In this document: positions 1 through 64,000 of the stretch, piece by piece
Layout: each line of letters begins with the position of its first letter
Position numbering within the stretch: position 1 is the stretch's first letter
Origin: a virus
Lineage: Duplodnaviria > Heunggongvirae > Uroviricota > Caudoviricetes
IMG/VR virus record: IMGVR_UViG_3300039008_000325
Span: 49,372 to 113,371 of that record
DNA: 64,000 nucleotides
Direction: 5' to 3' (one strand)
The notes under the pieces: generated by a model
What the model saw: the letters and a program-made list of their open reading frames with translations, nothing else
Databases searched by the model: none
Told to the model about the DNA's origin: nothing
Position numbers and translations under genes: made by a program

Positions 1-103
1 AATAATTTACTTCATAGTTTTTATCTATATACACGGTTTCAATTTTACAAGCATCTTTAATTAACTTTTTAACCTCTTTAATATCTATATCTGTATAAGC
101 CAT
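1..103 (-). CDS. hypothetical protein, N-terminal part only (gene runs off window start)
   Basis: minus-strand ATG at 103-101 with AAAGGAGAA SD just upstream (rc of 104-118); frame open to position 1. Confidence 0.35.
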   Translation of the reverse strand, partial: MAYTDIDIKEVKKLIKDACKIETVYIDKNYEVNY

Positions 104-158
104 TTTGTTCTCCTTTTGTGATAAGAATATATTCTTATTCTAATATTTAAACTGAATA

Positions 159-845
159 TTATTTAATTTCAAAATCGACTATATTATCATCATTTAGATG
201 TATTATTGCAAAATCTTCAATATTAATATCTTGTATATGAGCAAAATGTAAAATATCTTCAATTAATTTTGATTTGATATATGTATGTTTCTTTTCTTTC
301 TTAATAGTTCTTATGAATGAAAACATAATTACAGATGTAAAATAACCCATTGCTTCTTTATTATAATATGAAAAATTCCCGATATATTTTATACATTGAA
401 ATACAGCTTCTAACACCATCTCATCTTTAAATGTGTAACAATAATAAGATGGTAGTTTAGATATTTCTTTTGCCATTTTTAAGAAACAATTACCAATATA
501 ATCATTTGGATTTTTAACTTCAAAATAATCTAGAGTAACTAAATTCTTATTAATATCTTTATAAATTTCTTTATAGAATTTTTCTTGAAGCTTATATTCT
601 CTTTCCTTCTTTAAACCACGTTTTCTAGAAGAGTTTTGATTTCTACTTCTACTTGATATTTTATTTAGTTCTTCTTTTAAATATTTTAAATATAATTTAA
701 CGTTCTTCTTTTTTGTATCACCTAATTTCATATCAGTATTCTTTTTTAAATATTTACCTAAAAATCTTCTATGAAATAATTTATAAGCGTGTTCTTTATT
801 GTATTCACAGACTGCTTCTGCAAACTTCACTTTATCAATATACAC
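159..845 (-). CDS. late-transcription sigma factor, T4 gp55-like
   Basis: C-terminal block ...NFSYYNKEAMGYFTSVIMFSFIRTIKKEKK matches the T4 gp55 pattern [31 protein letters not shown]. Starts with GTG after an AAGAAGGGGA SD. Consistent with abundant TATAAATA late promoters in the window. Confidence 0.55.
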   Translation of the reverse strand: MYIDKVKFAEAVCEYNKEHAYKLFHRRFLGKYLKKNTDMKLGDTKKKNVKLYLKYLKEELNKISSRSRNQNSSRKRGLKKEREYKLQEKFYKEIYKDINKNLVTLDYFEVKNPNDYIGNCFLKMAKEISKLPSYYCYTFKDEMVLEAVFQCIKYIGNFSYYNKEAMGYFTSVIMFSFIRTIKKEKKHTYIKSKLIEDILHFAHIQDINIEDFAIIHLNDDNIVDFEIK

Positions 846-856
846 AATTCCCCTTC

Positions 857-2356
857 TTATATATTAAAATTAATCTCTTCCCGTACAATTAATTTATCTC
901 TCTTGTAGTATCCTAACCTATCTTTATATTGACCAACGAAAATGTTTTTATATTTAAATTTATCTACAACATCATAAATGATACCGTATTTTTTCGATTT
1001 ATGTAATCTAAGTAATCTTCCTAAAGATTGAAATATTGTTTCATATTTTCTTAATGGTTGTGCAAATATTAATTTATGAATATTTTTAACACTCCAACCA
1101 GTTGATAATAAACTATATGTAGCAATAACGATATTATTTTCACTTGATTCTAATATACCTCTAATATTAGATCTTAATTCTTTCATCTCTTTAGAAGTAT
1201 CACCATTTATTAAATAAACATTTTTATTTGGATAAATAGCTTTAGCTTGTTCGTATAAATCGTTACCATAATTAGCTAAATCGTTACATAAATATAAAAC
1301 ATTTTTATCTTGATCTTTTGCAATCTGTAATAAAAACATATTTCTATTATAAGCATGTCTCTTTACAATATCTTTTTCTTGTTGATAAGTATAAGGCATT
1401 ATTGGTTTCACTAAATCATAGTTGAATATAATAGGTTGAATTCTAACATCAGCGACTTGTTCTCTTTCCATTAATTCTTCTAATGTAGTTACTATATAAG
1501 GGTCTCCAAATACACTCTTAACTTTATTTAGTTGAATTTTTTCACTAGGAACAGTTCCTGTAAATCCACATTTATACTTTGCATTAGTACATTTAACTAT
1601 AATCTTTTGTGATGAATTATTTGATGATTTATGTGATTCATCAAATATAACTAGTTCATAATCATCAAAAAATGATGCAGGTTTATCTTTAATACCTTGA
1701 TAATTCATGATATGAATCTTTTTAGAATAATCATTTTTATCACCTTTTTTAGTAACATATTCTAAAACTTCATTTTCAGCAATAAAATCAATATCATTTC
1801 TTGAATAATCTTTAAATTCTTGTCCAAGTTGTTTAATTAAATCACAATTAGGTACAACTAGTAAAATTTTACTAGGATTTAAATATTCTAAATATGTACG
1901 AATCATCAAATACATAATTAAACTCTTACCTGAAGATGTTGGAGATATTAACAAATTATAAGGTTTCTTAGTTGATTGCAACACTGCTCTATATTGATAA
2001 GAGTGTGGTGTAATTTGTTGATTTTTATCATTAAACACTTGAATATTTTTTAAATAATCTACAACCATATCTTGATCCATAACAGGACAAACATATTCTT
2101 TAATTCTATTATCTACTCTATATTCGATTCCATTTGATTGTAGTAAAGATATTAGTTCTTTTAATAAACCAATCTTTAATAATTTATTTGTTCTATTAAA
2201 TAATCTTACAGTTGCGATATTTTTATTTTTCTTATAAGCCCACGTGAAAATCATCTTCTTATCAAAGTAAGAAAAATGATTTTCAATAAGCGTTAAGTAA
2301 TCTGTATTATCTGTATTTATCTTTACATTATTATAATTGTAAAATATTATATCCAT
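857..2356 (-). CDS. SF2 DNA/RNA helicase (UvsW-like)
   Basis: Walker A LISPTSSGKSLIM, DExH box VIFDESHK, size about 500 aa like T4 UvsW. Confidence 0.65.
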   Translation of the reverse strand: MDIIFYNYNNVKINTDNTDYLTLIENHFSYFDKKMIFTWAYKKNKNIATVRLFNRTNKLLKIGLLKELISLLQSNGIEYRVDNRIKEYVCPVMDQDMVVDYLKNIQVFNDKNQQITPHSYQYRAVLQSTKKPYNLLISPTSSGKSLIMYLMIRTYLEYLNPSKILLVVPNCDLIKQLGQEFKDYSRNDIDFIAENEVLEYVTKKGDKNDYSKKIHIMNYQGIKDKPASFFDDYELVIFDESHKSSNNSSQKIIVKCTNAKYKCGFTGTVPSEKIQLNKVKSVFGDPYIVTTLEELMEREQVADVRIQPIIFNYDLVKPIMPYTYQQEKDIVKRHAYNRNMFLLQIAKDQDKNVLYLCNDLANYGNDLYEQAKAIYPNKNVYLINGDTSKEMKELRSNIRGILESSENNIVIATYSLLSTGWSVKNIHKLIFAQPLRKYETIFQSLGRLLRLHKSKKYGIIYDVVDKFKYKNIFVGQYKDRLGYYKRDKLIVREEINFNI

Positions 2357-2357
2357 T

Positions 2358-3608
2358 TTATAAAATATCTCCTGTTGATAATGGTTTTGTTAAATATAAA
2401 CCTTCAATTGATTTACATCTTGAAAGTGCAACATACATTTGACCTGAAGAAAACATTCCACGACCTTTATCGATAATAACTTCATCTAAAGTTTTACCTT
2501 GAGATTTATGAATAGTAATAGCCCAAGCTAACTTAATTGGAAATTGAGTGAATGAACCAATTTCAATTTTTTCAATTTTATCACCATTTACTTTATAATC
2601 ATAATTAACGAATTTTTTCATTTCCACTTTAATATCTTTTCCGTTAACATCAATCTTAACATAATCATCTTCTATTTCTGTAATAGTACCTGTTGTACCA
2701 TTTACATATCTTCCATGTATATCATTAGTAATTGTCATTACTAAAGCTCCAACTTTTAATACTAATTCTTTTTCAGTTGGATATTTTCCTTCTTCAAACT
2801 TACCTTCAATATCTGCATCAAAAGTATATGAAGTACCTTTAATCATTTCTAAACGTTCTTTATTAATTTCTAACTCTTGTTTTCTATAAGGTGTTAAAGT
2901 AACAATGTCTGTTCTATTAACATCAATATGTCTTTTATTTAATTGATCTACCGTGAAATCAAGGTTCTCTTTGTCTCTGACGTTATTTAATAACTTAATA
3001 AATGAATCATCACTTTGTCTGAACACTGTATCGAATTCAACAATACTCCAATTTTCTTTATCAATTAATTTTGAATCATAGAAATAAACACCATTATATT
3101 TATTAAAATAATGTTCTTCTTCTTGTTTTGAAACAATTGGAGGTAATTGTTCTAAATCACCAACAACGATAACTCTTTTACCACCAAATTCTTTATCTGG
3201 TCTACCACATTTTTGACATGTAACATTGATAGCATCAAATACATCAGCTCTAACCATTGATATTTCATCAATGATAATTATATCAGTATTTTCAAGTAAT
3301 TGTTTTACTTTTTTACTTGGCTTAATTTGTTTTAAATTAAACATTCCAACAGGTAACTTAAAGAATGAGTGAATCGTTGATCCACCAATATTGATTGCAG
3401 CTATACCTGTAGGTGCAACTAACACGATATTCTTCGATTTATATCTCTTTAACAGTTCATTAATGAAGAATGATTTACCAGAACCAGCTTTACCTGTGAT
3501 AAATAAATTCTTTTTATCTTCTTCAATAACATCAAATGCTTGTTTAGCACCTTCAGTCATTATGAAATCTGAACTTTTAGTTTTCTTTATATTATCAAAT
3601 GTTGACAT
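2358..3608 (-). CDS. SF1 DNA helicase (Dda/RecD-like)
   Basis: Walker A ITGKAGSGKSF, Walker B IIIIDEISMV, C-terminal SF1 motifs; stop of this gene abuts start of previous ORF. Confidence 0.7.
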   Translation of the reverse strand: MSTFDNIKKTKSSDFIMTEGAKQAFDVIEEDKKNLFITGKAGSGKSFFINELLKRYKSKNIVLVAPTGIAAINIGGSTIHSFFKLPVGMFNLKQIKPSKKVKQLLENTDIIIIDEISMVRADVFDAINVTCQKCGRPDKEFGGKRVIVVGDLEQLPPIVSKQEEEHYFNKYNGVYFYDSKLIDKENWSIVEFDTVFRQSDDSFIKLLNNVRDKENLDFTVDQLNKRHIDVNRTDIVTLTPYRKQELEINKERLEMIKGTSYTFDADIEGKFEEGKYPTEKELVLKVGALVMTITNDIHGRYVNGTTGTITEIEDDYVKIDVNGKDIKVEMKKFVNYDYKVNGDKIEKIEIGSFTQFPIKLAWAITIHKSQGKTLDEVIIDKGRGMFSSGQMYVALSRCKSIEGLYLTKPLSTGDIL

Positions 3609-3680
3609 CTCTCTTCCTTATTTTTCACTATTTTATAATCTTTTATATATTTAATCATTAATAGTTTATAAAGTGAAACA

Positions 3681-3702
3681 AATTATAAATACTTATAAAT
3701 GA
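3681..3702 (+). promoter_or_regulatory. late-promoter-like element with tandem TATAAATA/TATAAATG boxes
   Basis: AATTATAAATACTTATAAATGA; exact T4 late -10 consensus TATAAATA at 3684-3691. Confidence 0.4.
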
Positions 3703-4420
3703 TCAGGAAAATAAACTTTAGTAGAACTTGTTTATTAAGTTGATTATTATAATGAATAATATCCGGAACATTTTTATGTTCAAAGGTCGTCAGGGGAATA
3801 CTTTATTGTAAGATCCTATATTATTAATTTAATATGAACATTTTAAAGAATGATGGTTAGTTGGGTTTCATTACCAGTGAAATAAGGCTTCTAGAAATAT
3901 TAGCAACCATCAATAAAGAATACCAAAGAGAGATACATAATTTAATATTTTGCAGCCTTTAATTAGGAATAACTGATATATACATTCGAAAGTTTTAGAA
4001 GTAGGTGTATATAAATATTAAAGTGAACCGTAAGTAGTTATACTTGATTTAACCTTACGTAAGCGCAAGTATACAGAAGTAATATATGAGATAATATGAT
4101 AACATTAAAGGGAGTTATCACTAAAGCTATTATCTAGTAAAATGATTAATTTCATTTCGATGTATTATAGCTGAGATACTGGACCGCATTGGAATAAAGA
4201 TTTTAGGAAGGTAAGAATGCCGCCTCTCCATGTTAATGGATATATTAACGGATCTTAATCAAGGAAGACCTGAAAAATTAGAGTTCAATTAAGAACAATT
4301 TATAAGGAGTCTTTTTCCTATTATGATAGAAATGTCATAATATTTGTATAGGATTATACTGTTAATAATCCCGGGAAAAAGACCCTTTACAGTAATTGAT
4401 TATAAAATATAGAGCTATGT

Positions 4421-4447
4421 TTATGCTGGATTATGCTAATTTATGCT
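4421..4447. repeat. three phased direct repeats TTATGCT (iteron-like)
   Basis: TTATGCT at 4421, 4431, 4441 with exact 10-bp spacing inside a 1.1-kb ORF-free region. Confidence 0.5.
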
Positions 4448-4710
4448 TTTATTAAGAAACCTCTCACTTCGTGAGATTTAATTATCTCGTTTCACTCGCT
4501 AATTAAATACTATCATTTTTTATTTAAGATATAATTAAAGAAATAATTCATTTCAATAATTAAGAAAGAAATTCATTCTAATATTTGAGCAGGAATTAAG
4601 AAGAGTCTTATTTTCCTATTCTTTTAATCTTAATTTCGAGCAGGGTTTCCTGCGAGAATAATAATAAAATTCCCTTGTTCCCCTTACATACTTACACCCT
4701 GGATGACCAT

Positions 4711-4730
4711 AATTATAAATAATAATATAA
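4711..4730 (+). promoter_or_regulatory. late promoter variant upstream of portal gene
   Basis: AATTATAAATAATAATATAA, one mismatch to the 20-nt consensus; 16 nt upstream of ATG 4746. Confidence 0.6.
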
Positions 4731-4745
4731 GATAAGGAAAAAAAT

Positions 4746-6245
4746 ATGATTTATAATTATTACGGGGATTCTCAAAAACCAGTTGTATTAAAAGATCCAA
4801 TTGATATTAAAAATCAAGCTGTGGATGATCTAAACATTGGTGGTTTAATTGGAGGGTTTGAGAACTCATTTTCATTAGGTTTCGGTAGAGCTAATCAATT
4901 TGATAGAAAAAAACAAATAAAGATATATAGATCTTTAGCTCTTTATGATGAAGTAGATAACGCAATCAACCATATTGTTAATGATATGATATATGTTGAT
5001 GATGATAAAGAATTAATCAAATTAAATTTAGATAATATTGATTCTGAATTAGATGGAATTTCTAAAAATATTAAAGAAAAAATGAATGAATGTTTCGAAG
5101 ATGTTCTTTATTTACTTAATTTTAGAAAAGAATGTTATAATATTCTAAGACAATTTTATATTGATGGTGTAATGTATTATCAAGTAGTTGAAGGTTCAAA
5201 GGGAATACAAAAGATTATTAACCTAGATCCTTTAAAAGTTACTGTTGTTAATAACGTTAAATATAAAAGAGTAAAAGATGTTGATATCGTATCAAATGAA
5301 GATAAAGTATATAAATATGAAAAAAATGGAAACTCTAAACCTATATTAATTGATAAGAATAATATAGTTTATTGTGATAGTGGATACTATATTGATATTG
5401 ATTGGAAAAATTCAAGTATTAAAGTTCCAATTTCATATTTACAAAAAGCTATTAAGTTAATTAATTGTTTACACAATCTTGAAGATTCTATCGTTATGTA
5501 CAGAATTGTAAAAGGTGTTGAAAGACAAGTTCACTACGTTGATATTGGAAACAGATCACCTAATCAAGCTAAACAATATATGGCAGATTATATTGCTAAC
5601 TTAAACAATAAAGTGGAATATAATTCAAAAACTGGAGAAATTGTTAATAATAACAATCAAGTTCCAATGTTACAAAATATATATGTTCCAAGAACAGCTA
5701 CTTCAAATAGTGAAATTGATACTATTGGTGGTAATACACAATTCTTAAATGATTTAAGTGATATTGAACATATTAAGAAAAGAGCTTATAAAGCCTTAAA
5801 TGTACCTTATTCAAGATTAGAAGATGAAAATCAAGGTTTATTTGGTAGAGCTAGTGAAATATCTAGAGAAGAACTTAATCACTATCAATTTATTGTTAAA
5901 TTAAGAAATCAATTCAATACATTGTTATTATCATTACTTAAAAAACAATTGATTCGTAAGAAAATTATGACTGAAGATTTATTTAATTCAATTAAAGAAA
6001 AAATTGGATTTATCTACAGTGAAAGTAATTATATTACTCAATTAAAACAGTTAGAAATGATGAATAATAGATATGAAGTATTAAGAAATCTTGATGAATA
6101 TGAAGGTAAATATATCTCAAGAAACTTTATATATAAGAATGTATTCAATATGACTAAAGAAGAAAAAGAAGAAGAAATCAAACAAATGTTAGCTGAAAAA
6201 GCTGAAAAGAAAAAACTTGGTATTGATCAAGAAGAAGAATTTTAG
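4746..6245 (+). CDS. portal vertex protein (T4 gp20-like)
   Basis: YRSLALYDEVDNAINHIVNDMIYVDDDKELIKLNLD aligns with the T4 gp20 pattern [36 protein letters not shown]. The acidic C-terminus ends ...QEEEF, as gp20 ends ...QEDF. Confidence 0.9.
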   Translation: MIYNYYGDSQKPVVLKDPIDIKNQAVDDLNIGGLIGGFENSFSLGFGRANQFDRKKQIKIYRSLALYDEVDNAINHIVNDMIYVDDDKELIKLNLDNIDSELDGISKNIKEKMNECFEDVLYLLNFRKECYNILRQFYIDGVMYYQVVEGSKGIQKIINLDPLKVTVVNNVKYKRVKDVDIVSNEDKVYKYEKNGNSKPILIDKNNIVYCDSGYYIDIDWKNSSIKVPISYLQKAIKLINCLHNLEDSIVMYRIVKGVERQVHYVDIGNRSPNQAKQYMADYIANLNNKVEYNSKTGEIVNNNNQVPMLQNIYVPRTATSNSEIDTIGGNTQFLNDLSDIEHIKKRAYKALNVPYSRLEDENQGLFGRASEISREELNHYQFIVKLRNQFNTLLLSLLKKQLIRKKIMTEDLFNSIKEKIGFIYSESNYITQLKQLEMMNNRYEVLRNLDEYEGKYISRNFIYKNVFNMTKEEKEEEIKQMLAEKAEKKKLGIDQEEEF

Positions 6246-6249
6246 TTAA

Positions 6250-6702
6250 ATGAGAAAGAAAAGATCTAAATATAAACAAGGTAAATATAAACCTATTAAT
6301 CCTGATAAATATGTTGGTGATATTAATAATATTATATATAGATCGGGTTGGGAATTAAAATGGTGTAAATTATTTGATAATAGTCCTTCAATTATTGAAT
6401 GGGGAAGTGAACCTTTTTCCATTCAATATGTAGGAATTGATAATAAGAATCATAGATATTTTCCAGATTTTGCTATTAAGTATAAAAGTACTAATAACGA
6501 AGTTAAGAGAATGTTAATTGAAGTTAAACCTTTTGCACAAACTCAACCACCAAAAAGACAAAGTAAATTTTACGGGGATCACATTACCACTTATTTAACT
6601 AATCAACATAAGTGGAAAGAAGCTAAGAAGTATGCAAAACGTCATAATTCAGAATTCGTTGTATTAACTGAGCATTCCCTTAACAAATTCACCAAGAGAT
6701 AA
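6250..6702 (+). CDS. head completion protein gp4-like (PD-(D/E)xK nuclease fold)
   Basis: 150 aa, same as T4 gp4; motif YFPDFAIKY...IEVKP resembles a PD-(D/E)xK core; directly downstream of portal. Confidence 0.4.
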   Translation: MRKKRSKYKQGKYKPINPDKYVGDINNIIYRSGWELKWCKLFDNSPSIIEWGSEPFSIQYVGIDNKNHRYFPDFAIKYKSTNNEVKRMLIEVKPFAQTQPPKRQSKFYGDHITTYLTNQHKWKEAKKYAKRHNSEFVVLTEHSLNKFTKR

Positions 6703-6766
6703 TTTTGTTGTTGACTTTGAAAAAACATAATATAATATCCTTAACAAGAAGAGGAGAATTGTAAAG

Positions 6767-7342
6767 ATGTTTAAGAAAAAAATTCACAAATATATTATTG
6801 AACAACATATGAGTCATGAATATTTATTTAATAAAATCATATTTAATGGTGTAAATTTCTTTGAGAAATTCGATGGTTTTTTATATCAATTTGCTGAGAT
6901 AACAAGTGATGAATTATTTAGACCAATTATGTTTAATAAGAGTCATTTACTAAATCTAGTAACAACTGTTGATCTAGTTATTAGAAAAGGTAACTTTAAT
7001 ATTTCAAAAGATAAAGATATACATTATTATCATTATGATAAATATGATGAAGTTATATTAAATAATAATTACGTAAAGGAAGATTATCATTTAATTCGTT
7101 TTGATAGTGATGTACAAGTACCATTACACTCATCAAAAGAAATTAGAAAATGTTGTGAGGTTATGAACTTTGGTGAAAGTTTTGATTTTGAAATACCACG
7201 ACATGTGTGTGATAAAATTAATATGTTGTTAGAAGTTGAAAAGAAATTTAATGTATTACGAGTATCATTAGTTGAGAATGTAATGATATTAGAAAATGAT
7301 AAAAACTATTTTATCATTGAAGATTTTAAGGTATTGAAATGA
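6767..7342 (+). CDS. hypothetical protein
   Basis: 191-aa ORF with GGAGAA SD, in the late structural operon. Confidence 0.45.
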   Translation: MFKKKIHKYIIEQHMSHEYLFNKIIFNGVNFFEKFDGFLYQFAEITSDELFRPIMFNKSHLLNLVTTVDLVIRKGNFNISKDKDIHYYHYDKYDEVILNNNYVKEDYHLIRFDSDVQVPLHSSKEIRKCCEVMNFGESFDFEIPRHVCDKINMLLEVEKKFNVLRVSLVENVMILENDKNYFIIEDFKVLK

Positions 7343-7710
7343 AGAAAGATATAGATTTAACACTAAATAAGAATTATATTACTGATAATATAAATCAACT
7401 TACTGGTGCTAAAAAATATAATCAACAATTAAAAAATTTAATGTTATTAATGGAAAATGACTTTAAATATGATGCAGATATTTCATTAAACATATATAAT
7501 CAAATAGGTGAAAATTTTTCACCTGTTGTGATTAACTTAATGAAACAAAAAATCACAGAATTAATTGATATTTATATGTCAGAAATTGAACTTGTAGATG
7601 TTATAATTAAATTTAATTTTGAACAACAATTCTATAAAATTAATATTCAATATTCGATTGTAAATACGATTGATGTAATAGAATTAACTACAACAGTAAG
7701 GAAAATTTAA
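7339..7710 (+). CDS. hypothetical protein
   Basis: start overlaps upstream stop (ATGA), operon member. Confidence 0.45.
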   Translation: MKKDIDLTLNKNYITDNINQLTGAKKYNQQLKNLMLLMENDFKYDADISLNIYNQIGENFSPVVINLMKQKITELIDIYMSEIELVDVIIKFNFEQQFYKINIQYSIVNTIDVIELTTTVRKI

Positions 7711-8780
7711 TGTCTCAAAATAATGCAATTAAAATAAATCTAATAGATTGTATTAAAGATAGAGAAGTGTTTAATATTATTGATTTAGTTCAACATATTG
7801 ATATATATGAAGATATGTATAGTACATATTTAACGTGTAATTTATCAATAATGGATACTAATAACTTTATGAGAAATATAGTTGGTAATGAAACTATATC
7901 TATATCCTTAACTGATTCGAGACAAAGATCATTTAATTATGAATTTAGAATTTATAATATTGAAATTGGTAACGAAAAATCAAATAAACAATTATATACA
8001 TTAAACTTAATTAACCCTGATGCATTAACTGTAAACAGCACTAAAATATCTGATATATATGGAAATACATCAACTACAATTATTGATAAAATATTAACTA
8101 CTGATAAAAAGAAAAATTTTGATATCGATAACAAAAATATGAGTTTATTAATACCAAATTTAAATGTATTTTCAGCAATTAATTTTGTAGCTTCTTTAAC
8201 AGAAAATTATATTTTCTTTGAAAATAAAGAGGGGTATCAATACAGAGATATTCAAAAGATGGTTCAACAAGAATCAAGTTATGAATATGTATATTTAAAC
8301 TCTAAAACACCTTCAGAGGAACAATTCTATAATATATTAGAATTTGACACACCTTATGCATTGAATATATTAGATAATCTTAATAACAATATGTATTATA
8401 AAAAAATTATATTAAATAATTTAAAAACGGGTGCAACACAAGATATAATATATGATTATGGTAAAGAATTTATTAAAACTAATTCATTTGGTGATAAAGG
8501 TTTCGTTAATTTTCAAAACTATCAACTAAATAAAGATATTAGAATTGGTAATAGATCAGATCTGCACACTAGTCATACATTTAAACACGCATTATTACAA
8601 CAATTTCAAAATAATAAAAATAAGTTATTTTGTAATGGTAATTTTGAATTAACTACTGGAAAATGTCTTACAATTAACAGTGGTAATTCTTTAAACAGAT
8701 ATTTAATAACGAGTGTTCATCACTCAATCACAAAAACATCTTATAATTGTTACGTGGAGTTATCATCTAACTCAGCATAA
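7710..8780 (+). CDS. hypothetical virion structural protein
   Basis: 356 aa; start overlaps upstream stop (TAATG); inside the late module. Confidence 0.45.
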   Translation: MSQNNAIKINLIDCIKDREVFNIIDLVQHIDIYEDMYSTYLTCNLSIMDTNNFMRNIVGNETISISLTDSRQRSFNYEFRIYNIEIGNEKSNKQLYTLNLINPDALTVNSTKISDIYGNTSTTIIDKILTTDKKKNFDIDNKNMSLLIPNLNVFSAINFVASLTENYIFFENKEGYQYRDIQKMVQQESSYEYVYLNSKTPSEEQFYNILEFDTPYALNILDNLNNNMYYKKIILNNLKTGATQDIIYDYGKEFIKTNSFGDKGFVNFQNYQLNKDIRIGNRSDLHTSHTFKHALLQQFQNNKNKLFCNGNFELTTGKCLTINSGNSLNRYLITSVHHSITKTSYNCYVELSSNSA

Positions 8781-8800
8781 CATTCGTCAATGTTTATGAA

Positions 8801-8820
8801 ATTATAAATAATTATATAGT
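8801..8820 (+). promoter_or_regulatory. late promoter cassette
   Basis: AATTATAAATAATTATATAG, 27 nt upstream of ATG 8847. Confidence 0.6.
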
Positions 8821-8846
8821 ATAATATTTATAAGGATTAAACATCT

Positions 8847-9323
8847 ATGAGTAATTTTCATCAAAATAAGAATTTTTCGTTTACATTATCTATTGATAAT
8901 GTAGACTTCGGTAATGTTCAAAGATTTAATTTACCTGGAATAACTGTAGGTACAATAGAACAACCTACACGTTTTAAAAGTAATAATATTCCTGGTGATT
9001 CAATACTAGAAGATGATTTAAATATTACAATTCTTTTAGATGAAGATTTTATTAACTATGAACAAATTAGAAACTTAGTTCATAGAACAAATCTTTATAG
9101 TAGTGATGAACAAATCGATCCAGAAAAAAAGAGATTCGATATAGTTATTCAAATGTTTAATAATTCAAATAAAAATATAATTAATTTCAAATATACAAAT
9201 GTTATGTTAGAAAATATATCAGATATTGACATTGATTCAAATTTAGAAGATGATACAGATCCTCTTATTTTTAGTATAGTTGGAAATTTCCAGGAATTTC
9301 ACATTGAACGTAATAGTGAGTAA
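8847..9323 (+). CDS. tail-tube-like fold protein (gp19 paralogue class, e.g. tube initiator or tail completion)
   Basis: FSFTLSIDNVDFGNVQRFNLPGITVG...IPGDSILEDD follows the F.F...LPG...PGD pattern of the tube protein at 11962. Confidence 0.35.
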   Translation: MSNFHQNKNFSFTLSIDNVDFGNVQRFNLPGITVGTIEQPTRFKSNNIPGDSILEDDLNITILLDEDFINYEQIRNLVHRTNLYSSDEQIDPEKKRFDIVIQMFNNSNKNIINFKYTNVMLENISDIDIDSNLEDDTDPLIFSIVGNFQEFHIERNSE

Positions 9324-9326
9324 TAT

Positions 9327-10829
9327 ATGAATAAAAGATATGATAGAATAAATATAGATACGTTATTAGATAATTATATACCTAAAGTTGTTAATGAGCA
9401 ATATCCTTTACTTCGTGCACTATTCAAAAATTATTATGAATGGGCTTCACAAGAAGGTTTTCCTTACTATAACTCAGATAAATTATTAGATAATGCTTTT
9501 ATTGATACAACAATTGATAAATATTTAAGTTATATTTATGATGAACTAATGTCTCAATTCCCTGAAATTGAAAAAGATGAAAGATTTACATTAAAGAATA
9601 TTAGGGATTTATATACATCAAAAGGTATCACAGAATCATTTAAATATTTAAGTAAATTATTATTTAATGAATCATGTACAGTATTCTTACCTGCAGAATA
9701 TCTATTAAAATCATCAAATGGAATATATAAAAAATATTATATATTTAATACATTAGATGAAGTTGATAATTCTATTATAGGTAAAACAGTTTTATATGAA
9801 GGTAACGTTTATATAGTTAATAATATTGTAAATAAAATAAGTAATTTTAGTTATCACGAAATTGAATTAATATTAGATAATACAAAAACACCTCAACAAG
9901 AACTTACATATACTCCATTACAATGTGCAAATAATATTAATATCATTGATTCAGGTTATAATTATATTCCTGGAAATACAATATCATTAGTAGAAAATAA
10001 TACTTTCCTTGCATATATACATGAAGTAGGTAATGGTGAAGTTGATAATCTTACAATTACCAATGGTGGTATAAATTATGAGATTGGTGATGTAATCTTA
10101 TTAAAAAATAGTAATAATCTAGGTACAAGTGCTAAGTTTATAGTTGATGGAGTTGACGGTTCAGGTGCAATTACTTCAATCGAAAAAATATTTTCAGGTA
10201 GTGAATTTGATGAAGTACCTAGTATAGAGATTGTTACAGATAATGGAACATTAGCTACATTTGATATAACTCACAATATTAATCATATCAAAAGAGTTTC
10301 AATTATTAAAACAGGTGTTGATATTCAACCTACTGATACAATTCAAATTAATTCTATTGGAACAGGTGCAGTTTTAACATTTGATGTTGCAAACATTGGT
10401 TTTACAATAGTTTCTGAACAAAAATCAACAACATCTGGTGAATATAAAATACAAGATTCATTTAAGTGGCAAGATTTCTCTTATATATTACAAACAACAA
10501 AAGATTTATCTAAAGTTAATCTAGATAAATTATATAACTATAGAAAATATTTCACTGATATTGTTCACCCCGCTGGTCAAGCTATGTTCAATGAAATTAT
10601 TATTAAAGATAATATATCAATAGAAACAAGTAATAATTTATTATATTCATCAAAGTCAGGTATTTTATTAGAGATATTATTTATACATTCTAAATTAAGT
10701 GAGAATTTCACATTTGATCAAAACTTATATGAATATAAATTTACATTAATTGATGATATTAAAGATTACACATTTGAAGATTTAACAACAGTAGTAAATG
10801 GTTCTACAATACATATAGAGGATCAATAA
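9327..10829 (+). CDS. hypothetical virion structural protein
   Basis: 500 aa, repeated beta-rich segments (ITNGGINYEIGDVILL...); operon member. Confidence 0.45.
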   Translation: MNKRYDRINIDTLLDNYIPKVVNEQYPLLRALFKNYYEWASQEGFPYYNSDKLLDNAFIDTTIDKYLSYIYDELMSQFPEIEKDERFTLKNIRDLYTSKGITESFKYLSKLLFNESCTVFLPAEYLLKSSNGIYKKYYIFNTLDEVDNSIIGKTVLYEGNVYIVNNIVNKISNFSYHEIELILDNTKTPQQELTYTPLQCANNINIIDSGYNYIPGNTISLVENNTFLAYIHEVGNGEVDNLTITNGGINYEIGDVILLKNSNNLGTSAKFIVDGVDGSGAITSIEKIFSGSEFDEVPSIEIVTDNGTLATFDITHNINHIKRVSIIKTGVDIQPTDTIQINSIGTGAVLTFDVANIGFTIVSEQKSTTSGEYKIQDSFKWQDFSYILQTTKDLSKVNLDKLYNYRKYFTDIVHPAGQAMFNEIIIKDNISIETSNNLLYSSKSGILLEILFIHSKLSENFTFDQNLYEYKFTLIDDIKDYTFEDLTTVVNGSTIHIEDQ

Positions 10830-11476
10830 TGAATAATCAAATTAAAAAATATGAAAAATTAGTTGGTAAGGTTTTAAAATCTATAATTAAATTATCTAGA
10901 GATGATAAACCTGTGCAAATTAAATTTGAAAATATTTCAAAACAAGAATACTACATGCTAAAAAATCAAAATGTTGTATCAGAAAAATCAGATATAGCTG
11001 TTATTTCTAAACATTTTCCATTAGTAGCTTATAATCTAGTAGAAGTTAATTATGATACTGTTAGAGCTTTAGCTAAATCGAAAATATTAAGTAATGATAA
11101 TAAATATCAAAAAGATAAAGTTCCTGTAGAATTTATTTATGATATTAATATTGGTACAACATATAGAGAAGATTATGATCAGTTAATTCAACAATTAACA
11201 ATTTTATTTAATCCTTCAATTTTAGTTAATGTAATCATGGATGATGATATTAAAGAAAAAATAACTGTACCATTTGTATTGCAAAATATGACAAGTGAAG
11301 ATTTAATATCTAATGGTGATCTAACAGAATCAAAAGTAATCACTATTAATATGTCACTTAAAGTAAAAGGTTATTTATATCAAGACACAAATGTTCAAAA
11401 TGTTATCGATTGGGCTGAAATTGATTTTTATGCAGATGAAGAATTCGATAGAAGTATTTTAATAGGAGAGAAATAA
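10829..11476 (+). CDS. hypothetical protein
   Basis: TAATG overlap with upstream stop. Confidence 0.45.
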   Translation: MNNQIKKYEKLVGKVLKSIIKLSRDDKPVQIKFENISKQEYYMLKNQNVVSEKSDIAVISKHFPLVAYNLVEVNYDTVRALAKSKILSNDNKYQKDKVPVEFIYDINIGTTYREDYDQLIQQLTILFNPSILVNVIMDDDIKEKITVPFVLQNMTSEDLISNGDLTESKVITINMSLKVKGYLYQDTNVQNVIDWAEIDFYADEEFDRSILIGEK

Positions 11477-11907
11477 TGGATGAAAACATTCACGGAATAA
11501 AAATAGATGAAATTAATGATATAGATTTAACATCTTTACCTGCTGTTGATAAAGTATCAGATGTATTAAATGATATTGCAACATTTGAAGTGCAAGAAGA
11601 TGATGATCAATATATTAGATCATTTATTAATAACACTAATATTATGATGAATTTAGCTATTAAACTATTTAATAAACTAGAAATTTATGAATCTAATGCT
11701 GAATCACCAGAAGAAGTTATTAGACAACAACTATCACTAATAAATGTTATTAAAAATATTAATAATAATATTATTACAATTAAAAAATTATTAATTGAAT
11801 CTAAAAAAGAAAAGAAAGCAAAAGAAGGTAAAAAGATACAAGATACTCCTATCAAAACACAGGATGAAGTAGTATATTTACCACCAACAGAATTGCGTAA
11901 ATTATAG
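11476..11907 (+). CDS. hypothetical protein
   Basis: ATAATG overlap; lysine-rich C-terminus. Confidence 0.45.
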   Translation: MDENIHGIKIDEINDIDLTSLPAVDKVSDVLNDIATFEVQEDDDQYIRSFINNTNIMMNLAIKLFNKLEIYESNAESPEEVIRQQLSLINVIKNINNNIITIKKLLIESKKEKKAKEGKKIQDTPIKTQDEVVYLPPTELRKL

Positions 11908-11915
11908 ATATTGAG

Positions 11916-11935
11916 AATTATAAATAATTATATAA
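11916..11935 (+). promoter_or_regulatory. late promoter cassette
   Basis: exact AATTATAAATAATTATATAA, 27 nt before ATG 11962. Confidence 0.65.
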
Positions 11936-11961
11936 AAAGATAAAATTAAGGACATTTAAAA

Positions 11962-12477
11962 ATGACAAGATCAATAAATGAATATTATAACCAATTGAAT
12001 AGAGGGTTTTCTCCTACACAATATAATGTTGTTATTAATTTACCAGATTATATTGCTAATCGTGTAGAAGCAAATCAAAAGTTTGAATTTTTAGTTAAAA
12101 ATGCTCAAGATCCTGGTGCAACTATTGGTATTACTGAAGCTCACTTCAGAAATAAAACTTTACCTATTCCTGGTGATACAACTTTTGAACCATGGGAAGG
12201 AACTGCATTAGTAGATAGAGATATGGTTATTAGAGAAGCTTTATTAGAATGGATGAAAGCTGTTAATAATTTTGAAAAAACAGGTGGATTGAGTGATATT
12301 AATGATATAACAGCTCCTGTTGTTATTCAATTATTAGATAATAATGATAATATAATTAAAGAAACAACATTAGCTAACGCTTGGTGTTCAACTGTTGGTC
12401 CTATCGATTTAAGTTTTGAATCTAAAGATACATTAGCTGAATTCCCTTTCACAATTCAATATTCACACATAGAATAA
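11962..12477 (+). CDS. tail tube protein (T4 gp19-like)
   Basis: PTQYNVVINLP...KFEFLVKNAQDPGATIG...LPIPGDTTFEPWEGT matches the T4 gp19 pattern PNLFQVEISYLGQNFTFQCKATALPAG...GDRTFDDWTVT. 171 aa. Confidence 0.8.
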   Translation: MTRSINEYYNQLNRGFSPTQYNVVINLPDYIANRVEANQKFEFLVKNAQDPGATIGITEAHFRNKTLPIPGDTTFEPWEGTALVDRDMVIREALLEWMKAVNNFEKTGGLSDINDITAPVVIQLLDNNDNIIKETTLANAWCSTVGPIDLSFESKDTLAEFPFTIQYSHIE

Positions 12478-12486
12478 TATTTTTCA

Positions 12487-12524
12487 AGTAGGTAAAATAT
12501 TATTTATTTTACCTACTGATTTTA
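12487..12524 (+). terminator. intrinsic terminator hairpin
   Basis: AGTAGGTAAAAT-loop-ATTTTACCTACT then GATTTT. Confidence 0.5.
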
Positions 12525-12590
12525 CCTAGTTTTAATAAATAGTATTTTACCTCAATTACAACTGTAATTTGAGCACTTTCTATTCTCAAT

Positions 12591-12610
12591 AATTATAAAT
12601 AATTATATAA
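12591..12610 (+). promoter_or_regulatory. late promoter cassette
   Basis: exact 20-nt consensus, 28 nt before ATG 12638. Confidence 0.65.
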
Positions 12611-12637
12611 ATAAACAAATAATAAAGGAAAATAATT

Positions 12638-14656
12638 ATGCCAAAATATCAAAGTGCTGGAGTTTACGTAAGAGAGATAGACCAAAGTTCATTCGTTGAA
12701 ACAAGTGGTGGTTCTTATGTAGGTGGTGTTATTAAATCAGCTTGGGGACCGGTTGATGACATAGTATTGTTAGGTAGTATTAATGACTACGCAACAGTAT
12801 TTGGTACACCAGATCTATATGAAAGTAAATATTTTTACGCAAGTAAATCTATTTTAAGTGGAACAAATTTATACAACATCGTAAGAGTTGTTGATGAAAA
12901 TGCAAAAAATGCTACAACTAAACAAAATTATAGCTACACTGTAGATTTAACTACTGTAGTTGGTACGTTTGAAGTTGGTGAAACTGTATCAGGTGGAACG
13001 TCTGGGGCAACAGGTGTAATCGTAAGTATCGATGGTGATACATTATCATTACAAGAAGTTGTTGGTAGATTTGTTGATACAGAAACCGTAACAGGTGGTA
13101 CATCAGCAGCTACAGGTGACGTATCTGGTCAACCTTCATTCGATTATCAAATATTTATATCAAATATTGTTGGTGATTATGAAGTTGGTGAAACTGTAAC
13201 AGGTGGTACATCAGGATCAACTGGAGAATTAATTGAATTATTAAAAGAAGATGATAAAGATTACATGGTACTTAGAAGTGAAGGCATCTTCCAAGTAGGT
13301 GAAGTATTAACTGGTGGTACATCAGCAGCTACTTCTACATCTGATTCAGTAACACAAATTAACTTCTTTAATGCTGGTATCTTAATTAAAAATAATACAG
13401 ATTTTGAAAAACTTGCTTCAAAACCATTTAAATTTATTGCAGCTTATCCAGGTGAAATTGGAAATAATATTGGTTTATCAATATGTGATAAAGATTCATA
13501 CGCTAACTGGTCATATTCAGATTTATTTGATACTGCTCCAGACGAAGGTGAATTTCATATAGTTGTTATTGATACTGTTGGTAATTTTTATAATTCTCAA
13601 AAAGATAACGTTTTAGAAACGTTTGCATATGTAACTAAAACACCAGGTTCAATTGATGAACAAGGTCAAGTATCTTATTATAAAGAAGTATTAAATACAC
13701 AATCTGCTTATGTTTATGCAGGTGATATTGATTTTGAATCAACTGACTTTAATACATTAATCAATCTATTTAAAGGTTATAATGACAACTTAGCAATCGC
13801 AGATGGTACTATTGTTAATGGATATAGCTTATTAGCTGATGTTGATAGAGTTAGATTAGATTATGTTAGTATGATGGATTATAATACAACAATTACTAAT
13901 TCAGTAATCGCTAACGTTGCTGAAGTTAGAAAAGATTGTATAGTATTTGCTTCTCCTGAATTAAGTGATGTACAAGCTGCAGATCCTAAAACAGATGTTA
14001 AAACTTGGGGTGATTCAGTTACATATTCATCATATGTGTTCTTAACTTCAAACTGGTTATATGTATTAGATACATTTAATAATACAAATGTATGGGTACC
14101 TGATAATGGTGAAATTATTAGAGGTAGATGTGCTGTAGATACTAATCAAGAAGTTTGGTATTCACAAATGGGATACACAAAAGGTATTTTACAAAACGTA
14201 ATTCAAACTGCTTGGAATCCAGATAAAACCGCTAGAGATCTTTTAACACAAGCAAGTATTAACCCTGTATTTACAGAAATTGGAACAGGTACATTATTAC
14301 TTGGTGATAGAACTCACTTATCTAGAGCTAGTTATTTAAGACAACAAGGTGTTAGAAATATGTTTAATAGTATTGAAACATCTATTAGTCAATTTGCTAA
14401 ATCAATTATCGGTGAATTCAACAATGAAAGAACTAGATTAGAATTTACATTAAAAGTAACTAAGTTTATGAATGAACTATTATCTAGAGAAGCTTTTAGA
14501 GACTTTAGAGTAATTTGTGATTCATCTAATAATACTGAACAAGTAATTGCTGAACAAGGTTTTGTAGCCTTAGTTAAAGTGTTACCTAATTCAAGTGTTA
14601 ACTGGGTTGAACTTACTTTTACACCAGTTGCATTTTCTAGTCAACTAGATAGTTAA
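12638..14656 (+). CDS. tail sheath protein (T4 gp18-like)
   Basis: N-terminal SAGVYVREIDQSS matches the sheath hallmark PGVYVxExD. 672 aa against 659 aa for T4 gp18. Carries four GETVTGGTSGATG-type insertion repeats. Confidence 0.88.
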   Translation: MPKYQSAGVYVREIDQSSFVETSGGSYVGGVIKSAWGPVDDIVLLGSINDYATVFGTPDLYESKYFYASKSILSGTNLYNIVRVVDENAKNATTKQNYSYTVDLTTVVGTFEVGETVSGGTSGATGVIVSIDGDTLSLQEVVGRFVDTETVTGGTSAATGDVSGQPSFDYQIFISNIVGDYEVGETVTGGTSGSTGELIELLKEDDKDYMVLRSEGIFQVGEVLTGGTSAATSTSDSVTQINFFNAGILIKNNTDFEKLASKPFKFIAAYPGEIGNNIGLSICDKDSYANWSYSDLFDTAPDEGEFHIVVIDTVGNFYNSQKDNVLETFAYVTKTPGSIDEQGQVSYYKEVLNTQSAYVYAGDIDFESTDFNTLINLFKGYNDNLAIADGTIVNGYSLLADVDRVRLDYVSMMDYNTTITNSVIANVAEVRKDCIVFASPELSDVQAADPKTDVKTWGDSVTYSSYVFLTSNWLYVLDTFNNTNVWVPDNGEIIRGRCAVDTNQEVWYSQMGYTKGILQNVIQTAWNPDKTARDLLTQASINPVFTEIGTGTLLLGDRTHLSRASYLRQQGVRNMFNSIETSISQFAKSIIGEFNNERTRLEFTLKVTKFMNELLSREAFRDFRVICDSSNNTEQVIAEQGFVALVKVLPNSSVNWVELTFTPVAFSSQLDS

Positions 14657-14680
14657 TATATAAATTATATTAGTAATTTA

Positions 14681-14711
14681 AGAGCTATATAATTTTATAT
14701 AGCTCTTTTTA
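14681..14711 (+). terminator. intrinsic terminator
   Basis: AGAGCTATAT-AATTTT-ATATAGCTCT followed by TTTTTATTT. Confidence 0.7.
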
Positions 14712-14741
14712 TTTGATTTATTACTAAAAATAAGGTATAAT

Positions 14742-14761
14742 AATTATAAATAACTATATAA
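14742..14761 (+). promoter_or_regulatory. late promoter cassette (1 mismatch)
   Basis: AATTATAAATAACTATATAA. Confidence 0.55.
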
Positions 14762-14785
14762 TATAGTAACAAAAGGTTAGGAAAA

Positions 14786-15034
14786 ATGGATAAAATATTA
14801 GAGAAAAAAGCACCAACAAAAAATCATAGATATAAAGATCACTTAGTTAGTTATGATGGTGGATTATATTCAGTTTATAATTTAAGTCAAACACAAGTAA
14901 TATTAGAAACAGATAATTATGATAGAGTTATAAAATTTATTGATAAATTAGATAAAGATATTCAAAAGAAAAAGAAAAAATCTATGAAAGAAGATAATGA
15001 TATATTAGAAAGAATGAAATCATTTCTAAACTAA
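14786..15034 (+). CDS. hypothetical protein
   Basis: 82 aa, GGTTAGGAAAAATG SD. Confidence 0.4.
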   Translation: MDKILEKKAPTKNHRYKDHLVSYDGGLYSVYNLSQTQVILETDNYDRVIKFIDKLDKDIQKKKKKSMKEDNDILERMKSFLN

Positions 15035-15082
15035 TATTGAAAATAATAATTAAATAAATATATTAATGTTATTAAAAGATGA

Positions 15083-15159
15083 CGCGGGATAGAGCAGTCG
15101 GGTAGCTCAACAGGCTCATAACCTGTAGGTCGCTGGTTCAAATCCAGCTCCCGCAACCA
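15083..15159 (+). tRNA. tRNA-Met (CAU), initiator-like
   Basis: cloverleaf with anticodon loop CTCATAA and acceptor C1:A72 mismatch (bacterial initiator hallmark). Confidence 0.75.
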
Positions 15160-15214
15160 AAAGATAGTTGATTTCATTTTTAAAAGTTATATAATATAAT
15201 TATAGAGGAAATTA

Positions 15215-15267
15215 CTATTAACCTTTTATAAATAATTATACAGTAACTATTTATAAAAGGTTAATAG
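15215..15267 (+). promoter_or_regulatory. perfect 20-bp inverted repeat hairpin containing a late -10 box and sequestering the SD of the downstream HNH gene
   Basis: left arm CTATTAACCTTTTATAAATA (15215-15234), right arm TATTTATAAAAGGTTAATAG (15248-15267). TATAAATA at 15227-15234. AAGG SD lies in the right arm, ATG at 15268. Confidence 0.6.
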
Positions 15268-15942
15268 ATGAATTATAAAAGAATTTACAATGAAATCATA
15301 GAAAATAGAATAAATAATCCATTTAAAGGTTATACAGAAACACATCATATTTTACCTAGATCATTAGGTGGATCAGATGAAAAAGAAAATTTAGTTAAAT
15401 TGAGTGCTAGAGAACATTTCATATGTCACTTACTTTTAACTAAAATACATAAAGATGATACTATTGAACATTATAAGATGTTAAATGCATTTATTATGAT
15501 GAAAATGAATAGTAATACACAAGATAGATATTTTAATAGTTATTTATATGAAAAAATAAGAATAAAATACTCTAAAATGCAAAGTAAAAAACAATCTGGT
15601 AAAGGTAATAACCAGTATGGTAAAATGTGGATTACAAATGGAAAAGATAATAAATTAATTTATAGAGATAATTCAATACCGGTTGGTTGGAAAAAAGGTC
15701 GTAAATTAAAATCACCTAAAACAGATGCTCTAAATGAAAAATTTAGGAAAAGAAAACAAAAAACAGCATCTAAAAAATTACAAACAACTTTAATGTATGA
15801 AGAATATTATAAAATTTATTGTGAATATGGTTGGGAAAAATTTAAAGAAATAACCGATTATAAATTTTCTCAACAAAATTTAGTAATGCAGTTTAAACAT
15901 CGTGTTAAAGATTACACATCACAACGCGGTAGAAAAAGATAG
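15268..15942 (+). CDS. HNH homing endonuclease
   Basis: TETHHILPRSLGGSDEKENLVKLSAREHFICH His-Me finger; paralogue of 18388 (both begin MNYKR(I/L)YNEIIENR). Confidence 0.85.
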   Translation: MNYKRIYNEIIENRINNPFKGYTETHHILPRSLGGSDEKENLVKLSAREHFICHLLLTKIHKDDTIEHYKMLNAFIMMKMNSNTQDRYFNSYLYEKIRIKYSKMQSKKQSGKGNNQYGKMWITNGKDNKLIYRDNSIPVGWKKGRKLKSPKTDALNEKFRKRKQKTASKKLQTTLMYEEYYKIYCEYGWEKFKEITDYKFSQQNLVMQFKHRVKDYTSQRGRKR

Positions 15943-15943
15943 A

Positions 15944-16017
15944 GGGTTCATAATTCAATGGTAGAATAACCGACTTTTAATCGGTTTACCTAAGTTCGAT
16001 TCTTAGTGAACCCACCA
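15944..16017 (+). tRNA. tRNA-Lys (UUU)
   Basis: acceptor GGGTTCA/TGAACCC, anticodon stem ACCGA/TCGGT, loop CTTTTAA; starts 2 nt after the HNH stop. Confidence 0.75.
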
Positions 16018-16030
16018 AATATTTAATTGT

Positions 16031-16107
16031 ATACCTGTAGTTCAGATGGATAGAACAACAGATTTCTAATCTGTAGGTCATAGGTTCGAGTCCTATCAGG
16101 TATGCCA
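16031..16107 (+). tRNA. tRNA-Arg (UCU)
   Basis: acceptor ATACCTG/CAGGTAT, anticodon loop TTTCTAA, T-arm ATAGG-TTCGAGT-CCTAT. Confidence 0.8.
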
Positions 16108-16117
16108 GTTTTAAGAT

Positions 16118-16194
16118 GGTGTTTGTAGCTCAATTGGTAGAGTGTTTCCTTGTGATGGAAGATGTTGCGAGTTCGAGTCTCGTCAAACACCCCA
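16118..16194 (+). tRNA. tRNA-His (GUG)
   Basis: extra G-1, acceptor GTGTTTG/CAAACAC, discriminator C, loop TTGTGAT. Confidence 0.8.
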
Positions 16195-16205
16195 TTTTAA
16201 TTTGA

Positions 16206-16244
16206 GGACTTGTAGCTCAGGTGGTTAGAGCACTAGACTGATTT
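16206..16244 (+). pseudogene. 5' tRNA fragment (acceptor + D-arm + half anticodon arm, loop CTGATTT), truncated at promoter cassette
   Basis: GGACTTG-TA-GCTC-AGGTGGTTA-GAGC then breaks inside anticodon loop where AATTATAAATAATTATATAA begins. D-arm nearly identical to tRNA-Ile at 20688. Confidence 0.55.
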
Positions 16245-16247
16245 TAA

Positions 16248-16267
16248 AATTATAAATAATTATATAA
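16248..16267 (+). promoter_or_regulatory. late promoter cassette
   Basis: exact consensus; followed by AAGGAATATAATTATG leader shared with genes at 38941 and 53518. Confidence 0.65.
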
Positions 16268-16282
16268 TAAAGGAATATAATT

Positions 16283-16990
16283 ATGAATAATATAAAAATT
16301 GATGAATCTTGGAAACAAGAAAGTGGTAAATATAAATGCCCATATTGTGATAAGGAATATACTAAAAAAGGTATATGTACACATATATGGAGAAAACATA
16401 CAGAAGAAGGTTTAAATTTTACTAAATTACACGATCCAAATAAAGGTTTTAAAGATGGTACTAGAAAAGCTTGGAATAAAGGTTTAACTAAAGAAACTGA
16501 CACAAGGTTAGAAGAAAAAAGTATTAAGTTGCGAGAAAAATTTAATAGTGGTGAATTAGAGGGTTATTGGAAAAATAAAAAACATTCTAACTCTACAATA
16601 ATAAAGATGAAAAATAATAAAAATTGTGGAGGATATAGAAAAGGGTCAGGTAGAGGTAAATCTGGCTGGTATAAAAATTATTATTGTGATAGTAGTTGGG
16701 AATTAGCTTTTGTAATTTATAATTTAGAAAACAATATAAAATTTGAAAGAAATACTAAAAAATTTAGTTATATATTTAATAGAAAAAAACATGATTATAT
16801 GCCGGATTTTATTATCAATAACGAATATATAGAAATAAAAGGTTACATAACTGAACAATGGAAAGCTAAAAAAGAACAATTTCCACATAAGTTAAAAACA
16901 TTATATCAAAAAGATATACAAAAATATTTAGATTATGTGATTAATAAATATGGAAAAGATTTTATTAAATTATACGGCTCTCTAGCTTAG
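16283..16990 (+). CDS. putative homing endonuclease: N-terminal C2H2-like zinc finger, NUMOD3-like repeats, C-terminal PD-(D/E)xK-like domain
   Basis: CPYCDKEYTKKGICTHIWRKH; WNKGLTKETD and KHSNSTIIKM NUMOD3-like; C-terminal H.Y.PDF...IEIKG; last codons overlap tRNA-Phe. Confidence 0.5.
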   Translation: MNNIKIDESWKQESGKYKCPYCDKEYTKKGICTHIWRKHTEEGLNFTKLHDPNKGFKDGTRKAWNKGLTKETDTRLEEKSIKLREKFNSGELEGYWKNKKHSNSTIIKMKNNKNCGGYRKGSGRGKSGWYKNYYCDSSWELAFVIYNLENNIKFERNTKKFSYIFNRKKHDYMPDFIINNEYIEIKGYITEQWKAKKEQFPHKLKTLYQKDIQKYLDYVINKYGKDFIKLYGSLA

Positions 16991-17051
16991 TTGGTCTGAG
17001 CGCTCGATTGAAGCTCGAGAGGTTCTGGTTCGAATCCAGGGGGAGCCACCA
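16976..17051 (+). tRNA. tRNA-Phe (GAA)
   Basis: acceptor GGCTCTC/GGGAGCC, anticodon stem CTCGA/TCGAG, loop TTGAAGC. Confidence 0.75.
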
Positions 17052-17052
17052 A

Positions 17053-17355
17053 ATGAAAATAAAAAAATTAATACTAATATTATTCCTACTAATTAGTAAT
17101 ACGACATACGCAAGTAATTTCATATCAGATAAAGATAATAAAGTAGTAGGTGTTAAAACAGATACAATTAGGTTAGATAAAAGATTATTATATAGAGCAG
17201 AATACAACCATATGAAAGAACGTACACAAACGAGTGCTGCTTACGAGATTAATAAAAATAATTACATAATAATATACTTAATACATAGTAAAGAGAACAA
17301 TATGTTTGAAGAATTTGATGATACTATTAAGATTAGGTATAAATATAAATTTTAG
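17053..17355 (+). CDS. small secreted protein (signal peptide MKIKKLILILFLLISNTTYA)
   Basis: ORF-track call starts inside tRNA-Phe. The in-frame ATG at 17053 gives a canonical signal peptide and uses GGGGGAG of the tRNA 3' end as SD. Confidence 0.45.
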   Translation: MKIKKLILILFLLISNTTYASNFISDKDNKVVGVKTDTIRLDKRLLYRAEYNHMKERTQTSAAYEINKNNYIIIYLIHSKENNMFEEFDDTIKIRYKYKF

Positions 17356-17431
17356 GGGATGTAGCTCAGTTGATTAGAGCACTGCACTGTCACTGCAGAG
17401 GTCGCCGGTTTGAGCCCGGTCATTCCCGCCA
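17355..17431 (+). tRNA. tRNA-Asp (GUC)
   Basis: 77 nt, anticodon stem CTGCA/TGCAG, loop CTGTCAC. Confidence 0.8.
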
Positions 17432-17437
17432 GTTTAA

Positions 17438-17514
17438 GTAGGGGTAGTAGCAATTGGTTAAAACAGTTGACTCCAAATCTTCAGTTCTAGGTTCGAGTCC
17501 TAGCCCCTATGCCA
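17438..17514 (+). tRNA. tRNA-like gene with canonical acceptor and T-arm but non-canonical D/anticodon arms (identity unresolved)
   Basis: 77 nt; acceptor GTAGGGG/CCCCTAT, T-arm CTAGG-TTCGAGT-CCTAG, CCA encoded; no 5-bp anticodon stem could be drawn by hand. Confidence 0.4.
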
Positions 17515-17521
17515 AGATAAT

Positions 17522-17598
17522 GTATCTGTAGCTCAATTGGATAGAGCACTTGGCTACGAACTAAGAGGTTGTGGGTTCGAGTCCTACCAGGTATGCCA
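17522..17598 (+). tRNA. tRNA-Arg (ACG)
   Basis: anticodon stem CTTGG/CTAAG (2 GU), loop CTACGAA, T-arm GTGGG-TTCGAGT-CCTAC. Confidence 0.75.
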
Positions 17599-17630
17599 GT
17601 TAATATAAAACATTTGAAAAGGGAGATAAA

Positions 17631-17867
17631 ATGTTTTTTAAGAGTAGGAAAAGATTTAAAATAGGTACATATTACATTGATGAAAGAAGTAGATTAAGAA
17701 TACTTTGGTTAGATGAGATATGTGAGAAATCAATATTAAAGTTTAATTTTTGCAAATTTATGATGGATAATAAAATCATAACATCAAGTAGTGTAGTGTT
17801 ATTTGATAAGCAAACAAAATATACAGTAAAAGGTGATTGTATAGTAAATTATATACAATCAATATAA
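17631..17867 (+). CDS. hypothetical protein
   Basis: 78 aa, AAAGGGAGATAAAATG SD. Confidence 0.4.
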   Translation: MFFKSRKRFKIGTYYIDERSRLRILWLDEICEKSILKFNFCKFMMDNKIITSSSVVLFDKQTKYTVKGDCIVNYIQSI

Positions 17868-17872
17868 GTTGT

Positions 17873-17946
17873 TACCCCGTCGTCTAATGGTAAGACATGT
17901 GTTTTTGGTGCACATTATCGAGGTTCGAATCCTTGCGGGGTAACCA
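17873..17946 (+). tRNA. tRNA-Gln (UUG)
   Basis: acceptor TACCCCG/CGGGGTA, loop TTTTGGT. Confidence 0.75.
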
Positions 17947-17950
17947 ATTA

Positions 17951-18026
17951 GGGGCCTTAGCTCATCTGGGAGAGCGCTACATTTGCAATGTAGAGGTGGC
18001 GAGTTCGAGTCTCGCAGGCTCCACCA
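17951..18026 (+). tRNA. tRNA-Ala (UGC)
   Basis: acceptor GGGGCCT, anticodon stem CTACA/TGTAG, loop TTTGCAA. Confidence 0.8.
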
Positions 18027-18045
18027 AATTTGAAGGAGAGATAAT

Positions 18046-18291
18046 ATGGTACATCAAGCTCAATTAGTACCAAATATTAATAAAAAAGTTATTAAATTAT
18101 ATAGTCCAGATGGTGATGATGTAAATACAGTATTCTTAAGTTCAATACATGATGTAGTTGAACAACATTTAAAACATGTAGGTGATTTTTATTATGTTAA
18201 TTTTAAAAATAAAACACAAACAGAAGTAAATAAAGAATCATATGATTTAGTTAAAGAGTTATTATTTAAAGATTGTGAATACGTAAATTAA
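18046..18291 (+). CDS. hypothetical protein
   Basis: 81 aa, GAAGGAGAGATAATATG SD. Confidence 0.4.
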   Translation: MVHQAQLVPNINKKVIKLYSPDGDDVNTVFLSSIHDVVEQHLKHVGDFYYVNFKNKTQTEVNKESYDLVKELLFKDCEYVN

Positions 18292-18347
18292 GCAGGTGTA
18301 GTATAATGGCTATTATTACAGTCTTCCAAACTGAGGATAGGAGTTCG
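18292..18347 (+). pseudogene. 5' tRNA fragment (acceptor to mid T-loop, anticodon region CTTCCAAAC), truncated at promoter cassette
   Basis: GCAGGTG-TA-... AGGAGTTCG then CTAAAATTATAAATAATTATATAA; no matching 3' acceptor strand downstream. Confidence 0.45.
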
Positions 18348-18351
18348 CTAA

Positions 18352-18371
18352 AATTATAAATAATTATATAA
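18352..18371 (+). promoter_or_regulatory. late promoter cassette
   Basis: exact consensus 17 nt before ATG 18388. Confidence 0.65.
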
Positions 18372-18387
18372 TAGGAGTTATATAATT

Positions 18388-18957
18388 ATGAACTATAAAA
18401 GACTTTACAATGAAATAATAGAAAATAGAAAACAAAACCCAATTAAAGGCTATACTGAAAAACATCATATTATACCAAGAAGCCTAAATGGAACTGATGA
18501 GAAAGAAAACTTAGTTAATCTAACAGCTAGAGAACATTTCATTTGCCATTATTTACTAACTAAAATGTATGATAAAAGAACAAACAATCATTATAAATTA
18601 GTTTGTGCATTTAATATGATGAATATGAGTGGAGAATATCACACAAGGTATTTTAACAGTTATTTATATGAAGCAAATAAAATACAATTTTCTAAATTAC
18701 AAAGTAAAAACCAAAAAGGTCAAAAAAATTCTCAATTTGGTAAAATGTGGATTACTAATGGAAAAGATAATAAAAAAATTCGAAAAGATGAAATTATTCC
18801 TGAAGGTTTTAGAAAGGGTAGGGTCATACCTAAAGAAATAAAAGAAAAAATAAGAAAATCTATGAAAGGTGTTGGTGTTGGTCGTGTTCGAAGTGATAAA
18901 ACAAAAGCAAAAATAAGTCGAACATTGAAATTGAGACACAGATCAATAAATTTATAG
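18388..18957 (+). CDS. HNH homing endonuclease
   Basis: TEKHHIIPRSLNGTDEKENLVNLTAREHFICH; stop overlaps first nt of tRNA-Ser. Confidence 0.85.
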   Translation: MNYKRLYNEIIENRKQNPIKGYTEKHHIIPRSLNGTDEKENLVNLTAREHFICHYLLTKMYDKRTNNHYKLVCAFNMMNMSGEYHTRYFNSYLYEANKIQFSKLQSKNQKGQKNSQFGKMWITNGKDNKKIRKDEIIPEGFRKGRVIPKEIKEKIRKSMKGVGVGRVRSDKTKAKISRTLKLRHRSINL

Positions 18958-19044
18958 GAGCGATGTCTGAGTGGTTTAAGGTGCTTCCCTGCTAAGGAAG
19001 TGTAGTGAAAGCTACCGCAGGTTCGAATCCTGCTCGTTCCGCCA
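18957..19044 (+). tRNA. tRNA-Ser (GCU)
   Basis: type II tRNA, long variable arm, anticodon stem CTTCC/GGAAG, loop CTGCTAA. Confidence 0.75.
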
Positions 19045-19046
19045 TT

Positions 19047-19120
19047 GAGCTATTGTCCGAGTAGTTAGGTGATAGTCTGCAAAACTATTTACATTGGTGC
19101 AAATCCAATATAGCTCTCCA
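19047..19120 (+). tRNA. tRNA-Cys (GCA)
   Basis: acceptor GAGCTAT/ATAGCTC, stem ATAGT/ACTAT, loop CTGCAAA. Confidence 0.75.
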
Positions 19121-19137
19121 TAATTTAATACAGTTTA

Positions 19138-19225
19138 GCTGGGGTGGTGGAATTGGTATACACGCTAGTCTTAGGAACTAGTTTTCAGAAATGATTTATG
19201 GGTTCGAATCCCATCTCCAGCACCA
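19138..19225 (+). tRNA. tRNA-Leu (UAG)
   Basis: type II, anticodon stem CTAGT/ACTAG, loop CTTAGGA. Confidence 0.75.
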
Positions 19226-19277
19226 TAAACTATTGTTGAATTATGATAAAATTACATTTAAAATGTTAATACATTTA

Positions 19278-19362
19278 GGAAGAGAGGCGAGTGGTTAGCA
19301 AGTGCACTTGAAATGCATCAGAGGTCAAACTCCTGCAGGTTCGAATCCTGTCTCTTCCGCCA
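19278..19362 (+). tRNA. tRNA-Ser (UGA)
   Basis: type II, GGAAGAG... loop CTTGAAA, T-arm CAGG-TTCGAAT-CCTG. Confidence 0.75.
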
Positions 19363-19382
19363 TTATTTTAAGGAGAGTTAAA

Positions 19383-19757
19383 ATGAAAAAAAGATTAGGT
19401 TTCGTAAGTAATAGTTCAAGTAGTTCATTTGTAGTTTGGGGTATTCAATTAGATACTTGTGAAGATAAACTAAAAGAAAAATGTACTGAACAATTGTTCA
19501 AAAGATTATATGATGAACAAGAAGAATATATAAAAGAAGATTTAGTTGAAGAATTATATGATTGGACTGAAGATGATGGATTAGTTGCTAATGATGATGA
19601 ATCAGGCTATATCCAAATAGGTTTATATGCTGAAAAAATGAAAGATGATGAGACATTAAAACAATATAAAGAAAAAGTTCTTCAAAAATTAATAGAAAAA
19701 GGTATAAAAGCTAAATATGAAGATATCCATTGGATAGAAGAAGTTTCATATTGCTAA
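19383..19757 (+). CDS. small acidic protein, MKKRLGFVSNSSSSSF family member 1
   Basis: AAGGAGAGTTAAAATG SD immediately after tRNA-Ser. ORF-track N-terminal extension would overlap the tRNA. C-terminus rich in D/E. Confidence 0.6.
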   Translation: MKKRLGFVSNSSSSSFVVWGIQLDTCEDKLKEKCTEQLFKRLYDEQEEYIKEDLVEELYDWTEDDGLVANDDESGYIQIGLYAEKMKDDETLKQYKEKVLQKLIEKGIKAKYEDIHWIEEVSYC

Positions 19758-19759
19758 CA

Positions 19760-19836
19760 GGGGCATTAGCTCAGCTGGTTAGAGCGGTACGCTCATAACG
19801 TATAGGTCCCTGGTTCGAATCCAGGATGCCCCACCA
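19760..19836 (+). tRNA. tRNA with CAU anticodon (elongator Met or Ile2-lysidine type)
   Basis: acceptor GGGGCAT, loop CTCATAA. Confidence 0.7.
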
Positions 19837-19842
19837 AGTTAT

Positions 19843-19919
19843 GGTACTTTAGCTCAGTTGGTTAGAGCATTCGCTTCATACGTGAAAGGTCGTTGGTTCG
19901 AATCCAACAAGTACCACCA
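19843..19919 (+). tRNA. tRNA with CAU anticodon (second copy, Met/Ile2)
   Basis: acceptor GGTACTT/AAGTACC, loop TTCATAC. Confidence 0.7.
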
Positions 19920-19938
19920 TTTTAAAAGGAGAGTTAAA

Positions 19939-20364
19939 ATGAAAAAAAGATTAGGTTTTGTGAGCAATAGTAGCTCAAGTAGCTTTATTATAGGTATTGC
20001 TAAAGTTAAAGATAGAAAAAAATTAGAAGAAAAATATTCTGACATACTTAGTTGTTTAGATATTAGAACTATTCAATCTTTCGTTGATGAAAAATGGGGT
20101 GGTCTTTATGAACAAAGTGATAGATATATGCATGAATCATTTGACGGTACTGAAGTAACTATATCTAAAGATAATATTAATAAAGATGATCTTGTATTAG
20201 TGGTTGATGATTATGAAGATATTTACCCTGAAGATGATGATTGGGATATAGATTATGATAAAGATTATTATCATCCATATGAAGATAGAATTGATGAATT
20301 ATTATCAGATGATGAAGTAGTTGAACACGGTGAATTTGCTAAAGGTGCTGGTTACAACGGATAG
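19939..20364 (+). CDS. small acidic protein, MKKRLGFVSNSSSSSF family member 2
   Basis: identical SD-ATG context AAGGAGAGTTAAAATG; N-terminal 16 aa identical to member 1; C-terminus DDYEDIYPEDDDWDIDYDKDYYHPYEDRIDELLSDDE. Confidence 0.6.
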   Translation: MKKRLGFVSNSSSSSFIIGIAKVKDRKKLEEKYSDILSCLDIRTIQSFVDEKWGGLYEQSDRYMHESFDGTEVTISKDNINKDDLVLVVDDYEDIYPEDDDWDIDYDKDYYHPYEDRIDELLSDDEVVEHGEFAKGAGYNG

Positions 20365-20374
20365 GAGAGAAGTT

Positions 20375-20680
20375 ATGAAAAAAAGAAACGGTTTTGTAAG
20401 TAATAGTTCAAGTAGTAGTTTTATTTTATTTTTAGATAAAAATGAAAAGACTAAAAATAAACCACAATTCGATGGAGCACATCATTATATCTGGGAAAAA
20501 GATGATGATGGTAACTTTGAATGTGATAGTCAATACTATGTAGATATTAGAAATAAAATATCTAAAGCAAAAGAAGATAATAAACTTGTAATTGAATTTG
20601 AAACAGAAATGAATTCAGATTATGAAACAAGAGAATTATTAGACTTATTAGGTGTTGAATACATCTCATTAGATAATTAA
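20375..20680 (+). CDS. small acidic protein, MKKRLGFVSNSSSSSF family member 3
   Basis: MKKRNGFVSNSSSSSF, GGAGAGAAGTTATG SD, 4 nt after member 2 stop region. Confidence 0.55.
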   Translation: MKKRNGFVSNSSSSSFILFLDKNEKTKNKPQFDGAHHYIWEKDDDGNFECDSQYYVDIRNKISKAKEDNKLVIEFETEMNSDYETRELLDLLGVEYISLDN

Positions 20681-20687
20681 AGTTAAA

Positions 20688-20763
20688 GTCTATTAGCTCA
20701 GTTGGTTAGAGCGTACGTCTGATACACGTGAGGTCCCAAGTTCGAATCTTGGATAGACTACCA
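20688..20763 (+). tRNA. tRNA-Ile (GAU)
   Basis: acceptor GTCTATT/GGATAGAC, loop CTGATAC. Confidence 0.75.
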
Positions 20764-20770
20764 AAAATAT

Positions 20771-20857
20771 GCGTCGGTGGCTGAGCGGTCAAAGGCACCG
20801 GACTGTAAATCCGGCGGGATTATCCCTACCTAGGTTCGAATCCTAGCTGGCGCACCA
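20771..20857 (+). tRNA. tRNA-Tyr (GUA)
   Basis: type II, anticodon stem CCGGA/TCCGG, loop CTGTAAA. Confidence 0.75.
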
Positions 20858-20876
20858 AAATATCATAGAGGAGAGA

Positions 20877-21416
20877 TTGATGACTATTTTACTTAAACCG
20901 CAAGAAACATGGTTAGATTATCCAGATAATGAAAGTCTAGCTATAATAGTTTTCATGGTTGGTTGTGATAATAGATGTGTAAATTGTCAATCTCCTTTTA
21001 TGGCTGATGAAAGTAAATTAGATCTAGATAAAAAATGGCTAGATAGTAAAGAAGATTCGTTCGAATCAATTACCAATAAAATAAAAATAATATTAAATAG
21101 ATATCAAACCAATAAACTTGTTTTATCTGGTGGTGATCCTTTGTTCAAAGGAAATATCGAATTTACAAAGAAGTTATGTAAATATCTATCATTAGAAGGG
21201 ATAGATATTTGCATCTATACAGGTCACAGTATTGATTATGTAAAGAGAAATAAAGTAAAAGATTTTAAATTTGTTAAATGTGGTAAATATACACCTAGTT
21301 TAAAACAAGAATCTTTTAAAAGTGATGAAATAATGCAACTAGCTTCTTCTAATCAAAATTTTTATGATAGTGAATATAATATTATTTCAGATAAAGGATT
21401 TATAAGGTTTAAATAA
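20877..21416 (+). CDS. nrdG: anaerobic ribonucleotide reductase activating protein (radical SAM)
   Basis: CDNRCVNCQSP CxxxCxxC cluster near N-terminus, 179 aa, upstream of nrdD. Confidence 0.75.
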   Translation: MMTILLKPQETWLDYPDNESLAIIVFMVGCDNRCVNCQSPFMADESKLDLDKKWLDSKEDSFESITNKIKIILNRYQTNKLVLSGGDPLFKGNIEFTKKLCKYLSLEGIDICIYTGHSIDYVKRNKVKDFKFVKCGKYTPSLKQESFKSDEIMQLASSNQNFYDSEYNIISDKGFIRFK

Positions 21417-22102
21417 TGAAGATAACAGAAATTATTTTAAATTATATGCAATATTTAGAAAGTTATGAATATGCAAAAATTAACTATAGTGATGATATTG
21501 ATATAGTTAAGTTAGATAATGAAGGAAACACTTCAACAGTTAAAATTGATCATGTAAAAAATAGAGTTTATTTTAATGATGATTTTATATTATGGAGAAA
21601 AGAAGATTTAAATATATTTAAACATTATATAAGAAAAATGGATATATGCACTAACTATTTATGTTTCTTAGAAGATTATTTAGATCAAAAAGGTAAATTA
21701 TATATTGACACATTCACATTCAAACTAAGATACGTAATTGCATATGCTAGTGATGAAATGGATTATAATATAGTTGGTATTACTTCTGATAATAAAAGAT
21801 ATTTCGATTGTTTAGGTATTGAGATGGCTGAAATTAAAGATGAAAATATAATTAGAGCTTTTAAAGAACGTGTAGCTCGTAATGAAATATTTGACAATCA
21901 CGAAGAATATTCTGATATAGCAGAAAGAATTGAAAAAGAAAAAAATCCAATGATATTGGAAAATGAAATTATAGAAAATACATCAAAATATTTTAATAAA
22001 GCTATTCGTAGAAAAATATTAAAATTAGTTGATGATGAAACAATAACGCTTTTTAAGCACATACAACAAACTAAAATAGAAGGAAATAGTAATGAACACT
22101 AA
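21416..22102 (+). CDS. hypothetical protein inserted between nrdG and nrdD
   Basis: ATGA overlap with nrdG stop and 11-nt overlap with nrdD start; no recognised motif. Confidence 0.45.
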   Translation: MKITEIILNYMQYLESYEYAKINYSDDIDIVKLDNEGNTSTVKIDHVKNRVYFNDDFILWRKEDLNIFKHYIRKMDICTNYLCFLEDYLDQKGKLYIDTFTFKLRYVIAYASDEMDYNIVGITSDNKRYFDCLGIEMAEIKDENIIRAFKERVARNEIFDNHEEYSDIAERIEKEKNPMILENEIIENTSKYFNKAIRRKILKLVDDETITLFKHIQQTKIEGNSNEH

Positions 22103-24239
22103 ACCGATTAATGTTAATTATCCTGTGAATAGTGAAGTAAATGAACTATCAGAGGATATGATTAAAGATATAGAATCATTATCAAATGATATGTTTACAG
22201 ATGCTAGTACAGCTAGATCTATTAAAAATATCAAAAAAACTTTAGCAACATCTGTTAAGAAATATAATAAAGATTGGTCTAAAGAAGATATTAAAACAAG
22301 AGTTGATGAAATTCTTAAAATTCATGGTTTATCAGAATCTAATTTTGATTTCATGAAATCATTTGAAAAATTTACTAGTGAAAAATTGAACGATACATCT
22401 ATTGATGATAATTCTAATAAAAATGAAACAACAGTAGGTTCATTATTAGCTGAAACTACAAAATCAGTAAATAAAGTTTTAGGTTATGATTACTTATATA
22501 GAACAATGAAAGAACTGTATGGTAAGAAAGAAGCTAAAAGATTATCTGGTGAGATGTATGACTTTAGTTTAGGTCTATCTGATTCAAGTAATATTTTAAT
22601 ACCTTATTGCTGGGCAGGTGACTTCTCTAAGTTAGTTACTTCAGGTAGAGAATTTGGTGTATTACATTCTAAACCAGCTAAAAGAGTTAATTCATATGTA
22701 TCAATGTTAAATGAAACAATACATCAAATGTCACACCATTTAGCAGGTGCAATTGCTGTAGGTACATTCTTCTTAGATATAGCTCATTTATCAATTTATA
22801 AAGAAAGAATATCTTTAGAAGATTTAAAACATAATAAAGAAACAAGAAAATATTTTGAAAATAGTTTCCAACATTTTATTCACTCTGTTAATCATTTAAC
22901 TAGATCAGGTGGATCAGAATCTCCATTTACAAATGTTTCTGTATTTGATAGAGATAAATTAGTAGGTTTAGTTAGTGAAGATAATTATGGTTGGTACTTC
23001 CCTAAAAGACAAGGTGTATTTAATGACAATTGTAAAGATATTTTAAATGCAGATGAAAATTATACTAAAGAAAATCATCAAGAATTTATTTTAGATTATA
23101 TTGAAGAATTACAAAAAATATTTATTAATTTCTTTGATAAAGGTGATCCAACAAAAAATGGAATGAATTATAGATTCCCAGTTGTTACTGTTAACCTATC
23201 TAAATATGCTGATGAAGAAGGTAAATTAAATGTTAGAGATGATAATGAATTACTTAAATTTATCGTAACAAAAGATATTTCTAAATATAATATATTTAAT
23301 AGTGAAGGTACTAAAGTTTCATCTTGTTGTAGAATGATTAACTCAGAAGAAATGATGGATATGGCTAGTTCAGTTAATTCATTTGGTGGTTCATCAATTT
23401 CAATGGGATCACATAGAGTTGTTACAACAAACTTTGCTAGGTTATCATTATTATCAGATAATAAAGAAGAATATTTTAAGTTATTAGAACAAAGAGTTTC
23501 AGATTCAGCTAAAATATTAAAAGCTCATAAAATATTACTTTATAAATTAACTGGTATGAAATTAAATAGTTTTATTGATAACGGTTTCATTAATTTAAAT
23601 AGAATGTTTTCTACATTTGGTGTTATTGGAGTTGTTGAAGCAGATGAAATAGCTAAACAAAAGGGATTTGTTTCTAATGATGAAGATTTCCAAGGTGAAA
23701 TATTAATTAGATTTGAAGAATTAACTAAAAAATATTCTAGAGAATTTGAAATTATTTCTAACATTGAACAAATACCAGCTGAATCATTTGCAGTTAGATT
23801 AGTTAATACAGATAGATTAATATTTGGAGATACTAATTTACCTTATAAATTATATGCTAATCAATTTGTACCTCTTTGGAAAGATGCTTCAATATTTGAA
23901 AAACTAGAAGCTGATGGTAAATATAATCAATTATTATCAGGTGGTGGTATTGTTCATATTCAATGTAATGAAAACTTAACATCAAAACAAGCCACTAAAT
24001 TAATTAATAAAGCTTGTAGTGTAGGTTGTGAACATTTTGCAATTAATTGTGTTTACTCTCATTGTAAAAGTTGTGGTTATGTTGAAAAATCTAGGAATGA
24101 AAAATGTTCTAAATGTGAAGGACAAAATGAATTCTTAACAAGAGTGGTTGGTTTCTTTACACCAATTGATAGTTGGAATAAGACTAGAAGAGATTGGGAA
24201 TTTGAAAATAGAAACTTTACAACATTAAAAGATGTGTAA
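22092..24239 (+). CDS. nrdD: anaerobic (class III) ribonucleoside-triphosphate reductase
   Basis: C-terminal zinc ribbon CKSCGYVEKSRNEKCSKCEG followed by glycyl-radical region TRVVGFFTPIDSWNKTRRDWEFENRNF. Confidence 0.8.
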   Translation: MNTKPINVNYPVNSEVNELSEDMIKDIESLSNDMFTDASTARSIKNIKKTLATSVKKYNKDWSKEDIKTRVDEILKIHGLSESNFDFMKSFEKFTSEKLNDTSIDDNSNKNETTVGSLLAETTKSVNKVLGYDYLYRTMKELYGKKEAKRLSGEMYDFSLGLSDSSNILIPYCWAGDFSKLVTSGREFGVLHSKPAKRVNSYVSMLNETIHQMSHHLAGAIAVGTFFLDIAHLSIYKERISLEDLKHNKETRKYFENSFQHFIHSVNHLTRSGGSESPFTNVSVFDRDKLVGLVSEDNYGWYFPKRQGVFNDNCKDILNADENYTKENHQEFILDYIEELQKIFINFFDKGDPTKNGMNYRFPVVTVNLSKYADEEGKLNVRDDNELLKFIVTKDISKYNIFNSEGTKVSSCCRMINSEEMMDMASSVNSFGGSSISMGSHRVVTTNFARLSLLSDNKEEYFKLLEQRVSDSAKILKAHKILLYKLTGMKLNSFIDNGFINLNRMFSTFGVIGVVEADEIAKQKGFVSNDEDFQGEILIRFEELTKKYSREFEIISNIEQIPAESFAVRLVNTDRLIFGDTNLPYKLYANQFVPLWKDASIFEKLEADGKYNQLLSGGGIVHIQCNENLTSKQATKLINKACSVGCEHFAINCVYSHCKSCGYVEKSRNEKCSKCEGQNEFLTRVVGFFTPIDSWNKTRRDWEFENRNFTTLKDV

Positions 24240-24255
24240 AAATAATAATTTTTTA

Positions 24256-24285
24256 AAAGCATTAACTTAATTGTTAATGCTTTTT
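24256..24285. terminator. bidirectional intrinsic terminator
   Basis: AAAGCATTAAC-TTAATT-GTTAATGCTTT flanked by T/A runs on both strands. Confidence 0.65.
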
Positions 24286-24401
24286 ACCATTTGTAATTCT
24301 ATATTTGTTGCTTTTTTATAACCTTGTACAAAACCTAAAGCTTCAGCTTTATTACTAGTTTTATAGATTGGTGAGTTTTCTTTAAATACTATATATTTCA
24401 T
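24267..24401 (-). CDS. small hypothetical protein (44 aa)
   Basis: minus-strand ATG at 24401 with AAGGAGAATATAAAATG SD (rc); MKYIVFKENSPIYKTSNKAEALGFVQGYKKATNIELQMVKSINN. Confidence 0.3.
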   Translation of the reverse strand: MKYIVFKENSPIYKTSNKAEALGFVQGYKKATNIELQMVKSINN

Positions 24402-24481
24402 TTTATATTCTCCTTATTGTTTCTTTTAATATAATTATATTATAATATAATTATATTCTTAAATCAACTAAAAAAGTTAAA

Positions 24482-24501
24482 AATTATAAATAATTATATA
24501 A
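24482..24501 (+). promoter_or_regulatory. late promoter cassette
   Basis: exact consensus 26 nt before ATG 24527. Confidence 0.65.
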
Positions 24502-24526
24502 TTAAAGATAAAATAAGGAATTTATA

Positions 24527-25804
24527 ATGGGTACTACATTAGCTACATATAGAATTAATTCAGCTAAAAATTTTAATAAATCGTTTGATGCAACTTCAAA
24601 TGATAAAACATATGCATTCTTTGGTAAAACATTACCATTTGATAATGAAACTGATATACCTGTATATAGTGATAATAACATTTTTAGTAATGAAACTTGG
24701 AGAACAATGATTTCTTTTAAAAAGATTATTTCATCTGATGCTATTTTAGGTATACGTAATGTTTTATGGACTAATAATACAATATATGAACAATATGATG
24801 ATGCTGATTCAAATTTATCAACAAAAGATTTTTATGTTATGACATCAGCTTATAATGTTTACAAGTGTTTAAATAATAATGATAGATCACCATCTACAAT
24901 AACTCCTACTAGTACAACAACTGATAGAGTTACATTAGCAGATGGTTATACGTGGAAATATATGTATACATTAGATGCTGTTTTAGTTACAAAATTCTTA
25001 AATGATGATTTAATTCCAGTTAAGTTTTTAGAAATGGATGATGGTTCAAATCAATGGGATGTTCAAATCAATGCAATACCAGGTACATTAGATAGAGTAG
25101 ATATCGAAAAGAATGAAGGTACATTTACAAGTACTCCCGTTGTTAATATTACTGGAGATGGTACTGGTGCTACAGCAGTTGCACAATTAAATGGTAACGT
25201 ATTAGAAAAAATCGTTGTTACATCATTAGGTTCTGGTTATAGTTACATTAATGTAGTTATACCTGGTAGAGAAGATGATATTGAATTAAGAGGTATATTA
25301 TCACCAGCAAATGGACATGGAAGTAATGCTTCAGAAGAATTATTTGGATTTAATAGTATTATTAACTTTGATTTCGAAGGAGATGAAGGTGGTACTATTA
25401 TGACAGGTAATGATTATCGTAGTATTGGAATATTAAGAAATCCTTTTGCTTATGGAACTACTAATGTTATTGATGTTGATAGTGGTAATCAAACAACTAA
25501 ATTAACATGTACAACACCAGCTGTATTTGATTTAGATGAAACAGTTGTAGGTGGTACATCAGGAGCTAAAGGTGTTGTTGTATGGCAAGATGGTAATGAT
25601 GTTAATGTAAATAATTTAGAAGGTGAATTTACACCAGGTGAAACAATTACCGGTCAAGATAGTATTTTAAACAACACTATTAATACAATTACAGATGCTG
25701 AATTAGAAAGATTCACAGGTGAATTTCTTTATTCAGGATTTAGAGTACCGGTTGAACACGATAATACATCAACAGAAATTTATAAATTAAATATATTTAT
25801 GTAA
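24527..25804 (+). CDS. virion structural protein (baseplate/tail candidate) carrying GGTSGAKG repeat module
   Basis: late promoter; DETVVGGTSGAKGVVV...GEFTPGETITG resembles sheath insertion repeats. Confidence 0.5.
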   Translation: MGTTLATYRINSAKNFNKSFDATSNDKTYAFFGKTLPFDNETDIPVYSDNNIFSNETWRTMISFKKIISSDAILGIRNVLWTNNTIYEQYDDADSNLSTKDFYVMTSAYNVYKCLNNNDRSPSTITPTSTTTDRVTLADGYTWKYMYTLDAVLVTKFLNDDLIPVKFLEMDDGSNQWDVQINAIPGTLDRVDIEKNEGTFTSTPVVNITGDGTGATAVAQLNGNVLEKIVVTSLGSGYSYINVVIPGREDDIELRGILSPANGHGSNASEELFGFNSIINFDFEGDEGGTIMTGNDYRSIGILRNPFAYGTTNVIDVDSGNQTTKLTCTTPAVFDLDETVVGGTSGAKGVVVWQDGNDVNVNNLEGEFTPGETITGQDSILNNTINTITDAELERFTGEFLYSGFRVPVEHDNTSTEIYKLNIFM

Positions 25805-25813
25805 GGATTTACA

Positions 25814-26962
25814 ATGGTTAAAGATTTAGGATCAGCAAAATCTATTGAAGATGCTGCAGAAAAAATTAAAAAATGGTTAGATTCATTAGATAACACTAAT
25901 GATTCAAAAACTAAAAATGAAGATACGGTTGCAGCGGATGTTGCAGGTTATACAGCACCACTTCAATTAAAAAAGAAAAAAATTAAAGAGGAATTCGAAA
26001 TGGAAGAATTAAAAGCATATACACTTGCAACAAGTATTGGAAGTGAAACAATCATTAATGTTGATGGTCAAATCGCATTTATTGATTATAAAAATAGAGT
26101 GTTATTTTCATATGATTGTATTAATAGTAATTACGAAGTATTAGATTTAGAAACTGAAGAGTTAGTTTCTATTGATGGTTGGGAATTAAGAAATATGATG
26201 TTATATGGTAACGAAGAAAAGAGACCTGAAGCTAGTGATGGTAGTAGAGATTACGTTTCAGTAGATTCACCTTCAGATATATACAGACAATCAATCAAAT
26301 CATTAGATGGTTATAAAATCGTTAAAACATGTACAGAAAAATATGTGGATTTACTTAATCAACTATTTAGTGGTGAAGCTGAATTTGATTTAATTAATCC
26401 AAAAACAGTAGATAACTTTAAAAACTTTTTAGATACTACATATAATGTTACATTATCTAAAAATGATGCCGTAAATTATAGATTAAAAGAAAAAGATCTA
26501 ATGATTTTAAATGGTAAAAAATATATTGATTTCAAAAACATGATGGTTGTTGATTCTAGTGATGATAACAATAAAATGTCTGTTGCTGAATTTGCAGAAC
26601 AAAACTTATGGTCAAATCCTGAAGTTATTATCAATATTGTTAAAGCTAATAGTGAAACATTAAACGAACAAATGTATGGTGGTAATAGAGATGAAGAACA
26701 AATGAAAAAAGCTGCTAAAGTAATTGATAAAGAAACTGATGGAAGTGGTAAACCTTTATCAGATGATACTAATGAAATGAATGAAGCTAAATCAGGTATT
26801 GAAAAAGTGCATGATGAAATTATGAAAGCTACTGAACAAATCGAAATGAAAATGACTAAATTAGCTAAATATGCGACAGGTAATAAATCTAAAAAAGCTT
26901 TAGAAAAAGTTAAAGCTGAATTAGAAAAAGCTGTTACTGCAATGAAAAGTGATTTACAATAA
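25814..26962 (+). CDS. hypothetical protein with C-terminal coiled coil
   Basis: 382 aa; acidic; K/E-rich C-terminal heptads. Confidence 0.45.
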   Translation: MVKDLGSAKSIEDAAEKIKKWLDSLDNTNDSKTKNEDTVAADVAGYTAPLQLKKKKIKEEFEMEELKAYTLATSIGSETIINVDGQIAFIDYKNRVLFSYDCINSNYEVLDLETEELVSIDGWELRNMMLYGNEEKRPEASDGSRDYVSVDSPSDIYRQSIKSLDGYKIVKTCTEKYVDLLNQLFSGEAEFDLINPKTVDNFKNFLDTTYNVTLSKNDAVNYRLKEKDLMILNGKKYIDFKNMMVVDSSDDNNKMSVAEFAEQNLWSNPEVIINIVKANSETLNEQMYGGNRDEEQMKKAAKVIDKETDGSGKPLSDDTNEMNEAKSGIEKVHDEIMKATEQIEMKMTKLAKYATGNKSKKALEKVKAELEKAVTAMKSDLQ

Positions 26963-26977
26963 TAAGGAACAATAAAA

Positions 26978-27460
26978 ATGACACCACAAGAATTAAAAAC
27001 AAAAATCAATTCTGGTTTTTATGCAGATAATATTTTACAATTCAATATCGACTTACCTGAAGCATTTAATCTAGAATATAACACAAGAGCAGATGATGCT
27101 GTTAACTTAGCTTATGATGAAGCTAAAGTATCTGTAGCTTCTAATTTAATTAACGTATTTGACTATTTTGAAAAACATTCAGAATTATTACAAGCATCAG
27201 AAATGTATACAGCTAGTGTAAATGATGTTGATAATACATTAATAGTAACAGGAGTAACTGATATATTACCAGTTGGAACAGAAGTAGTATTCTCAGGTAC
27301 ATTACCTCCAGAATTAAATGAAAACTGTACTTACTTTATTAGACAAAGCGCTGGTGTTGAATATGCTATATTTACATCACTAGAAGATGCTCAAGGTAAT
27401 ACAAATCAAATTACATTTGCTACATTTGCTGGTAACTTCAATATGGAAGCTATGATTTAA
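26978..27460 (+). CDS. hypothetical protein
   Basis: 160 aa, AAGGAACAATAAAAATG SD. Confidence 0.45.
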   Translation: MTPQELKTKINSGFYADNILQFNIDLPEAFNLEYNTRADDAVNLAYDEAKVSVASNLINVFDYFEKHSELLQASEMYTASVNDVDNTLIVTGVTDILPVGTEVVFSGTLPPELNENCTYFIRQSAGVEYAIFTSLEDAQGNTNQITFATFAGNFNMEAMI

Positions 27461-27542
27461 AATAATCATTGATTTAAATTTGAGATAATATATAATACTC
27501 TTATATTAATTTATAGGGGTATTTTTTTTATAGGAGGAAAAT

Positions 27543-27968
27543 ATGTTATCAAGAAAAAATCAAATTGGTGATTCTTTAATCGAAATGTTAGGTGTTCTAG
27601 GTATTATGTCTGTAATTACAGTTTTAAGTATTACAGCTTATGAAAAAGCTAGACAAAAACTTGGTAAATCTGAATCTTATCAATTAGAACGAACTACGTC
27701 TACAAAATGTGATGAGGTTAGTTATTCAATTGTAGATGCTAATTGTAAAATATCAGAATATAATATTACTAAAGAACAAATAGATAATTGTATTAAAAAT
27801 GAATTACAAAAAGATTTATTTCAAGGTTTAGAATATGAGACTATAAGATGTGTTGATAAAATTGCTTTAAAAATTGAACAAGAAAAATTGAAAAAAGAAT
27901 ATGGTGTAGAAGATAAAGTAATTGAAACAGAAAGTAGTGTAGATGTTAACACTGATTATAATTGGTAA
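27543..27968 (+). CDS. prepilin-like protein (class III signal-peptide-like N-terminus)
   Basis: MLSRKNQIG/DSLIEMLGVLGIMSVITVLSI has G at -1, E at +5 and a 20-aa hydrophobic helix; TAGGAGGAAAATATG SD. Confidence 0.4.
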   Translation: MLSRKNQIGDSLIEMLGVLGIMSVITVLSITAYEKARQKLGKSESYQLERTTSTKCDEVSYSIVDANCKISEYNITKEQIDNCIKNELQKDLFQGLEYETIRCVDKIALKIEQEKLKKEYGVEDKVIETESSVDVNTDYNW

Positions 27969-27983
27969 TATAAAGGAAATTAA

Positions 27984-28400
27984 ATGAAAGATAATATATT
28001 AGATAAGTTAGTTAATTGTAAAAAAGATAAGAAAGTTGTTAAAGGTTTTGGTAAACAAAAATATATTTGGTTACCAACTAAAGAAAAATGTTACAAGTTT
28101 ACAGAAAAATTAATTAATAAAATGAATATGTATGAACATAATATTACCAATGTTCACTTTTGTGGATCATATAGTGGTGGTATCGGTATTACTATCAAAA
28201 ACAATAACCTTAAAATTTGTATAGAAGTAGAAGAAAAAGAAACAGAGTTAATTGCTAAATTAATAGATTCTATTAAATTAGCTCACTTGCGTTGTGATAC
28301 TTTTTATAAAAATATAGATAGTATTATTAATATAATGATTCAAAATAAAATTCTTCTACCTAAAACTAAAGGTGGAAAAAATGTCAAAAGAACTAAATAA
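27984..28400 (+). CDS. hypothetical protein
   Basis: 138 aa. Confidence 0.4.
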   Translation: MKDNILDKLVNCKKDKKVVKGFGKQKYIWLPTKEKCYKFTEKLINKMNMYEHNITNVHFCGSYSGGIGITIKNNNLKICIEVEEKETELIAKLIDSIKLAHLRCDTFYKNIDSIINIMIQNKILLPKTKGGKNVKRTK

Positions 28401-28599
28401 ACATATTGCTCAAAAAATTGATGCATATGAACATTCAAGTAATTGGAAAGATAATCAAAAAAGAGATTATAAAACTATGTTAAAGTTCATGTGTGGTGGG
28501 AATATCCGAAAAGATAGCTTATTATATAAGATAACTGAATGTAGAAATATTAACGAATATATAGAAAAATATAATTTTAATGAAAATATAGTTGATTAG
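28372..28599 (+). CDS. hypothetical protein
   Basis: 75 aa, overlaps upstream gene end. Confidence 0.35.
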   Translation: MEKMSKELNKHIAQKIDAYEHSSNWKDNQKRDYKTMLKFMCGGNIRKDSLLYKITECRNINEYIEKYNFNENIVD

Positions 28600-28658
28600 T
28601 GTTTAAAAAGTTATTATAATATAGATATTAAAAGAGGATATTTAAAAGGAGAGTCAAA

Positions 28659-28772
28659 ATGTTTTCAATAGAACAAGAAAATCTTATAGAAGAACCTGTA
28701 GCTAAAGGTAGTAATTTAGCTTATGTAGTAGCACTTTCACCACTATTTATACTTATGTTAATGATATTCTAA
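28659..28772 (+). CDS. small membrane protein (37 aa)
   Basis: AAAGGAGAGTCAAAATG SD; C-terminal TM LAYVVALSPLFILMLMIF; below ORF-track size cut-off. Confidence 0.35.
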   Translation: MFSIEQENLIEEPVAKGSNLAYVVALSPLFILMLMIF

Positions 28773-28811
28773 AACGAAATAGACTATTTTTAAACTTAAT
28801 AATTTTTAATT

Positions 28812-29012
28812 ATGAATAATAAAGGAAAATTCACTACACCTGTATACATGTATTATGTACCAACATTAGAAAATGTCAAAGTAATTGAAATTGACGATAA
28901 CGAAGATTATAAAATTGAATTAACTAATGGTGAAATACTTGAAGGTATTGATGATGAGCTATTATGTTTATCTTTAGAAGAAGCTAAAGATATGCAGCAA
29001 TTAAGAGCTTAA
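28812..29012 (+). CDS. hypothetical protein
   Basis: 66 aa. Confidence 0.35.
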   Translation: MNNKGKFTTPVYMYYVPTLENVKVIEIDDNEDYKIELTNGEILEGIDDELLCLSLEEAKDMQQLRA

Positions 29013-29074
29013 TTTTTTTAGTGGTATGTAGAAATATGTATCACTCGATGAGTTAAGGAAAATAGGAGAGAACA

Positions 29075-30355
29075 ATGTTACAATTTTTCACAGAAATGAG
29101 AAATGAATTAACTAATACTAATTCAAGAAAAGAAAAAGAAGAAATTCTAAAAAAATATTATGAAAAAGATTCTAAATTGTATACTATAGGTTTTTCTTAT
29201 ATGTATAATTATGATCAAATTTATGGTGTTACATTTGATAAATGTCAAGAAAGATCTGATTTAATAACGCTACCTGCTAGTGATGATTATAAGATCACAG
29301 ATTTATTAGATAGTTTAAATAGTAGACATATTACTGGTCATAATGCAATTGCAGAGGTGAACACATTTGTATTATGTCATGAAAAATATAAAGAGATTAT
29401 TAGTTGTTTTATTGATAAAGATTTAAAATGTGGTGTTGGTATTCCTTCAATTAATAGACATAGAAAGGTTGTTAAAACATTTGATGTAGCTTTAGCTAAT
29501 AAATTTGATGAAAAACATCTTAAGAAACATGAAAAATGGTTAATATCTAGAAAATTAGATGGTGTTAGGTGTATAGCTATTATTAAAGATAATGATGTTA
29601 AATTCTATTCTAGACAAGGTAAAGAATTCTTTACATTAGGTGTGTTAAGAGAAGAATTACTAAAAAGTGATATTAAAGAAGGTGTATTAGATGGTGAACT
29701 TTGTTTAACTGATGAAAATGGTAATGAAGATTTTATTGGTATTATTAAACAAATGAGAAAAAAAGATCACACAATTGAAAACCCTCAATATAAAGTATTT
29801 GATTTCTTAACAATTGAAGAATTTGAATCTAAAAAAAGTGACAGAGATCTTTACTTAAGATTAGGTACTTTACATGCACGTAATATATTTAAGCTTGATC
29901 ATGTAGAAATATTGCAACAATATGAATATAATGATGATAATTTAGCAGATATGACAACTAAAGCTGAAGAAAATAATTGGGAAGGTTTAATGCTTAGAGC
30001 TAATACTGGTTATGAAGGTAAAAGATCTAATAATCTTCTTAAAGTTAAGAAAATGCAAGATGAAGAATTTAAAATTGTAGATGTTATATATGGTAAGAAA
30101 CCTATGTTATGTGGTGATAATGTAATGCATGAACAAGATACATTAGCAGCTGTTGTAATTGACTTAGGAGATGGTAATAAGGTTCAAGTTGGTAGTGGAT
30201 TTAGTGATTATGATAGATTAGCATATTATAACAAACCTGAACTATTAGTCGGGAAAATGATAACAGTTCAATTCTTTGAAAAGACTGTTGATAAAAATGG
30301 TAAACCAAGTTTAAGGTTCCCAGTATTTAAATGTATTAGAGAAAATGGAGAATAA
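29075..30355 (+). CDS. ATP-dependent DNA ligase
   Basis: nucleotidyltransferase motif I KLDGVRC (KxDGxR), motif-V-like LLKVKK, 426 aa. Confidence 0.7.
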   Translation: MLQFFTEMRNELTNTNSRKEKEEILKKYYEKDSKLYTIGFSYMYNYDQIYGVTFDKCQERSDLITLPASDDYKITDLLDSLNSRHITGHNAIAEVNTFVLCHEKYKEIISCFIDKDLKCGVGIPSINRHRKVVKTFDVALANKFDEKHLKKHEKWLISRKLDGVRCIAIIKDNDVKFYSRQGKEFFTLGVLREELLKSDIKEGVLDGELCLTDENGNEDFIGIIKQMRKKDHTIENPQYKVFDFLTIEEFESKKSDRDLYLRLGTLHARNIFKLDHVEILQQYEYNDDNLADMTTKAEENNWEGLMLRANTGYEGKRSNNLLKVKKMQDEEFKIVDVIYGKKPMLCGDNVMHEQDTLAAVVIDLGDGNKVQVGSGFSDYDRLAYYNKPELLVGKMITVQFFEKTVDKNGKPSLRFPVFKCIRENGE

Positions 30356-30356
30356 A

Positions 30357-30611
30357 ATGAAAAGAATATTAATAGCATTATTGTTAGTTAGTAATATATC
30401 GGTAGCTAGTGAAATTCAATGTAATAAATTTATTAAATTAGATTGTGATGAATCTATCACATATATAAATCCTTGTCATATTCAAGAGATTAAAACATCT
30501 AATGGATATATCGATCAAATAGATAATGGTATATATTTAGATGATGAATGTTTAAACAGTTTAATCGAACAACTAAATGTAGTTGAAGCAAAAAAAGTAG
30601 GTGAAGAATAA
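30357..30611 (+). CDS. small secreted protein
   Basis: signal peptide MKRILIALLLVSNISVA-SE; start chosen at ATG with GGAG SD. Confidence 0.4.
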   Translation: MKRILIALLLVSNISVASEIQCNKFIKLDCDESITYINPCHIQEIKTSNGYIDQIDNGIYLDDECLNSLIEQLNVVEAKKVGEE

Positions 30612-31147
30612 TGATAATAGGAATTTGTGGAAAGAAAATGTCAGGTAAAACGTTTACTTCAAATGCTTTAGTTGATATTTTAGATGCAAAACGTTTAGCT
30701 CTAGGAGATGGAGTTAAAGAAGCAGCAATGCTAATATATGGTTTAACATATGATGAATGTTATGATCAAAATCTCAAAGAAAAAGTTCTGGATAGATATC
30801 CGTTCATATCACCTAGAGAAATCTTACAAAGATTAGGTACAGATGGGTGTAGAGATATTGAACCAGCAACTTGGGTAGAATATTTAAAGCGTAATAACAA
30901 AACAGATGGTAAAGATGTTCATATTATTGAAGATATCAGATTTCCAAATGAATTACCTTTATGTGATTTAGTATTCTATATTAAAAGTGATACTGTAGAA
31001 GATATCGATACACATGAATCAGAAAACAGTATTAATGAATCACATGCAGATTATGTTATGTTAAATGATATGAAAACATATGTACATGTAGAAAAGATTC
31101 AAAGAATTATTAAAGATAAACAAAAGGAGATGGAAAATGGTAGCTAG
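30611..31147 (+). CDS. deoxynucleoside monophosphate kinase (T4 gp1-like)
   Basis: P-loop GICGKKMSGKT. ILQRLGTDGCRDIEPATWVEY matches the T4 gp1 pattern LMQALGTDLIVNNFDRMYWVKL. GVKEAAMLIYGL matches PIKDALAYAWGV. Confidence 0.7.
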   Translation: MIIGICGKKMSGKTFTSNALVDILDAKRLALGDGVKEAAMLIYGLTYDECYDQNLKEKVLDRYPFISPREILQRLGTDGCRDIEPATWVEYLKRNNKTDGKDVHIIEDIRFPNELPLCDLVFYIKSDTVEDIDTHESENSINESHADYVMLNDMKTYVHVEKIQRIIKDKQKEMENGS

Positions 31148-31352
31148 TACTTTATTTACATTAATTTTGATTATAAGTTTATTTTCTTGGTTATGGAAGA
31201 AATTCTCAGAAGAAGATAAAACGGTTGTTGATAATAAAATCGATAAGATTAATAATATCACAAAAGAATATGATAAAATAGTTAACTTTGAAAAGAATAA
31301 TAAAGATTATGAAAACAAAGTTAACAAAGTAAATACATTTAAACAAAAATAA
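31137..31352 (+). CDS. small membrane protein
   Basis: N-terminal TM LFTLILIISLFSWLW. Confidence 0.35.
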   Translation: MVASTLFTLILIISLFSWLWKKFSEEDKTVVDNKIDKINNITKEYDKIVNFEKNNKDYENKVNKVNTFKQK

Positions 31353-31373
31353 TAAACAAAAAGGAGAACAATC

Positions 31374-32648
31374 ATGTATAATGATAATTACAATACAAAC
31401 GCTCAATCAAGTTCAGATGCTCTTGGTTGGTTACAATCACTAACACCAAAGAAAATTAAACTTCTTGTAGTTGGAGTAATAGCATTTATAGCTCTATGTT
31501 GGACAGCACCAAATCTATTTGAAACAAATGAATTTGGTAACTATCAAATCAAACAAGCAGCTGTAACAGGTGAAATTTCAGTTAGAAATAAACCAGGTCT
31601 ATATGGACAAAACTTTGGAACAATTCACACTTATAAAATTTCAGATGAAAATTACTTCTCAGATTCTGCTATCGAAGGTGGTAATGATGAAATGGAACAA
31701 CCTATTAAAGTTCTATTTAGTGATGGATCAACAGTAACAATTAAAGGTATGATTAAATTTAGATTATCTCAAAATGAAGAAATGCAAAAGAAACTTCATA
31801 AAGATTTTAAATCATATGAAAATGTTAAAAGAGGTCTTATTAGACAAGTAGTTGTTGAATCTTTAATGCAAACTGCAACATTAATGACAGCTGAAGAACT
31901 TTATTCTTCTAGAAGAGCTGAATTTACAGCAGTAACTGAAGATCAAATCAGAAATGGTATATACACTACAGTAACAACTGAAGTTCAAGATATAGATACT
32001 GATGGTACTAAATTTAGAAGAAAAGTAACAAGCTTAAAAACAGATAAAGATGGTAACTTTATTATTAGAAAAGAATCACCATTCAAAAAATATGGTATTG
32101 AAATTCTACAATTTGTTATTAAGAAACCTAAATTTGATAACACTATTACAGCTCTAATTGCTAAGAAAAAAGAAGCAGAACAAAAGAAAGTAGTTGCTAA
32201 AGCAGATGCAGAAAAAGCAAAACAAGATGCTATTACAGTTAGAGAACAAGGTAAAGCTAAAGTTGCTAAAGCAGAAGCAGAAGCGTTAATTGAAAAGAAA
32301 AAAGCTGTAATTGAAGCTCAAAAGAATAGAGAAGTTGCTGAAGAAAATGCTAAGAAAGCACTTGCAGAAGCAAAAGCTATTAGAGCAAAAGGTGAAGCTG
32401 AAGCACATGCTGCTAAATTAAAAGTTAAAGCTGGTCTTACACCTCTTGAAAAAGCTACAATTGAAAAAGAAACTAGAATTGGTATAGCTGAAGCGAATGC
32501 AAAATTCCAACCAGCACCTAATGCAAAAGTTGTATATGTTAATTCAGGTGGAGCTAAAGGTACTAATCAAGGATCAGGAAATGTATTAATGGATACATTA
32601 AGCATTTCAATGATGAAAAACTTGATTGATACTAATAATAACAAATAA
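31374..32648 (+). CDS. SPFH/band-7-like membrane protein
   Basis: N-terminal TM LLVVGVIAFIALCW, central SPFH-like beta/alpha region, A/K/E-rich coiled coil C-terminus. Confidence 0.45.
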   Translation: MYNDNYNTNAQSSSDALGWLQSLTPKKIKLLVVGVIAFIALCWTAPNLFETNEFGNYQIKQAAVTGEISVRNKPGLYGQNFGTIHTYKISDENYFSDSAIEGGNDEMEQPIKVLFSDGSTVTIKGMIKFRLSQNEEMQKKLHKDFKSYENVKRGLIRQVVVESLMQTATLMTAEELYSSRRAEFTAVTEDQIRNGIYTTVTTEVQDIDTDGTKFRRKVTSLKTDKDGNFIIRKESPFKKYGIEILQFVIKKPKFDNTITALIAKKKEAEQKKVVAKADAEKAKQDAITVREQGKAKVAKAEAEALIEKKKAVIEAQKNREVAEENAKKALAEAKAIRAKGEAEAHAAKLKVKAGLTPLEKATIEKETRIGIAEANAKFQPAPNAKVVYVNSGGAKGTNQGSGNVLMDTLSISMMKNLIDTNNNK

Positions 32649-32660
32649 TTATTGAAATAA

Positions 32661-32692
32661 ATTGAGTGGTATTTTAAATAATATCACTCAAT
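32661..32692 (+). terminator. RNA hairpin (weak terminator)
   Basis: ATTGAGTGGTAT-loop-ATATCACTCAAT, no strong T tract. Confidence 0.3.
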
Positions 32693-32711
32693 TAACTTAG
32701 GGAGAGTTAAA

Positions 32712-33179
32712 ATGCTTTGGATAGTAGGAATTACAATTTGCTTATTCATTTTTGTACTTTTATTAGCAATATATTTTGATACGCGAGATGAAGATACAAT
32801 ACCAGGAATACTTTTTTCAGGACTTATAGCGATTGGATTATTTTTCAGTTTACATGGTGAAAATAAAGATCTTTATTACTTAGTAATGCGACAACCCATT
32901 ACTGAATGTTTTGATAAAATAAATTATAATGGTCAAGAACACAATTTAGAGTTAGTTGAAACACTTCGTGATATTGAAATTGATGGTGTTAGATTTGAAA
33001 TGACTATGTATGAATATAATAGAATAAAATCTAGAGTTGATAGATCTTGTAATAAAGTTGATAATATATTTAAAGAATTAGGTGCTCGTAGACTAATTGA
33101 TGAAAGTATTCAAACAGAGCTTGATAAAGAAGAAAATGAAGCTAATATAGAAGTCAATACAGAATATGATAACTGGTAG
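32712..33179 (+). CDS. membrane protein
   Basis: two N-terminal TM segments. Confidence 0.4.
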   Translation: MLWIVGITICLFIFVLLLAIYFDTRDEDTIPGILFSGLIAIGLFFSLHGENKDLYYLVMRQPITECFDKINYNGQEHNLELVETLRDIEIDGVRFEMTMYEYNRIKSRVDRSCNKVDNIFKELGARRLIDESIQTELDKEENEANIEVNTEYDNW

Positions 33180-33188
33180 GAGAATAAA

Positions 33189-33482
33189 ATGAAATATAAA
33201 TTATTATCAGCTAAATTTTCTCAATTAGAAAAAATGGTGAATTCATATATTGAAGATGGTTGGACTCCACTAGGTGGGTTAACTACTGATGGACCTGAAT
33301 TAGTTCAAGCAATGATAAAATATGATGTTGAAGATTATTTAGGAAAACCTAATTTATCTGATATAAAAGAAACTGAAGAATCTAAATTGAAAGAAATGAT
33401 GAAAGATCCTAGATATTGGAAAGAAAAAGATCCTAAATTTAGAGAACAAGTAGAAGAAGGATTTAAAAGATTATATAGTTAA
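33189..33482 (+). CDS. hypothetical protein
   Basis: 97 aa. Confidence 0.4.
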   Translation: MKYKLLSAKFSQLEKMVNSYIEDGWTPLGGLTTDGPELVQAMIKYDVEDYLGKPNLSDIKETEESKLKEMMKDPRYWKEKDPKFREQVEEGFKRLYS

Positions 33483-33502
33483 TCATAATAGAGGAGAGAG
33501 TT

Positions 33503-33925
33503 ATGAGTATCAAACAAAACATCAAAGAGAAGATGTTATCTAATATACCAGAAAAGCAAGCTTATAAAAATATCTATGCAATATTAGAACGTATTGAAAA
33601 AGATAATATGAAAGAGCTTACTGATGCTGAAGTTATTAAAATATTTGAAAAACAAGTAAAGAAACAAGAAGTTACTTATAAATTATATGTTGATAATAAT
33701 AGAAGTGAACTTGCAGAAAAAGAAAAGGTAGAAATTGATATAATGACTCCTTTTATTCCTCAAAAAATGTCTGAAGATGAAGTTAAACAACATATTAATG
33801 AATATTTAGAAGAATGTAAATCTAATTCAGAAGAACCTAATATGAGAGGTGTTATGAATTTCTTTAACAAATATTCAGATGTTGATAGAAAACTATTATC
33901 AGAACTATTCAGACAATCAATTTGA
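33503..33925 (+). CDS. GatB/YqeY-domain protein
   Basis: KELTDAEVIKIFEKQVKKQEV...AEKEKVEIDIMTPFIPQKMSEDEVKQHINEYL matches YqeY signature ELTDEEV...AEKEK.EI..L..YLP...SEEE. Confidence 0.65.
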   Translation: MSIKQNIKEKMLSNIPEKQAYKNIYAILERIEKDNMKELTDAEVIKIFEKQVKKQEVTYKLYVDNNRSELAEKEKVEIDIMTPFIPQKMSEDEVKQHINEYLEECKSNSEEPNMRGVMNFFNKYSDVDRKLLSELFRQSI

Positions 33926-33936
33926 GGAGATTAGAA

Positions 33937-34154
33937 TGTTATTTATACAAATTTATTCATTACTATTATTAGGTATAATAATGTCATTTATGCTTGACTT
34001 TGAAGATTATATGAAGATGATAGATGAACATCTTAGAGATAACCCTGATTTAAATATTTATTCATTTATATTTTTATCTACACTATTTTCACCAATTTCA
34101 TTTATATATGCACTAATTGTGTGTGTAGCAGATTATTTTAAAGGAGAGAAATAA
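33937..34154 (+). CDS. small membrane protein
   Basis: start trimmed to ATG after GGAGATTAGA; two TM helices. Confidence 0.35.
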
Positions 34155-34525
34155 TGAGAAAAACAGAAGATTTATTTTATATAATAATTGCAATTGCATT
34201 CATATTATCAATACCATTTATGATTGGATGGTCTTATAAAACATTTGGTAAAACTTATCCAGCAGAAATATGTGTAAAATCAAAAGATATTCATATTATG
34301 AATTCTCAAAATGGAACTAAAAGAGAGAAGGTTGTTTTTGCTAAAGATGATGTATATAGTGTTAATGACTCAATGTGGGTTGGTCACTATAATTCATATA
34401 CAACTTATAATAAATTAGAACCTGGACATTGTTATGCAATTTTATATAATGGTCAAAGAATTGGTTCTATGAATATGAAAAGAAATATTATATCTGTTGT
34501 TAAAGAATTAGATGGAGAAGAATAA
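34154..34525 (+). CDS. membrane-anchored protein
   Basis: N-terminal TM FYIIIAIAFILSIPFMIGW. Confidence 0.4.
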   Translation: MRKTEDLFYIIIAIAFILSIPFMIGWSYKTFGKTYPAEICVKSKDIHIMNSQNGTKREKVVFAKDDVYSVNDSMWVGHYNSYTTYNKLEPGHCYAILYNGQRIGSMNMKRNIISVVKELDGEE

Positions 34526-34887
34526 TGTTTAAAGTGCCAGTTGATATTCAATTAACAGAAGATGTTAAAATAAAAGCTGATGTAAAAGTCGAAACTGTTA
34601 TTGAAAATATATTAAATAAATATAATTCTGATATAATTCTACGTGATTTAGATAATGAAGATATTTTTAATTGGGCTTGTGAAGCATCATACGGTTATCA
34701 ATATGATACAATGTGGGAATGGTTTCCAGAAGAAAAACAAGAAGAACTTGCTGCAACATTCTTTAATGTAGAAGATTTAGAACATAAATCTAAAACATTA
34801 GATAGATTGTGTAAAGCTATAGAAGAAAAAGATCAACATTTAATTGATTTATTAGTACATGAAGTTAATTTAACGAAAAAGGACTAG
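34525..34887 (+). CDS. hypothetical protein
   Basis: 120 aa. Confidence 0.4.
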   Translation: MFKVPVDIQLTEDVKIKADVKVETVIENILNKYNSDIILRDLDNEDIFNWACEASYGYQYDTMWEWFPEEKQEELAATFFNVEDLEHKSKTLDRLCKAIEEKDQHLIDLLVHEVNLTKKD

Positions 34888-34889
34888 TT

Positions 34890-36053
34890 ATGAAAGTAAT
34901 AAGCACAGAAAAAAAGCCAATAAAAACATGGTGTAATGAACCAGAAGAAGGTGCAATTGAACAAGCTAAAAATTTAGCTAATTTACCGTTCATCTTCAAA
35001 CACGTTGCTCTAATGCCAGATACACATCAAGGTTATGGAATGCCAATTGGTGGTGTTATAGCTACTGAAGGTGTGATAATTCCTAATGCTGTTGGTGTTG
35101 ATATTGGTTGTGGAATGTGTGCAGTTAAAACGAATCTTAAAGTATTTGATTTAGGTGATGATTTAGGTAATATTATGAGAGATATTAGACAAGCAATTCC
35201 ATTAGGAATGAATCATCATAAAGAAGATCAAGAATGGGAAGGTTTTATTAATTACCCAGATATAGATATATTATGTTCCAACATGAATAAAGCTAAAAGA
35301 TCGTTAGGTACATTAGGTGGCGGAAATCATTTCATTGAAATACAAAAAGATACTGATAATAATGTTTGGATAATGTTACATAGTGGTAGTAGAAACTTAG
35401 GTAAACAAATAGCAGATCATTATAATAAAAAAGCTTTGACATTATGTAAAATGTGGCATTCTAATGTTTATCCATTAGAAGGAAATGATGTATTACCATT
35501 CTTACCATTAGCTACTCAAGAAGGTAAAGAATATTTAGAAGCAATGAACTTTGCATTAGATTTTGCATTAGCTAACAGAATGCAAATGATTAATAAGTGC
35601 AAAGAAGCTTTCCAAAAATATATTGATTGTGAATTTGGTGAAGTTATTAATATACATCATAACTATGCAGCTATGGAAAATCATTTTGGTAAGAATGTTA
35701 TGGTTCATAGAAAAGGTGCAACCTCAGCTAGAAAAGGGCAATATGGAATTATACCAGGTAGTCAAGGAACATCTTCTTATATAGTTGAAGGATTAGGTAA
35801 TCCAGATAGTTTTATGAGTTGTTCACATGGTGCTGGTAGAAAAATGAGTAGAAAAGCTGCTAGAGAAAATCTATCAGTTGAAGAAGAAGTTAAATTACTT
35901 AATGATCAAGGTATTAAACACGCTATCAGAAATGTTAGTGATTTAGATGAAGCTCCTTCTGCTTATAAAGATATTAAAACTGTAATGGAAGAACAAGAGG
36001 ATCTTGTTAAAATATTAGTAGAACTTAAGCCATTAGGTGTTATTAAAGGGTAA
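34890..36053 (+). CDS. rtcB: RNA-splicing ligase RtcB
   Basis: RtcB metal/GTP motifs GGGNHFIEIQ, HNYAAMENHFG, MVHRKGAT, cysteine CGMCA. Confidence 0.85.
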   Translation: MKVISTEKKPIKTWCNEPEEGAIEQAKNLANLPFIFKHVALMPDTHQGYGMPIGGVIATEGVIIPNAVGVDIGCGMCAVKTNLKVFDLGDDLGNIMRDIRQAIPLGMNHHKEDQEWEGFINYPDIDILCSNMNKAKRSLGTLGGGNHFIEIQKDTDNNVWIMLHSGSRNLGKQIADHYNKKALTLCKMWHSNVYPLEGNDVLPFLPLATQEGKEYLEAMNFALDFALANRMQMINKCKEAFQKYIDCEFGEVINIHHNYAAMENHFGKNVMVHRKGATSARKGQYGIIPGSQGTSSYIVEGLGNPDSFMSCSHGAGRKMSRKAARENLSVEEEVKLLNDQGIKHAIRNVSDLDEAPSAYKDIKTVMEEQEDLVKILVELKPLGVIKG

Positions 36054-36057
36054 TATT

Positions 36058-36408
36058 ATGACAAAACAAGTAATTGTACAACTAATAGAAGATGAGCTAA
36101 ACAAAATCAAAGGTATAGATAGTAAATCTATTGAATCTTTTAAACGTATTAAAAATATGTGTGATACAGTTTTAAACGTATATGAAGAACTTAATCAATA
36201 TTTTGAAAAGTTAAAGGAACAACAAGAACCTATGTTAGGTATTGGTTTAACTAAACCACCATATAGTTTTGCAACAACTGAAGCTTGTCCTCACTGCGGT
36301 GAATTAAGTTGTACTCAAAGAACACATTGTCCAAAATGTGGTAAAATTAAAATAAGTTTCGAAGTTGGAGATACATTAGATGATAGAAAAGACCCTTATA
36401 TTACTTAA
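36058..36408 (+). CDS. zinc-ribbon protein
   Basis: CPHCGELSCTQRTHCPKCGK; start trimmed to internal ATG. Confidence 0.4.
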   Translation: MTKQVIVQLIEDELNKIKGIDSKSIESFKRIKNMCDTVLNVYEELNQYFEKLKEQQEPMLGIGLTKPPYSFATTEACPHCGELSCTQRTHCPKCGKIKISFEVGDTLDDRKDPYIT

Positions 36409-36820
36409 ACCAGATGCAATTGGAAGAAAATTAATAGGTAAAATTATTAATATTCTAGAAGAAGCTGATTTATTAATTAAAGAAATAAAGACAGTTGAAC
36501 CAGAAATAGATCAACTAAAAAGACACTATAATCATTTACCAGAAGATATATTGAGAAATGTTATTCTATATATGACAAGTGATTTAATAGCTATGTCAGT
36601 TGAAGGTGAAAATGCTATATCTAAAGTTAGAAAATTGGTGGGTGATACTCAACCACTTGAAGCTGATATTGCAAGTATTCGTGGAAGATTTTCTAGTGAT
36701 AGTTATGCACAATCAAATAATGAAGGTAGAGCTATATTTAATCTAATACATGCTTCAGATAGTGTTGAAAATGCTAAAAGAGAATATGATATTTGGTTTA
36801 AATATGATAATACATTCTAA
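36380..36820 (+). CDS. ndk: nucleoside diphosphate kinase
   Basis: LILLKPDAIGRKLIGKII, IRGRFS, NLIHASDSVENAKREYDIWF match NDK signature incl. catalytic His. Confidence 0.85.
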   Translation: MIEKTLILLKPDAIGRKLIGKIINILEEADLLIKEIKTVEPEIDQLKRHYNHLPEDILRNVILYMTSDLIAMSVEGENAISKVRKLVGDTQPLEADIASIRGRFSSDSYAQSNNEGRAIFNLIHASDSVENAKREYDIWFKYDNTF

Positions 36821-36874
36821 TAGTTGATTCCCTTGTAAAAATATACTATAATAATATAAACGAAGGAGAATAAT

Positions 36875-37072
36875 ATGAATTTAGAAACTGTAATAAAAAC
36901 TGATGAAGATCTAACAAGAGCTAAAGAATGTTTACTTTATTTATCTAATGGTATAGATAAATTCCAAAATATTGTTAATTCAATTACTACTAAAGAGCAA
37001 ATAGTTAAATTATCTAGTAAATTTAGTATAAAATTACATCACAGAGTTGTGAGAGCTGTTTTAGAAAAGTAA
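36875..37072 (+). CDS. hypothetical protein
   Basis: 65 aa, AAGGAGAATAATATG SD. Confidence 0.35.
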   Translation: MNLETVIKTDEDLTRAKECLLYLSNGIDKFQNIVNSITTKEQIVKLSSKFSIKLHHRVVRAVLEK

Positions 37073-37073
37073 T

Positions 37074-37093
37074 AATTATAAATAATTATATAA
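37074..37093 (+). promoter_or_regulatory. late promoter cassette
   Basis: exact consensus 16 nt before ATG 37110. Confidence 0.6.
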
Positions 37094-37109
37094 CAATAAA
37101 GGAAGAGAA

Positions 37110-37436
37110 ATGAAACCAAATAACTATTTAAAAAGAGTTGGAGCTAAAATCAATGAAAAAGGTTGGGTAGATCCTAAAACTGGTCATATTTTAGTTGTTA
37201 ATAGAAGTCTTTTAGCAAAAGCTAAAGAAGATGAAACATTAAAGAAATATATCTTAGATGCTGAAATAGAAGAAACAACACCTGTAACTGAAGTAGAGGA
37301 AACAATCTCTGAAGAAGAAGCAAAAGTGAAAGCTGAAGTTGTTGCAGAAATTACTGAATCTGAAGATAAAGAAAATAAAAAAGAAACAAGTAAAGCTAAA
37401 AAGATCTTAGAAAATCTTTTTAAAGGAAGTAAATAA
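37110..37436 (+). CDS. acidic hypothetical protein
   Basis: E/K-rich 108 aa. Confidence 0.4.
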   Translation: MKPNNYLKRVGAKINEKGWVDPKTGHILVVNRSLLAKAKEDETLKKYILDAEIEETTPVTEVEETISEEEAKVKAEVVAEITESEDKENKKETSKAKKILENLFKGSK

Positions 37437-37630
37437 TGCAAGGTATTACAGAACAAATTATATCACATTTAGAAGCTAAAAAAGCAGATGATAAAGCTTA
37501 TCAAGCTTATTTTGCTAAAATGTTAAAGAAATACAAAGTAGAATCACCTGAAGATTTATCTGACGAAGATAGAAAGAAATTCTTTGCAGATGTTGATAAA
37601 GGTTGGAATTCAGATCACGAACAAGATTAG
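37436..37630 (+). CDS. hypothetical protein
   Basis: 64 aa, ATAATG overlap. Confidence 0.35.
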   Translation: MQGITEQIISHLEAKKADDKAYQAYFAKMLKKYKVESPEDLSDEDRKKFFADVDKGWNSDHEQD

Positions 37631-37631
37631 A

Positions 37632-37651
37632 AATTATAAATAATTATATAA
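37632..37651 (+). promoter_or_regulatory. late promoter cassette
   Basis: exact consensus before GIY-YIG gene. Confidence 0.65.
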
Positions 37652-37675
37652 TAAACGAAAATATAAGGATTTATA

Positions 37676-38461
37676 ATGTATTATATAATTTACAAAATTA
37701 CTAACAGTTTAAATGATAAATTTTATATAGGTCAACATAGAACAAATAATTTAGAAGATGGTTATATGGGAAGTGGTTTATATATTAAAAATGCAAAGAA
37801 TAAATATAAAGAAGAATTTATTAAAATATTCAAAAAAGAAATATTAGAATATTGTGATAATTTTGATGATATGCAAATAAAAGAGGAATATTATATTAAA
37901 AATGAATATGATAATCCTCTTTGCACTAATATAAGATATGGTGGAAGTCAATCAATACATAGTGAAAAAACTAAAGAAAAGTTAAGTGAGTCACATAAGG
38001 GTAAAAAACTATCTAATGAACACAAAAATAAAATTCGTCAAGCTAATTTAGGTAAAGTTTTATCTCAAGAAACAAAAGATAAAATATCAAATTCTAAAAA
38101 ATTAAACATGACAGATGATATTAGAAAAAAGATATCAAAAGCAAGTAAAAATAGAAAAGTTTCACAAGAAACAAAAGATAAAATATCAAAAGCTAATAAA
38201 GGTAGAATTTTAGGTTCTCCATCTGAAAATACTAGGAAAAAGATATCAGATGCAACAAAAGGAAAACTTGTAAGTCAAGCCACTAAAGAAAAAATCAGTA
38301 TAGCTAGAAAAGGTTTAAAAAGATTAGATAGCACTAAATTAAAAATTTCAGAAAAACTTAAAAATAAATCAATTGAAATACATAAATGTCCTCATTGTGG
38401 TAAAGAAGGTAAAGGTCCAATTATGTTTAGATTTCATTTCCATAATTGTAAGAAGAAATAA
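37676..38461 (+). CDS. GIY-YIG homing endonuclease with NUMOD3 repeats
   Basis: YIIYKITNSLNDKFYIGQ...GYMGSG; five S..TK.KIS NUMOD3-like repeats; C-terminal CPHCG...HNC zinc finger. Confidence 0.8.
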   Translation: MYYIIYKITNSLNDKFYIGQHRTNNLEDGYMGSGLYIKNAKNKYKEEFIKIFKKEILEYCDNFDDMQIKEEYYIKNEYDNPLCTNIRYGGSQSIHSEKTKEKLSESHKGKKLSNEHKNKIRQANLGKVLSQETKDKISNSKKLNMTDDIRKKISKASKNRKVSQETKDKISKANKGRILGSPSENTRKKISDATKGKLVSQATKEKISIARKGLKRLDSTKLKISEKLKNKSIEIHKCPHCGKEGKGPIMFRFHFHNCKKK

Positions 38462-38463
38462 TA

Positions 38464-38757
38464 ATGATTAAAAATAAACAACAATTATACAAATTTTTAA
38501 AAGATCACAATTATACTATTGAAATGGTTAATGATTTCAATAGTAAAGTGTTAGCATCTATAGAATTTGCTAAGAATAAATCTATTAATATATCATTAGA
38601 TAAGAAAACTAATAAAGTTACGTTTTCTACTTCTGGTAAAAAGATTAAAGCAGATGATATGAAAGAATTTGAAAAAGAATTTAATAATCAATTAAAGAAT
38701 TATAAAGTAAAAGAGTCTAATATTATAGAAAGAATGAAAGATTTTTTAAAAGATTAA
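38464..38757 (+). CDS. hypothetical protein
   Basis: 97 aa. Confidence 0.4.
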   Translation: MIKNKQQLYKFLKDHNYTIEMVNDFNSKVLASIEFAKNKSINISLDKKTNKVTFSTSGKKIKADDMKEFEKEFNNQLKNYKVKESNIIERMKDFLKD

Positions 38758-38835
38758 CGAAATTATTGTACATTTAAACGTAAGACATTACTCATCTTGA
38801 AATTTAAAGTTTAGTTTAAAGTTAATTGTCGAAGA

Positions 38836-38866
38836 AAAGAGGTATCAAATTAATGATACCTCTTTT
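38836..38866 (+). terminator. intrinsic terminator
   Basis: AAAGAGGTATCA-AATTAA-TGATACCTCTTT + TTTG. Confidence 0.75.
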
Positions 38867-38870
38867 TGAT

Positions 38871-38890
38871 TATTATAAATAATTATATAA
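38871..38890 (+). promoter_or_regulatory. late promoter cassette (plus second TATAAATA at 38909)
   Basis: TATTATAAATAATTATATAA then CTTATAAATAAA; AAGGAATATAATTATG leader. Confidence 0.6.
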
Positions 38891-38940
38891 TAAGAACACA
38901 AAAGTTCTTATAAATAAAACATGAAATAAGGAATATAATT

Positions 38941-39483
38941 ATGGCAGTTAAAGCAGTAAGATGGTGGTTAAGAAAAGCTGATAGTGAAATTAACTACAAA
39001 GGATGGATCAATAGAAAAAGAGGATTCATTTTAAACGTAAGAAGAACACTTCTTTCAACAATTAAAGCAGATGCATTTACAGATGATACTTGGGATGCAC
39101 ATTTTCAATATTGTAGATTTGCAGCATCAGAATTAGGTACAGATCTAGTTGTTGATGGTGATTTTGCACAACCAACAGGATGGACATTAGGTGGAGACGC
39201 TGCAGTTGCATCAGATGTATTAACTTTAGACACAGGAACAGCTTCTCAAGATATCGCTCTTGAAGAAAATTCATTATATCAATTAACTTTTGATATTAAT
39301 AAAGTTACAGATCCATTTGAATTAGCTATTTCATTAGATGGTGTTGATATTACTCGTAAATTCCGTAATGGTGTTATGTCAGCTACATTTAAGAATACAA
39401 CAGCAACAACAGCTACATTACTTATCGAAGGTACTGGTGCTGGATTAGAATTAGAAGAAATTAAATTACAAAAAGTTTCATAA
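38941..39483 (+). CDS. late-expressed hypothetical protein of atypical (higher GC) composition; possible capsid-associated protein
   Basis: own promoter and terminator; Gly/Thr/Ala-rich beta-type sequence; positioned just upstream of prohead protease. Confidence 0.45.
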   Translation: MAVKAVRWWLRKADSEINYKGWINRKRGFILNVRRTLLSTIKADAFTDDTWDAHFQYCRFAASELGTDLVVDGDFAQPTGWTLGGDAAVASDVLTLDTGTASQDIALEENSLYQLTFDINKVTDPFELAISLDGVDITRKFRNGVMSATFKNTTATTATLLIEGTGAGLELEEIKLQKVS

Positions 39484-39595
39484 TTTCTAAAACATATATG
39501 GATAAAAAAGTTTTAAGTATATATAATATGTTTATATTAATACATTTAAAACTTTTTTCATTTCCTCCATATATAATAAATATAAATGGTCATTA

Positions 39596-39629
39596 AGAGC
39601 TGTTGATTAGTCATCAACAGCTCTTTTTT
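39596..39629 (+). terminator. intrinsic terminator
   Basis: AGAGCTGTTGAT-TAGTC-ATCAACAGCTCT + TTTTT. Confidence 0.8.
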
Positions 39630-39643
39630 CGTGTGTTTCCTAA

Positions 39644-39663
39644 AATTATAAATAATTATATAA
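39644..39663 (+). promoter_or_regulatory. late promoter cassette
   Basis: exact consensus before prohead protease gene. Confidence 0.65.
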
Positions 39664-39685
39664 ATAAATAATAAAGGGAATAATT

Positions 39686-40321
39686 ATGATTAATTTAATT
39701 GAAAATAATTTTAGTGATGGTATCCAAATAAATGAAGCTAAAGATAAATCATTACATATTCAAGGTCCTTTCATTCAAGTAAATGAAAAGAATCAAAATG
39801 GTAGAATTTATCCAGGTGATATGATGGAATCAGCTGTTGCTTTATATACTGAAAAATATATTATACCTGGTAGAGCTTTAGGTGAATTAAATCACCCTGA
39901 ATCTAGAATGGATGTAGATCCTGAAAGAGCTTGTATCTTAATTAAAGAATTTAACAAAGAAGGAAACTATTATATTGGTAAAGCTAAGGTTTTATCACAC
40001 GTACCTATGGGTAAATTAGTTGAAGGTCTATTAAAAGATGGTGTTAAATTAGGTGTATCTACTAGAGGAACAGGTAAATTAGTTGAAGGTAACAAAGTTG
40101 CTAATTTCAGTTTAAAAACAGTTGATGTTGTACATGATCCATCTGCTCAAACAGCATTTGTTGATAGTTTAATGGAACAAGTAAATAACAATATGCAACA
40201 CTTATATGAAATTAAATCATTAAAAGAAGAAGTTGATAATCTTAAAGAATCATTAAAGACTGGTTCATATAAATCAGATGAAAGCTTCTTAGATGTAATT
40301 AAAAACTTAAAAATACAATAA
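39686..40321 (+). CDS. prohead core protease (T4 gp21-like)
   Basis: 211 aa against 212 aa for T4 gp21; RALGELNHPES and STRGTG blocks; followed by scaffold and capsid genes as in T4. Confidence 0.8.
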   Translation: MINLIENNFSDGIQINEAKDKSLHIQGPFIQVNEKNQNGRIYPGDMMESAVALYTEKYIIPGRALGELNHPESRMDVDPERACILIKEFNKEGNYYIGKAKVLSHVPMGKLVEGLLKDGVKLGVSTRGTGKLVEGNKVANFSLKTVDVVHDPSAQTAFVDSLMEQVNNNMQHLYEIKSLKEEVDNLKESLKTGSYKSDESFLDVIKNLKIQ

Positions 40322-40339
40322 TTTTTAAGGAGATTTAAC

Positions 40340-41137
40340 ATGGTATCATTAACGGAGAGAGTTAATACAGCTTTTAATAAAGGTGTAGCTGCAGTAGAGA
40401 ATGTTATTGATTTGGCTATTAATGCTGAATTTAAATCAGTATCTACAGGTACATTTTATTCATTATTAACTAATGGTTTACAAAAAGGTTGTAATTATAG
40501 TGTAACAATAAGATATCCAGATATGATTACTGATCGTTATAGTAAAAGTATTGATAAATATAATATATTTTGTGAAGAAATTGACGCTCCATCAAATAGT
40601 TTATTAACACATATACATAGAGTAAACGGTAAATCAAGACGTGTTCCTTATGCAAGAGAACAAGCTGATGTTAATATGACATTTATGAATGATGGTAGAT
40701 TAAGAATGAATGAAATATTTGTTTATTGGATGAATCACATGATTGATCAACAAACAAATAAGACTATGAATTTTGAACAAGATTATGTGTGTGATATTAT
40801 CATTGCAGTTTTAGATAACACTGATCAAGTTATAATGAAATATACATTAAAAAACGCTAAACCAATTAATTTAGCTCCTGTTAATTATAATTATGGTTTA
40901 AAAAATGAATATACGAAATCACAAGTAACATTTACATATGATTATGTTGTTGATGAGTTCTTATTAAGTGAAAAAGTAGAAAAAATATTAGAAAATGTAA
41001 CAGTGTTTGGTAAATCTGCTTCAGACTTTATTCCATTCATTGATGATGTTGATAATCTTTATAATAATGTTATTAACACTAAAGATTCACTTACCAATAA
41101 TTTAAGAAGTGCTAGTAATTCTATACTTGACTTCTAA
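40340..41137 (+). CDS. hypothetical head-module protein
   Basis: 265 aa between protease and scaffold genes. Confidence 0.45.
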   Translation: MVSLTERVNTAFNKGVAAVENVIDLAINAEFKSVSTGTFYSLLTNGLQKGCNYSVTIRYPDMITDRYSKSIDKYNIFCEEIDAPSNSLLTHIHRVNGKSRRVPYAREQADVNMTFMNDGRLRMNEIFVYWMNHMIDQQTNKTMNFEQDYVCDIIIAVLDNTDQVIMKYTLKNAKPINLAPVNYNYGLKNEYTKSQVTFTYDYVVDEFLLSEKVEKILENVTVFGKSASDFIPFIDDVDNLYNNVINTKDSLTNNLRSASNSILDF

Positions 41138-41157
41138 GGGAAAAAGTAAGTATCGAA

Positions 41158-41177
41158 AATTATAAATAATTATATAA
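41158..41177 (+). promoter_or_regulatory. late promoter cassette (followed by degenerate second copy 41195-41217)
   Basis: exact consensus. Confidence 0.6.
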
Positions 41178-41237
41178 TAAGGTTTTTAATAAAAATAATT
41201 ATAAATAAATATATAACAACCAAAAAGAGAAGAAAAT

Positions 41238-41624
41238 ATGTTGCAAGAAAAATTAAGTAATTTATTAACTGATAAATTAAAATCTTTAGAGCTTCAAGAA
41301 AGAAAAGCAGCCTTTGTTGATATGTCAGAAATCAATGAAGAATTAGACAATGATAAAAGAGCTGTTATTATCGAAGAAGATGTAGAAGAAATCGAAGAAG
41401 AAATTACAGAAGCTAAAAAAGATGTAAAAATTAACAGCAAGGTATCAGTTAACGTTGAATCATTAGATGATAAGATTCAAAAGAAAGTTCAAAAACTTAT
41501 GAAGAAAACTAATGACAAGAAACTATTAGTTATTTCTTTAGATGGTGATAATGTAGAGCTTGGTGCAAATAGAACAGATGTTTCAAATACAGTTCTTGTA
41601 CCATTAAAGAGCGTAGGAGAATAA
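41238..41624 (+). CDS. acidic prohead-core-like protein
   Basis: 128 aa, E/D-rich (EEDVEEIEEEITEAKKD). Confidence 0.4.
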   Translation: MLQEKLSNLLTDKLKSLELQERKAAFVDMSEINEELDNDKRAVIIEEDVEEIEEEITEAKKDVKINSKVSVNVESLDDKIQKKVQKLMKKTNDKKLLVISLDGDNVELGANRTDVSNTVLVPLKSVGE

Positions 41625-41625
41625 A

Positions 41626-41988
41626 ATGTCATTTATGGGTAAATTAGAAAAAACATCTAAAATGGATTTTAGCGAATTGGTGCAAAAAGTATTACAAGAA
41701 AAATACGAAGCTTCTCTAAAAGAAATGGATAAAAATGAAGAAGAATTACCTCTAGAAGAAAGAGTAATTAAGAAATTAGTTATCAGAGGTGGTAAAAAAG
41801 TACGTAAAAAAACTTCAACAAGAGATAAAGCTAAAATCGTAGGTGGTAAAGAAGTTCTTATGAAATCATCTGAAAGATTAGCTAGAAAGAAAGCTGCTAA
41901 ACGTAGAGCTATTAAATTAAGAAGCAAACAATCTGTGATTAGTAGAAAACAAAAAAAATCAATGAAAAAGAGAAAATTTATTAAATAA
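41626..41988 (+). CDS. highly basic small protein (internal/DNA-binding head protein candidate)
   Basis: K/R-rich C-terminal half KKVRKKTSTRDKAK...RKKAAKRRAIKLRSKQSVISRKQKKSMKKRKFIK. Confidence 0.4.
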   Translation: MSFMGKLEKTSKMDFSELVQKVLQEKYEASLKEMDKNEEELPLEERVIKKLVIRGGKKVRKKTSTRDKAKIVGGKEVLMKSSERLARKKAAKRRAIKLRSKQSVISRKQKKSMKKRKFIK

Positions 41989-42003
41989 CAAAAGGAGTTT
42001 AAT

Positions 42004-42789
42004 ATGTCAATTAAATTAGATAAATATAATTTAACAGAAGCAGACGCTAATGAAATCCTTGATGCTATTAAAGAAAAAGTTATTTCTGAAAAAGCTGAAT
42101 TAGAAGCTCAAAAAGCTGAATTAGAAGCTAAATTAGAAGAATCAAAAACTTTAATTAAAGAGGGTGTAGAAGCTCTTGAAGAAGCTAAAGCAGAAAAATC
42201 TGATGATGAAAAGATTGCTGAAGCTGTTAATGCACAAGTTAAGTTATATAAAGAAGCTAAAGATAAAGAAATTGAAAGTTTCTTAGAAGCAGAAGTTGAA
42301 AAATTCGTTGAATCAAACAAAACAAACATCGTTAATAACATGAAGCTAAATTTTGCTGAAAATCTTATCGAAGATGTTTATGAAGTATTTGAAAAATACA
42401 ACATTACGTTTGATGCTGAAAAAGTAGATGCTTTAGAAGAAGCTTATGCTGAAATCGAAGTTAAAGATGCAAATAATGTTGAATTAACTGCTAAATTAGA
42501 AGAAGCAAACAATAAAATTGCTGAAGCTGAAGAAAAAATGAAATTAGAAGAAAAAATTGCTGATTTAGATGAAGTATCAAAAGAAAAAGCAATTGCTCTT
42601 TACAATGAATCAAAATCATTAGATTCTATAGACGTAATCATAGAAGCAGCTAAAAAACCATCAAAAGATGATGAAACAGATGTTGATGACGTTGATTTAG
42701 AAGATGATGACAAAAAGAAAAAAGATATCAAAGAGAAAGAAAAAAATATGAAAGAATCTAAAGCTCTTGATATTACAGTTAATATTTAA
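42004..42789 (+). CDS. prohead core scaffold protein (T4 gp22-like)
   Basis: 261 aa acidic coiled-coil (EAE/KAELEA repeats) immediately upstream of the major capsid gene. Confidence 0.7.
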   Translation: MSIKLDKYNLTEADANEILDAIKEKVISEKAELEAQKAELEAKLEESKTLIKEGVEALEEAKAEKSDDEKIAEAVNAQVKLYKEAKDKEIESFLEAEVEKFVESNKTNIVNNMKLNFAENLIEDVYEVFEKYNITFDAEKVDALEEAYAEIEVKDANNVELTAKLEEANNKIAEAEEKMKLEEKIADLDEVSKEKAIALYNESKSLDSIDVIIEAAKKPSKDDETDVDDVDLEDDDKKKKDIKEKEKNMKESKALDITVNI

Positions 42790-42814
42790 TTAATTAAATA
42801 AAGGAAAACAAAAA

Positions 42815-44170
42815 ATGAAAACACTATCATTAAAAGAAAGAAAAGCGATTTTAGATTATGCTTCTAAAGTAGTTGTTTCTGAAAATAAAAAAATGGATGA
42901 AGGTAGTTTAAAAGAAAGAGTGTTCGCTCAATTAGTTAGCAACCAAAAAGATGCTAAACATGAAGGACGTTCTGGTGAATTCTTTGAAAAAACATTCCAA
43001 GATGTTAATGCTGAAATCTTAGATGCTAAAGAAGAAGATATCAAAGAATCTAAAGAAAACTTAAAAGAAGCTACTTTATCTGGTAATATCGCTGGTTATA
43101 CTCCAGTAATGATCCAAATGTTAAGAAGAACAGTTGTTGATTCAATTTCATTCGAAATTATTGGTGTTCAACCAATGGCTCAACCAACTGGATATATCTT
43201 CTCATATGTTCCTAGATATGGATCTGGTGCTCAAGATGGTCATGAAGCGTTCAAAACTGAACCAAATTCAGCTTTCACAGGTACTGGTACTCAAACAGGT
43301 ACTAACCCTTCAGTATTAAATGATGCTGTTCCTGGACCTTATACAGCTGGTGACGGAATGTCAACTGCAGCTTTAGAAGCTTTAGAAACTGGTGTTAATG
43401 ACTGGGCTGAAATGAAATTCACTATCGAAAGAGCATCTGTTGAAGCTAAAGGTAGAGGTGTAAGAGCTGAATATTCTGAAGAAATGATCACAGATCTTAA
43501 AAACTTACACGGATTAGACGCTGGTATGTTATTAGCTGACTTACTTTCTCAAGAAGTTGTTGTAGAACAAAACAGAGAAATCGTAAGAAAAATTTATATC
43601 TCAGCTTTACCTGGTGCACAAGAAGGTACTACAACAGCTGGTATTTGGAACTTAGATAACGATTCTAAAGGTAGATGGGTAGATGAAAATGTTAAATCAT
43701 TTGTTACTCAAATCAACAGAGAATCAAGCTCAATCTTCCAATCAATCAGAATGGGTAGAGGTAACTTTGGTATTACTACATTAGATTTATCTGATGCATT
43801 AGCAATCTTACCACAATTCAGACCAACTTCAGTTACAGCTGACGGTACTGCTTCATTAACTGGTATGTTAGGTGATAAAAAGATCATAGTTGATCCATAT
43901 TTATCAGACATCGCTGACGGTGTATTCTTATCAGGATACAAAGGTTCTAACGAACTTAAAGCTGGTATGTTCTTCACTCCTTACGTTGGAATGCAATATT
44001 ATGATGCAGTTCACTCTGAATCTTTCCAACCTACTAAAGGTGTTAAGTCTAGATATGGTTTAATTGCTAATCCATTCGCAACAGCTACAGCTACAACTCA
44101 AGGTGACGGTACAATTGCTGCTAACACTAACCAATTCTTCAGAAGATTGAAAGTAGAAGCTGTATTTTAA
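42815..44170 (+). CDS. major capsid protein (T4 gp23-like)
   Basis: ISFEIIGVQPMAQPTGYIF matches the T4 gp23 pattern IAFDICGVQPMNSPTGQVF. The C-terminus FFTPYVGMQYY...FQPTKGVKSRYGLIANPFA...FFRRLKV matches gp23 YYAPYVAL...FQPVMGFKTRYGIGINPFA...YFRRVYV. Confidence 0.93.
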   Translation: MKTLSLKERKAILDYASKVVVSENKKMDEGSLKERVFAQLVSNQKDAKHEGRSGEFFEKTFQDVNAEILDAKEEDIKESKENLKEATLSGNIAGYTPVMIQMLRRTVVDSISFEIIGVQPMAQPTGYIFSYVPRYGSGAQDGHEAFKTEPNSAFTGTGTQTGTNPSVLNDAVPGPYTAGDGMSTAALEALETGVNDWAEMKFTIERASVEAKGRGVRAEYSEEMITDLKNLHGLDAGMLLADLLSQEVVVEQNREIVRKIYISALPGAQEGTTTAGIWNLDNDSKGRWVDENVKSFVTQINRESSSIFQSIRMGRGNFGITTLDLSDALAILPQFRPTSVTADGTASLTGMLGDKKIIVDPYLSDIADGVFLSGYKGSNELKAGMFFTPYVGMQYYDAVHSESFQPTKGVKSRYGLIANPFATATATTQGDGTIAANTNQFFRRLKVEAVF

Positions 44171-44211
44171 TTGATAGTAATCGTTAGATTACAAAGATTA
44201 AAAGAAAAATA

Positions 44212-44243
44212 AAAAGAGTTAACTTAATTGTTAACTCTTTTTT
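44212..44243. terminator. bidirectional intrinsic terminator (between capsid gene and convergent minus-strand gene)
   Basis: AAAAGAGTTAAC-TTAATT-GTTAACTCTTTT; A-run upstream and T-run downstream. Confidence 0.8.
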
Positions 44244-44244
44244 A

Positions 44245-45267
44245 TTAGTAATCACATAACATATCAAATTTAGATATCATTTTATCTACATCACATTGAG
44301 GTATTACTTTCCCATAACGATACTCATTCATCTCTTTCTGTTCTTTTAATCCAACTAATCTAAATAAGTATTTTATATTTCTATCATCTCTCTTAAAGAT
44401 TCTACGTTCTTTACGTGATACATTAACTTCATCAATTATAATATCATAGCCTTCTCGACAATATCTATTATAATCTTTTAATAGTTCTTTATCTATTTGT
44501 TTTTGTTGTTCATTACTTAATGAATTCCATCTATCAACATATGTTTCACCAGTACCGTGTTTCATTACATATTCATCTCTACTAATAACAACAGTATCAG
44601 GATTTTCTTTTAATATTTCTTTACATAAAGATGATTTACCAGAAGCTGGTAACCCTATTAAAATAGTAGTTGTAGGTTTACCCTCATCATATTCAACTTC
44701 TTGACTAATTAATCTTGGTGGAAAGAATCCATCTCCTGATGAAATTCTACCTTGACTATCATATATAGTAAAGTTATGTAATAGATCTAACTCTTCTTGA
44801 GTCATATTCTTTTCTACTAATCTTAAAGTCTTTTCATCTTTTACCAATAATTGATGAAAATTAATTACTTTAATAATTGGTAACATATCAGATTCTTTAA
44901 TATAACCTAATTTAACTAATTCTAATAGTAAATCAATAGCATACATAGAAGACACCTTTTCATGATTCTTAAAGAAGACTCTTGTTCTTTTACCACTATC
45001 ATCAACATCTCTAGTATACACCTTACCAATATCATGTAATAAAGCAATAACTCTTTCTACATTAGTCTTACATAATTTATAAACCATCATAGTATGAACC
45101 CAAACAGAACCTTCTTCATGATAAGGGTTACTGTAATAAACACCTTGACCACTAGATATTACTCTATAATCATCACTTACATAACCGTGATCACAATTTG
45201 ACATTTTAATATAAAGGTCGAAATGAAAATTTCTAAACCATTCAATTAAATTCATTTTTTCTTCCAT
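44245..45267 (-). CDS. HD-domain phosphohydrolase fused to T4-Pnk-like polynucleotide 5'-kinase
   Basis: N-terminal ALLHDIGK HD motif. C-terminal TTTILIGLPASGKSSLCKEILKENPDTVVISRDEY matches the T4 Pnk kinase pattern ILTIGCPGSGKSTWAREF...INRDDY. Confidence 0.65.
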   Translation of the reverse strand: MEEKMNLIEWFRNFHFDLYIKMSNCDHGYVSDDYRVISSGQGVYYSNPYHEEGSVWVHTMMVYKLCKTNVERVIALLHDIGKVYTRDVDDSGKRTRVFFKNHEKVSSMYAIDLLLELVKLGYIKESDMLPIIKVINFHQLLVKDEKTLRLVEKNMTQEELDLLHNFTIYDSQGRISSGDGFFPPRLISQEVEYDEGKPTTTILIGLPASGKSSLCKEILKENPDTVVISRDEYVMKHGTGETYVDRWNSLSNEQQKQIDKELLKDYNRYCREGYDIIIDEVNVSRKERRIFKRDDRNIKYLFRLVGLKEQKEMNEYRYGKVIPQCDVDKMISKFDMLCDY

Positions 45268-45325
45268 AATTTTTCTCCTCTTTGTGTATTATATATTATT
45301 TCCAAGTATAAATCAAATAAACATT

Positions 45326-45355
45326 AAAAAAGACTTATACTATTGCATAAGTCTT
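45326..45355 (-). terminator. intrinsic terminator for minus-strand HNH gene
   Basis: rc reads AAGACTTAT-GCAATAGT-ATAAGTCTT + TTTTT. Confidence 0.7.
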
Positions 45356-45405
45356 AATGTTACAACTAAGGAGAGAAAGAAGTAACATCTATATAATTAT
45401 TAATC

Positions 45406-46149
45406 TTAACCTTCATATCTATTACCTTTAATGAGATTTTCTTCAGCCCATAAAGGTTGTAAATTATTTAATGACCAGCACTCTTTTAGTTCTTCTTCAT
45501 TCTCACAACTAAACCAACTTTTAGGTTTAATATGATCAATATGCCAATCTCCATAATTGTTCCAAGACATACCAGGTCGAAATTGTTTTTCTAAATGTTG
45601 TTTTAAATCATCTATTGTATATCCAAACAATTTGAGATATTTAGATGTGGTTTTTGTTTTATTAATCGTTCGATTAAGTGTGGTTGAGATAATATGATTT
45701 AATTTATAATTAATATTTTCATTATATCTTTTATTTTGATATATCTTATTATAATTTTTTAATTTTTCCTTATTTTTCAATTTATATTGCTTTTGATATT
45801 CTCGAATCTTATTTCTTTTTAATTCTTTATATTCTTTAGAGTTTAATAGTTTCTGTTTTTCTAACTTTGCTAATAACTTTACTTCATCTTTAGCTTGTTG
45901 TTTTATAATTTTAAGTTGTTGTTTTTGATTTCTCGCTACTTCAGTTTTTAATAGGTATTTTTGCTGATATTTATTACGATTCTTTAAATAGTAATTTTTA
46001 GCTCGCTCTTTGTTATTTGTGTAGTAATTACTCTCACACAATTTACAACTATACTGATAACCATCTCCACTCGTTTTATTTTTATGAAACTCGTTTATAT
46101 TTTTTACTTCTTTACATTTAGTACATTTTTTATAAATAATTATAGACAT
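45406..46149 (-). CDS. HNH endonuclease with N-terminal zinc finger
   Basis: CTKC...CKLC N-terminus; GDWHIDHIKPKS...NLQPLWAEENLIKGN His-Me finger; paralogue of 54731 (both begin MSIIIYKK). Confidence 0.8.
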   Translation of the reverse strand: MSIIIYKKCTKCKEVKNINEFHKNKTSGDGYQYSCKLCESNYYTNNKERAKNYYLKNRNKYQQKYLLKTEVARNQKQQLKIIKQQAKDEVKLLAKLEKQKLLNSKEYKELKRNKIREYQKQYKLKNKEKLKNYNKIYQNKRYNENINYKLNHIISTTLNRTINKTKTTSKYLKLFGYTIDDLKQHLEKQFRPGMSWNNYGDWHIDHIKPKSWFSCENEEELKECWSLNNLQPLWAEENLIKGNRYEG

Positions 46150-46216
46150 TGATTAACTCCTTACGTTAATTTTTGTTTAGAATGGTATAAGTGTTGGTGC
46201 ATTTATACCTTTCGCT

Positions 46217-46236
46217 TTATATAATTATTTATAATT
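46217..46236 (-). promoter_or_regulatory. late promoter cassette on minus strand (drives HNH gene 45406-46149)
   Basis: TTATATAATTATTTATAATT is exact reverse complement of the consensus. Confidence 0.6.
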
Positions 46237-46247
46237 TCCAAGAACAT

Positions 46248-46267
46248 AATTATAAATAATTATATAA
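46248..46267 (+). promoter_or_regulatory. late promoter cassette (drives terminase gene); divergent with 46217-46236
   Basis: exact consensus 10 nt before TAAGGAG SD. Confidence 0.65.
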
Positions 46268-46277
46268 GGAGATTAAA

Positions 46278-47858
46278 ATGAGTATGAAAGATAATAGAGA
46301 TATCAACGGTAAAGAGTTATATTATAATAGGATAGAAGGTCTACGTAATAATAATGTAATAACACCTACATCTCTACAACAAGTTGAAGAAATTAAAAAA
46401 TGTCAAAATAGTTTTGAATATTTCTGTCGTAATTACTTTACAATTGTAACATTAGATAAAGGTGAGTGTTTATTTGAACCTTATGATTATCAAATAGAGT
46501 TCGCTGATTTAATTGAAGAAAATAGATTCGTTGTTGGTATGATGGCTAGACAGTTAGGTAAAGGTACAATTGTAACAGCTATATTAACATGGTATATGTT
46601 ATTTAAAAAAGATTATTCAGTTACTTATCTAGCACATGATCATAAAACAGCAATAGAAATGTTAAAGAGAATAAAATTAGCTTATTCATTACTACCAATG
46701 TGGTTACAAGTTGGTGTAACTAAATGGAATGAAAAATCAATTGAATTTGAAAATGGTTGTAGATTAGATGCTGCTGCTTGTACAGAAACCGCTGCTCGTG
46801 GTAGTTCTAGAAACATGATTGTATTAGACGAGTTCGCTTTCGTTAGATCAACTATTTCATCTGAATTCTTATCATCAGTTATACCTGCATTATCATCAGG
46901 TAGAAATACAAAATTAGTTATATTCTCTACACCAAATGGATTTAATGCATTTAGTAAGATATTTATCGATGCACAAAATGGTAAAAACGACTTTAAATGG
47001 ATTAAAAAAGATTGGAGAGCAATTCCAACAAGAGATGATAAATGGGCTAAGACTCAAAGAGATATCATGGGTGATGAGAAGTTTAATCAAGAGCACGAAT
47101 TAGAAATTTTAGGATCATCAGCAACACTATTAGATGCAGAATCATTAAATAAATTAAATAAAATAACACCTGTTTATGAAAATTCAGAACTAAGTGTTTA
47201 TGAACATCCTCAAGAAAAACATAGATATATAATCGGTGTCGATGTTGCTAGAGGTTTAGGTAAAGATTATACAGTTTGTCAAGTAGTAGATTATACAGAA
47301 TATCCATATAAGCAAGTTGCTATATTTAGATGTAATAAAACATCATATTTATTTATGCCAAAAATTATAAGTGATTTAGGTGTACATTATAATAATGCAA
47401 AGGTAATAGTAGAAGGTAATGATTTAGGTCAATCTGTAAGTGACTCATTATTTTATGGTACTGATGAAATGTCAGAATATGAAAATTTATTAGGTACAGG
47501 TAAAGATCCACATTCGGGTCAAATCATATTAAATGGAGTTAAAGATTTTAGAACATGTTTAATTACTACTAATAGAACAAAACTTTTAGGTTGTCGAAAA
47601 CTAAGAGAATTGATTAAATATGATAAACTTAAAATATATGATAAGTCAACAATTGAAGAATTCTACACATTTGTAGAAACAAACAGTGGTTATGCTGCTG
47701 AAGATCCAAATCATGATGACACTATTATGGGACTAGCTCTTATTGCTTGGTGTTTCTCACAAAAACAATTTATTGATGAAATTGAAAGCGACGTTTATGG
47801 TGATATCGCTGTGGAAAATGATGTTTGTTTAGCATTCAAAGATGCTAACACATTCTAA
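46278..47858 (+). CDS. terminase large subunit (T4 gp17-like)
   Basis: [20 protein letters not shown] matches the T4 gp17 pattern [38 protein letters not shown] matches AVRGNSFAMIYIDECAFI. C-terminal nuclease block [14 protein letters not shown] matches YHDDLVMSLVIFGW. Confidence 0.93.
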   Translation: [526 protein letters not shown]

Positions 47859-47859
47859 T

Positions 47860-47879
47860 AATTATAAATAATTATATAA
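47860..47879 (+). promoter_or_regulatory. late promoter cassette
   Basis: exact consensus 18 nt before ATG 47898. Confidence 0.65.
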
Positions 47880-47897
47880 GAAAATAAGGAAATAAAA

Positions 47898-48422
47898 ATG
47901 AATATACAAGAAAAAATGTTAAATTTCTTAGAAGCTAATAGTGTAGAAGAATTATTAGAAGCTAAAGATGAAATGTTAGCTGCATTAAATGATATTGCAA
48001 AGATTACAAAATCAGGTAGAACAGCAGTAAGTAAATTAGAAAAACAAGTTGCTAAGAATCCTTTAGCTGATGCTAACTATAATATTGGTAAACAATTAGA
48101 TAGTATCGATTTATCTTTTAGTAATGCGCAAATGTATTGTGAAGAATTAAAAACAGAATATAAGAAATTAGTAGATGAAAAAAGAAAAGCAGATGATAAG
48201 ATTATTAAAAATATTAACAATCTTAAAGTTGTTGATAATACAGCTACCAACAACACTATTAAATCAAACCTTAAAAATGCAATTAAAAAGGGTGCTACAA
48301 TATCAGATGTAAATAATACATCAGTTACGTTTGAAGATGAAAAGAGTTTAGCTATTGGTAAAAAAGAATTAAGTAGTGGATTCAAATATCAATCATCTAA
48401 AGGAAACACTATTAAATTCTAA
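47898..48422 (+). CDS. hypothetical protein
   Basis: 174 aa, coiled-coil N-terminus. Confidence 0.45.
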   Translation: MNIQEKMLNFLEANSVEELLEAKDEMLAALNDIAKITKSGRTAVSKLEKQVAKNPLADANYNIGKQLDSIDLSFSNAQMYCEELKTEYKKLVDEKRKADDKIIKNINNLKVVDNTATNNTIKSNLKNAIKKGATISDVNNTSVTFEDEKSLAIGKKELSSGFKYQSSKGNTIKF

Positions 48423-48450
48423 TTATAGGAGTTTATTATAGGAGTTTATT

Positions 48451-48978
48451 ATGGGTAAACAATTAACAAAACATTTTTCATTAGAAGAGGTTTGTAACTC
48501 TTCATCAGCAACAAGATTAGGTATTAATAATTATATTGATCCACAAAATAATAAACAAATCTATGATTGTGTATTAGATACATTAAAATATGTTTGTGAA
48601 CCGATTAGAGAATATTATGGAATACCATATAGCTTCAATAGTTTTTATAGAAGCTCTGCATTAAATACAGCTATTGGAGGATCAAAAACTTCAGATCACT
48701 GTAAAGGTAAAGCAGCAGATATTGAAATTCCATCTATTCATAATATCGATTTAGGTATCTGGTGTTATTACAATTTAGAATTTAAACAATTAATTTTTGA
48801 ATTTGTAGATGTAGATAGTCCAAGAGCAGGATGGATACATATATCATATGATAAAAATAATAACAAAGGTCAAGTTTTATTTGCAAAGAAAAACTCTTTA
48901 GGTAAAACATATTACGAAAGTAAATCTTATGAAGAGATGACTGACTTTATTCAAAAATGGAATAATAACGAATTTTAA
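48451..48978 (+). CDS. peptidase M15 family cell-wall hydrolase (endolysin candidate)
   Basis: SFYRSSALNTAIGGSKTSDHCKGKAADIEI matches M15 zinc-ligand motif (S.H..G.A.D). Confidence 0.65.
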   Translation: MGKQLTKHFSLEEVCNSSSATRLGINNYIDPQNNKQIYDCVLDTLKYVCEPIREYYGIPYSFNSFYRSSALNTAIGGSKTSDHCKGKAADIEIPSIHNIDLGIWCYYNLEFKQLIFEFVDVDSPRAGWIHISYDKNNNKGQVLFAKKNSLGKTYYESKSYEEMTDFIQKWNNNEF

Positions 48979-48988
48979 GGAACATAAA

Positions 48989-49264
48989 ATGGATACTCTT
49001 GAAAAAATGAAAGCGTTTTTAGAAAAATCAATCACTGATGTTAAGGTTAAACCTGGTAAGATGCATAAAGCTTTAGGTATTGAACAAGGTAAAGATATAT
49101 CAGATGTATATGATTCAGGTGAAAAGCTAGCTAAAGCGTTACTCAATAAAGTGGGGAGAAAAGAAGCTGCTGGCATGATAAATTATGCTGCAAATATATC
49201 TAAAAAGAAAAATATATTTGATGCAGCTCAAAAATATTTAAGTGATACAAGCGAAGAGGATTAA
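48989..49264 (+). CDS. hypothetical protein
   Basis: 91 aa. Confidence 0.4.
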   Translation: MDTLEKMKAFLEKSITDVKVKPGKMHKALGIEQGKDISDVYDSGEKLAKALLNKVGRKEAAGMINYAANISKKKNIFDAAQKYLSDTSEED

Positions 49265-49266
49265 TC

Positions 49267-49515
49267 ATGAAAAAAATATTAGAAAACATTAAAGCATTTT
49301 TTAAAACATTAACATTTAAAAAGATCAAAGATGAGTCTAAAGAACTTGTTGTAAGATCAATAAATGATATATCAGAAAATTTAATCGTAGCAGCTAAAGG
49401 TGTATATGCATTGTTAAAGCTTGCTAGAGATATTATACTTTTAAGTGGATTTTCTTATATCGTATACAAAATTTTAACGTTACTATATACAGTAATTTTA
49501 TTAATCATTCAATAA
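49267..49515 (+). CDS. small membrane protein (holin candidate)
   Basis: 82 aa with C-terminal hydrophobic helices LLSGFSYIVYKILTLLYTVILLII, located in the lysis cassette. Confidence 0.35.
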   Translation: MKKILENIKAFFKTLTFKKIKDESKELVVRSINDISENLIVAAKGVYALLKLARDIILLSGFSYIVYKILTLLYTVILLIIQ

Positions 49516-49538
49516 TATTTAAACTATAGGAGAAATGA

Positions 49539-49793
49539 ATGAGCAACCTTAAATTGTTAAAAATTATATCTACAATTATACTAGCAGTATTTTTACTGAC
49601 ACTTAGTGGTTGCTCTTCTCCAAACGTTGGTGGTACAAAAGTACAATTAACACCTTTAACATACCCAGAGGATGTTAATCCAGAAGCCCCTGAAGTTAAT
49701 ATAAACAGAATGGCTTATGGTTTGCTTCATGATTTAAAAATTCAAAGAGAAGCAGTAAAATTACATAATCAAGCAATTGATAAAAGTAATTAA
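49539..49793 (+). CDS. outer-membrane lipoprotein spanin (o-spanin-like)
   Basis: lipobox LTLSGC after signal peptide; 84 aa. Confidence 0.5.
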   Translation: MSNLKLLKIISTIILAVFLLTLSGCSSPNVGGTKVQLTPLTYPEDVNPEAPEVNINRMAYGLLHDLKIQREAVKLHNQAIDKSN

Positions 49794-49824
49794 ACATTTC
49801 CTAGGTAAAATAACGAGGAAGATA

Positions 49825-50124
49825 ATGAAGACTAAATTATATTTTGGTTTATTTATTCTTTGGACTTGTTTGGTATCATATTTAACATATGACTATTCAA
49901 ATGCAAAGTCCTTAGCTAAAGAGAATAAAAAGCTAAACGAAAAAATAGTGACATTGGAAGACAACGAAGAAAAGTTAAATAAGTTTATACAAAAGCAAAA
50001 CAAAGAATATCAAATAAACCTTTCAAAAGCTTCAAAAGCAAAATGTGGAAATACAGAAGCATTGCAAACAGAAGCAGAAAAGATTAGAAGTTTAGTAATA
50101 CAATTAATAGAAGAAGATCAATAA
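49825..50124 (+). CDS. inner-membrane spanin (i-spanin-like)
   Basis: N-terminal TM LYFGLFILWTCLVSYL followed by coiled coil; start trimmed to ATG after GAGGAAGATA. Confidence 0.45.
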   Translation: MKTKLYFGLFILWTCLVSYLTYDYSNAKSLAKENKKLNEKIVTLEDNEEKLNKFIQKQNKEYQINLSKASKAKCGNTEALQTEAEKIRSLVIQLIEEDQ

Positions 50125-50732
50125 TGACAACCAACCAATTTTTCAACACAACGGGATACACACCGACGCAAGATTTAATTGATTCTTTAAAAATAGAAGC
50201 AATTCAAATGTATGGTCAAGATATGTACTATATTGTTAGAACTGAAAATGATGTAGATACTCTTTACGGAGAAGATACATTAAATATTTTTAAAATAAAA
50301 TATCAAATAGAGATGTATGTTGAAACTATTGAAAATTTCGATGGTGAAAATGAATTTATGAGTAAATTTGGATTTGAGTTAAATGATAAATCTGAATTTT
50401 TAGTAAATGCAACTAGATTCACAGAAGAAACTGGTAAAGAAAAACCAGATGAAGGTGATTTAGTATACTGGCCTTTAGCTAATAAATTGTTTCAAATTAC
50501 TAAAGTAGATCATGATGATGATTTTTATGAATTAGGTAAAAATTATAATCATAAATTATCATTAGAACTATTTACTTATAATCAAGAAGAACTAGATACA
50601 GATATTGTAGCAATTGATAGTTTAGAAGAAATAAATTTTGAAGATGTTTCATCAGAAGAATCATCTTATAGTGATAATAAAGTATTAGAAGATAGTCTAA
50701 ATGAAAATGATTTAGAAATAAATGATAACTAG
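50124..50732 (+). CDS. hypothetical acidic structural protein
   Basis: 202 aa, ATAATG overlap. Confidence 0.45.
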   Translation: MTTNQFFNTTGYTPTQDLIDSLKIEAIQMYGQDMYYIVRTENDVDTLYGEDTLNIFKIKYQIEMYVETIENFDGENEFMSKFGFELNDKSEFLVNATRFTEETGKEKPDEGDLVYWPLANKLFQITKVDHDDDFYELGKNYNHKLSLELFTYNQEELDTDIVAIDSLEEINFEDVSSEESSYSDNKVLEDSLNENDLEINDN

Positions 50733-50740
50733 GAAATAAA

Positions 50741-52345
50741 ATGAGAACTTTAGAAGAAATTAGAACAAGTTTAAGAGATTATATGAAATCACAACCAGAA
50801 TTTTCTGAATATGATTTTGATACAATTACAGGTGGTATGAATGTAATTAATGAAATGAATAGTAAATCTGCCTATGATGTTGATGTATCTAATACATTAT
50901 CAGGTAATGAATTTTGGTTAGCTACATTAGAAACATCAACAGCTTTATTTAGAAAGGCAGTTGAAATACAATACCCTATTACTAATAGAGTGTCATCTCG
51001 TATTAGTATTCAAATTACTGGTGATAGTAGTGTAAATGTTACTATACCTAAATTTACTAAATTTGCTTCAGCTGATGGAACTATACAATTTCTTACAACT
51101 GAAGATGTAATATTAGTTTCTCAAGACGGTAAAGTATCTGGTGAATTATATCTTATTCAAGGTATTGTTTATAACTATGTAAAGACTATAGAAGAAGTTA
51201 ACGAGATAATAAGAATACCTAATATAAACATTGATTCTACCACATTTAATGTAACAGTAACACAAGATGTTATTAATAAAACATTAGTAGAAAAGAATAA
51301 CGTCTTATTTGATAACAGCTATTTTGTTAAACAAATCGTAGATGGTGGTTATATTGAGTTATATTGTGATGATAATTATCTTAATATAAATGATATATTT
51401 AATGTTGATTATTTGGTAAGTGAAGGTGCTGCTGGTAATGATATTAATAATATTACTTTACTTGATGATTTAAATATGACTAATATTACAATTACTCCAT
51501 TAGGTTCAAGTTTCGGTGGTAAAGATCAAGTTGATATTGTTAAAGAAACAATTAATATGAAACAATGGACTAATGCACAAAATAGAGCTGTAACAGCTGA
51601 AGATTATAGAGTATTAGTATCTGCACATTTCCCAGAATTCAAAGATGTATATGTATTTGGTGGTGAAGATGCATCACCTCCACAATATAATAAAGTATTT
51701 ATCAATGTTGATATCGAAGACGGGTTTTTATCTGATAGATTAGAAGATAATATTATTAATACAATTAGACGTTACAATTACTTAAATGGTCAGGTTGATG
51801 TTGAACAAGCACAAAAATTATGGTTTAATATCAATGGTACAATTTATACAGGTAATAATATTGTAAGTATTGAAGATATGAGTGCTCAAGCACAAACAAC
51901 AGTAGAAAATTATTTTGATAATATTAGTAATCTATTTAGTGTATCACAATTACAAAGTCAATTAAATGAAGGTGAATATGTTGATACAAGTTATGTTGAT
52001 TTCAGTTGTTTTAAGAAAATTAACCCACAAGGTTCTACTTCAATTGTTATAGATTATGGTAATCAAATTATAACATTTAAAACTAGTAACTTTGTTTATA
52101 AAAATGAAAATCATTATATTGAATATGTAAATGGTTCATTAAACTTATATAAAGCCACAGGTGGTGGAATATTAGTAAAACCAAATGTTGGAGATGTTAG
52201 TTCAAGTGGTATAGTTACAATATTTAATGTAGAAATAAATGAAGAAATTACATGTACAGTTAATTTCGTAAATCAAGATATTAAAAAAATTAGAAACAAT
52301 ACATTCTATTTAAGTGAAGTAAATATAGAAGGTAGAAGACTTTAA
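50741..52345 (+). CDS. hypothetical virion structural protein (baseplate candidate)
   Basis: 534 aa beta-rich. Confidence 0.45.
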   Translation: MRTLEEIRTSLRDYMKSQPEFSEYDFDTITGGMNVINEMNSKSAYDVDVSNTLSGNEFWLATLETSTALFRKAVEIQYPITNRVSSRISIQITGDSSVNVTIPKFTKFASADGTIQFLTTEDVILVSQDGKVSGELYLIQGIVYNYVKTIEEVNEIIRIPNINIDSTTFNVTVTQDVINKTLVEKNNVLFDNSYFVKQIVDGGYIELYCDDNYLNINDIFNVDYLVSEGAAGNDINNITLLDDLNMTNITITPLGSSFGGKDQVDIVKETINMKQWTNAQNRAVTAEDYRVLVSAHFPEFKDVYVFGGEDASPPQYNKVFINVDIEDGFLSDRLEDNIINTIRRYNYLNGQVDVEQAQKLWFNINGTIYTGNNIVSIEDMSAQAQTTVENYFDNISNLFSVSQLQSQLNEGEYVDTSYVDFSCFKKINPQGSTSIVIDYGNQIITFKTSNFVYKNENHYIEYVNGSLNLYKATGGGILVKPNVGDVSSSGIVTIFNVEINEEITCTVNFVNQDIKKIRNNTFYLSEVNIEGRRL

Positions 52346-52367
52346 ACAAAATTATAAGGAGAAATAA

Positions 52368-52745
52368 ATGAGAGATTTTGATAAGTTCACAGAAGCAAAT
52401 TATAAAGCATTTTTAGATGTGTTTTATTATAAATATGAAAGTGTTAATTTAAGTAAAACAGATATTGGTAGATTTAAAGCTAGATTTAAATCAGATGAAA
52501 AATGTGATGTAACTATATACAGTTTTCATAAAGATTATAGAATAATATTACAATCTATTGAAAAACTTTATGATGCAATCATCAAAGGTACAAACACTTT
52601 ACAACATATTAATAATGTATCATATATGATAACATCTTTAGCTGATAAAAAACTTAAAAAAGAATTATATAATCATGTTATTAATAAAAAATATAACAAA
52701 CATAAAAAAGCATATTTAAAGTTAACTGAAAATGAAAATAAATAA
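52368..52745 (+). CDS. hypothetical protein
   Basis: 125 aa. Confidence 0.4.
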   Translation: MRDFDKFTEANYKAFLDVFYYKYESVNLSKTDIGRFKARFKSDEKCDVTIYSFHKDYRIILQSIEKLYDAIIKGTNTLQHINNVSYMITSLADKKLKKELYNHVINKKYNKHKKAYLKLTENENK

Positions 52746-52894
52746 ACTACATATAGAATATATTCTTAAAAGTCAACTTTCTTTAGATCAATTTAAAGAG
52801 ACTGAAGAAAGAGAAGACTATGAAACTTCTGTACGTTTTTTACAACGTGGTTTAGAAGGTATTCTAGAAGATTTTAAAAAAGAATTGAAGAATA

Positions 52895-53479
52895 ATGGCA
52901 GATAAAACACAAGATGTATTTAGCGATATACAATCGTTTGCAACCTTAAGAGGTTTTACTAGTGATAAAACTAAAAAATCTATTAAGTGGTATCAAGATC
53001 AAGTATCTCAATTTCAAAATATTAAACGTTTTGATATATTAGCAAGTAATAAGAAAAATCAAAGAGCAACTATTAAACCTGGAACAATGGCATTTTATTT
53101 CTATTCTCCAAAGATGAAAAAAGAGTTACCTTATTATGATACATTTCCATTAATAATTTATGTTGAACCCGCAGATGGTGGTTGGTATGGTCTTAATATG
53201 CACTATTTACCACCTGCACTCAGAGCTAAATTATATACTAAACTATTAAAATATAATTCGGAAAATAAATTTGATTTATCATATCAATTATTAAAATCAC
53301 TTGGTAATATATGGAAACCTGCTTTCAAAAGATACCTTAAGAAACAAGTTAAATCAAATTTTGTAATTGTTCCTGAAGAAAGTATGACAGCTAGTATATT
53401 TTTACCGGTTGCTAGTTGGAAAGGTGCAACACAGTCTCAAATATGGAAAGATAGTAGGAAGCAACTGGTAAAAACATAA
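52895..53479 (+). CDS. hypothetical protein
   Basis: 194 aa. Confidence 0.4.
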   Translation: MADKTQDVFSDIQSFATLRGFTSDKTKKSIKWYQDQVSQFQNIKRFDILASNKKNQRATIKPGTMAFYFYSPKMKKELPYYDTFPLIIYVEPADGGWYGLNMHYLPPALRAKLYTKLLKYNSENKFDLSYQLLKSLGNIWKPAFKRYLKKQVKSNFVIVPEESMTASIFLPVASWKGATQSQIWKDSRKQLVKT

Positions 53480-53498
53480 ATTATAAATAATTATATAA
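53479..53498 (+). promoter_or_regulatory. late promoter cassette (overlaps stop of upstream gene)
   Basis: exact consensus + AAGGAATATAATTATG leader. Confidence 0.65.
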
Positions 53499-53517
53499 CT
53501 TAAAAAGGAATATAATT

Positions 53518-54195
53518 ATGAAAAGACAATATAAATATTTTTATATATATAAAATAACAAATCTAATAACAAATAAAATATACATAGGTCAAAAAAGATC
53601 TTTTAAACACCCTTCTTGTGACGGGTATATGGGAAGTGGTAAATGTTTAAAAAATTCTATAAATAAACATGGTATTGAACATTTTAAAAAAGATATTTTA
53701 GAAGAATTCGATAATGAATCACTTTTAAATGAAAGAGAAATATATTGGATTGATAAACTAGATGCTACTGATATTAATATAGGTTATAATATATCTAGAG
53801 GTGGTATAGGTGGAACTGGACACAAAGGTTGTAAACATTCTAAAGAATCCAGAGATAAAATGTCTAAAAAATTAAAAGGTAGAACTGCATGGAATAAAGG
53901 TAAAAAATTACCACCTATGTCTGATGAACAAAAAGAAAAAAGAAGAATAAAAGCTCAAGGTAAAAAACATTATCATAATCCATTAACATTAGAGCAAAAA
54001 TGTTTAATACCAGGAACACAACCAATTGGTTGGATTTTAGGTATGAATCCAAAATCAGTTGAAAAGAGAAGACAAACAGTATTACAAGAAAAAACATATA
54101 AGGGAAATAAACACCCTATGTATGGTAAAAAACACACTGAGCAATCTAAGAAAAAAATGTCTCTTTCTTCAAGAAAAATGGCTACAGGGAAGTAA
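53518..54195 (+). CDS. GIY-YIG homing endonuclease
   Basis: YFYIYKITNLITNKIYIGQ...GYMGSG; NUMOD3-like HSKESRDKMS. Confidence 0.8.
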   Translation: MKRQYKYFYIYKITNLITNKIYIGQKRSFKHPSCDGYMGSGKCLKNSINKHGIEHFKKDILEEFDNESLLNEREIYWIDKLDATDINIGYNISRGGIGGTGHKGCKHSKESRDKMSKKLKGRTAWNKGKKLPPMSDEQKEKRRIKAQGKKHYHNPLTLEQKCLIPGTQPIGWILGMNPKSVEKRRQTVLQEKTYKGNKHPMYGKKHTEQSKKKMSLSSRKMATGK

Positions 54196-54583
54196 GTATG
54201 ATCTTTTCTAGATCATCTACTTCCTTTCTGTCTATAATTATATTATTAGGTTTACCTTTGACAGTATACTTAACAAGTATTTCATCTTGACCGTGTGCAA
54301 TTAACGATTCAATTACAACACCTTCAGCTTTTTCTTTTATTTTTTGTTGAGCTTTTTGTTCTTCAATTCTTTTCTTAATAAATTTACTACAACAACTATA
54401 ACATTCTGATTCAAAAACATCATTAAATGTTCTAAATTTTTTAATACACATTGAAAGTGTAGGTGTTCCTTTACCTTTAATCTTTTGATAAATTGCATTA
54501 TCATAATTATCAATTTCTAATACAACAAAATTAACTGTATTATCATATAAATCTTTTGCAATAGCATAATATTTTTTACTCAT
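54182..54583 (-). CDS. hypothetical protein
   Basis: 133 aa minus strand, 14-nt tail overlap with GIY-YIG gene. Confidence 0.4.
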   Translation of the reverse strand: MSKKYYAIAKDLYDNTVNFVVLEIDNYDNAIYQKIKGKGTPTLSMCIKKFRTFNDVFESECYSCCSKFIKKRIEEQKAQQKIKEKAEGVVIESLIAHGQDEILVKYTVKGKPNNIIIDRKEVDDLEKIILTSL

Positions 54584-54643
54584 AACTTATCCTTCTAATC
54601 TTTCTTATATTATAGTATATTTTTCAACTATCATCAACTAAAA

Positions 54644-54663
54644 AATTATAAATAATTATATAA
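54644..54663 (+). promoter_or_regulatory. late promoter cassette followed by hairpin 54670-54697
   Basis: exact consensus; downstream AGATATAAATG-CGCTAA-CATTTATATCT stem-loop then AAGAAGGA SD. Confidence 0.6.
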
Positions 54664-54730
54664 AGCGAAAGATATAAATGCGCTAACATTTATATCTCTC
54701 TAACATCAATTAATAAGAAGGATTAATCGA

Positions 54731-55312
54731 ATGTCTATAATTATTTATAAAAAAGTGTGTACTAAATGCTCACTCGAAAAGAATATTAATGAATTTTATA
54801 AGGATAGTAGTAAATATGATGGCTATGCTTGTGCTTGTAAAGAATGTTGTATTAAACATCGTAATAAATACCGTAAAGAAAATAAATCTAAAATTAAAGA
54901 ATATTATCAAAATTATTACAAATCTAATAACTATAGTAAAGAATATTATAGGTTAAATAAAGATAAAATCAAGCAATATTATAAACATAAATATCACAAT
55001 AATATCAATAAGAGATTACATCATATTATTTCCGTAACATTAAATAATATGATAAACAAGAAATATGACACATCCAAATATTTAAAATTATTTGGATATA
55101 CGATAGAAGAGTTAAAGACTCATTTAGAAAAGAAATTTAAAGAGAATATGTCATGGGACAATTATGGAGAATGGCATATTGACCACATTAAACCTAAGAG
55201 TTGGTTTAGTGTTGACAGTGAACAAGAATTAAAAAAGTGTTGGAGTTTAGATAACTTACAACCTCTATGGGCTGATGAAAATTGGTCAAAAGGAAATAGA
55301 TATAAAGGATAA
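54731..55312 (+). CDS. HNH endonuclease with N-terminal zinc finger
   Basis: CTKCSLEK...CACKECC; GEWHIDHIKPKS...NLQPLWADENWSKGN. Confidence 0.8.
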   Translation: MSIIIYKKVCTKCSLEKNINEFYKDSSKYDGYACACKECCIKHRNKYRKENKSKIKEYYQNYYKSNNYSKEYYRLNKDKIKQYYKHKYHNNINKRLHHIISVTLNNMINKKYDTSKYLKLFGYTIEELKTHLEKKFKENMSWDNYGEWHIDHIKPKSWFSVDSEQELKKCWSLDNLQPLWADENWSKGNRYKG

Positions 55313-55318
55313 TATTTT

Positions 55319-58300
55319 ATGACTTATGAAAATAAATTCAATAAACCTCCATATTACGATGATTTCAATAAAGAAAAAAATTACGTAAAAATTCTTATAA
55401 AACCTGAAGTTTCTCTTCAAACAAGAGAACTTAATCAAATTCAAACAAACACTCAATGGCAAAATTCACAAATATATGATTATATTTTACCTAATACTAC
55501 GTTTGTTACAAATGGTGAATTAGATACATTTAGATGTGATTACGTTAAAATTGAACAAGTTGAATTTGATCATACTAATTATGAAGGTAATTATTTTGTA
55601 GATGTAGATGGATTAGTATCTAAATACATTACTGGTGCAAACAGTGATGGTGCAGATGTTACAAATACATTATATATTAACTATACAAATACTACTTCAA
55701 CTTCAACAAAATATACACAAAACACTGATATTACAAAATGTGCTGTATTAGATGTTATTAATATTTCAGGTGAATATGTAATTGGTGATGTTATTACAGG
55801 AAGTATTTCAGGTGCTCAAGCTACAGTTTACGCTACAGATTTTGTTAATAATCAAATACATATAACATATGTAGATGCTAGTAGATTTACTTTTAATGAA
55901 TCATTAATTGGTGCAAGTACAGGTTCATCAACGTTTGTAGAAGAAGTTGAAGAAGAAGAAACATTACATATTTATGATTCAGTAACAGTTGCAAATCCAA
56001 TAGGTTATGGAAGACTAGCTTCTTTAAGTTCAGGTGTTTACTATTATAATGGTTATTTTATTAATATACCTAGACAAATATCAGTTATTGAACATTATAA
56101 CTATATTAATGGCTATAAAATTGGTTTAACAATGGAAGAAAAAGTAATTACATCAAGTGATGATAGTACTTTACTTGATAATGCAGCTGGTTTTAGTAAT
56201 GAAAATGCTCCAGGTGCTGATAGATATCAAATTAGTGGTATATTAAGTAGTGTTGGTTTATTTGCTGAAACACCAGAAAATTTCTTCACATTAGTTAAAA
56301 TTAATAACAATGAACTAATTAAAGATATTAATCAAGAGCAAACAAGTCTTGATAGAAGATTAGCTGATAGAACATATGAAGAAAGTGGTAACTATATCTT
56401 AAATGAACCAAAATATAACATATTTGATTTCGGCGATGTATATACTCCAGATGATTATAAGTTTACAACACAAGCTCAAGCATTAAATTTTGCAAATGAA
56501 AAATTTGGTATTGATGGTGCATTCTCATCAGGTGGTTTCTGGTATCCATGTAACACACAAAATGAATTAGATGAAAATGTTGAATCTCACTATATCATTC
56601 AATTTGAACCTAATATTGCTTATATTAAAGGTTATAGATATGAATATGAAACATTACAAGAAATAATTTGTGATAAAACTAGAGATTCTAGAACAAATAA
56701 CAATATTACATCTATTAAAGAAACATCTCCATATGTAAAGGTATCACCTATTACAAACTTACCAGATATCTCAAACTTAGAAGAGTTAGATATATTAGAT
56801 GGTACTGATACTGTTATCGGAAAGATGAGAGTTGTTAATTTTGATAAAGAATCAACTTATTATAGAGTTTACTTTATTGAACATTCACTTAATCCAGGTA
56901 AAGAATTTGCCGTAGATGCTAAAAAATTAAGCGGAACAAATTTTGAAGGTACATTATTAATAGAAAACGATGTAGCTGTTCTTTATAACACAAACACAAA
57001 TCTATTAATAGAAACACAATTTAACTCAGTTAGATCAATTTCTGATTTATCAATTAATGTTAAAAAATATGTTACTGGTACAACAGATGGTTCTGGTACA
57101 ATATCATTTAATGCTGAAGCAAATGAAGCATTCTTACCATATAATGATGTATATTATACATTAACAGATCAAAGTGGTAATGTAGTTGATATTTCAGGTT
57201 CATTCAATTTAGCAAACCCTACTTTAACTTTAACATTAGGTGGTGCTTATGCTAATCAAGATATTGAATTTATCTATACTGTATTAGTTACAAATCCAAT
57301 ACAAAGAAATAAAACGTTAGTTGCTGATTATAATCAAGCTGTTGCTTCACCAGCAAATGAGATTGATTTAGATCATATCGATATATTTAGAATTAAAGGT
57401 ATCTATGATTCAGGTGATACTGGTACTCCAGCAACAATAAGTGATACAAATGTTACTAATAACTATATACTAAACACTGGTCAAAGAGACTTATTCTATG
57501 ATTTTGGATCAATTACATTAAAAGATGGTTATAATGAACCTACAGGTCAATTATTAATTGTTTATGATCACTTTACACACAGTAATGGAGATTATTTCTC
57601 AATATCTAGTTATAGTGTTGATTATGTTGATATTCCAACTTATACAGGTACTGAAAAAACATATGATTTAACAGATTGTTTAGATTTTAGACAAATTAAA
57701 ACAGGTTCAGGTTTTGATGTTGCAGGTAAATCAGCAAACATATTGAATAATACAATTACACAATATGATGTTGAATATTATTTACCTAGAAAAGATCACA
57801 TTATAATTAACTCATTAGGTGATTTAAATATTAAATATGGATATCCAAATGAAACATCTAAATACCCAATTATAAATAACAATAATATACTAATATTTAA
57901 GTTAGATTTACAACCATATGTAAAAACAATTAAAGATGTAAATGTAATTCCAGTATTCAAAAGAAGATATACAATGGAACAAATTGGTGAATTAGAATCA
58001 AGAATTAGATTCTTAGAAGATTATATCAAAAATATTTCATCAAATACATCTTCTGATGATGCAAATATCAATAGTATCTTTACAGATGATTTCACTAAAT
58101 TATCTGGAGATATTGAAAACAAAGATTATAAAGCATCTGTTGATTTATATAATAACATATTAAGAGCTTATTCAGATACATATAGTTGTTCTTCTGAAGT
58201 AGAAAGTCAAAACAATGTAGTTGTAAATAATAATATCGTAAGTTTACCATTTACAGAAGCTACATACGTTACAACAGATACTCCAAATACATCTCTTAAA

Positions 58301-58477
58301 ATATTAGTAAGTGATAAAGATAAAAATAACATCTATTTTCATATTGATACAGATACAATCACTAATTTTGATTTAGATAAACAATTTAAAGATAACACAA
58401 ATAACACAGATATAAGTGATAATAACTTTATATATAACAGTCCATTAAATAACTGGATAGGAAACGAAGATGAATAA
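55319..58477 (+). CDS. large virion structural protein (baseplate wedge or fibre component)
   Basis: 1052 aa; contains VIGDVITGSISGAQATV module related to sheath insertion repeat. Confidence 0.55.
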   Translation: MTYENKFNKPPYYDDFNKEKNYVKILIKPEVSLQTRELNQIQTNTQWQNSQIYDYILPNTTFVTNGELDTFRCDYVKIEQVEFDHTNYEGNYFVDVDGLVSKYITGANSDGADVTNTLYINYTNTTSTSTKYTQNTDITKCAVLDVINISGEYVIGDVITGSISGAQATVYATDFVNNQIHITYVDASRFTFNESLIGASTGSSTFVEEVEEEETLHIYDSVTVANPIGYGRLASLSSGVYYYNGYFINIPRQISVIEHYNYINGYKIGLTMEEKVITSSDDSTLLDNAAGFSNENAPGADRYQISGILSSVGLFAETPENFFTLVKINNNELIKDINQEQTSLDRRLADRTYEESGNYILNEPKYNIFDFGDVYTPDDYKFTTQAQALNFANEKFGIDGAFSSGGFWYPCNTQNELDENVESHYIIQFEPNIAYIKGYRYEYETLQEIICDKTRDSRTNNNITSIKETSPYVKVSPITNLPDISNLEELDILDGTDTVIGKMRVVNFDKESTYYRVYFIEHSLNPGKEFAVDAKKLSGTNFEGTLLIENDVAVLYNTNTNLLIETQFNSVRSISDLSINVKKYVTGTTDGSGTISFNAEANEAFLPYNDVYYTLTDQSGNVVDISGSFNLANPTLTLTLGGAYANQDIEFIYTVLVTNPIQRNKTLVADYNQAVASPANEIDLDHIDIFRIKGIYDSGDTGTPATISDTNVTNNYILNTGQRDLFYDFGSITLKDGYNEPTGQLLIVYDHFTHSNGDYFSISSYSVDYVDIPTYTGTEKTYDLTDCLDFRQIKTGSGFDVAGKSANILNNTITQYDVEYYLPRKDHIIINSLGDLNIKYGYPNETSKYPIINNNNILIFKLDLQPYVKTIKDVNVIPVFKRRYTMEQIGELESRIRFLEDYIKNISSNTSSDDANINSIFTDDFTKLSGDIENKDYKASVDLYNNILRAYSDTYSCSSEVESQNNVVVNNNIVSLPFTEATYVTTDTPNTSLKILVSDKDKNNIYFHIDTDTITNFDLDKQFKDNTNNTDISDNNFIYNSPLNNWIGNEDE

Positions 58478-60146
58478 AAAGATTGATAACAATTATAAAC
58501 CATATAGCTCACCAATTTCAACGGCAGTGAGTGTTAGTAATTTGAAACCTAATAAAGTTTATTATGTTTATATAGATAATAATCTGCTACAAGGTCAAGA
58601 TTTTGTAGCAGATGCTGAAGGTAAGTTCAGTGGTACATTCCATACTGATGCACTTTTAGCAGGTATACATACATTGATGATTGCTGATAGTGATATATTA
58701 GTAAATATTGATTGGAAAATGGAATCAAAAATTAATGTTTCTAATGATCCATCAACTAATGCTTCACAATTAGTGTTAAAAGCTAATAATGTTTCTAATG
58801 AAACACAAGGTATATTTCAATCATTCTTTATAAACAATAACTCAGGTATATTTATTAATAAAATAGGTTTATTCTTTAAAAATAAACCAAATAAAGGTGT
58901 TAGAGTTGACATTAGATTAATTGAAAATGGTGAAGTTACAGGTTACATCGTACCTTCTACAATTAAAAATATTGACGTTGTTGATATTAATGTTGAAACA
59001 GAAACAGTGGTTGAATTTGATTACCCTATTCAATTAAGTGGTAACACTGAATATTGTTTACATGTTTTAACAGAAGACAGTAATTGTGAATTACTTGCAC
59101 AAGATTACGGTATTATTGAAACATCAGAAACTATTTCTTCTAATTTAAAGAAAGAAAAACCTCAAGCAATTGGTTCATTATATTATTTTAATAAAAAATG
59201 GGAAAAAATATCAACTCAATCAATTTCATTTAAGATTTATCAATGTGTATTTAATACATCAGTTAACGGTGAAGTTAATTTAAATATCATAAATGATAAT
59301 ATTAAAACATTAAAATATAACCCATTATATAGTACTAATGGTTCAAATGTACTAACAGTATATGACGTATCTAATTTCAACGTAAATGACACTATTTATA
59401 TTCAAGGTACAGGTGTTACAGAGATTGATGCTGAACACATCGTTACAGCTGTAGGTGATGGTTATATTGAAACTGATAACTATATAGATGGTACTCAACA
59501 ACCTTTACCAAACTTCACAAAAACAGAATTCTTTGGTGGTACAAATGTTACTACAAATAATAACCTATCATTTGACAGATGTATTTTAAATATGAATGAT
59601 ATGGAGTTAGATAATACAGATGTTAAATATACAATTAACACAACTCCAATCGATAGAGTTATTAATACAAATTATGAATCAGTTTATAATAAAAAATTAA
59701 ACGAATTTGAAAACAAAAAAATTATATTAGATGATTATAATAAAGGTTCAAATGAATACTTTAAAGTTAAATATGACATATCTTCAAATGATACTAATAT
59801 TTCACCTTTATTAGATCTTAATAATATCAATGTATTTTTAATTAATGATAGTACAAATTCAAGTAGTTATCTATCAAAACCTATTACGTCAAGTGTTGCA
59901 GTTAATAGAGTTCAAGTTATATTTGAAACAATTAGAACACTTGATGCAGACTTCAGTGTATTTTTAATTTTAGATGGTGTTGAATATGAAATAACATCAA
60001 ATAAATACTCATTATCTAATGAATGGATTAATTTTAATTATACATATCAAGGTGTTAGTTTTAGTGAATGTCAATTAAAAATTACATTTGATACAGCTAA
60101 ATCAGCACAAATAAGAAATTTAAGAATTAAACTATTAAACAGTTAA
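58470..60146 (+). CDS. virion structural protein (tail fibre/baseplate)
   Basis: 558 aa, 8-nt overlap with upstream gene (translational coupling). Confidence 0.5.
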   Translation: MNKKIDNNYKPYSSPISTAVSVSNLKPNKVYYVYIDNNLLQGQDFVADAEGKFSGTFHTDALLAGIHTLMIADSDILVNIDWKMESKINVSNDPSTNASQLVLKANNVSNETQGIFQSFFINNNSGIFINKIGLFFKNKPNKGVRVDIRLIENGEVTGYIVPSTIKNIDVVDINVETETVVEFDYPIQLSGNTEYCLHVLTEDSNCELLAQDYGIIETSETISSNLKKEKPQAIGSLYYFNKKWEKISTQSISFKIYQCVFNTSVNGEVNLNIINDNIKTLKYNPLYSTNGSNVLTVYDVSNFNVNDTIYIQGTGVTEIDAEHIVTAVGDGYIETDNYIDGTQQPLPNFTKTEFFGGTNVTTNNNLSFDRCILNMNDMELDNTDVKYTINTTPIDRVINTNYESVYNKKLNEFENKKIILDDYNKGSNEYFKVKYDISSNDTNISPLLDLNNINVFLINDSTNSSSYLSKPITSSVAVNRVQVIFETIRTLDADFSVFLILDGVEYEITSNKYSLSNEWINFNYTYQGVSFSECQLKITFDTAKSAQIRNLRIKLLNS

Positions 60147-60156
60147 GGAAATAACA

Positions 60157-63100
60157 ATGACATTAAATTTAAATGAAGTTCAATTAACAGATCAAGTTAA
60201 TGTATTAAGAAATCGTGTAAATGATTTAATTATTAACTTGAACAACGGTTATAATTCTATAGCTGTTATAGCTTCAGAAGCATCGCTACCATTAGTAGCA
60301 GAAAGAGAAAGTGATTTCTATTTAATTAGAGAACATACAGTAACTAAACAACCTGCAGTTGCGTACGTTGTTGATACTGCATGGTTCTTTGACACAATAG
60401 AAAAATATCCATATTTAACAGCTCAATATAAACCTGTAGATGCATCTCTTATTGGTTCTGGAGTAATAACAAATAAAGTAGTATTTAAATCAGCAACAAC
60501 AGGTAAATGGGAACTTGCTAGTGGAACAGTAGATGATAAAAACCCAATGGCAATAGTAGGTATTGATAATAACTTAGTATTTTCTGGAATGTATTATAGT
60601 TCATCATTAAGTTTAACACCAGGTTCAAGATACTACTGTGATAATGTTGGTCAATTAACAACTACAGCAAATAATTATTATGTTGGTACAGCTGTTGATA
60701 CTAAAAACATTTTACTAGATGGTTTTGGCTATAAATATGAAAAAGTAAACGCTTTAGAAACAGAATTAGATAATCACGTTCAAAACTTATCTAACCCTCA
60801 CGCAACTAAAGCTGAAAATCTTTTATCAGATTCAACTAATGTAAATTACGTTTTAAAACCAAATGGTATTGGTGGATGTCAATGGCAACCAGTTAATTCA
60901 AGTGAATCAATGATAGGTGGTTTATTACCAAAATGGTATAATGCTTCATTACAATCATATACACCTGGTAATATATTTAGTGTAATTAGTCAAGACACGT
61001 TATCATTAAGTTCATTAAAAACAGGATTAGAACTATCATATACAGATAATATTACAATGCAATTATCTAATGGTTCAGCTATATTCTTAAATAATCAATT
61101 AATTAATGCACAAACAATTACTACAGAAGATTTTACACTATTTGGTAATGGTAAATTATTATTAAAACCTACATGTGTAGATTTATATGAAGGAATTACT
61201 TGGACAGATAATACAGAAGGTGATTGGACTGTTTCTTCTAGTGATAGAGCTGATGATATTTATGAAGTTATGAACGGTACTAACCTTAGTACGTCTATTA
61301 CTGCACCTTCAAAAAATTATTGGATACAAGGACAAACAACAGGTTCTGCAGTTACATTATGTAAATATGCAATTAGAGCTGATAGTAATAGTGGTGTTGA
61401 ACATCCAATTGATTGGACATTTGAAGGAAGTAGTAATGGTATTGATTGGACAGTTTTAGATTCTAGAGTAAATGAAGACTTTACTTCTGGTCAAGAAAGA
61501 GAATATGAATTTGAACCTCAAGGTGCATTTACTTATTGGAGATTAAATGTTTCTAATACAGTAATTGCTAGTAATACTGCTGAACTTAGAAAATTAACTA
61601 TTTACGATTTAAAAGGTTCTTTAACTAGTACTTCTATAGATGCTTTTATAGTTTATGATGATACAGATCCTTCAGTTTATAATTATTTATTAACTAATGA
61701 TCCAGAATGGGCTATTGTTCAAACTGAATTAAACGGTTATACAGATTATTTTAAATTGAATTCAGAAGCAATTACAACAGATGTTAATGGTGATTTAGAA
61801 GTATTTACAACTAAAAATATGCCAGATGATTGGTCTAAAGAAAATGAAATGTATATAAATGGACCAACTAAAGGTGGAACATTATTCTGGGGTGATTATG
61901 ACTATTTAAATGCTATTGATTCAAGACAAACTAAAGAAAAATATTATGATAATGGTATATATACTACAGATACTTCAGATGTAGATGATTACCCTGGTTA
62001 TCACGTATTTGATAACACACCAAGTACAAAATGGATATCAATGCAAAATATTTTATTATTACAACACACTTCACGTTTTAGTACACCTACGTATAGAGTA
62101 GATACTAACTCTATCGACTATGATGGAACTGATGATTTATCAGCATTTGAACTTTATAATAATGATTTATCTACAGCAGATGATTTTAGATATCATATAA
62201 GAATTAATTTCGATGCATTAAATAGAAATGCTGGATTCTCTTCTAACGGTAGTGATGGTGTAGAATGTTTACAATTATGGATGATGTCTGATAATAGATT
62301 AAAAATACACTTATCATCAAATGGTACATCATGGGATATTGCAGAGATAGAAGGTACTAAAAATGATTGGGTTACTGGAGTAGATTATGATTTTAGAATT
62401 TGGAAAGATACACCTAATGATAAATGGATTGTAGATTGGTCAGATGATGGTAAAGATATTGATGATATTACTAAAATATGGACAGTAGAATTTGATATTA
62501 CTAATTCAAACAATTTATTTAACCCTACAACTGATAGATTCTTCACTCTTGGTGGTGACTTATATGGTGCAAATTATCATTTAAATGGTAAAGTTAGATT
62601 AAATAATACAGGAATGTATGCTAATGGTGCTTGGATATTACAACCTGTTCCAGATGCTGACATTAAACCAACTGCTTATATTGGTAGAAAAAATAGTGAT
62701 AAAGAAGTTAATAGTGTTAAAATGATATCAGCTAATGATACCAGCACTAGAGACCCTATTTCATTTGAAGTTTTATCTACATCAGATGAAGTATTAAAAC
62801 AAACTAAGAAAGGTTTATATAATTTTAATATTGATGAAGAGGGTAATGTTGATAGATGTTGGAGTACACCAAATGAAATTTTAAATCCTTCTACACCTTA
62901 TTTTGTTACAAAATTATTTAATGAAACAAATAAAAGTGCTGATGACTGTTTCTTTGGTTCAACATTAGATTTAGATGACAATCCATTCTTTGTTGGTAGA
63001 GAAAATAAAACTGGTCAATCAATTAAATTCTTAGAATTGTGGAGTAGAAATAGTTCAATTACAGCTACACCAGCAGATTGGGAAGTGGTATATACTACAG

Positions 63101-64000
63101 ATAATATTGCAGATACAGAAGAAATTGCTAATAATATTACTTATTATAATTCAGAAGCTAATTTTATTGATAATGTAAAGGGTGAATATTATTATGATAC
63201 AAGTACTAATTTTAGTGATACTTCATATAATTATTTATCTCAAAATCTATTTAATAAGATTATGGCACATGCTGGAGATGCTTGGGAATCTTCATTATAT
63301 CCAAGTGGATTACCATTAGTAAATCCTGTTCATGTTGGTAGAAAGAATAATACAAATTATGAATTGAATGCAGTTACTATTACAACATCTTCTGCTACTA
63401 ATTATCATTGTCCAACTAAATTTGATATTGTTTATACTTTAGATAATATTGGATTCCAAGAAAATGATACTCCTAAATTAAGTGAATGTTGGTCAACAGG
63501 TGATCTTAACACAACTTATTCTAAAGATAAAGCTTTTGCTTTAAGAAATATTAATCTAAATGAAGGTTGGTTAGCTCCTAATAAAACTGAAGTTCATTTA
63601 GTTGGTAGAGTTAATACATCTGGTGCTGCAATTGAAATGATTCAATTAGAAACTAGAAATGATGGAACTAATGTTACATATCCTACTGATATTGATATTG
63701 TTTATACAACAGATCCAATTGCAGATGGTGCAACTGGTAATGATATTAGAAATCTTAACTTTACAACTGTTTGGACAGGAACTACAAGTTTTACCGGTTC
63801 TAAACAATTAGAAGATTTCACTCTTACTACACCAATTCCAGCTGGAGCAAAATATTTCTTAAGAATTAATGCAACAGGTGGTTCTACCTCTAATACAGGT
63901 ATTGGTGTTATGAGACCTATTCCAAGATTAGATAATAAATCTATGGTTACAGCTTATACAACTGAAGCTTCAGGATTTACAGGTAGTTCTCAAGAAAGAA
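60157..64000 (+). CDS. giant tail-fibre/receptor-binding-like protein, partial (open to window end)
   Basis: ATG 60157 after AAGGAAATAACA. No stop in 1281 codons. C-terminal tandem repeats with (F/Y)(I/V)GR(K/E)N ... (I/V)VYTTD signatures. Confidence 0.55.
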   Translation, partial: MTLNLNEVQLTDQVNVLRNRVNDLIINLNNGYNSIAVIASEASLPLVAERESDFYLIREHTVTKQPAVAYVVDTAWFFDTIEKYPYLTAQYKPVDASLIGSGVITNKVVFKSATTGKWELASGTVDDKNPMAIVGIDNNLVFSGMYYSSSLSLTPGSRYYCDNVGQLTTTANNYYVGTAVDTKNILLDGFGYKYEKVNALETELDNHVQNLSNPHATKAENLLSDSTNVNYVLKPNGIGGCQWQPVNSSESMIGGLLPKWYNASLQSYTPGNIFSVISQDTLSLSSLKTGLELSYTDNITMQLSNGSAIFLNNQLINAQTITTEDFTLFGNGKLLLKPTCVDLYEGITWTDNTEGDWTVSSSDRADDIYEVMNGTNLSTSITAPSKNYWIQGQTTGSAVTLCKYAIRADSNSGVEHPIDWTFEGSSNGIDWTVLDSRVNEDFTSGQEREYEFEPQGAFTYWRLNVSNTVIASNTAELRKLTIYDLKGSLTSTSIDAFIVYDDTDPSVYNYLLTNDPEWAIVQTELNGYTDYFKLNSEAITTDVNGDLEVFTTKNMPDDWSKENEMYINGPTKGGTLFWGDYDYLNAIDSRQTKEKYYDNGIYTTDTSDVDDYPGYHVFDNTPSTKWISMQNILLLQHTSRFSTPTYRVDTNSIDYDGTDDLSAFELYNNDLSTADDFRYHIRINFDALNRNAGFSSNGSDGVECLQLWMMSDNRLKIHLSSNGTSWDIAEIEGTKNDWVTGVDYDFRIWKDTPNDKWIVDWSDDGKDIDDITKIWTVEFDITNSNNLFNPTTDRFFTLGGDLYGANYHLNGKVRLNNTGMYANGAWILQPVPDADIKPTAYIGRKNSDKEVNSVKMISANDTSTRDPISFEVLSTSDEVLKQTKKGLYNFNIDEEGNVDRCWSTPNEILNPSTPYFVTKLFNETNKSADDCFFGSTLDLDDNPFFVGRENKTGQSIKFLELWSRNSSITATPADWEVVYTTDNIADTEEIANNITYYNSEANFIDNVKGEYYYDTSTNFSDTSYNYLSQNLFNKIMAHAGDAWESSLYPSGLPLVNPVHVGRKNNTNYELNAVTITTSSATNYHCPTKFDIVYTLDNIGFQENDTPKLSECWSTGDLNTTYSKDKAFALRNINLNEGWLAPNKTEVHLVGRVNTSGAAIEMIQLETRNDGTNVTYPTDIDIVYTTDPIADGATGNDIRNLNFTTVWTGTTSFTGSKQLEDFTLTTPIPAGAKYFLRINATGGSTSNTGIGVMRPIPRLDNKSMVTAYTTEASGFTGSSQER

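What the first reader, a model, noticed from the sequence alone, without database searches (positions are those of the whole stretch)
16206..16283. Homing-endonuclease cassettes have landed inside the tRNA array, leaving 5' tRNA stumps
At 16206-16244 a tRNA 5' half (acceptor, D-arm, and an anticodon stem with loop CTGAT..) breaks off in the anticodon loop. The break is exactly where the 20-nt late-promoter cassette and a homing-endonuclease gene (16283-16990) begin. An intact tRNA-Phe follows immediately, overlapping the ORF stop. The same architecture recurs at 18292-18347, where the stump runs to mid T-loop. It is followed by the promoter, the HNH gene at 18388-18957, and tRNA-Ser overlapping the HNH stop. 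The third HNH gene (15268-15942) ends 2 nt before tRNA-Lys. The D-arm of the first stump is near-identical to tRNA-Ile at 20688, which suggests duplication and truncation through endonuclease-mediated homing or recombination.
Basis: seen in the sequence. Interest (0 to 1): 0.65.

Follow-up and report, generated by a model that had tools for sequence, protein, structure and literature searches.

The report
Endonuclease genes that truncate phage tRNAs
Two selfish homing-endonuclease genes in this phage's tRNA gene cluster each sit just after the broken-off front part of a tRNA gene, most likely a scar of how they invaded; this is a clear new example of a known process, not a new kind of system.

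Summary
The window is an AT-rich (26.6% GC), distantly T4-like phage with 18 tRNA genes at 15083-20857. Three endonuclease genes are embedded in that array. ARAGORN calls no tRNA at 16206 or 18292. Both stretches still score as 3'-truncated tRNAs: 17.8 bits to model position 41, and 26.8 bits to position 57, the latter a tRNA-Gly(UCC). Each is followed by the phage's late promoter, an endonuclease ORF, and an intact tRNA that the ORF's stop abuts or overlaps.

- The "promoter cassette" is the genome-wide late promoter.
- The gene at 16283 is not HNH. It combines a zinc finger, NUMOD3-like repeats and a T7-endonuclease-I-like PD-(D/E)xK domain.
- Derivation of stump 1 from tRNA-Ile at 20687 is not supported.

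No close relative of this phage exists, so the origin is argued by analogy. Homologues of both families lie mostly inside tRNA arrays. Two GenBank before/after comparisons (Kuttervirus PhaxI vs SF02; Vibrio phage SRILMA vs pv27) show the stump is the resident tRNA's 5' part. In both, the endonuclease gene arrived with a different intact tRNA of the same isoacceptor.

Verdict: a new variant of the known SegB-type association between homing endonucleases and tRNA clusters. Interest is moderate.

The parts
15083..20857 (+). tRNA array: 18 intact tRNA genes interspersed with small ORFs and three endonuclease genes
   Evidence: ARAGORN; Rfam tRNA hits
15215..15267 (+). Hairpin upstream of the first HNH gene. 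The late promoter TATAAATA (15227-15234) lies in its 5' arm and the ribosome-binding site in its 3' arm. No tRNA stump is present here.
   Evidence: Fold -22.7 kcal/mol, z=-7.1; no orphan tRNA fragment found
15268..15942 (+). HNH homing-endonuclease gene (MobD-like, 224 aa). It stops 1 nt before tRNA-Lys (15944-16017).
   Evidence: PHROG 655 'homing endonuclease' E=3e-44; Pfam HNH weak; 63% identical over 161 aa to the gene at 18388
16206..16244 (+). Stump 1: a tRNA 5' part with acceptor strand, complete D-arm, 5' anticodon stem and loop start CUGA(U). It breaks at about position 35/36. The isotype is Phe(GAA) or Ile(GAU) and is unresolved.
   Evidence: Rfam truncated hit 17.8 bits; nhmmer E=1.6e-4 in the window; isotype tests
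16245..16282 (+). Late promoter (TATAAATA 16251-16258) plus ribosome-binding site AAGGA. This is the genome-wide consensus, not an endonuclease-specific cassette.
   Evidence: Motif counts and contexts
16283..16990 (+). Putative homing-endonuclease gene (235 aa): C2H2 zinc finger, two NUMOD3-like repeats, and a T7-endonuclease-I-like PD-(D/E)xK nuclease. The last 5 codons and the stop are encoded by tRNA-Phe.
   Evidence: Pfam; 1582 homologues; invariant C19, C22, H34, H39, E140, D175, E184, K186; PDB T7 endo I E=1e-4
16976..17051 (+). Intact tRNA-Phe(GAA), overlapped by 15 nt by the endonuclease ORF
   Evidence: ARAGORN; Rfam 61.3 bits
18292..18347 (+). Stump 2: tRNA-Gly(UCC) positions 1 to about 57, broken inside the T-loop (GGAGTTCG|). 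It starts directly after the stop of ORF 18046-18291.
   Evidence: Rfam truncated hit 26.8 bits; 80-82% identity to phage tRNA-Gly genes; nearest neighbours are Gly(tcc)
18348..18387 (+). Late promoter (TATAAATA 18355-18362) plus ribosome-binding site GGAG
18388..18957 (+). HNH homing-endonuclease gene (MobD-like, 189 aa). The last base of its stop codon is base 1 of tRNA-Ser.
   Evidence: Pfam HNH 23.9 bits; PHROG 655 E=2e-46; tblastn hits to T4-like 'mobile endonuclease D'/homing endonucleases
18957..19044 (+). Intact tRNA-Ser(GCU) abutting the HNH gene
   Evidence: ARAGORN

Best explanation
**What is there.** Three free-standing homing-endonuclease genes have colonised the phage's tRNA array. 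Two are MobD-like HNH genes. One is a zinc-finger/NUMOD3/PD-(D/E)xK gene. Each has the phage's own late promoter and ribosome-binding site, and each ends at or inside the 5' end of the next tRNA.

**What the stumps are.** Two of the genes are preceded by a dead 5' fragment of a tRNA gene. These fragments are recombination junctions.

**How they arose.**
1. The endonuclease, or a relative of it, cut a tRNA gene of a phage that lacked the cassette.
2. The break was resected.
3. It was repaired from a donor carrying [late promoter - endonuclease gene - intact tRNA].
4. Repair was by homology on the right side and by an illegitimate or microhomology join on the left.
5. The resident tRNA's 3' part was thereby replaced, and its 5' part survives as the stump.

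**Why it is tolerated.** The loss is tolerated because phage tRNAs are dispensable, or because the cassette supplies a replacement tRNA.

**Shown:**
- the structures in the window;
- the association of both endonuclease families with tRNA arrays;
- this exact outcome in two other phage genera.

**Inferred:**
- that the same event happened in this lineage;
- which tRNA was cut;
- the enzymes' specificities and activity.
For: **The stumps are real and are in register with the array**.

**The endonuclease genes look intact.** Catalytic residues are present.

**The PD-(D/E)xK gene is horizontally mobile.** Its closest homologue is 62% identical, against 38% for the tail sheath.

**Both families live in tRNA arrays**.
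- PD-(D/E)xK family: 53 of 61 non-redundant loci have at least 2 tRNAs within 1.5 kb. 29 of 61 have a same-strand tRNA 5' end within -60..+15 nt of the stop.
- HNH family: 17 of 28 and 7 of 28 respectively.

**Orphan 5' tRNA fragments cluster just upstream of these genes.**
- 4 of 11 fragments lie in a zone that is 2.3% of the sequence (binomial 8e-5; two of the four come from related loci).
- One more lies before a second endonuclease gene in L106.
- Rfam confirms truncated tRNAs in L009 (16.5 bits) and L011 (19.2 bits, cut in the T-loop like stump 2), and a 3' stump in L047 (14.9 bits).

**Where readable, the stump anticodon equals the anticodon of the downstream intact tRNA.** This holds for Thr/Thr in L009, Gln/Gln in L066/67 and Ile/Ile in L104 and L106. 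The window's GA-/Phe(GAA) pairing is compatible.

**Direct before/after comparisons.**
- PhaxI = SF02's tRNA-Met nt 1-27, then an 808-bp insert (endonuclease gene plus a foreign tRNA-Met), then the last 7 nt.
- SRILMA = pv27's tRNA-Thr nt 1-38, then late promoter, HNH gene and a type-B tRNA-Thr.

**Precedents in the literature.**
- SegB cleaves tRNA genes at the T-psi-C motif GGTTCRANTCC and drives inheritance of the T4 tRNA region (PMC2330249; PMC13096335).
- One-sided illegitimate double-strand-break repair with microhomology joins is established in T4 (PMC2988022, citing Parker et al. 1999).
Against: - No endonuclease-less or close relative of this phage was found, so nothing shows the event in this lineage.
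- Stump 2 (Gly) is followed by tRNA-Ser, not tRNA-Gly. L011 likewise has a Phe stump before tRNA-Gly. The 'same isoacceptor' pattern does not hold for the T-loop breaks.
- The window's tRNA-Phe is not specially similar to tRNA-Phe genes next to homologous endonuclease genes. Co-transfer is therefore unproven here.
- Breakpoints differ between loci (tRNA positions about 27, 31, 35-42, 57-59).
- The L104 stump is too degenerate for Rfam.
- Endonuclease activity and target sites are untested.
- The stumps could have been imported as donor flank rather than being resident remnants.
Confidence: 0.7

Rival explanations
1. The stumps are not remnants of this phage's own tRNA genes. They are donor DNA that travelled with the endonuclease genes, as a co-converted left flank or a portable 'left homology arm' matching the target tRNA's 5' half. 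The resident genes would have been replaced or were never there.
For: - In every stump locus the fragment ends only 0-18 nt before the late promoter, as if [stump-promoter-gene] were one unit.
- Before pv27 was found, SRILMA versus phiKT1024 looked exactly like this: a foreign stump next to a resident-like downstream tRNA, with the insert flanked by a GCCC repeat.
- Free-standing endonuclease genes are known to co-convert flanks (PMC2988022).
Against: - In both cases where endonuclease-less sister phages are available, the stump equals the resident allele. It is 27/27 nt identical in PhaxI/SF02 and 37/38 in SRILMA/pv27, with flanks 95-99.8% identical.
- Stump sequences differ between loci with related endonuclease genes.
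Confidence: 0.15
2. The stumps are ordinary tRNA pseudogenes produced by deletion or decay of the array, independently of the endonucleases. The endonuclease genes later settled in the free space or merely lie beside them.
For: - Orphan partial tRNA hits are common in phage tRNA arrays: 174 hits at E<=10 in about 125 loci, and several are not next to the focal endonuclease gene.
- tRNA genes are dispensable for phages.
Against: - 5'-only fragments are strongly enriched in the 90 nt before endonuclease genes.
- In both stumps the tRNA similarity ends a few nt upstream of the promoter consensus.
- The PhaxI/SF02 and SRILMA/pv27 comparisons show truncation and insertion as a single difference between near-identical genomes.
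Confidence: 0.08
3. The stumps are kept because they do something. One option is an uncleavable half-site that the endonuclease binds next to its own late promoter, giving autorepression as with I-TevI. Another is an RNA element that affects processing or translation of the endonuclease mRNA on read-through transcripts.
For: - Stump 1 retains a perfect D-arm, although a pseudogene would be free to decay.
- Each stump lies directly against the promoter.
- Weak AU hairpins place the start codon in a stem whose 5' arm overlaps the promoter.
Against: - The first HNH gene (15268) and most homologues have no stump.
- Stumps differ in length, break point and isotype.
- L104 and L106 stumps are degenerate.
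- The hairpin-forming sequence is the general late-promoter/ribosome-binding-site consensus of many genes. Folding of the stump-containing RNAs is not exceptional (z=-2.4 and -1.1).
Confidence: 0.07

Closest known systems
T4/T6 SegB, a free-standing GIY-YIG homing endonuclease in the tRNA gene cluster (PMC2330249; PMC13096335)
   Same: - It is a free-standing endonuclease gene between tRNA genes in a T4-type phage, with a predicted late promoter upstream.
- It cleaves inside tRNA genes at the conserved T-psi-C motif, the motif in which stump 2 breaks.
- It drives replacement of a co-infecting phage's tRNA region.
- Microhomology between a tRNA 5' end and the endonuclease gene's 3' end produces junctions.
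   Different: - The array genes here are HNH and PD-(D/E)xK, not GIY-YIG.
- Truncated tRNA remnants next to the gene are not described in the SegB papers read.
- Cleavage by the window's enzymes is untested.
Endonuclease/tRNA-Met locus of Kuttervirus PhaxI compared with endonuclease-less Kuttervirus SF02
   Same: - It belongs to the same protein family as the window's ORF 16283, at 27% identity by tblastn.
- It has the same layout: 5' tRNA stump, endonuclease ORF, and an intact tRNA overlapping the stop.
- The before/after comparison shows the stump is the resident tRNA's first 27 nt.
   Different: - PhaxI has a hairpin rather than a TATAAATA promoter after the stump.
- The stump and the imported tRNA are clearly the same isoacceptor (Met). 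In the window the isotype of stump 1 is ambiguous.
Vibrio phage VB_VaC_SRILMA HNH/tRNA-Thr locus compared with pv27 and phiKT1024
   Same: - Its HNH protein is 48.5% identical to the window's 18388 gene.
- It has the same layout: tRNA stump, TATAAATA late promoter, HNH gene, and an intact tRNA overlapping the stop.
   Different: - Its stump breaks after the anticodon loop (position 38) and is followed by the same isoacceptor.
- The window's stump 2 breaks in the T-loop and is followed by a different tRNA (Ser).
Illegitimate (one-sided) double-strand-break repair in T4 intron homing (Parker, Belisle & Belfort 1999, as summarised in PMC2988022)
   Same: Homology on one side only, extensive resection and microhomology junctions allow an endonuclease-bearing element to enter an ectopic site. 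This predicts exactly a leftover target fragment beside the element.
   Different: It was shown experimentally for the td intron with engineered substrates, not for free-standing genes in tRNA arrays.
I-Ssp6803I, a PD-(D/E)xK homing endonuclease in the tRNA-fMet group I intron of Synechocystis (from my own knowledge, not checked here)
   Same: It is a homing endonuclease with a PD-(D/E)xK fold whose target is a tRNA gene's anticodon-loop region.
   Different: - It is intron-encoded.
- It was not among the 31 chains matched at E<=1 in the profile search of PDB chains, where the only nuclease-domain matches below E=0.01 were T7 endonuclease I chains.
- The window's protein is free-standing and has zinc-finger and NUMOD3 modules.

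Membership tests
Free-standing homing endonuclease genes of T4-like phages (Seg/Mob type) | Encodes a nuclease domain of a homing-endonuclease class joined to modular DNA-binding motifs | tested here: met
   - 15268 and 18388: HNH (Pfam) and PHROG 655 'homing endonuclease', E about 1e-44 to 1e-46.
- 16283: zinc finger plus NUMOD3-like repeats plus a PD-(D/E)xK core. Homologues carry Pfam NUMOD3 and Phage_endo_I.
Free-standing homing endonuclease genes of T4-like phages (Seg/Mob type) | Intergenic, not inside an intron or intein, same orientation as neighbours, own middle or late promoter | tested here: met
   No intron hit in 14500-21500. TATAAATA lies 24-33 nt upstream of each ATG. All features are on the + strand.
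Free-standing homing endonuclease genes of T4-like phages (Seg/Mob type) | Present or absent among otherwise collinear relatives | tested here: inconclusive
   - Met for homologues: PhaxI vs SF02 and many Kutterviruses; SRILMA vs pv27, phiKT1024 and Va1.
- Not testable for this phage, because no collinear relative exists in the collections searched.
Free-standing homing endonuclease genes of T4-like phages (Seg/Mob type) | Site-specific cleavage of the endonuclease-less allele and unidirectional gene conversion | not testable with these tools
   This needs protein purification and cleavage or co-infection assays.
HNH endonucleases (PF01844), T4 MobD-like | HNH motif (HH...N...H) present | tested here: met
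   - HHILPRSLGGSDEKENLVKLSAREHFICH and HHIIPRSLNGTDEKENLVNLTAREHFICH.
- Pfam HNH scores 23.9 bits (above the 21.4 cutoff) for 18388 and 20.6 bits (just below) for 15268.
- tblastn hits are annotated 'mobile endonuclease D'.
PD-(D/E)xK nucleases, T7 endonuclease I-like (PF05367) | Catalytic E...PD...(D/E)xK residues conserved, and detectable homology to T7 endonuclease I | tested here: met
   - E140, P174, D175, E184 and K186 are invariant in 32 homologues.
- The profile hits PDB 1m0d (T7 endonuclease I) at E=1e-4.
- For the single sequence, Pfam Phage_endo_I scores only 20 bits against a cutoff of 29.1.
tRNA (Rfam RF00005) - are the stumps tRNA genes? | Complete cloverleaf with both acceptor strands and a T-arm | tested here: not met
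   - ARAGORN makes no call at either site.
- Rfam gives no full-length hit.
- Only 3'-truncated matches are found, to model positions 41 and 57 and below the 29-bit gathering score.
- No complementary 3' acceptor strands are present.
- They are gene fragments.
Group I intron-interrupted tRNA gene carrying an endonuclease ORF | Intron ribozyme core and a 3' exon completing the tRNA | tested here: not met
   - No Intron_gpI hit in 14500-21500 at E<=10.
- No 3' halves are present. Each ORF runs straight into a complete, different tRNA.
- By contrast, related locus L012 does have a group I intron (75.9 bits) in tRNA-Thr.
SegB (GIY-YIG) tRNA-cluster endonuclease | GIY-YIG catalytic domain | tested here: not met
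   The three array genes have no GIY-YIG hit. GIY-YIG genes exist elsewhere in the window, at 37676 and 53518.

The most novel reading that the evidence does not exclude
The endonuclease gene and the intact tRNA after it may form a two-gene mobile cassette. The enzyme would cut the resident tRNA of the same isoacceptor around its anticodon arm. The cassette would then overwrite that gene with a cleavage-resistant allele and leave a 5' stump.

If this is general, homing endonucleases would be a main engine of turnover in phage tRNA arrays. That includes exchange of anticodon-arm variants, which could matter for escaping host anticodon nucleases.

A linked possibility concerns ORFs that end inside the tRNA, often at the universal U8-A9-G10 = TAG. 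RNase P processing would remove the stop codon there. That would tie endonuclease expression to tRNA maturation.
Probability: 0.3. Interest if true: 0.65.

Novelty: new variant of a known kind. Interest (0 to 1): 0.42.

Why it matters
It is already known that homing endonucleases live in phage tRNA clusters and can cut tRNA genes. These loci add the footprint of the invasion itself.

- A dated, readable junction is preserved: resident tRNA 5' part | promoter | endonuclease gene | replacement tRNA.
- The same junction recurs in unrelated phages and in two endonuclease families.
- One of those families is a large, uncharacterised zinc-finger/NUMOD3/PD-(D/E)xK family found mostly in tRNA arrays.

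This gives concrete, testable target predictions. It offers a mechanism for how tRNA repertoires are shuffled between phages. It also gives annotators a rule: orphan tRNA fragments next to endonuclease genes are scars, not missed genes. For this window alone the result is a well-documented example, not a new system.

Tried and rejected
1. **Split or intron-containing tRNA.** Rejected. There are no 3' halves and no intron signal, and each ORF runs into a complete, different tRNA.

2. **Stump 1 as a duplicate of tRNA-Ile 20687.** Rejected. Only the generic D-arm matches, and tRNA-Asp and tRNA-Met score higher.

3. **Promoter as a mobile cassette shared by the two genes.** Rejected. The same 20-25 nt motif and the AGGAATATAATTATG ribosome-binding-site spacing precede many unrelated late genes.

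4. **Close relatives of this phage or endonuclease-less alleles.** None found.
   - Megablast against GenBank phages found only tRNA-sized hits.
   - IMG/VR with the tail sheath found nothing.
   - Exact-protein look-up returned only identical contigs.
   - The best sheath homologues are 36-38% identical and not syntenic.
   - Exact-pattern scans for the stumps in metagenome and viral contigs found nothing.

5. **Single-protein search of IMG/VR with ORF 16283.** It found nothing. An alignment-based search was needed.

6. **Co-transfer of the window's tRNA-Phe with the endonuclease gene.** No support. It is no closer to endonuclease-linked tRNA-Phe genes than to others.

7. **Isotype of stump 1 from its body sequence.** Unresolved. 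The nearest neighbours include Phe, Ile, Met, Asp and Lys.

8. **'Stump is imported' reading of SRILMA vs phiKT1024.** I held this for a while. It was overturned when pv27 was found to carry the intact stump-type tRNA-Thr at the same locus.

9. **Ribosome-binding-site-sequestering structure involving the stumps.** Not convincing, with z=-2.4 and -1.1.
Full report
**What the window is.** The window has 26.6% G+C. It is identical to part of a 141-kb JGI metagenome contig (3300045488, Ga0495723_43156). The tail sheath at 12638-14656, T4-type baseplate and tail genes (Pfam T4-gp15_tss and Phage_TTP_2 hits), and NrdD/NrdG place it among distant T4-like myoviruses. The closest sheath in 5.8 billion proteins is only 38% identical, and its contigs are not syntenic. 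Megablast against GenBank phages found only tRNA-sized hits, and IMG/VR holds no close relative. The question 'what does the endonuclease-less allele look like?' therefore cannot be answered for this phage directly.

**Checking the observation: the tRNA calls.** ARAGORN finds 18 tRNAs at 15083-20857, all on the + strand, and none at 16206 or 18292. A normal Rfam scan also misses those two sites. Two further tests recover them.
- Cutting the sequence at the proposed breaks lets truncated matches be scored. Then 16206-16246 matches the tRNA model from position 1 to 41 (17.8 bits), and 18292-18349 matches from 1 to 57 (26.8 bits, anticodon loop CUUCCAA).
- A profile built only from the window's own 18 tRNAs finds 16207-16241 at E=1.6e-4 over the whole 64 kb. 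It finds no other orphan fragment.

**The two stumps.**
- Stump 2 is a tRNA-Gly(UCC) fragment. Its best GenBank matches are annotated phage tRNA-Gly genes at 80-82% identity over all 56 nt. Its nearest neighbours among 407 phage tRNAs are Gly(tcc). The array has no intact tRNA-Gly.
- Stump 1 has a perfect D-arm, and its loop starts CUGA(U). Its body is about equally close to Phe, Ile and Met tRNAs. It aligns in register with the downstream tRNA-Phe through U33-G34-A35. Phe(GAA) and Ile(GAU) cannot be told apart.

**No 3' halves or introns.** Neither stump has a 3' partner in the window, and there is no intron signal.

**Junction geometry.**
- Stump 1 is followed by TATAAATA at 16251 and the ATG at 16283. 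The stop lies 15 nt inside tRNA-Phe.
- Stump 2 is followed by TATAAATA at 18355 and the ATG at 18388. The last base of the stop is base 1 of tRNA-Ser.
- The third gene stops 1 nt before tRNA-Lys.

- The '20-nt late-promoter cassette' is this phage's general late promoter, consensus about ATTATAAATAATTATATAA. It is found at least 13-20 times, almost always on the + strand and upstream of ORFs, including the tail sheath. The AGGAATATAATTATG ribosome-binding-site spacing is also shared with unrelated genes.
- The gene at 16283 is not HNH. It has a C2H2 zinc finger, two NUMOD3-like repeats and a PD-(D/E)xK core related to T7 endonuclease I. The invariant residues are C19, C22, H34, H39, E140, D175, E184 and K186, and the profile hits PDB 1m0d at E=1e-4.
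- The genes at 15268 and 18388 are MobD-like HNH paralogues. They are 63% identical over 161 residues and match PHROG 655.
- The D-arm shared with tRNA-Ile(20687) is the generic bacterial D-arm. tRNA-Asp and tRNA-Met(19843) match stump 1 better, and the acceptor and anticodon stems differ.

**Related loci: both families live in tRNA arrays.**
- The PD-(D/E)xK protein has 1582 homologues at E<=1e-5. The closest is 62% identical, far closer than the phage backbone, which indicates horizontal mobility.
- In 61 non-redundant PD-(D/E)xK loci, 53 lie in tRNA arrays. In 29 of them a same-strand tRNA starts within -60..+15 nt of the stop, and 18 ORFs end inside the tRNA.
- For the HNH family the figures are 17 and 7 of 28.
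- The closest relatives of ORF 16283 sit next to tRNA-Phe and/or tRNA-Ile (L040/L047, L043, L045, L048, L049, L104, L106). More distant ones sit mostly before tRNA-Ser.
- Several ORFs stop exactly at tRNA positions 8-10, the conserved U8-A9-G10 = TAG. Examples are PhaxI, SRILMA, CBA120 and L023.

**Related loci: stumps recur.** Orphan 5'-only tRNA fragments are enriched just upstream of these genes. Four of eleven lie in a zone that is 2.3% of the sequence (binomial 8e-5; two of the four come from related loci). A further one lies before a second endonuclease gene in L106. The individual cases are:
- L009: Thr, 16.5 bits.
- L011: Phe, broken in the T-loop like stump 2, 19.2 bits.
- L066/67: Gln.
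- L104 and L106: loop CTGAT followed by TATAAATA, as in the window. L104 is too degenerate for Rfam.
- L047 and L071: 3' stumps directly after the stop.

These are documented. Where the stump's anticodon is readable, the intact tRNA after the gene has the same anticodon: Thr/Thr, Gln/Gln, Ile/Ile and Ile/Ile.

**Two direct before/after comparisons.**
1. *Kuttervirus.* The endonuclease-less phage SF02 has one intact tRNA-Met, and its flanks are 99.6-99.8% identical to PhaxI. PhaxI keeps that tRNA's first 27 nt. It then carries an 808-bp insert made of a hairpin, a homologue of ORF 16283, a different intact tRNA-Met and 63 further nt. This insert replaces 43 nt, after which the resident tRNA's last 7 nt and the flank resume.
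2. *Vibrio phages.* The endonuclease-less phage pv27 has an intact 'type A' tRNA-Thr. SRILMA keeps nt 1-38 of it (37/38 identical), followed by TATAAATA, an HNH gene 48.5% identical to the window's, and a complete 'type B' tRNA-Thr. That type B tRNA is the only tRNA at this site in phiKT1024 and Va1.

In both cases the stump is the resident gene's 5' part. The endonuclease gene arrived together with a same-isoacceptor tRNA whose anticodon stem differs.

**A related intron case.** In L012 a related HNH gene sits beside a tRNA-Thr whose anticodon loop is interrupted by a group I intron (75.9 bits). This again points at the anticodon loop as the contested site.

**Mechanism.** The best-supported account is endonuclease-initiated double-strand-break repair with homology on one side only.
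1. A tRNA gene is cut.
2. The ends are resected.
3. The right side is repaired from a donor carrying [promoter - endonuclease gene - tRNA].
4. The left end is joined illegitimately just upstream of the promoter.

This pathway is documented for T4 intron homing (PMC2988022). SegB shows that a phage endonuclease can target the T-psi-C motif of tRNA genes, the motif in which stump 2 and the L011 stump break (PMC2330249; PMC13096335).

For the window, the occurrence of this event, the identity of the cut tRNA and the enzymes' targets are inferences by analogy. Several weaknesses should be stated.
- Stump 2 (Gly) precedes a tRNA-Ser, not a tRNA-Gly.
- The window's tRNA-Phe is not specially close to other endonuclease-linked tRNA-Phe genes.
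- Break points vary between loci.

Three rivals remain possible at lower probability: the stump was imported as donor flank, the stump is an independent pseudogene, or the stump is a functional operator or RNA element.

**Comparison with what is known.** Endonuclease genes in tRNA clusters are established for T4/T6 SegB, for mycobacteriophage HNH genes and for cyanobacterial tRNA arrays (PMC2330249, PMC13096335, PMC6409571, PMC8421152). My literature searches found no description of tRNA stumps as junction scars, and none of a cassette that carries a replacement tRNA. The library is incomplete, so this is not proof of novelty. I rate the finding a new variant of a known kind, with moderate interest.

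Noticed in passing
window 19383-19757, 19939-20364, 20375-20680: Three paralogous small ORFs lie inside the tRNA array. Each begins MKKR(L/N)GFVSNSSSSSF and each follows the same GGAGAG ribosome-binding site. There are no Pfam hits and only one marginal PHROG hit of unknown function.
   Followed up: partly
window 37676-38461 and 53518-54195: Two more homing-endonuclease genes lie outside the tRNA array. Both are GIY-YIG plus NUMOD3 (Seg-like), and each is directly preceded by the same late promoter. The window therefore holds at least five endonuclease genes.
   Followed up: partly
window 15215-15267: A strong hairpin (-22.7 kcal/mol, z=-7.1) lies before the first HNH gene. The late promoter is in its 5' arm and the ribosome-binding site in its 3' arm. 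This matches the T4 I-TevI/segB design, in which only late transcripts expose the ribosome-binding site (PMC2988022).
   Followed up: partly
window 18337-18345 and 18371-18379: The 9-mer ATAGGAGTT occurs both at the end of stump 2 (T-stem) and as the ribosome-binding-site region of the HNH gene, 34 nt apart. It also occurs twice near 48425-48446. It could be microhomology or chance.
   Followed up: no
L012 3196-3511 (IMG/VR 3300022200_002864): A tRNA-Thr(UGU) is interrupted after CTTGTA by a group I intron (Rfam RF00028, 75.9 bits). It lies directly downstream of, and is overlapped by, an HNH gene 41% identical to the window's. This resembles a 'collaborative homing' arrangement. L062 (3021 onward) appears to have a similar intron in a tRNA with a CAU anticodon.
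   Followed up: partly
L008 (PhaxI), L009 (SRILMA), L130 (CBA120), L023: Endonuclease ORFs of three different families read 10 nt into the next tRNA and stop at its conserved U8-A9-G10 = TAG. RNase P cleavage at the tRNA 5' end would therefore remove the stop codon from the endonuclease mRNA.
   Followed up: partly
L040/L047 (3968-4052 in L040): ARAGORN calls a tRNA with anticodon UUA (ochre suppressor) in the tRNA array of the phage carrying the closest homologue of ORF 16283. L094 and L038 have tRNA-like sequences that may carry UCA anticodons.
   Followed up: no
L130 (CBA120) versus L008 (PhaxI) versus L129 (SF02): The same tRNA-Met site in Kutterviruses is empty in SF02, occupied by a PD-(D/E)xK-type gene in PhaxI, and occupied by an unrelated HNH gene in CBA120. 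It is an endonuclease hot spot.
   Followed up: partly
window 16976-17051: The intact tRNA-Phe has an unusual anticodon loop, UUGAAGC (U32, C38). Most other phage tRNA-Phe genes compared have CUGAAAA or CUGAAGA.
   Followed up: no
window 15083-20857: The intact tRNA set lacks Gly, Pro, Thr, Val, Asn and Glu. It has three CAU-anticodon tRNAs and two each of Arg and Ser. The only tRNA-Gly is the dead stump.
   Followed up: no

What the first reader, a model, noticed from the sequence alone, without database searches (positions are those of the whole stretch)
18292..18388. Second tRNA stump + promoter + HNH insertion
A 56-nt tRNA-like 5' segment (GCAGGTG-TA-...-AGGAGTTCG) ends in the T-loop, directly fused to CTAAAATTATAAATAATTATATAA and the HNH gene at 18388. 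It is recorded separately because the breakpoint is in the T-loop rather than the anticodon loop as at 16244. That implies independent insertion events rather than one duplicated block.
Basis: seen in the sequence. Interest (0 to 1): 0.5.

Follow-up and report, generated by a model that had tools for sequence, protein, structure and literature searches.

The report
Homing endonuclease gene splitting a phage tRNA
A selfish nuclease gene with its own late promoter starts exactly where a phage glycine-tRNA gene breaks off in its T-loop; related nuclease genes in at least eight other phage loci sit at the same break point, which suggests a family of mobile genes that invade tRNA T-loops.

Summary
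Window 18292-18347 is the 5' 56 nt (positions 1-57) of a tRNA-Gly(UCC) gene. It scores 28.6 bits (E 7e-5) when 3' truncation is allowed, and its best database hits are annotated tRNA-Gly genes. It breaks after T-loop G57. Two bases later comes a 24-nt box, then a Mob-like HNH homing-endonuclease gene (18388-18957). No 3' remainder exists in the window.

One correction: the shared 24-mer is not an element end. It is this T4-like phage's general late promoter (TATAAATA core), with 19 copies that also precede portal, tube, sheath, baseplate, protease and terminase genes.

No relative with an empty site exists, because the phage is an orphan. Homologues give the context instead. Among 103 related HNH genes, every genuine T-loop-broken 5' tRNA stump (7 by a structural scan, plus L157 by nhmmer) lies 12-41 nt upstream of an HNH start codon. 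The stumps are of different isotypes, and the break is always at position 56-59. In L180 and L127 the 3' remainder survives downstream, and joining the halves restores valid tRNAs.

Best reading: a late-promoter HNH cassette homed into the T-loop, and its right side was later lost. This is a new variant of SegB-type, tRNA-directed homing.

The parts
18046..18291 (+). Upstream 81-aa ORF of unknown function. Its TAA stop is immediately followed by G1 of the stump. This is the native left context of the former tRNA gene.
   Evidence: ORF list; sequence. No Pfam or PHROG hit. The other ORFs checked in the cluster likewise end within about -15 to +6 nt of the next tRNA.
18292..18347 (+). tRNA-Gly(UCC) 5' stump, tRNA positions 1-57: 5' acceptor strand, D-arm, anticodon arm (anticodon TCC), variable loop, 5' T-stem strand AGGAG, and T-loop TTCG. 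It lacks T-loop 58-60, the 3' T-stem strand, the 3' acceptor strand and CCA.
   Evidence: Rfam tRNA 28.6 bits, E 7.4e-5, model 1-55/71, 3'-truncated. nhmmer profile 4-57, E 0.0023. Best hits are annotated tRNA-Gly. Alignment A1. Isotype cross-check. No 3' partner in the window.
18348..18349 (+). Two-base linker (CT) between the T-loop break and the promoter box.
   Evidence: sequence upstream of the promoter box is not conserved among the copies.
18350..18373 (+). Phage-wide late-promoter box AAAATTATAAATAATTATATAATA, with the T4-type core TATAAATA at 18355-18362. It forms the left end of the HNH cassette.
   Evidence: 19 copies with at most 3 mismatches against 0.04 expected, 18 on the + strand. 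The copies lie 19-76 nt upstream of start codons of late structural genes and HEGs. DNA homology between the two HNH paralogues starts at this box (15226/18354).
18360..18389 (+). A 13-bp all-A/U hairpin with the RBS (GGAG, 18374-18377) in its loop and the AUG at its 3' edge. It is a possible translational occlusion of read-through transcripts. It is weak and not statistically distinctive.
   Evidence: MFE and centroid structures (z = -0.99 for the whole 126 nt). The much stronger analogue upstream of the paralogue is at 15215-15267 (z = -5.7).
18388..18957 (+). Freestanding Mob-like HNH homing-endonuclease gene, 189 aa. The catalytic HH...N...H core is intact. The C-terminus has one NUMOD3-like repeat and is about 40-65 aa shorter than its closest relatives.
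   Evidence: Pfam PF01844 and PHROG 655. 36-37% identity over the full length to T-even phage proteins annotated MobD/MobE/homing endonuclease. 63% identity to the paralogue at 15268-15942. Invariant H26, H27, H50, H54 and near-invariant N41. C-terminal comparison.
18957..19044 (+). Intact tRNA-Ser(GCU). Its first base is the G of the HNH stop codon TAG. This is the right boundary of the cassette.
   Evidence: ARAGORN, Rfam 50.7 bits, sequence.

Best explanation
Window 18292-18347 is a dead 5' fragment of a phage tRNA-Gly(UCC) gene. A freestanding Mob-like HNH homing-endonuclease cassette (T4-type late promoter, RBS, ORF) is joined to it between T-loop nucleotides 57 and 58.

Proposed mechanism (the steps are inferred unless marked otherwise):
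1. Enzymes of this HNH lineage act on tRNA genes, as the GIY-YIG enzyme SegB is known to do. SegB recognises GGTTCRANTCC, the DNA that encodes the T-arm.
2. A break in or near the T-loop of a recipient tRNA gene is repaired from a cassette-bearing donor. The join forms at the universally conserved GGTTCR, so the left junction always falls at position 57/58, whatever the isotype.
3. The insertion splits the target site, so the carrier allele is immune to cutting, and it kills that tRNA gene.
4. In this phage the right-hand side has since been lost. Both the tRNA 3' remainder and the last 40-65 codons of the HNH gene are missing, and the ORF now ends on G1 of tRNA-Ser.

Expression: the cassette is transcribed from the phage's own late promoter. 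Read-through transcripts from the terminator-free tRNA cluster would carry the stump as an unprocessable leader. RNase P cleavage at tRNA-Ser would cut inside the stop codon, as proposed for T4 segB and tRNA-Arg.

Shown here: the stump, the break position, the promoter's identity, the HNH family, the recurrence of the junction, and split tRNAs in relatives. Inferred: the enzyme's target, the repair pathway, the later deletion, and the RNA processing.
For: Identity and break point of the stump.

The promoter is the general late promoter.

The protein is a Mob-like HNH.

Recurrence of the junction:
- 103 homologous HNH ORFs were surveyed in 98 loci. A structural scan found 7 genuine 5' stumps that end at T-loop TTCR, all 12-41 nt upstream of an HNH ATG: Phe, Glu, Gln, Met, Gly, Arg and Val.
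- The 18 other 'broken' hits in 541 kb are noise or misregistered intact tRNAs. This was checked directly for the nine weakest and judged from pairing scores for the rest.
- About 0.16 chance hits are expected in the roughly 6 kb directly upstream of the ATGs.
- Sequence-only nhmmer independently ends these hits at profile position 56-59 and adds L157.
- Each stump's best matches among 1064 intact tRNAs include its own isotype, usually at the very top.

Direct evidence of insertion in relatives:
- L180: 5' part 1851-1906 plus 3' remainder 2616-2635, which lies 10 nt after the HNH stop, give an ARAGORN tRNA-Val(GAC).
- L127: 2404-2459 plus the remainder starting at 3286 give tRNA-Glu(UUC). A mismatched control join fails. 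The remainder is preceded by another tRNA-like 5' part that ends in GGTTCA.

The stump-associated HNH proteins are only 30-59% identical to one another, so these are not one clone.

HNH2 lacks the C-terminal 40-65 aa of its nearest relatives.

Precedent for T-arm DNA as a HEG target, for RBS occlusion, and for tRNA processing that cuts at the stop codon: PMC2330249. SegB cleavage motif RAWTSGAAC and its association with tRNAs: PMC13096335.
Against: - No HEG-less allele of this phage exists, so the polarity (insertion against deletion) at this locus is inferred only from homologues.
- The window has no 3' remainder and no chimeric downstream tRNA, so an extra deletion or a conversion step has to be assumed.
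- Not all stumps next to this family break at 57/58. L036 breaks at about position 38, L144 at about 43, and L170 at 53.
- Most family members are not next to tRNAs (75 of 103), or they follow an intact tRNA (11).
- Detection is biased towards long stumps.
- No biochemical data exist for any member of this subgroup.
Confidence: 0.7

Rival explanations
1. The stump is not a relic of a resident tRNA-Gly. It arrived together with the HNH cassette as co-converted donor flank, so the mobile block was stump plus promoter plus HNH. The block landed upstream of tRNA-Ser, and the phage may never have had its own tRNA-Gly here.
For: In Vibrio phage SRILMA, which carries the closest annotated homologue (48.5% identity), comparison with the HEG-less phage phiKT1024 shows that the indel (L036 2438-3179) comprises a tRNA-Thr 5' stump, TATAAATA and the HNH gene. 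It is flanked by a 5-nt TGCCC repeat and inserted exactly at the 5' edge of a different, intact tRNA-Thr. In L131a, L135 and L036 the stump and the downstream intact tRNA share an isotype but are diverged in sequence.
Against: In the window the stump starts immediately after the stop codon of the upstream ORF, the same tight packing seen for the resident tRNAs of the cluster. The Vibrio case would look the same, however. The downstream tRNA here is Ser, not Gly. This rival changes the history but not the nature of the element.
Confidence: 0.25
2. The HNH cassette was originally intergenic, in the commoner arrangement: intact tRNA, then a 23-141 nt gap up to the HNH start that contains TATAAATA. 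A later small deletion unrelated to any nuclease removed the last 19 nt or so of tRNA-Gly and the spacer.
For: Eleven of 103 homologues have an intact tRNA ending within 150 nt upstream. Examples are L022, L026 and L126. The paralogue HNH1 in the window follows an intact tRNA-Met by 108 nt.
Against: Random deletions would not end at T-loop position 56-59 in nine independent loci of different isotypes. They would not leave both halves flanking the cassette as in L180 and L127. No genuine T-loop stump was found anywhere else in 541 kb.
Confidence: 0.12
3. The stump is a functional RNA element rather than debris. It could be half of a split tRNA whose partner lies elsewhere, an intron-interrupted tRNA, a tRNA-like 5' leader that controls HNH expression, or a decoy for an anticodon nuclease.
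For: The retained part shows no decay. Its D-arm is identical to that of an intact T4-like phage tRNA-Gly. In L180 and L127 the two halves keep 12/12 complementary positions. A relative, L003, has a true group I intron in the tRNA adjoining its HNH gene.
Against: There is no 3' partner in the 64-kb window, even allowing mismatches. No group I or other intron model matches in the window. The non-coding sequence beside the ORF (40 nt upstream, 0 nt downstream) is far too short for a ribozyme. The late promoter fires downstream of the stump. The fold of the region is not distinctive (z = -0.99). GGA and GGG make up only 23% of Gly codons, so loss of this tRNA is tolerable.
Confidence: 0.05
4. Chance resemblance or assembly artefact.
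For: None beyond the failure of the standard tRNA finders.
Against: E 7e-5, E 4e-7 to annotated tRNA-Gly genes, and the only two partial hits in 128 kb of searched strand. The DNA is 100% identical on contigs from three independent samples.
Confidence: 0.01

Closest known systems
Phage T4/T6 SegB (GIY-YIG freestanding homing endonuclease in the tRNA gene cluster; PMC2330249, PMC13096335)
   Same: It is a freestanding HEG embedded in a T4-like phage tRNA cluster. Its documented target is the DNA encoding the T-arm (GGTTCRANTCC; cleavage motif RAWTSGAAC), the region where the break lies here. Its ORF abuts the next tRNA, so tRNA maturation would cut at the stop codon. Its RBS is occluded by a hairpin. 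It has NUMOD3-type DNA-binding repeats. It is statistically associated with tRNAs across phages.
   Different: SegB has a GIY-YIG catalytic domain, not HNH. It sits between intact tRNA genes and is not reported to be inserted inside a T-loop or to leave 5' stumps or split tRNAs. SegB is transcribed from a middle promoter upstream of the cluster, whereas this cassette carries its own late promoter.
T4 Mob class of freestanding HNH endonucleases (MobA-E; MobE characterised in PMC2790892)
   Same: The sequence family matches: 36-37% identity over the full length to proteins annotated MobD/MobE. Both have an N-terminal HNH core, are freestanding, and have a late-type promoter close to the ATG.
   Different: T4 mob genes lie between protein-coding genes (for example nrdA and nrdB) and target protein-coding neighbours. 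No tRNA T-loop junction is described for them. HNH2 carries a NUMOD3-like tail instead of the Mob zinc finger and is C-terminally short.
Phage T5 F-TflI / F-TflII / F-TflIV (HNH endonucleases encoded in the T5 tRNA region; mentioned in PMC2330249)
   Same: They are HNH-type endonuclease ORFs located inside a phage tRNA gene cluster, with expression thought to be limited by tRNA processing of the primary transcript.
   Different: They come from a different phage group. Homology to HNH2 was not tested here. No truncated or split tRNA at their 5' ends is reported in the texts I could read.
Group I intron-interrupted tRNA genes with or without HEGs (for example PMC13011429; also L003 here)
   Same: A tRNA gene is interrupted by an intervening sequence that can carry a homing endonuclease.
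   Different: Known insertion sites are in the anticodon loop, and the intron is a ribozyme of 200 nt or more that restores the tRNA. Here the break is in the T-loop, no ribozyme model matches, and no 3' exon exists.
tRNA pseudogenes in T4-like phage genomes (PMC1524935)
   Same: tRNA pseudogenes have been noted in T4-like tRNA clusters.
   Different: They were only counted by tRNAscan-SE. They were not linked to a defined break point or to an adjoining HEG.

Membership tests
tRNA gene (Rfam RF00005), functional | Complete cloverleaf: 7-bp acceptor stem and 5-bp T-stem closed by a 3' strand | tested here: not met
   Only model positions 1-55/71 are present. No complementary 3' strand lies within the window. 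ARAGORN and the Rfam gathering scan do not call it. It is therefore a pseudogene or fragment, not a tRNA gene.
tRNA gene (Rfam RF00005), by descent | Sequence and structure of the D-arm, anticodon arm and T-arm 5' half typical of one isotype | tested here: met
   28.6 bits, E 7.4e-5 in truncated mode. 82% identity to an annotated tRNA-Gly. The six best matches among 1064 tRNAs are all Gly-UCC.
HNH (beta-beta-alpha-Me) endonuclease | HNH motif with catalytic His, Asn and metal-binding His | tested here: met
   Pfam PF01844 23.9 bits against a cut-off of 21.4. H26, H27, H50 and H54 are invariant and N41 is at least 90% conserved in alignment A2. Motif-level matches to the HNH domains of IscB and McrA in the PDB.
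T4 Mob-class freestanding homing endonuclease | Full-length sequence homology to Mob proteins | tested here: met
   tblastn gives 901 phage records. T-even hits annotated MobD, MobE or homing endonuclease show 36-37% identity over residues 1-183, E 1e-19. PHROG 655, E 2e-46. The names are the depositors' annotations.
T4 Mob-class freestanding homing endonuclease | Freestanding: own expression signals, not inside an intron or intein | tested here: met
   Late-promoter box and RBS lie 13-38 nt upstream. No intron model matches in the window.
T4 Mob-class freestanding homing endonuclease | C-terminal DNA-binding module (a zinc finger in Mob proteins) | tested here: inconclusive
   There are no Cys clusters. 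One NUMOD3-like repeat (SDKTKAKISRTL) aligns with repeats in L127, L002, L131a and L135. The protein ends 40-65 aa before its relatives do. No Pfam hit for the tail.
T4 Mob-class freestanding homing endonuclease | Site-specific cleavage of a HEG-less allele, and homing | not testable with these tools
   This needs biochemistry or mixed infections. No HEG-less allele of this phage is available.
SegB-like tRNA-directed homing endonuclease | GIY-YIG catalytic domain | tested here: not met
   The domain is HNH, not GIY-YIG. The element is therefore an analogue of SegB, not a member of its family.
SegB-like tRNA-directed homing endonuclease | Location in phage tRNA clusters and association with tRNA genes | tested here: met
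   Window. 28 of 103 homologues lie within 300 nt of a same-strand tRNA. For 18 of them the next tRNA starts within 20 nt after the stop or overlaps it.
SegB-like tRNA-directed homing endonuclease | Recognition or cleavage of T-arm-encoding DNA | not testable with these tools
   The support is indirect only: nine junctions at T-loop position 56-59.
T4-type late promoter | TATAAATA core at a fixed short distance upstream of late (structural) genes, with strand bias | tested here: met
   Dependence on a gp55-type sigma factor was not tested.
Group I intron in a tRNA gene | Ribozyme core between two exons that join into a tRNA | tested here: not met
   No RF00028 hit in the window. There is no 3' exon. 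As a positive control, the same library finds the intron in L003 at 75.9 bits.

The most novel reading that the evidence does not exclude
The T-loop-inserted HNH cassette may be a previously unrecognised kind of tRNA intervening sequence. Where both pieces survive (L180 tRNA-Val, L127 tRNA-Glu; 12/12 complementary T-stem and acceptor positions), the 5' piece (1-57) and the 3' piece (58-76) might still be used. They could be joined by a phage RNA repair or ligase system, or assembled as a two-piece tRNA. In that case invasion by the endonuclease gene would not kill the tRNA, and the window's stump would be the decayed end state of such a split gene.
Probability: 0.06. Interest if true: 0.85.

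Novelty: new variant of a known kind. Interest (0 to 1): 0.5.

Why it matters
Phage tRNA clusters are now known to serve as counter-defence against tRNA-cleaving immune systems, and SegB has been shown to remodel them. If a widespread lineage of Mob-like HNH genes homes into the universally conserved T-loop, several things follow:
- It would be a second, convergent class of tRNA-directed selfish elements.
- It would be a source of tRNA gene loss, chimeric tRNAs and cluster shuffling in large phages.
- It would explain tRNA 'pseudogenes' that annotation pipelines either ignore or miscall.
- It gives a precise, testable target prediction: cleavage at or near position 57/58 of tRNA genes.
- It offers a simple marker (5' stump, TATAAATA, HNH) for finding such events.

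For this phage specifically, it explains why no tRNA-Gly is present among the 18 tRNAs of the cluster.

Tried and rejected
1. Syntenic comparison with relatives was impossible.
   - megablast of 14.7-21 kb found only short tRNA matches.
   - The upstream ORF and the tail sheath have no relatives in IMG/VR.
   - The next-best sheath among 5.8 billion proteins is 38% identical.
   - The ten contigs that carry the locus are 100% identical.
2. An exact or degenerate pattern scan for an uninterrupted allele of this tRNA-Gly failed. There were 0 hits in IMG/VR. There were 88 hits in metagenomes, but the best is only 43/56 identical, so these are unrelated tRNA-Gly genes.
3. A search for the 3' half in the window found nothing.
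4. The intron hypothesis was rejected.
5. The idea that the shared 24-mer marks a common mobile element was rejected. It is the general late promoter.
6. The idea that HEG ORFs abutting the next tRNA is a HEG-specific junction was rejected. The non-HEG ORFs checked in the cluster do the same.
7. An empty-site search for the L180 tRNA-Val in IMG/VR gave 0 hits.
8. The PDB and NCBIfam gave only motif-level HNH matches.
9. Literature searches for T-loop or split-tRNA HEG insertions found no description. Subscription journals are not covered.
10. The first nhmmer screen missed the L002 stump, so a structure-based scan was written and calibrated.
Full report
**Context.** The window (26.6% G+C) comes from a T4-like myovirus. 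It encodes gp15-, tube- and sheath-like proteins, NrdG/NrdD, portal, prohead protease and TerL. Between the tail sheath gene and nrdG lies a tRNA cluster (15083-20857) with 18 intact tRNAs, all on the + strand. None is for Gly, Thr, Asn, Pro, Glu or Val. The cluster has no terminator-like site after 14707. The phage is an orphan. The same DNA occurs 100% identical on contigs from three samples. The next closest tail sheath among 5.8 billion proteins is only 38% identical, and nothing related is in GenBank phages or IMG/VR.

**The observation.** 18292-18347 reads as acceptor 5' strand, D-arm, anticodon arm (CTTCCAA, anticodon UCC), variable loop GGAT, 5' T-stem strand AGGAG, and TTCG. It is followed by CT and an A/T-rich box.
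- Standard finders miss it, and embedded in context it scores 11.8 bits.
- When the search stretch ends at 18347, so that a 3'-truncated alignment is allowed, Rfam tRNA gives 28.6 bits, E 7.4e-5, model positions 1-55.
- A profile of 196 phage tRNAs run over both strands of the window finds the 18 intact genes plus exactly two partial hits: this one (profile 4-57) and 16209-16241 (profile 4-35).
- The best blastn hits are annotated tRNA-Gly genes (82% identity over all 56 nt), and the alignment departs from them right after GAGTTCG.
- It is not a copy of any intact tRNA in the window.
- No 3' T-stem plus acceptor strand exists in the window.

The stump begins directly after the stop codon of the upstream ORF, the same tight packing seen for intact tRNAs of the cluster.

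**The promoter.** The 24-mer AAAATTATAAATAATTATATAATA has 19 copies with at most 3 mismatches (0.04 expected), 18 of them on the + strand. Its core, TATAAATAATTATA, lies 19-76 nt upstream of start codons. The downstream genes include portal, two tail-tube paralogues, sheath, baseplate wedge, prohead protease and TerL, and also five HEG-like genes. It contains the T4 late-promoter core TATAAATA (established knowledge). It is therefore the phage's general late promoter. Its presence at both 16246 and 18350 says nothing about a shared mobile block.

**The gene.** ORF 18388-18957 passes Pfam HNH and PHROG 655 'homing endonuclease'. It is 36-37% identical over its whole length to T-even proteins annotated MobD, MobE or homing endonuclease, and it keeps the catalytic residues. 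A paralogue (15268-15942, 63% identity) follows the intact tRNA-Met. DNA homology between the two copies (76%) starts exactly at the promoter box, so promoter plus ORF is the repeated unit. The ORF next to the other stump (16283-16990) is an unrelated zinc-finger/endonuclease-I-like protein. That stump breaks in the anticodon loop (17.9 bits, model 1-36).

**Evidence from homologues.** No empty-site allele exists, so I examined the family instead.

The closest annotated homologue (48.5% identity) is in Vibrio phage SRILMA.
- It is preceded by a tRNA-Thr 5' stump (18.9 bits, model 1-37) and TATAAATA, and it runs into a different, intact tRNA-Thr.
- The HEG-less relative phiKT1024 has the flank joined directly to that tRNA.
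- The indel is therefore stump plus promoter plus HNH, flanked by a 5-nt repeat.

I then collected 103 homologous HNH ORFs in 98 loci.
- I scanned them with a structure-based detector: A14 (and U8 unless both stems pair perfectly), D-stem, anticodon stem, U33 and R37, T-stem plus TTCR.
- In calibration it recovered 11 intact tRNAs of the window plus the stump, with about 2-4 false hits per 64 kb.
- It found seven 5' stumps ending at T-loop TTCR, each 12-41 nt upstream of an HNH ATG: L002 Phe, L127 Glu, L131 Gln and Met (two HNH copies), L135 Gly, L137 Arg and L180 Val.
- In the whole 541 kb, the 18 other 'broken' hits are noise inside coding sequence or misregistered intact tRNAs. The nine weakest were inspected directly, and the rest were judged from their pairing scores.
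- About 0.16 chance hits are expected in the roughly 6 kb directly upstream of the ATGs.
- Sequence-only nhmmer independently ends the same hits at profile position 56-59. It adds L157 (position 58) and three stumps broken elsewhere: L170 at 53, L144 at about 43, and L036 at about 38.
- Each stump's best matches among 1064 intact tRNAs include its own isotype, usually at the top.
- The associated proteins are only 30-59% identical to one another, so this is not one recent clone.
- TATAAATA, or a near variant of it, follows most of these breaks within 0-20 nt. In L135 it starts at the very next base.

**Direct evidence of insertion.**
- In L180, the 3' remainder GTC-CCAGC-AGCGGGT-ACCA lies 10 nt after the HNH stop. 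Joining 1851-1906 to 2616-2635 gives an ARAGORN tRNA-Val(GAC). This is a clean 709-nt insertion between T-loop nucleotides 57 and 58.
- In L127, joining 2404-2459 to the remainder at 3286 onwards gives tRNA-Glu(UUC), and a mismatched control join fails. The remainder is immediately preceded by another tRNA-like 5' part that ends in GGTTCA. The inserted block is therefore bounded by T-loops on both sides.

**Mechanism.**

Shown:
- The cassette (late promoter, RBS, HNH) is joined to tRNA position 57 in nine loci of eight isotypes, counting the window.
- Two of these are bona fide split genes.

Established elsewhere:
- SegB, a GIY-YIG HEG of T4/T6 tRNA clusters, recognises the T-arm DNA GGTTCRANTCC, cuts within tRNA genes, and drives recombination there (PMC2330249, PMC13096335).

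Inferred:
- This HNH lineage likewise acts on T-arm DNA.
- Repair from a cassette-bearing donor joins at the universal GGTTCR, which would explain why the junction is the same in any isotype.
- The insertion splits the target and so immunises the carrier.

In the window there is no 3' remainder, and HNH2 ends after one NUMOD3-like repeat, 40-65 aa short of L127, L002, L131a and L135. The simplest account is a later deletion, or a conversion tract, running from the HNH 3' end to the 5' edge of tRNA-Ser. The HNH2 protein may therefore be crippled.

Expression is also inferred.
- Late transcripts would start about 6 nt after TATAAATA (near 18368). That lies inside the 5' arm of a weak A/U hairpin holding the RBS and AUG.
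- The paralogue has a strong version of this hairpin (z = -5.7), the classical T4 arrangement for I-TevI-III and Aeh1 MobE.
- The stop codon TAG shares its G with tRNA-Ser G1, so RNase P processing would remove the stop. The same has been proposed for segB and tRNA-Arg.

**Rivals.**
- Imported stump. The stump may have been imported with the cassette rather than being resident, as in the Vibrio precedent. This changes the history, not the nature of the element.
- Unrelated deletion. A deletion unrelated to the nuclease is unlikely given the recurrent break point and the split genes.
- Functional element. A functional split, intron-like or leader RNA is not supported: there is no partner, no ribozyme, and an unremarkable fold. 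It is not excluded for L180 and L127.
- Chance or artefact. Both are excluded.

**Comparison and novelty.** HEGs in phage tRNA clusters (SegB, T5 F-TflI/II/IV), T-arm DNA as a HEG target, late-promoter and hairpin control, and tRNA pseudogenes in T4-like phages (PMC1524935) are all known. I could not find any description of Mob-like HNH cassettes physically inserted at T-loop 57/58 and leaving 5' stumps, split tRNA genes or chimeric tRNA genes in many phage lineages. The library lacks most subscription journals. I therefore rate this locus a new variant of a known kind. As a single locus it is a decayed example. The family-wide pattern it led to is the interesting part. Loss of tRNA-Gly(UCC) is plausible here, because GGA and GGG make up only 23% of Gly codons.

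Noticed in passing
window 16206-16243 and 16283-16990: This is the first tRNA stump (Rfam tRNA model 1-36, 17.9 bits, E 0.047). It breaks in the anticodon loop. The same late-promoter box follows, then a zinc-finger/endonuclease-I-like ORF that runs 15 nt into tRNA-Phe. The nuclease family differs from that of the HNH cassette. Whether this family also shows recurrent stump junctions was not surveyed.
   Followed up: partly
window 15215-15267: A 20-bp hairpin lies upstream of the HNH paralogue (region z = -5.7). TATAAATA is in its 5' arm, and the RBS is in its 3' arm, which ends just before the AUG. This is the T4-style arrangement that blocks translation of read-through transcripts while late transcripts stay translatable. 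Similar TATAAATA-in-hairpin leaders occur in L023, L010-L012 and L026.
   Followed up: partly
window 18337-18345 and 18371-18379: The 9-nt direct repeat ATAGGAGTT flanks the promoter box: once as the stump's T-stem and T-loop start, and once as the HNH RBS. There are only 4 copies in the 64 kb. It may be chance, or it may be microhomology used in forming the junction.
   Followed up: no
window 15942-20687 (tRNA cluster): The ORFs checked in the cluster, HEG or not, end within about -15 to +6 nt of the 5' end of the next tRNA. The HNH2 stop codon shares its last base with tRNA-Ser G1. RNase P processing would therefore define, or even truncate, the mRNA 3' ends.
   Followed up: partly
window about 19383-19757, about 19939-20364, about 20372-20680: Three paralogous small ORFs between tRNA genes share the N-terminal motif MKKR(L/N)GFVSNSSSSSF. 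Their function is unknown.
   Followed up: no
window 37676-38461 and 53518-54195: Two further HEG-like genes (PHROG 314/7168, GIY-YIG type) each lie behind a copy of the same late-promoter box. The window therefore carries at least five HEG-like genes in 64 kb.
   Followed up: no
window 46116-46240 (+) and 54640-54765 (-): A repeat of about 125 nt (alignment mean column identity 81%) is present in inverted orientation 8.5 kb apart. Each copy contains two convergent late-promoter boxes about 90 nt apart. One copy lies just upstream of TerL. It could be a small antisense RNA pair or a regulatory or recombination cassette.
   Followed up: no
L003 6463-6777 and 6925-6955: A Mob-like HNH ORF (41% identity) ends inside the 5' exon of a tRNA interrupted by a group I intron (Rfam RF00028, 75.9 bits). 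Downstream, the T-arm plus acceptor 3' end of tRNA-Leu is duplicated as an orphan 3' fragment.
   Followed up: partly
L131 4320-4400; L002 6696-6769: The tRNA-like genes immediately downstream of two stump-associated HNH genes have non-canonical T-loops: GGAAGTA in a tRNA-Met-like gene of L131, and TTAGATT (C56 to A) in the tRNA-Gly of L002. They may be cleavage-resistant alleles carried by the cassette. Other cases have canonical T-loops.
   Followed up: no
L002 5972-5987; L137 2473-2487: The linkers between the stump and TATAAATA contain a second (A)AGTTCG motif. This may be the remnant of an earlier T-loop junction carried along by the cassette.
   Followed up: no
L131 1747-2671; L135 102-948; L036 2434-3252: In three loci the stump and the intact tRNA directly downstream of the HNH gene have the same anticodon (Gln-CUG, Gly-UCC, Thr-UGU) but clearly different sequences. 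It looks as if the cassette brings its own copy of the tRNA it disrupts.
   Followed up: partly

What the first reader, a model, noticed from the sequence alone, without database searches (positions are those of the whole stretch)
19383..20680. Three paralogous small acidic proteins with an invariant N-terminus, interleaved with tRNA genes
Three consecutive ORFs of 124, 141 and 101 aa start with the same 16 residues, MKKR(L/N)GFVSNSSSSSF. The first two share the same SD-ATG context, AAGGAGAGTTAAAATG. After the shared N-terminus they diverge into very acidic tails, for example DDYEDIYPEDDDWDIDYDKDYYHPYEDRIDELLSDDE. Two of the three sit directly 3' of tRNA genes, so the ORF-track starts that overlap tRNAs are artefacts. 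A conserved leader with variable acidic bodies is the layout of T4 internal proteins, which carry a capsid-targeting sequence. It is also the layout of DNA-mimic anti-restriction proteins such as Ocr and ArdA. The family is unannotatable by motif. It could be a set of injected anti-defence proteins with a shared packaging or export tag.
Basis: partly seen in the sequence, partly recalled or inferred. Interest (0 to 1): 0.8.

Follow-up and report, generated by a model that had tools for sequence, protein, structure and literature searches.

The report
Phage proteins tagged for radical-SAM enzyme
The three small acidic proteins belong to a very large, unnamed phage family that shares only a 16-residue serine-rich N-terminus, and in other phages genes for such proteins sit next to one dedicated radical SAM enzyme, so the shared end is most likely the tag that this enzyme recognises and chemically modifies.

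Summary
Three adjacent + strand genes (19383-19757, 19939-20364, 20375-20680; 124, 141 and 101 aa) start MKKR(L/N)GFVSNSSSSSF and are acidic (pI 4.3-4.8).

They are not a local oddity. A profile search finds 733 strong matches (15,340 at E<=0.001) among 50%-identity cluster representatives. Large phage contigs carry tandem arrays of up to 14 such genes.

In 160 distinct members, F7, S9, N10, S11, S12 and S15 never vary, and all six Ser codons are used, so selection acts on the peptide. The bodies fall into at least 77 groups with almost no detectable homology to each other. In the AlphaFold models the leader is low-confidence or unstructured.

A 337-395 aa radical SAM enzyme with a SPASM/twitch domain lies beside the arrays. 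It is within 6 kb in 23 of 40 leader-anchored loci. Starting from the enzyme, 59 of 64 independent loci carry leader genes. Among 50,697 cultured phage records the enzyme occurs in 172, from the same genera that carry the leader family.

Best reading: one maturase with many tagged protein substrates. The chemistry and biological role are unknown. The enzyme was not found in the 79 kb of this phage I could read; 62 kb are unread. The capsid-targeting and DNA-mimic ideas gained no direct support.

The parts
19383..19757 (+). ORF1, 124 aa, leader-bearing acidic protein. Its subfamily has an internal PSxMKDDETLxxFK motif, and relatives often end in [GW][RYF][ND]G.
   Evidence: The AF2 model (pLDDT 79.7) has residues 1-13 unstructured and the first core strand starting at F16. 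The body falls in cluster 1, with relatives inside enzyme-linked arrays.
19939..20364 (+). ORF2, 141 aa, leader-bearing acidic protein of the commonest subfamily, with a conserved C-terminal end GAG[RY]NG-COOH.
   Evidence: The AF2 model (pLDDT 80.8) is an alpha/beta sandwich, and the acidic/aromatic stretch 95-108 is disordered. Orthologues occur in Vibrio phage D479 and Cronobacter phage GAP161.
20375..20680 (+). ORF3, 101 aa, leader-bearing acidic protein whose body has no detectable relatives.
19383..19430 (+). Leader of ORF1: MKKRLGFVSNSSSSSF
19939..19986 (+). Leader of ORF2: MKKRLGFVSNSSSSSF. The peptide is the same as in ORF1 but uses different Ser codons.
20375..20422 (+). Leader of ORF3: MKKRNGFVSNSSSSSF
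19370..19377 (+). Shine-Dalgarno AAGGAGAG of ORF1
19926..19933 (+). Shine-Dalgarno AAGGAGAG of ORF2
20363..20369 (+). Shine-Dalgarno AGGAGAG of ORF3

Best explanation
The three genes belong to a large, undescribed, phage-specific family. Each member has a 16-18 residue N-terminal peptide, M-K-x-R-x-G-F-V-S-N-S-S-S-S-S-F followed by two hydrophobic residues. The peptide is attached to one of many unrelated small acidic domains of 80-220 aa.

I propose that this peptide is the recognition and modification site of a dedicated phage radical SAM enzyme with a C-terminal SPASM/twitch iron-sulfur domain. One enzyme would serve many protein substrates. The logic is that of RiPP maturases acting on multiple leader-bearing precursors, or of AtsB/anSME acting on a short Ser motif in full-length sulfatases.

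The likely sequence of events is as follows. The flexible, basic N-terminal peptide docks in the enzyme. [quoted passage not shown] The tag is then oxidised or cross-linked. Each body would afterwards perform its own task.

**Shown here:**
- the family exists and its leader is invariant under protein-level selection;
- the bodies are unrelated and acidic;
- gene linkage and co-occurrence with the enzyme are very tight.

**Inferred, not shown:**
- that the proteins are substrates of the enzyme;
- which residue is modified and how;
- that this window's phage encodes the enzyme in its unread 62 kb;
- what the modified proteins do. An early host-takeover or anti-defence role is a guess based on acidity, diversity and genomic location.
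For: **Family and leader.** The profile search found 733 cluster representatives at E<=1e-10 and 15,340 at E<=0.001. The fetched loci hold 509 leader ORFs, 385 of them distinct, in arrays of up to 14 tandem same-strand genes. In 160 distinct members F7, S9, N10, S11, S12 and S15 are 100% invariant and R4 and G6 are 159/160. The leader always starts at Met1, and all six Ser codons occur at every Ser position.

**Bodies.** They form 77 clusters. Profile-profile comparison finds almost no cross-homology; ORF1-type against ORF2-type gives probability 0.7%.

**Leader as an appendage.** In the ORF1 model residues 1-13 have pLDDT below 50. In the ORF2 model the first 20 residues have pLDDT 68-74 against more than 90 in the core.

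**Enzyme.** It has Pfam Radical_SAM plus SPASM domains, an invariant CX3CX2C, and four further invariant Cys residues.

**Linkage.**
- The enzyme is on the same strand within 6 kb of, or inside, the array in 23 of 40 leader-anchored loci.
- It lies further away on the same contig or genome in four more: L001, D479, L004 and L018.
- Reciprocal test: 59 of 64 enzyme-anchored loci on new viral contigs hold leader ORFs within 10 kb. That is 222 ORFs, 221 of them on the enzyme's strand.
- Metagenome replicate: 58 of 80 loci hold leader ORFs, and 40 of the 49 loci with at least 3 kb of flank. The median gap from the enzyme's stop codon to the first leader gene is 277 nt.

**Phyletic profile in cultured phages.** The enzyme occurs in 172 of 50,697 records, with the same genus composition as the leader family's 162 records (Klebsiella, Enterobacter, Cronobacter, Citrobacter, Escherichia RB16/RB43-type), plus Vibrio phage D479. 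At least 14 accessions appear in both printed lists, always about 20 kb apart.

**Relatives and precedent.** The enzyme's nearest characterised relatives are peptide and protein maturases: SuiB, SkfB, BtrN, MftC, NirJ2. There is precedent for rSAM-SPASM action on leader-bearing precursors and on Ser in a full-length protein (PMC10114670).
Against: - No homologue of the enzyme lies in the 64-kb window or in the 15 kb of flanks I could read. The only CX3CX2C protein there is NrdG. The remaining 62 kb of the 141-kb contig could not be read.
- The evidence is genomic association only. No modification has been observed.
- No RiPP recognition element was detected in the enzyme. Pfam found only Radical_SAM and SPASM.
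- The substrates would be folded proteins, not peptides, which is unusual for this enzyme class apart from anSME and QhpD (the latter from my own knowledge).
- In 13 of 40 leader-anchored loci no enzyme was seen in the 8-20 kb available.
- In T4-type isolates the two components are about 20 kb apart rather than in one operon.
Confidence: 0.6

Rival explanations
1. Capsid- or virion-targeting tag. The leader would act like the T4 capsid-targeting sequence. It would load diverse proteins into the prohead so that they are injected with the DNA.
For: [quoted passage not shown] The window's phage and the cultured carriers are T4-like.
Against: - The leader sequence is unrelated to the T4 sequence MKTYQEFIAE (recalled from my own knowledge).
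- No conserved protease site follows the leader; positions 19-24 are variable.
- The genes lie in accessory or early-type regions: the tRNA/homing-endonuclease island here and the nrdC.11 region in GAP161.
- No TATAAATA lies on the + strand between 18362 and 24485, whereas most structural genes in the window have one just upstream.
- The members are annotated only as 'hypothetical protein' in D479, while a nearby gene is labelled 'virion structural protein'.
- This reading leaves the tight linkage to a radical SAM enzyme unexplained.
Confidence: 0.12
2. DNA-mimic anti-restriction proteins of the Ocr/ArdA kind. The acidic bodies would imitate DNA and block restriction or other DNA-binding defences.
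For: The family is strongly acidic: median pI 4.67, with 73% below pI 5 against 25% of background ORFs. ORF2 carries a conserved acidic/aromatic stretch. The multi-copy, diverse arrays look like an arsenal.
Against: - No Pfam hit to the Ocr or ArdA families.
- Several subfamilies are conserved across very distant phages, which fits a fixed function better than an arms-race effector.
- Acidity is common among small phage early proteins (my own knowledge).
Confidence: 0.1
3. The leader proteins are partners of the radical SAM enzyme rather than its substrates. They could be specificity adaptors or regulators that dock through the common peptide and direct the enzyme to different targets.
For: The same linkage data apply. 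The diverse bodies could each bind a different target.
Against: I know of no precedent for up to 14 adaptors per rSAM-SPASM enzyme. An invariant, flexible, Ser-rich peptide at a free terminus is what a substrate site looks like. The known relatives of the enzyme act directly on peptides or proteins.
Confidence: 0.1
4. The leader is an integral structural or active-site element of a single fold, so the family is one diverged enzyme or binding domain.
For: The motif is always followed by a hydrophobic beta-strand. In the ORF2 model residues 2-5 and 14-23 form strands. The ORF1-type and ORF2-type share a terminal [RYF][ND]G.
Against: Bodies of different clusters share no profile-level similarity. 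In the ORF1 model residues 1-13 are unstructured. Bodies range from 80 to 220 aa and include Cys-rich types.
Confidence: 0.05
5. The conserved 5' end is a nucleic-acid signal, such as a translation-control or recombination site, and the peptide is incidental.
For: ORF1 and ORF2 have an identical SD-ATG context.
Against: All six Ser codons (AGY and TCN) are used at every invariant Ser position across 160 members while the amino acids stay fixed.
Confidence: 0.01

Closest known systems
RiPP-type radical SAM/SPASM maturase systems with several leader-bearing precursors (streptide StrB/SuiB, sactipeptide SkfB/AlbA, SCIFF/CteB, cyclophane-forming XyeB/FxsB)
   Same: There is one rSAM enzyme with a C-terminal auxiliary Fe-S domain. 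It is encoded next to one or many small genes whose products share a conserved N-terminal sequence. The enzyme's weak sequence relatives are SuiB, SkfB, BtrN, MftC and NirJ2.
   Different: - The substrates here are 80-220 aa folded acidic proteins, not peptides.
- The conserved part is only 16-18 residues at the extreme N-terminus, and it is the most likely site of modification rather than a leader that is later removed.
- No RRE domain was detected.
- No protease or exporter lies in the locus.
- The system is found in phages, not in bacterial gene clusters.
Anaerobic sulfatase-maturating enzyme (AtsB/anSME) acting on sulfatases
   Same: It is an rSAM-SPASM enzyme of similar size. It modifies a Ser within a short conserved motif of full-length proteins and needs no separate recognition domain (PMC10114670).
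   Different: The substrate motif (C/S)xPxR is absent from the leader. The enzyme gives no hit to any anSME model in NCBIfam. Only four conserved Cys residues lie outside the CX3CX2C motif, which suggests one auxiliary cluster rather than two.
T-even phage internal proteins with a capsid-targeting sequence
   Same: A hypervariable set of small proteins in T4-type phages shares only a short conserved N-terminal peptide (PMC3012670).
   Different: The leader sequence is unrelated, no gp21-type cleavage site is conserved, there is no evidence of virion location, and the family is linked to a radical SAM enzyme.
Ocr / ArdA DNA mimics
   Same: They are small, very acidic phage or plasmid proteins expressed early.
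   Different: There is no sequence or fold similarity. Ocr and ArdA also have no shared N-terminal tag.

Membership tests
T4 internal proteins / capsid-targeting sequence | A short conserved N-terminal peptide on otherwise diverse proteins | tested here: met
   The leader is invariant while the bodies are unrelated.
T4 internal proteins / capsid-targeting sequence | The tag resembles the T-even CTS and ends at a prohead-protease site | tested here: not met
   The leader MKxRxGFVSNSSSSSF is unlike the T4 CTS (recalled from memory). No conserved Glu or other fixed residue occurs at positions 19-24.
T4 internal proteins / capsid-targeting sequence | The proteins are present inside the virion and are injected | not testable with these tools
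   No virion proteomics was found for any carrier. D479 members are annotated 'hypothetical protein'.
Ocr / ArdA DNA mimics | Sequence membership in the Ocr or ArdA families | tested here: not met
   No Pfam or NCBIfam hit at E<=10.
Ocr / ArdA DNA mimics | Fold similar to Ocr or ArdA | tested here: not met
Ocr / ArdA DNA mimics | High net negative charge | tested here: met
   pI 4.3-4.8 and net charge -7 to -19 for the three proteins; family median pI 4.67.
Ocr / ArdA DNA mimics | Surface carboxylates spaced like DNA phosphates | not tested
The acidic stretch of ORF2 is modelled with low confidence.
rSAM-SPASM maturase with tagged substrates (RiPP-like) | A radical SAM enzyme with CX3CX2C and a C-terminal SPASM/twitch Fe-S domain | tested here: met
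   Met in related loci: PF04055 plus PF13186, with invariant C57/C61/C64 and C248/C273/C291/C345. The enzyme was not found in this window or its readable flanks.
rSAM-SPASM maturase with tagged substrates (RiPP-like) | Genes for products sharing a conserved N-terminal sequence are encoded next to the enzyme | tested here: met
   23 of 40 leader-anchored loci, 59 of 64 enzyme-anchored viral loci and 58 of 80 metagenome loci show the pairing. The genus composition among cultured phages also matches.
rSAM-SPASM maturase with tagged substrates (RiPP-like) | Substrates are short peptides with a removable leader and a modified core | tested here: not met
   Members are 80-220 aa proteins with confidently modelled domains. 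No protease or exporter recurs in the loci.
rSAM-SPASM maturase with tagged substrates (RiPP-like) | An enzyme-dependent covalent modification of the substrate | not testable with these tools
   This requires mass spectrometry.
anSME / sulfatase maturation | Substrate motif (C/S)xPxR and an enzyme matching anSME models | tested here: not met
   The leader lacks the motif. NCBIfam gives no anSME hit at E<=0.01.
Glycyl-radical proteins and their activases | An RVxG[FYW] motif in a C-terminal glycyl-radical domain | tested here: not met
   The leader has R-x-G-F at the N-terminus with different spacing, and there is no Gly_radical Pfam hit. The window's NrdD carries its own TRVVGFF.
Type IV prepilin-like signal (G|F cleavage) | A basic leader ending in Gly, then Phe and a roughly 20-residue hydrophobic helix with Glu5 | tested here: not met
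   MKxRxG-F fits the first part. It is followed by SNSSSSS, not by a hydrophobic helix, and there is no Glu at +5.

The most novel reading that the evidence does not exclude
T4-like and jumbo phages run a protein-level analogue of RiPP biosynthesis. A dedicated radical SAM/SPASM enzyme would install a radical-derived modification on an invariant Ser-rich N-terminal tag carried by up to 14 unrelated acidic proteins per genome. The modification could be, for example, Ser-to-formylglycine oxidation or a Phe/Ser cross-link. This would be a previously unrecognised post-translational arming step for a whole class of phage accessory proteins.
Probability: 0.55. Interest if true: 0.9.

Novelty: new variant of a known kind. 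Interest (0 to 1): 0.8.

Why it matters
If the reading is right, a single unstudied enzyme controls the maturation of a very large set of phage proteins. The profile search finds hundreds to thousands of sequence clusters, all currently labelled 'hypothetical'.

It would extend radical SAM/SPASM maturation from peptides and a few enzymes to a broad family of folded viral proteins. It would also define a new, extremely conserved modification motif.

The system is present in cultured, genetically tractable phages of E. coli, Klebsiella, Cronobacter and Vibrio (RB16, RB43, KP15, GAP161, D479). The chemistry and biological role are therefore directly testable.

The invariant 16-residue tag could become a portable handle for enzyme-directed protein modification.

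Tried and rejected
- **Pfam, NCBIfam and PHROGs on the three proteins and other subtypes.** Nothing turned up except weak N-terminal matches to the unannotated phrog_7397.
- **The UniRef label 'YubB ferredoxin-like domain' and a GenBank label 'head-tail adaptor' on relatives.** Neither was reproduced by Pfam or PHROGs.
- **PDB sequence search with the family profile.** It returned only spurious antibody CDR-H3 matches to the acidic/aromatic stretch.
- **Literature searches for the motif, for D479 and for the phage radical SAM enzyme.** Nothing relevant was found.
- **tRNA linkage as a family feature.** Rejected, because most arrays have no tRNA nearby.
- **A DNA- or RNA-level signal.** Rejected on codon usage.
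- **A common fold or active-site loop.** Disfavoured by body-only profile comparison and by the ORF1 model.
- **Prepilin-like signal, glycyl-radical motif and sulfatase motif.** Each was considered and fails a defining feature (see the membership table).
- **Promoter and terminator scans.** Not above the shuffled controls.
Full report
**1. The observation**

The region reads as the first stage described it.
- The ORF scan lists three + strand ORFs whose mechanical starts lie inside tRNA genes or the preceding gene.
- The biologically sensible starts are the ATGs at 19383, 19939 and 20375, each preceded by a strong Shine-Dalgarno sequence.
- The products are 124, 141 and 101 aa. All begin MKKR(L/N)GFVSNSSSSSF.
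- They are acidic: pI 4.54, 4.30 and 4.76.
- ORF1 and ORF2 each start about 20 nt after a tRNA gene. The block sits in an 18-tRNA cluster with homing endonucleases, just upstream of nrdG and nrdD.

**2. The phage**

The window is bases 49,094-113,093 of a 141,128-bp JGI metagenome contig.
- It encodes a T4-type portal, tail sheath, baseplate, neck protein, gp2, gp15, major head protein and terminase. It also encodes RtcB, a DNA ligase and UvsY.
- It is therefore a distant T4-like myovirus, with 26.6% G+C.
- The closest matches in the cultured-phage collection are only tRNA fragments.

**3. The family is real and very large**
- ORF2 has full-length metagenomic homologues. They share the leader, internal positions and a C-terminal end GAG[RY]NG.
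- ORF1 has its own subfamily with a PSxMKDDETL motif.
- ORF3's body has no relatives.
- A profile search of 1.84 billion cluster representatives gave 733 hits at E<=1e-10 and 15,340 at E<=0.001. The 150 best hits are ORF2-type proteins, apart from ORF1's own record (P0014) and the two-leader protein P0163. The weaker hits rest mainly on a short serine-rich motif, so that number should be read with caution.
- Fetching related loci showed that large viral contigs, up to 548 kb, carry tandem same-strand arrays of up to 14 such genes.
- The fetched loci hold 509 leader ORFs, of which 385 are distinct. My search pattern missed variants with Cys or Val at positions 13-14, so these counts are conservative.
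- In the genome collection the family appears only in metagenome-assembled bins, not in isolates.
- Cultured carriers exist. Vibrio phage D479 has four members. The RB16/RB43/KP15/GAP161 group of T4-like enterobacterial phages also carries the family: 162 records match one subtype, and GAP161 has two members within 10 kb. All are annotated as hypothetical proteins.

**4. What is shared and what is not**

In 160 distinct members the leader starts at Met1.
- F7, S9, N10, S11, S12 and S15 are invariant.
- R4 and G6 are conserved in 159 of 160, and K2 in 156.
- S13 and S14 tolerate T, A, C or V.
- F16 is followed by two hydrophobic residues.

Every Ser position uses all six Ser codons, so selection acts on the peptide and not on the nucleic acid.

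With the leader removed, 326 proteins fall into 77 clusters. Profile-profile comparison finds almost no homology between clusters; ORF1-type against ORF2-type gives 0.7%. Despite this the family is uniformly acidic.

AlphaFold models of ORF2 (pLDDT 80.8) and ORF1 (pLDDT 79.7) give compact alpha/beta domains.
- In ORF1 residues 1-13 are unstructured.
- In ORF2 the first 20 residues are markedly less confident than the core.
- In both, the first long core strand starts at about residue 14-16.

The leader therefore behaves as a flexible N-terminal appendage on unrelated domains.

**5. The partner**

I clustered all non-family ORFs near the arrays. One protein stood far above the rest.
- It is a 300-395 aa protein present in 23 of 40 non-redundant leader-anchored loci. 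It lies on the same strand, 0-3 kb from the array or inside it.
- It is a radical SAM enzyme with an invariant CX3CX2C and a Cys-bearing C-terminal SPASM/twitch domain.
- In four further cases the enzyme lies further away on the same contig or genome: L001, D479, L004 and L018.

The reciprocal test started from the enzyme.
- Of 80 enzyme-anchored viral loci, 64 are on contigs not used before. Of these, 59 carry leader ORFs within 10 kb. That is 222 ORFs, all but one on the enzyme's strand, often beginning just after its stop codon.
- Four of the five exceptions are T4-type genomes of 174-180 kb (KP15, RB16 and two close relatives). In related records the two components are about 20 kb apart. 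The fifth exception, L101, is a 37.8-kb contig that I did not examine further.
- A third replicate from metagenomes gave 58 of 80 loci with leader ORFs, and 40 of the 49 loci that have at least 3 kb of flank.

Among 50,697 cultured phage records the enzyme occurs in 172.
- Their genus composition mirrors that of the leader family, plus one Vibrio phage. D479 has the enzyme as VPHD479_0104.
- At least 14 accessions appear in both printed lists.
- No other gene recurs with the arrays.

The enzyme has no curated equivalog. Its weak relatives are peptide and protein maturases: SuiB, SkfB, BtrN, MftC and NirJ2.

**6. Interpretation**

The elements are one strongly conserved rSAM-SPASM enzyme, many adjacent genes whose products share only an invariant, flexible, N-terminal Ser-rich peptide, and strict co-occurrence. 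Together these form the signature of an enzyme with many tagged substrates.

Known precedents are RiPP maturases acting on leader-bearing precursors and AtsB/anSME oxidising a Ser in full-length sulfatases (PMC10114670).

The extreme invariance of the tag fits a many-to-one constraint: a single reader must recognise every substrate.

Which residue is changed is unknown. S9, N10, S11, S12, S15 and the flanking F7 and F16 are the candidates. S13 and S14 are unlikely because they can be Ala, Cys or Val. Ser-to-formylglycine oxidation and an F-x-S type cyclophane are leads from memory, not tests.

The role of the modified proteins is also unknown. Their acidity, diversity and accessory-region location suggest early host-directed functions.

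**7. Caveats for this window**
- No homologue of the enzyme lies in the window or in the 15 kb of flanks I could read. The only CX3CX2C protein there is NrdG, next to nrdD.
- Sixty-two kilobases of the contig could not be read.
- In T4-type isolates a 20-kb separation is normal, so absence from the readable part is not informative. Even so, the presence of the enzyme in this phage is a prediction, not a finding.

**8.

The layout analogy with T-even internal proteins is apt (PMC3012670), but several points count against it.
- The leader is unrelated to the T4 capsid-targeting sequence.
- No cleavage site is conserved.
- T4-type late promoter motifs precede most structural genes in the window, yet none lies on the + strand between 18362 and 24485.
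- The enzyme linkage is left unexplained.

The DNA-mimic idea rests on charge alone. Both remain minor, non-exclusive possibilities.

**9. Novelty**

No paper in the searchable library contains the motif or discusses this enzyme. No curated family covers the proteins or the enzyme. I rate the system a new variant of a known kind, namely rSAM-SPASM maturation of tagged substrates. What is unusual is that it is phage-encoded, acts on folded proteins and uses a new invariant motif.

Noticed in passing
window 15083-20857: There are 18 tRNA genes in under 6 kb, including three tRNA-Met(cat) and both tRNA-Ser species (gct, tga) that read the AGY and UCA codons used in the Ser-rich leaders. They are interleaved with homing endonuclease genes (15268-15942, 18388-18957). 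The HNH gene ends exactly where tRNA-Ser(gct) begins, at 18957.
   Followed up: partly
window 20880-24239: nrdG (a radical SAM activase) lies directly downstream of the three genes. An unknown 228-aa ORF (21416-22102) follows, then nrdD with glycyl-radical motif TRVVGFF. The leader's R-x-G-F loosely recalls this motif, but the spacing and position differ.
   Followed up: partly
window 34890-36053, 29075-30355, 44245-45267: An RtcB tRNA-splicing ligase, an ATP-dependent DNA ligase and a polynucleotide-kinase-like ATPase are present. Together with the tRNA cluster they look like a tRNA repair set.
   Followed up: no
window 6250-6702: A 150-aa ORF directly after the T4-type portal gene carries a TnsA-like N-terminal endonuclease domain (PF08722, precomputed hit).
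   Followed up: no
L047 15372-16970 (source contig, left of the window): A phage-encoded Cpn60/GroEL-type chaperonin of 532 aa.
   Followed up: no
L015 2994-3065: A tRNA with anticodon CTA, called tRNA-Pyl by ARAGORN, which is an amber-suppressor-type tRNA. It lies on a 162-kb viral contig that also carries eight leader genes and the enzyme. It may point to stop-codon recoding.
   Followed up: no
P0163 (247 aa): This protein carries the leader twice, at residues 1 and 119. It is either a fusion of two tandem family genes or a gene-calling read-through.
   Followed up: partly
Many family members, e.g. L014 11065-11589, L037 9120-9629, L038 4786-5367: In one recurrent subtype the leader is followed directly by CD/ExCGE...G(M/W)D, which is probably a zinc-binding body. 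Another subtype of 170-200 aa (phrog_7397) ends in His or His-His. ORF1-type and ORF2-type relatives both end in [RYF][ND]G at the exact C-terminus.
   Followed up: partly
Enzyme alignment A5, first 50 residues: The enzyme has a conserved N-terminal extension, YNYxFNKxxGxFxRWGKTxxDDPxxSPxGPE, ahead of the radical SAM core. It matches no Pfam domain and could be the peptide-docking element.
   Followed up: no
GenBank/UniRef annotations of relatives: ORF2-type proteins are labelled 'head-tail adaptor' in two Klebsiella phage records. A phrog_7397-type protein is labelled 'YubB ferredoxin-like domain-containing' in UniRef. Neither label was reproduced by Pfam or PHROGs.
   Followed up: yes
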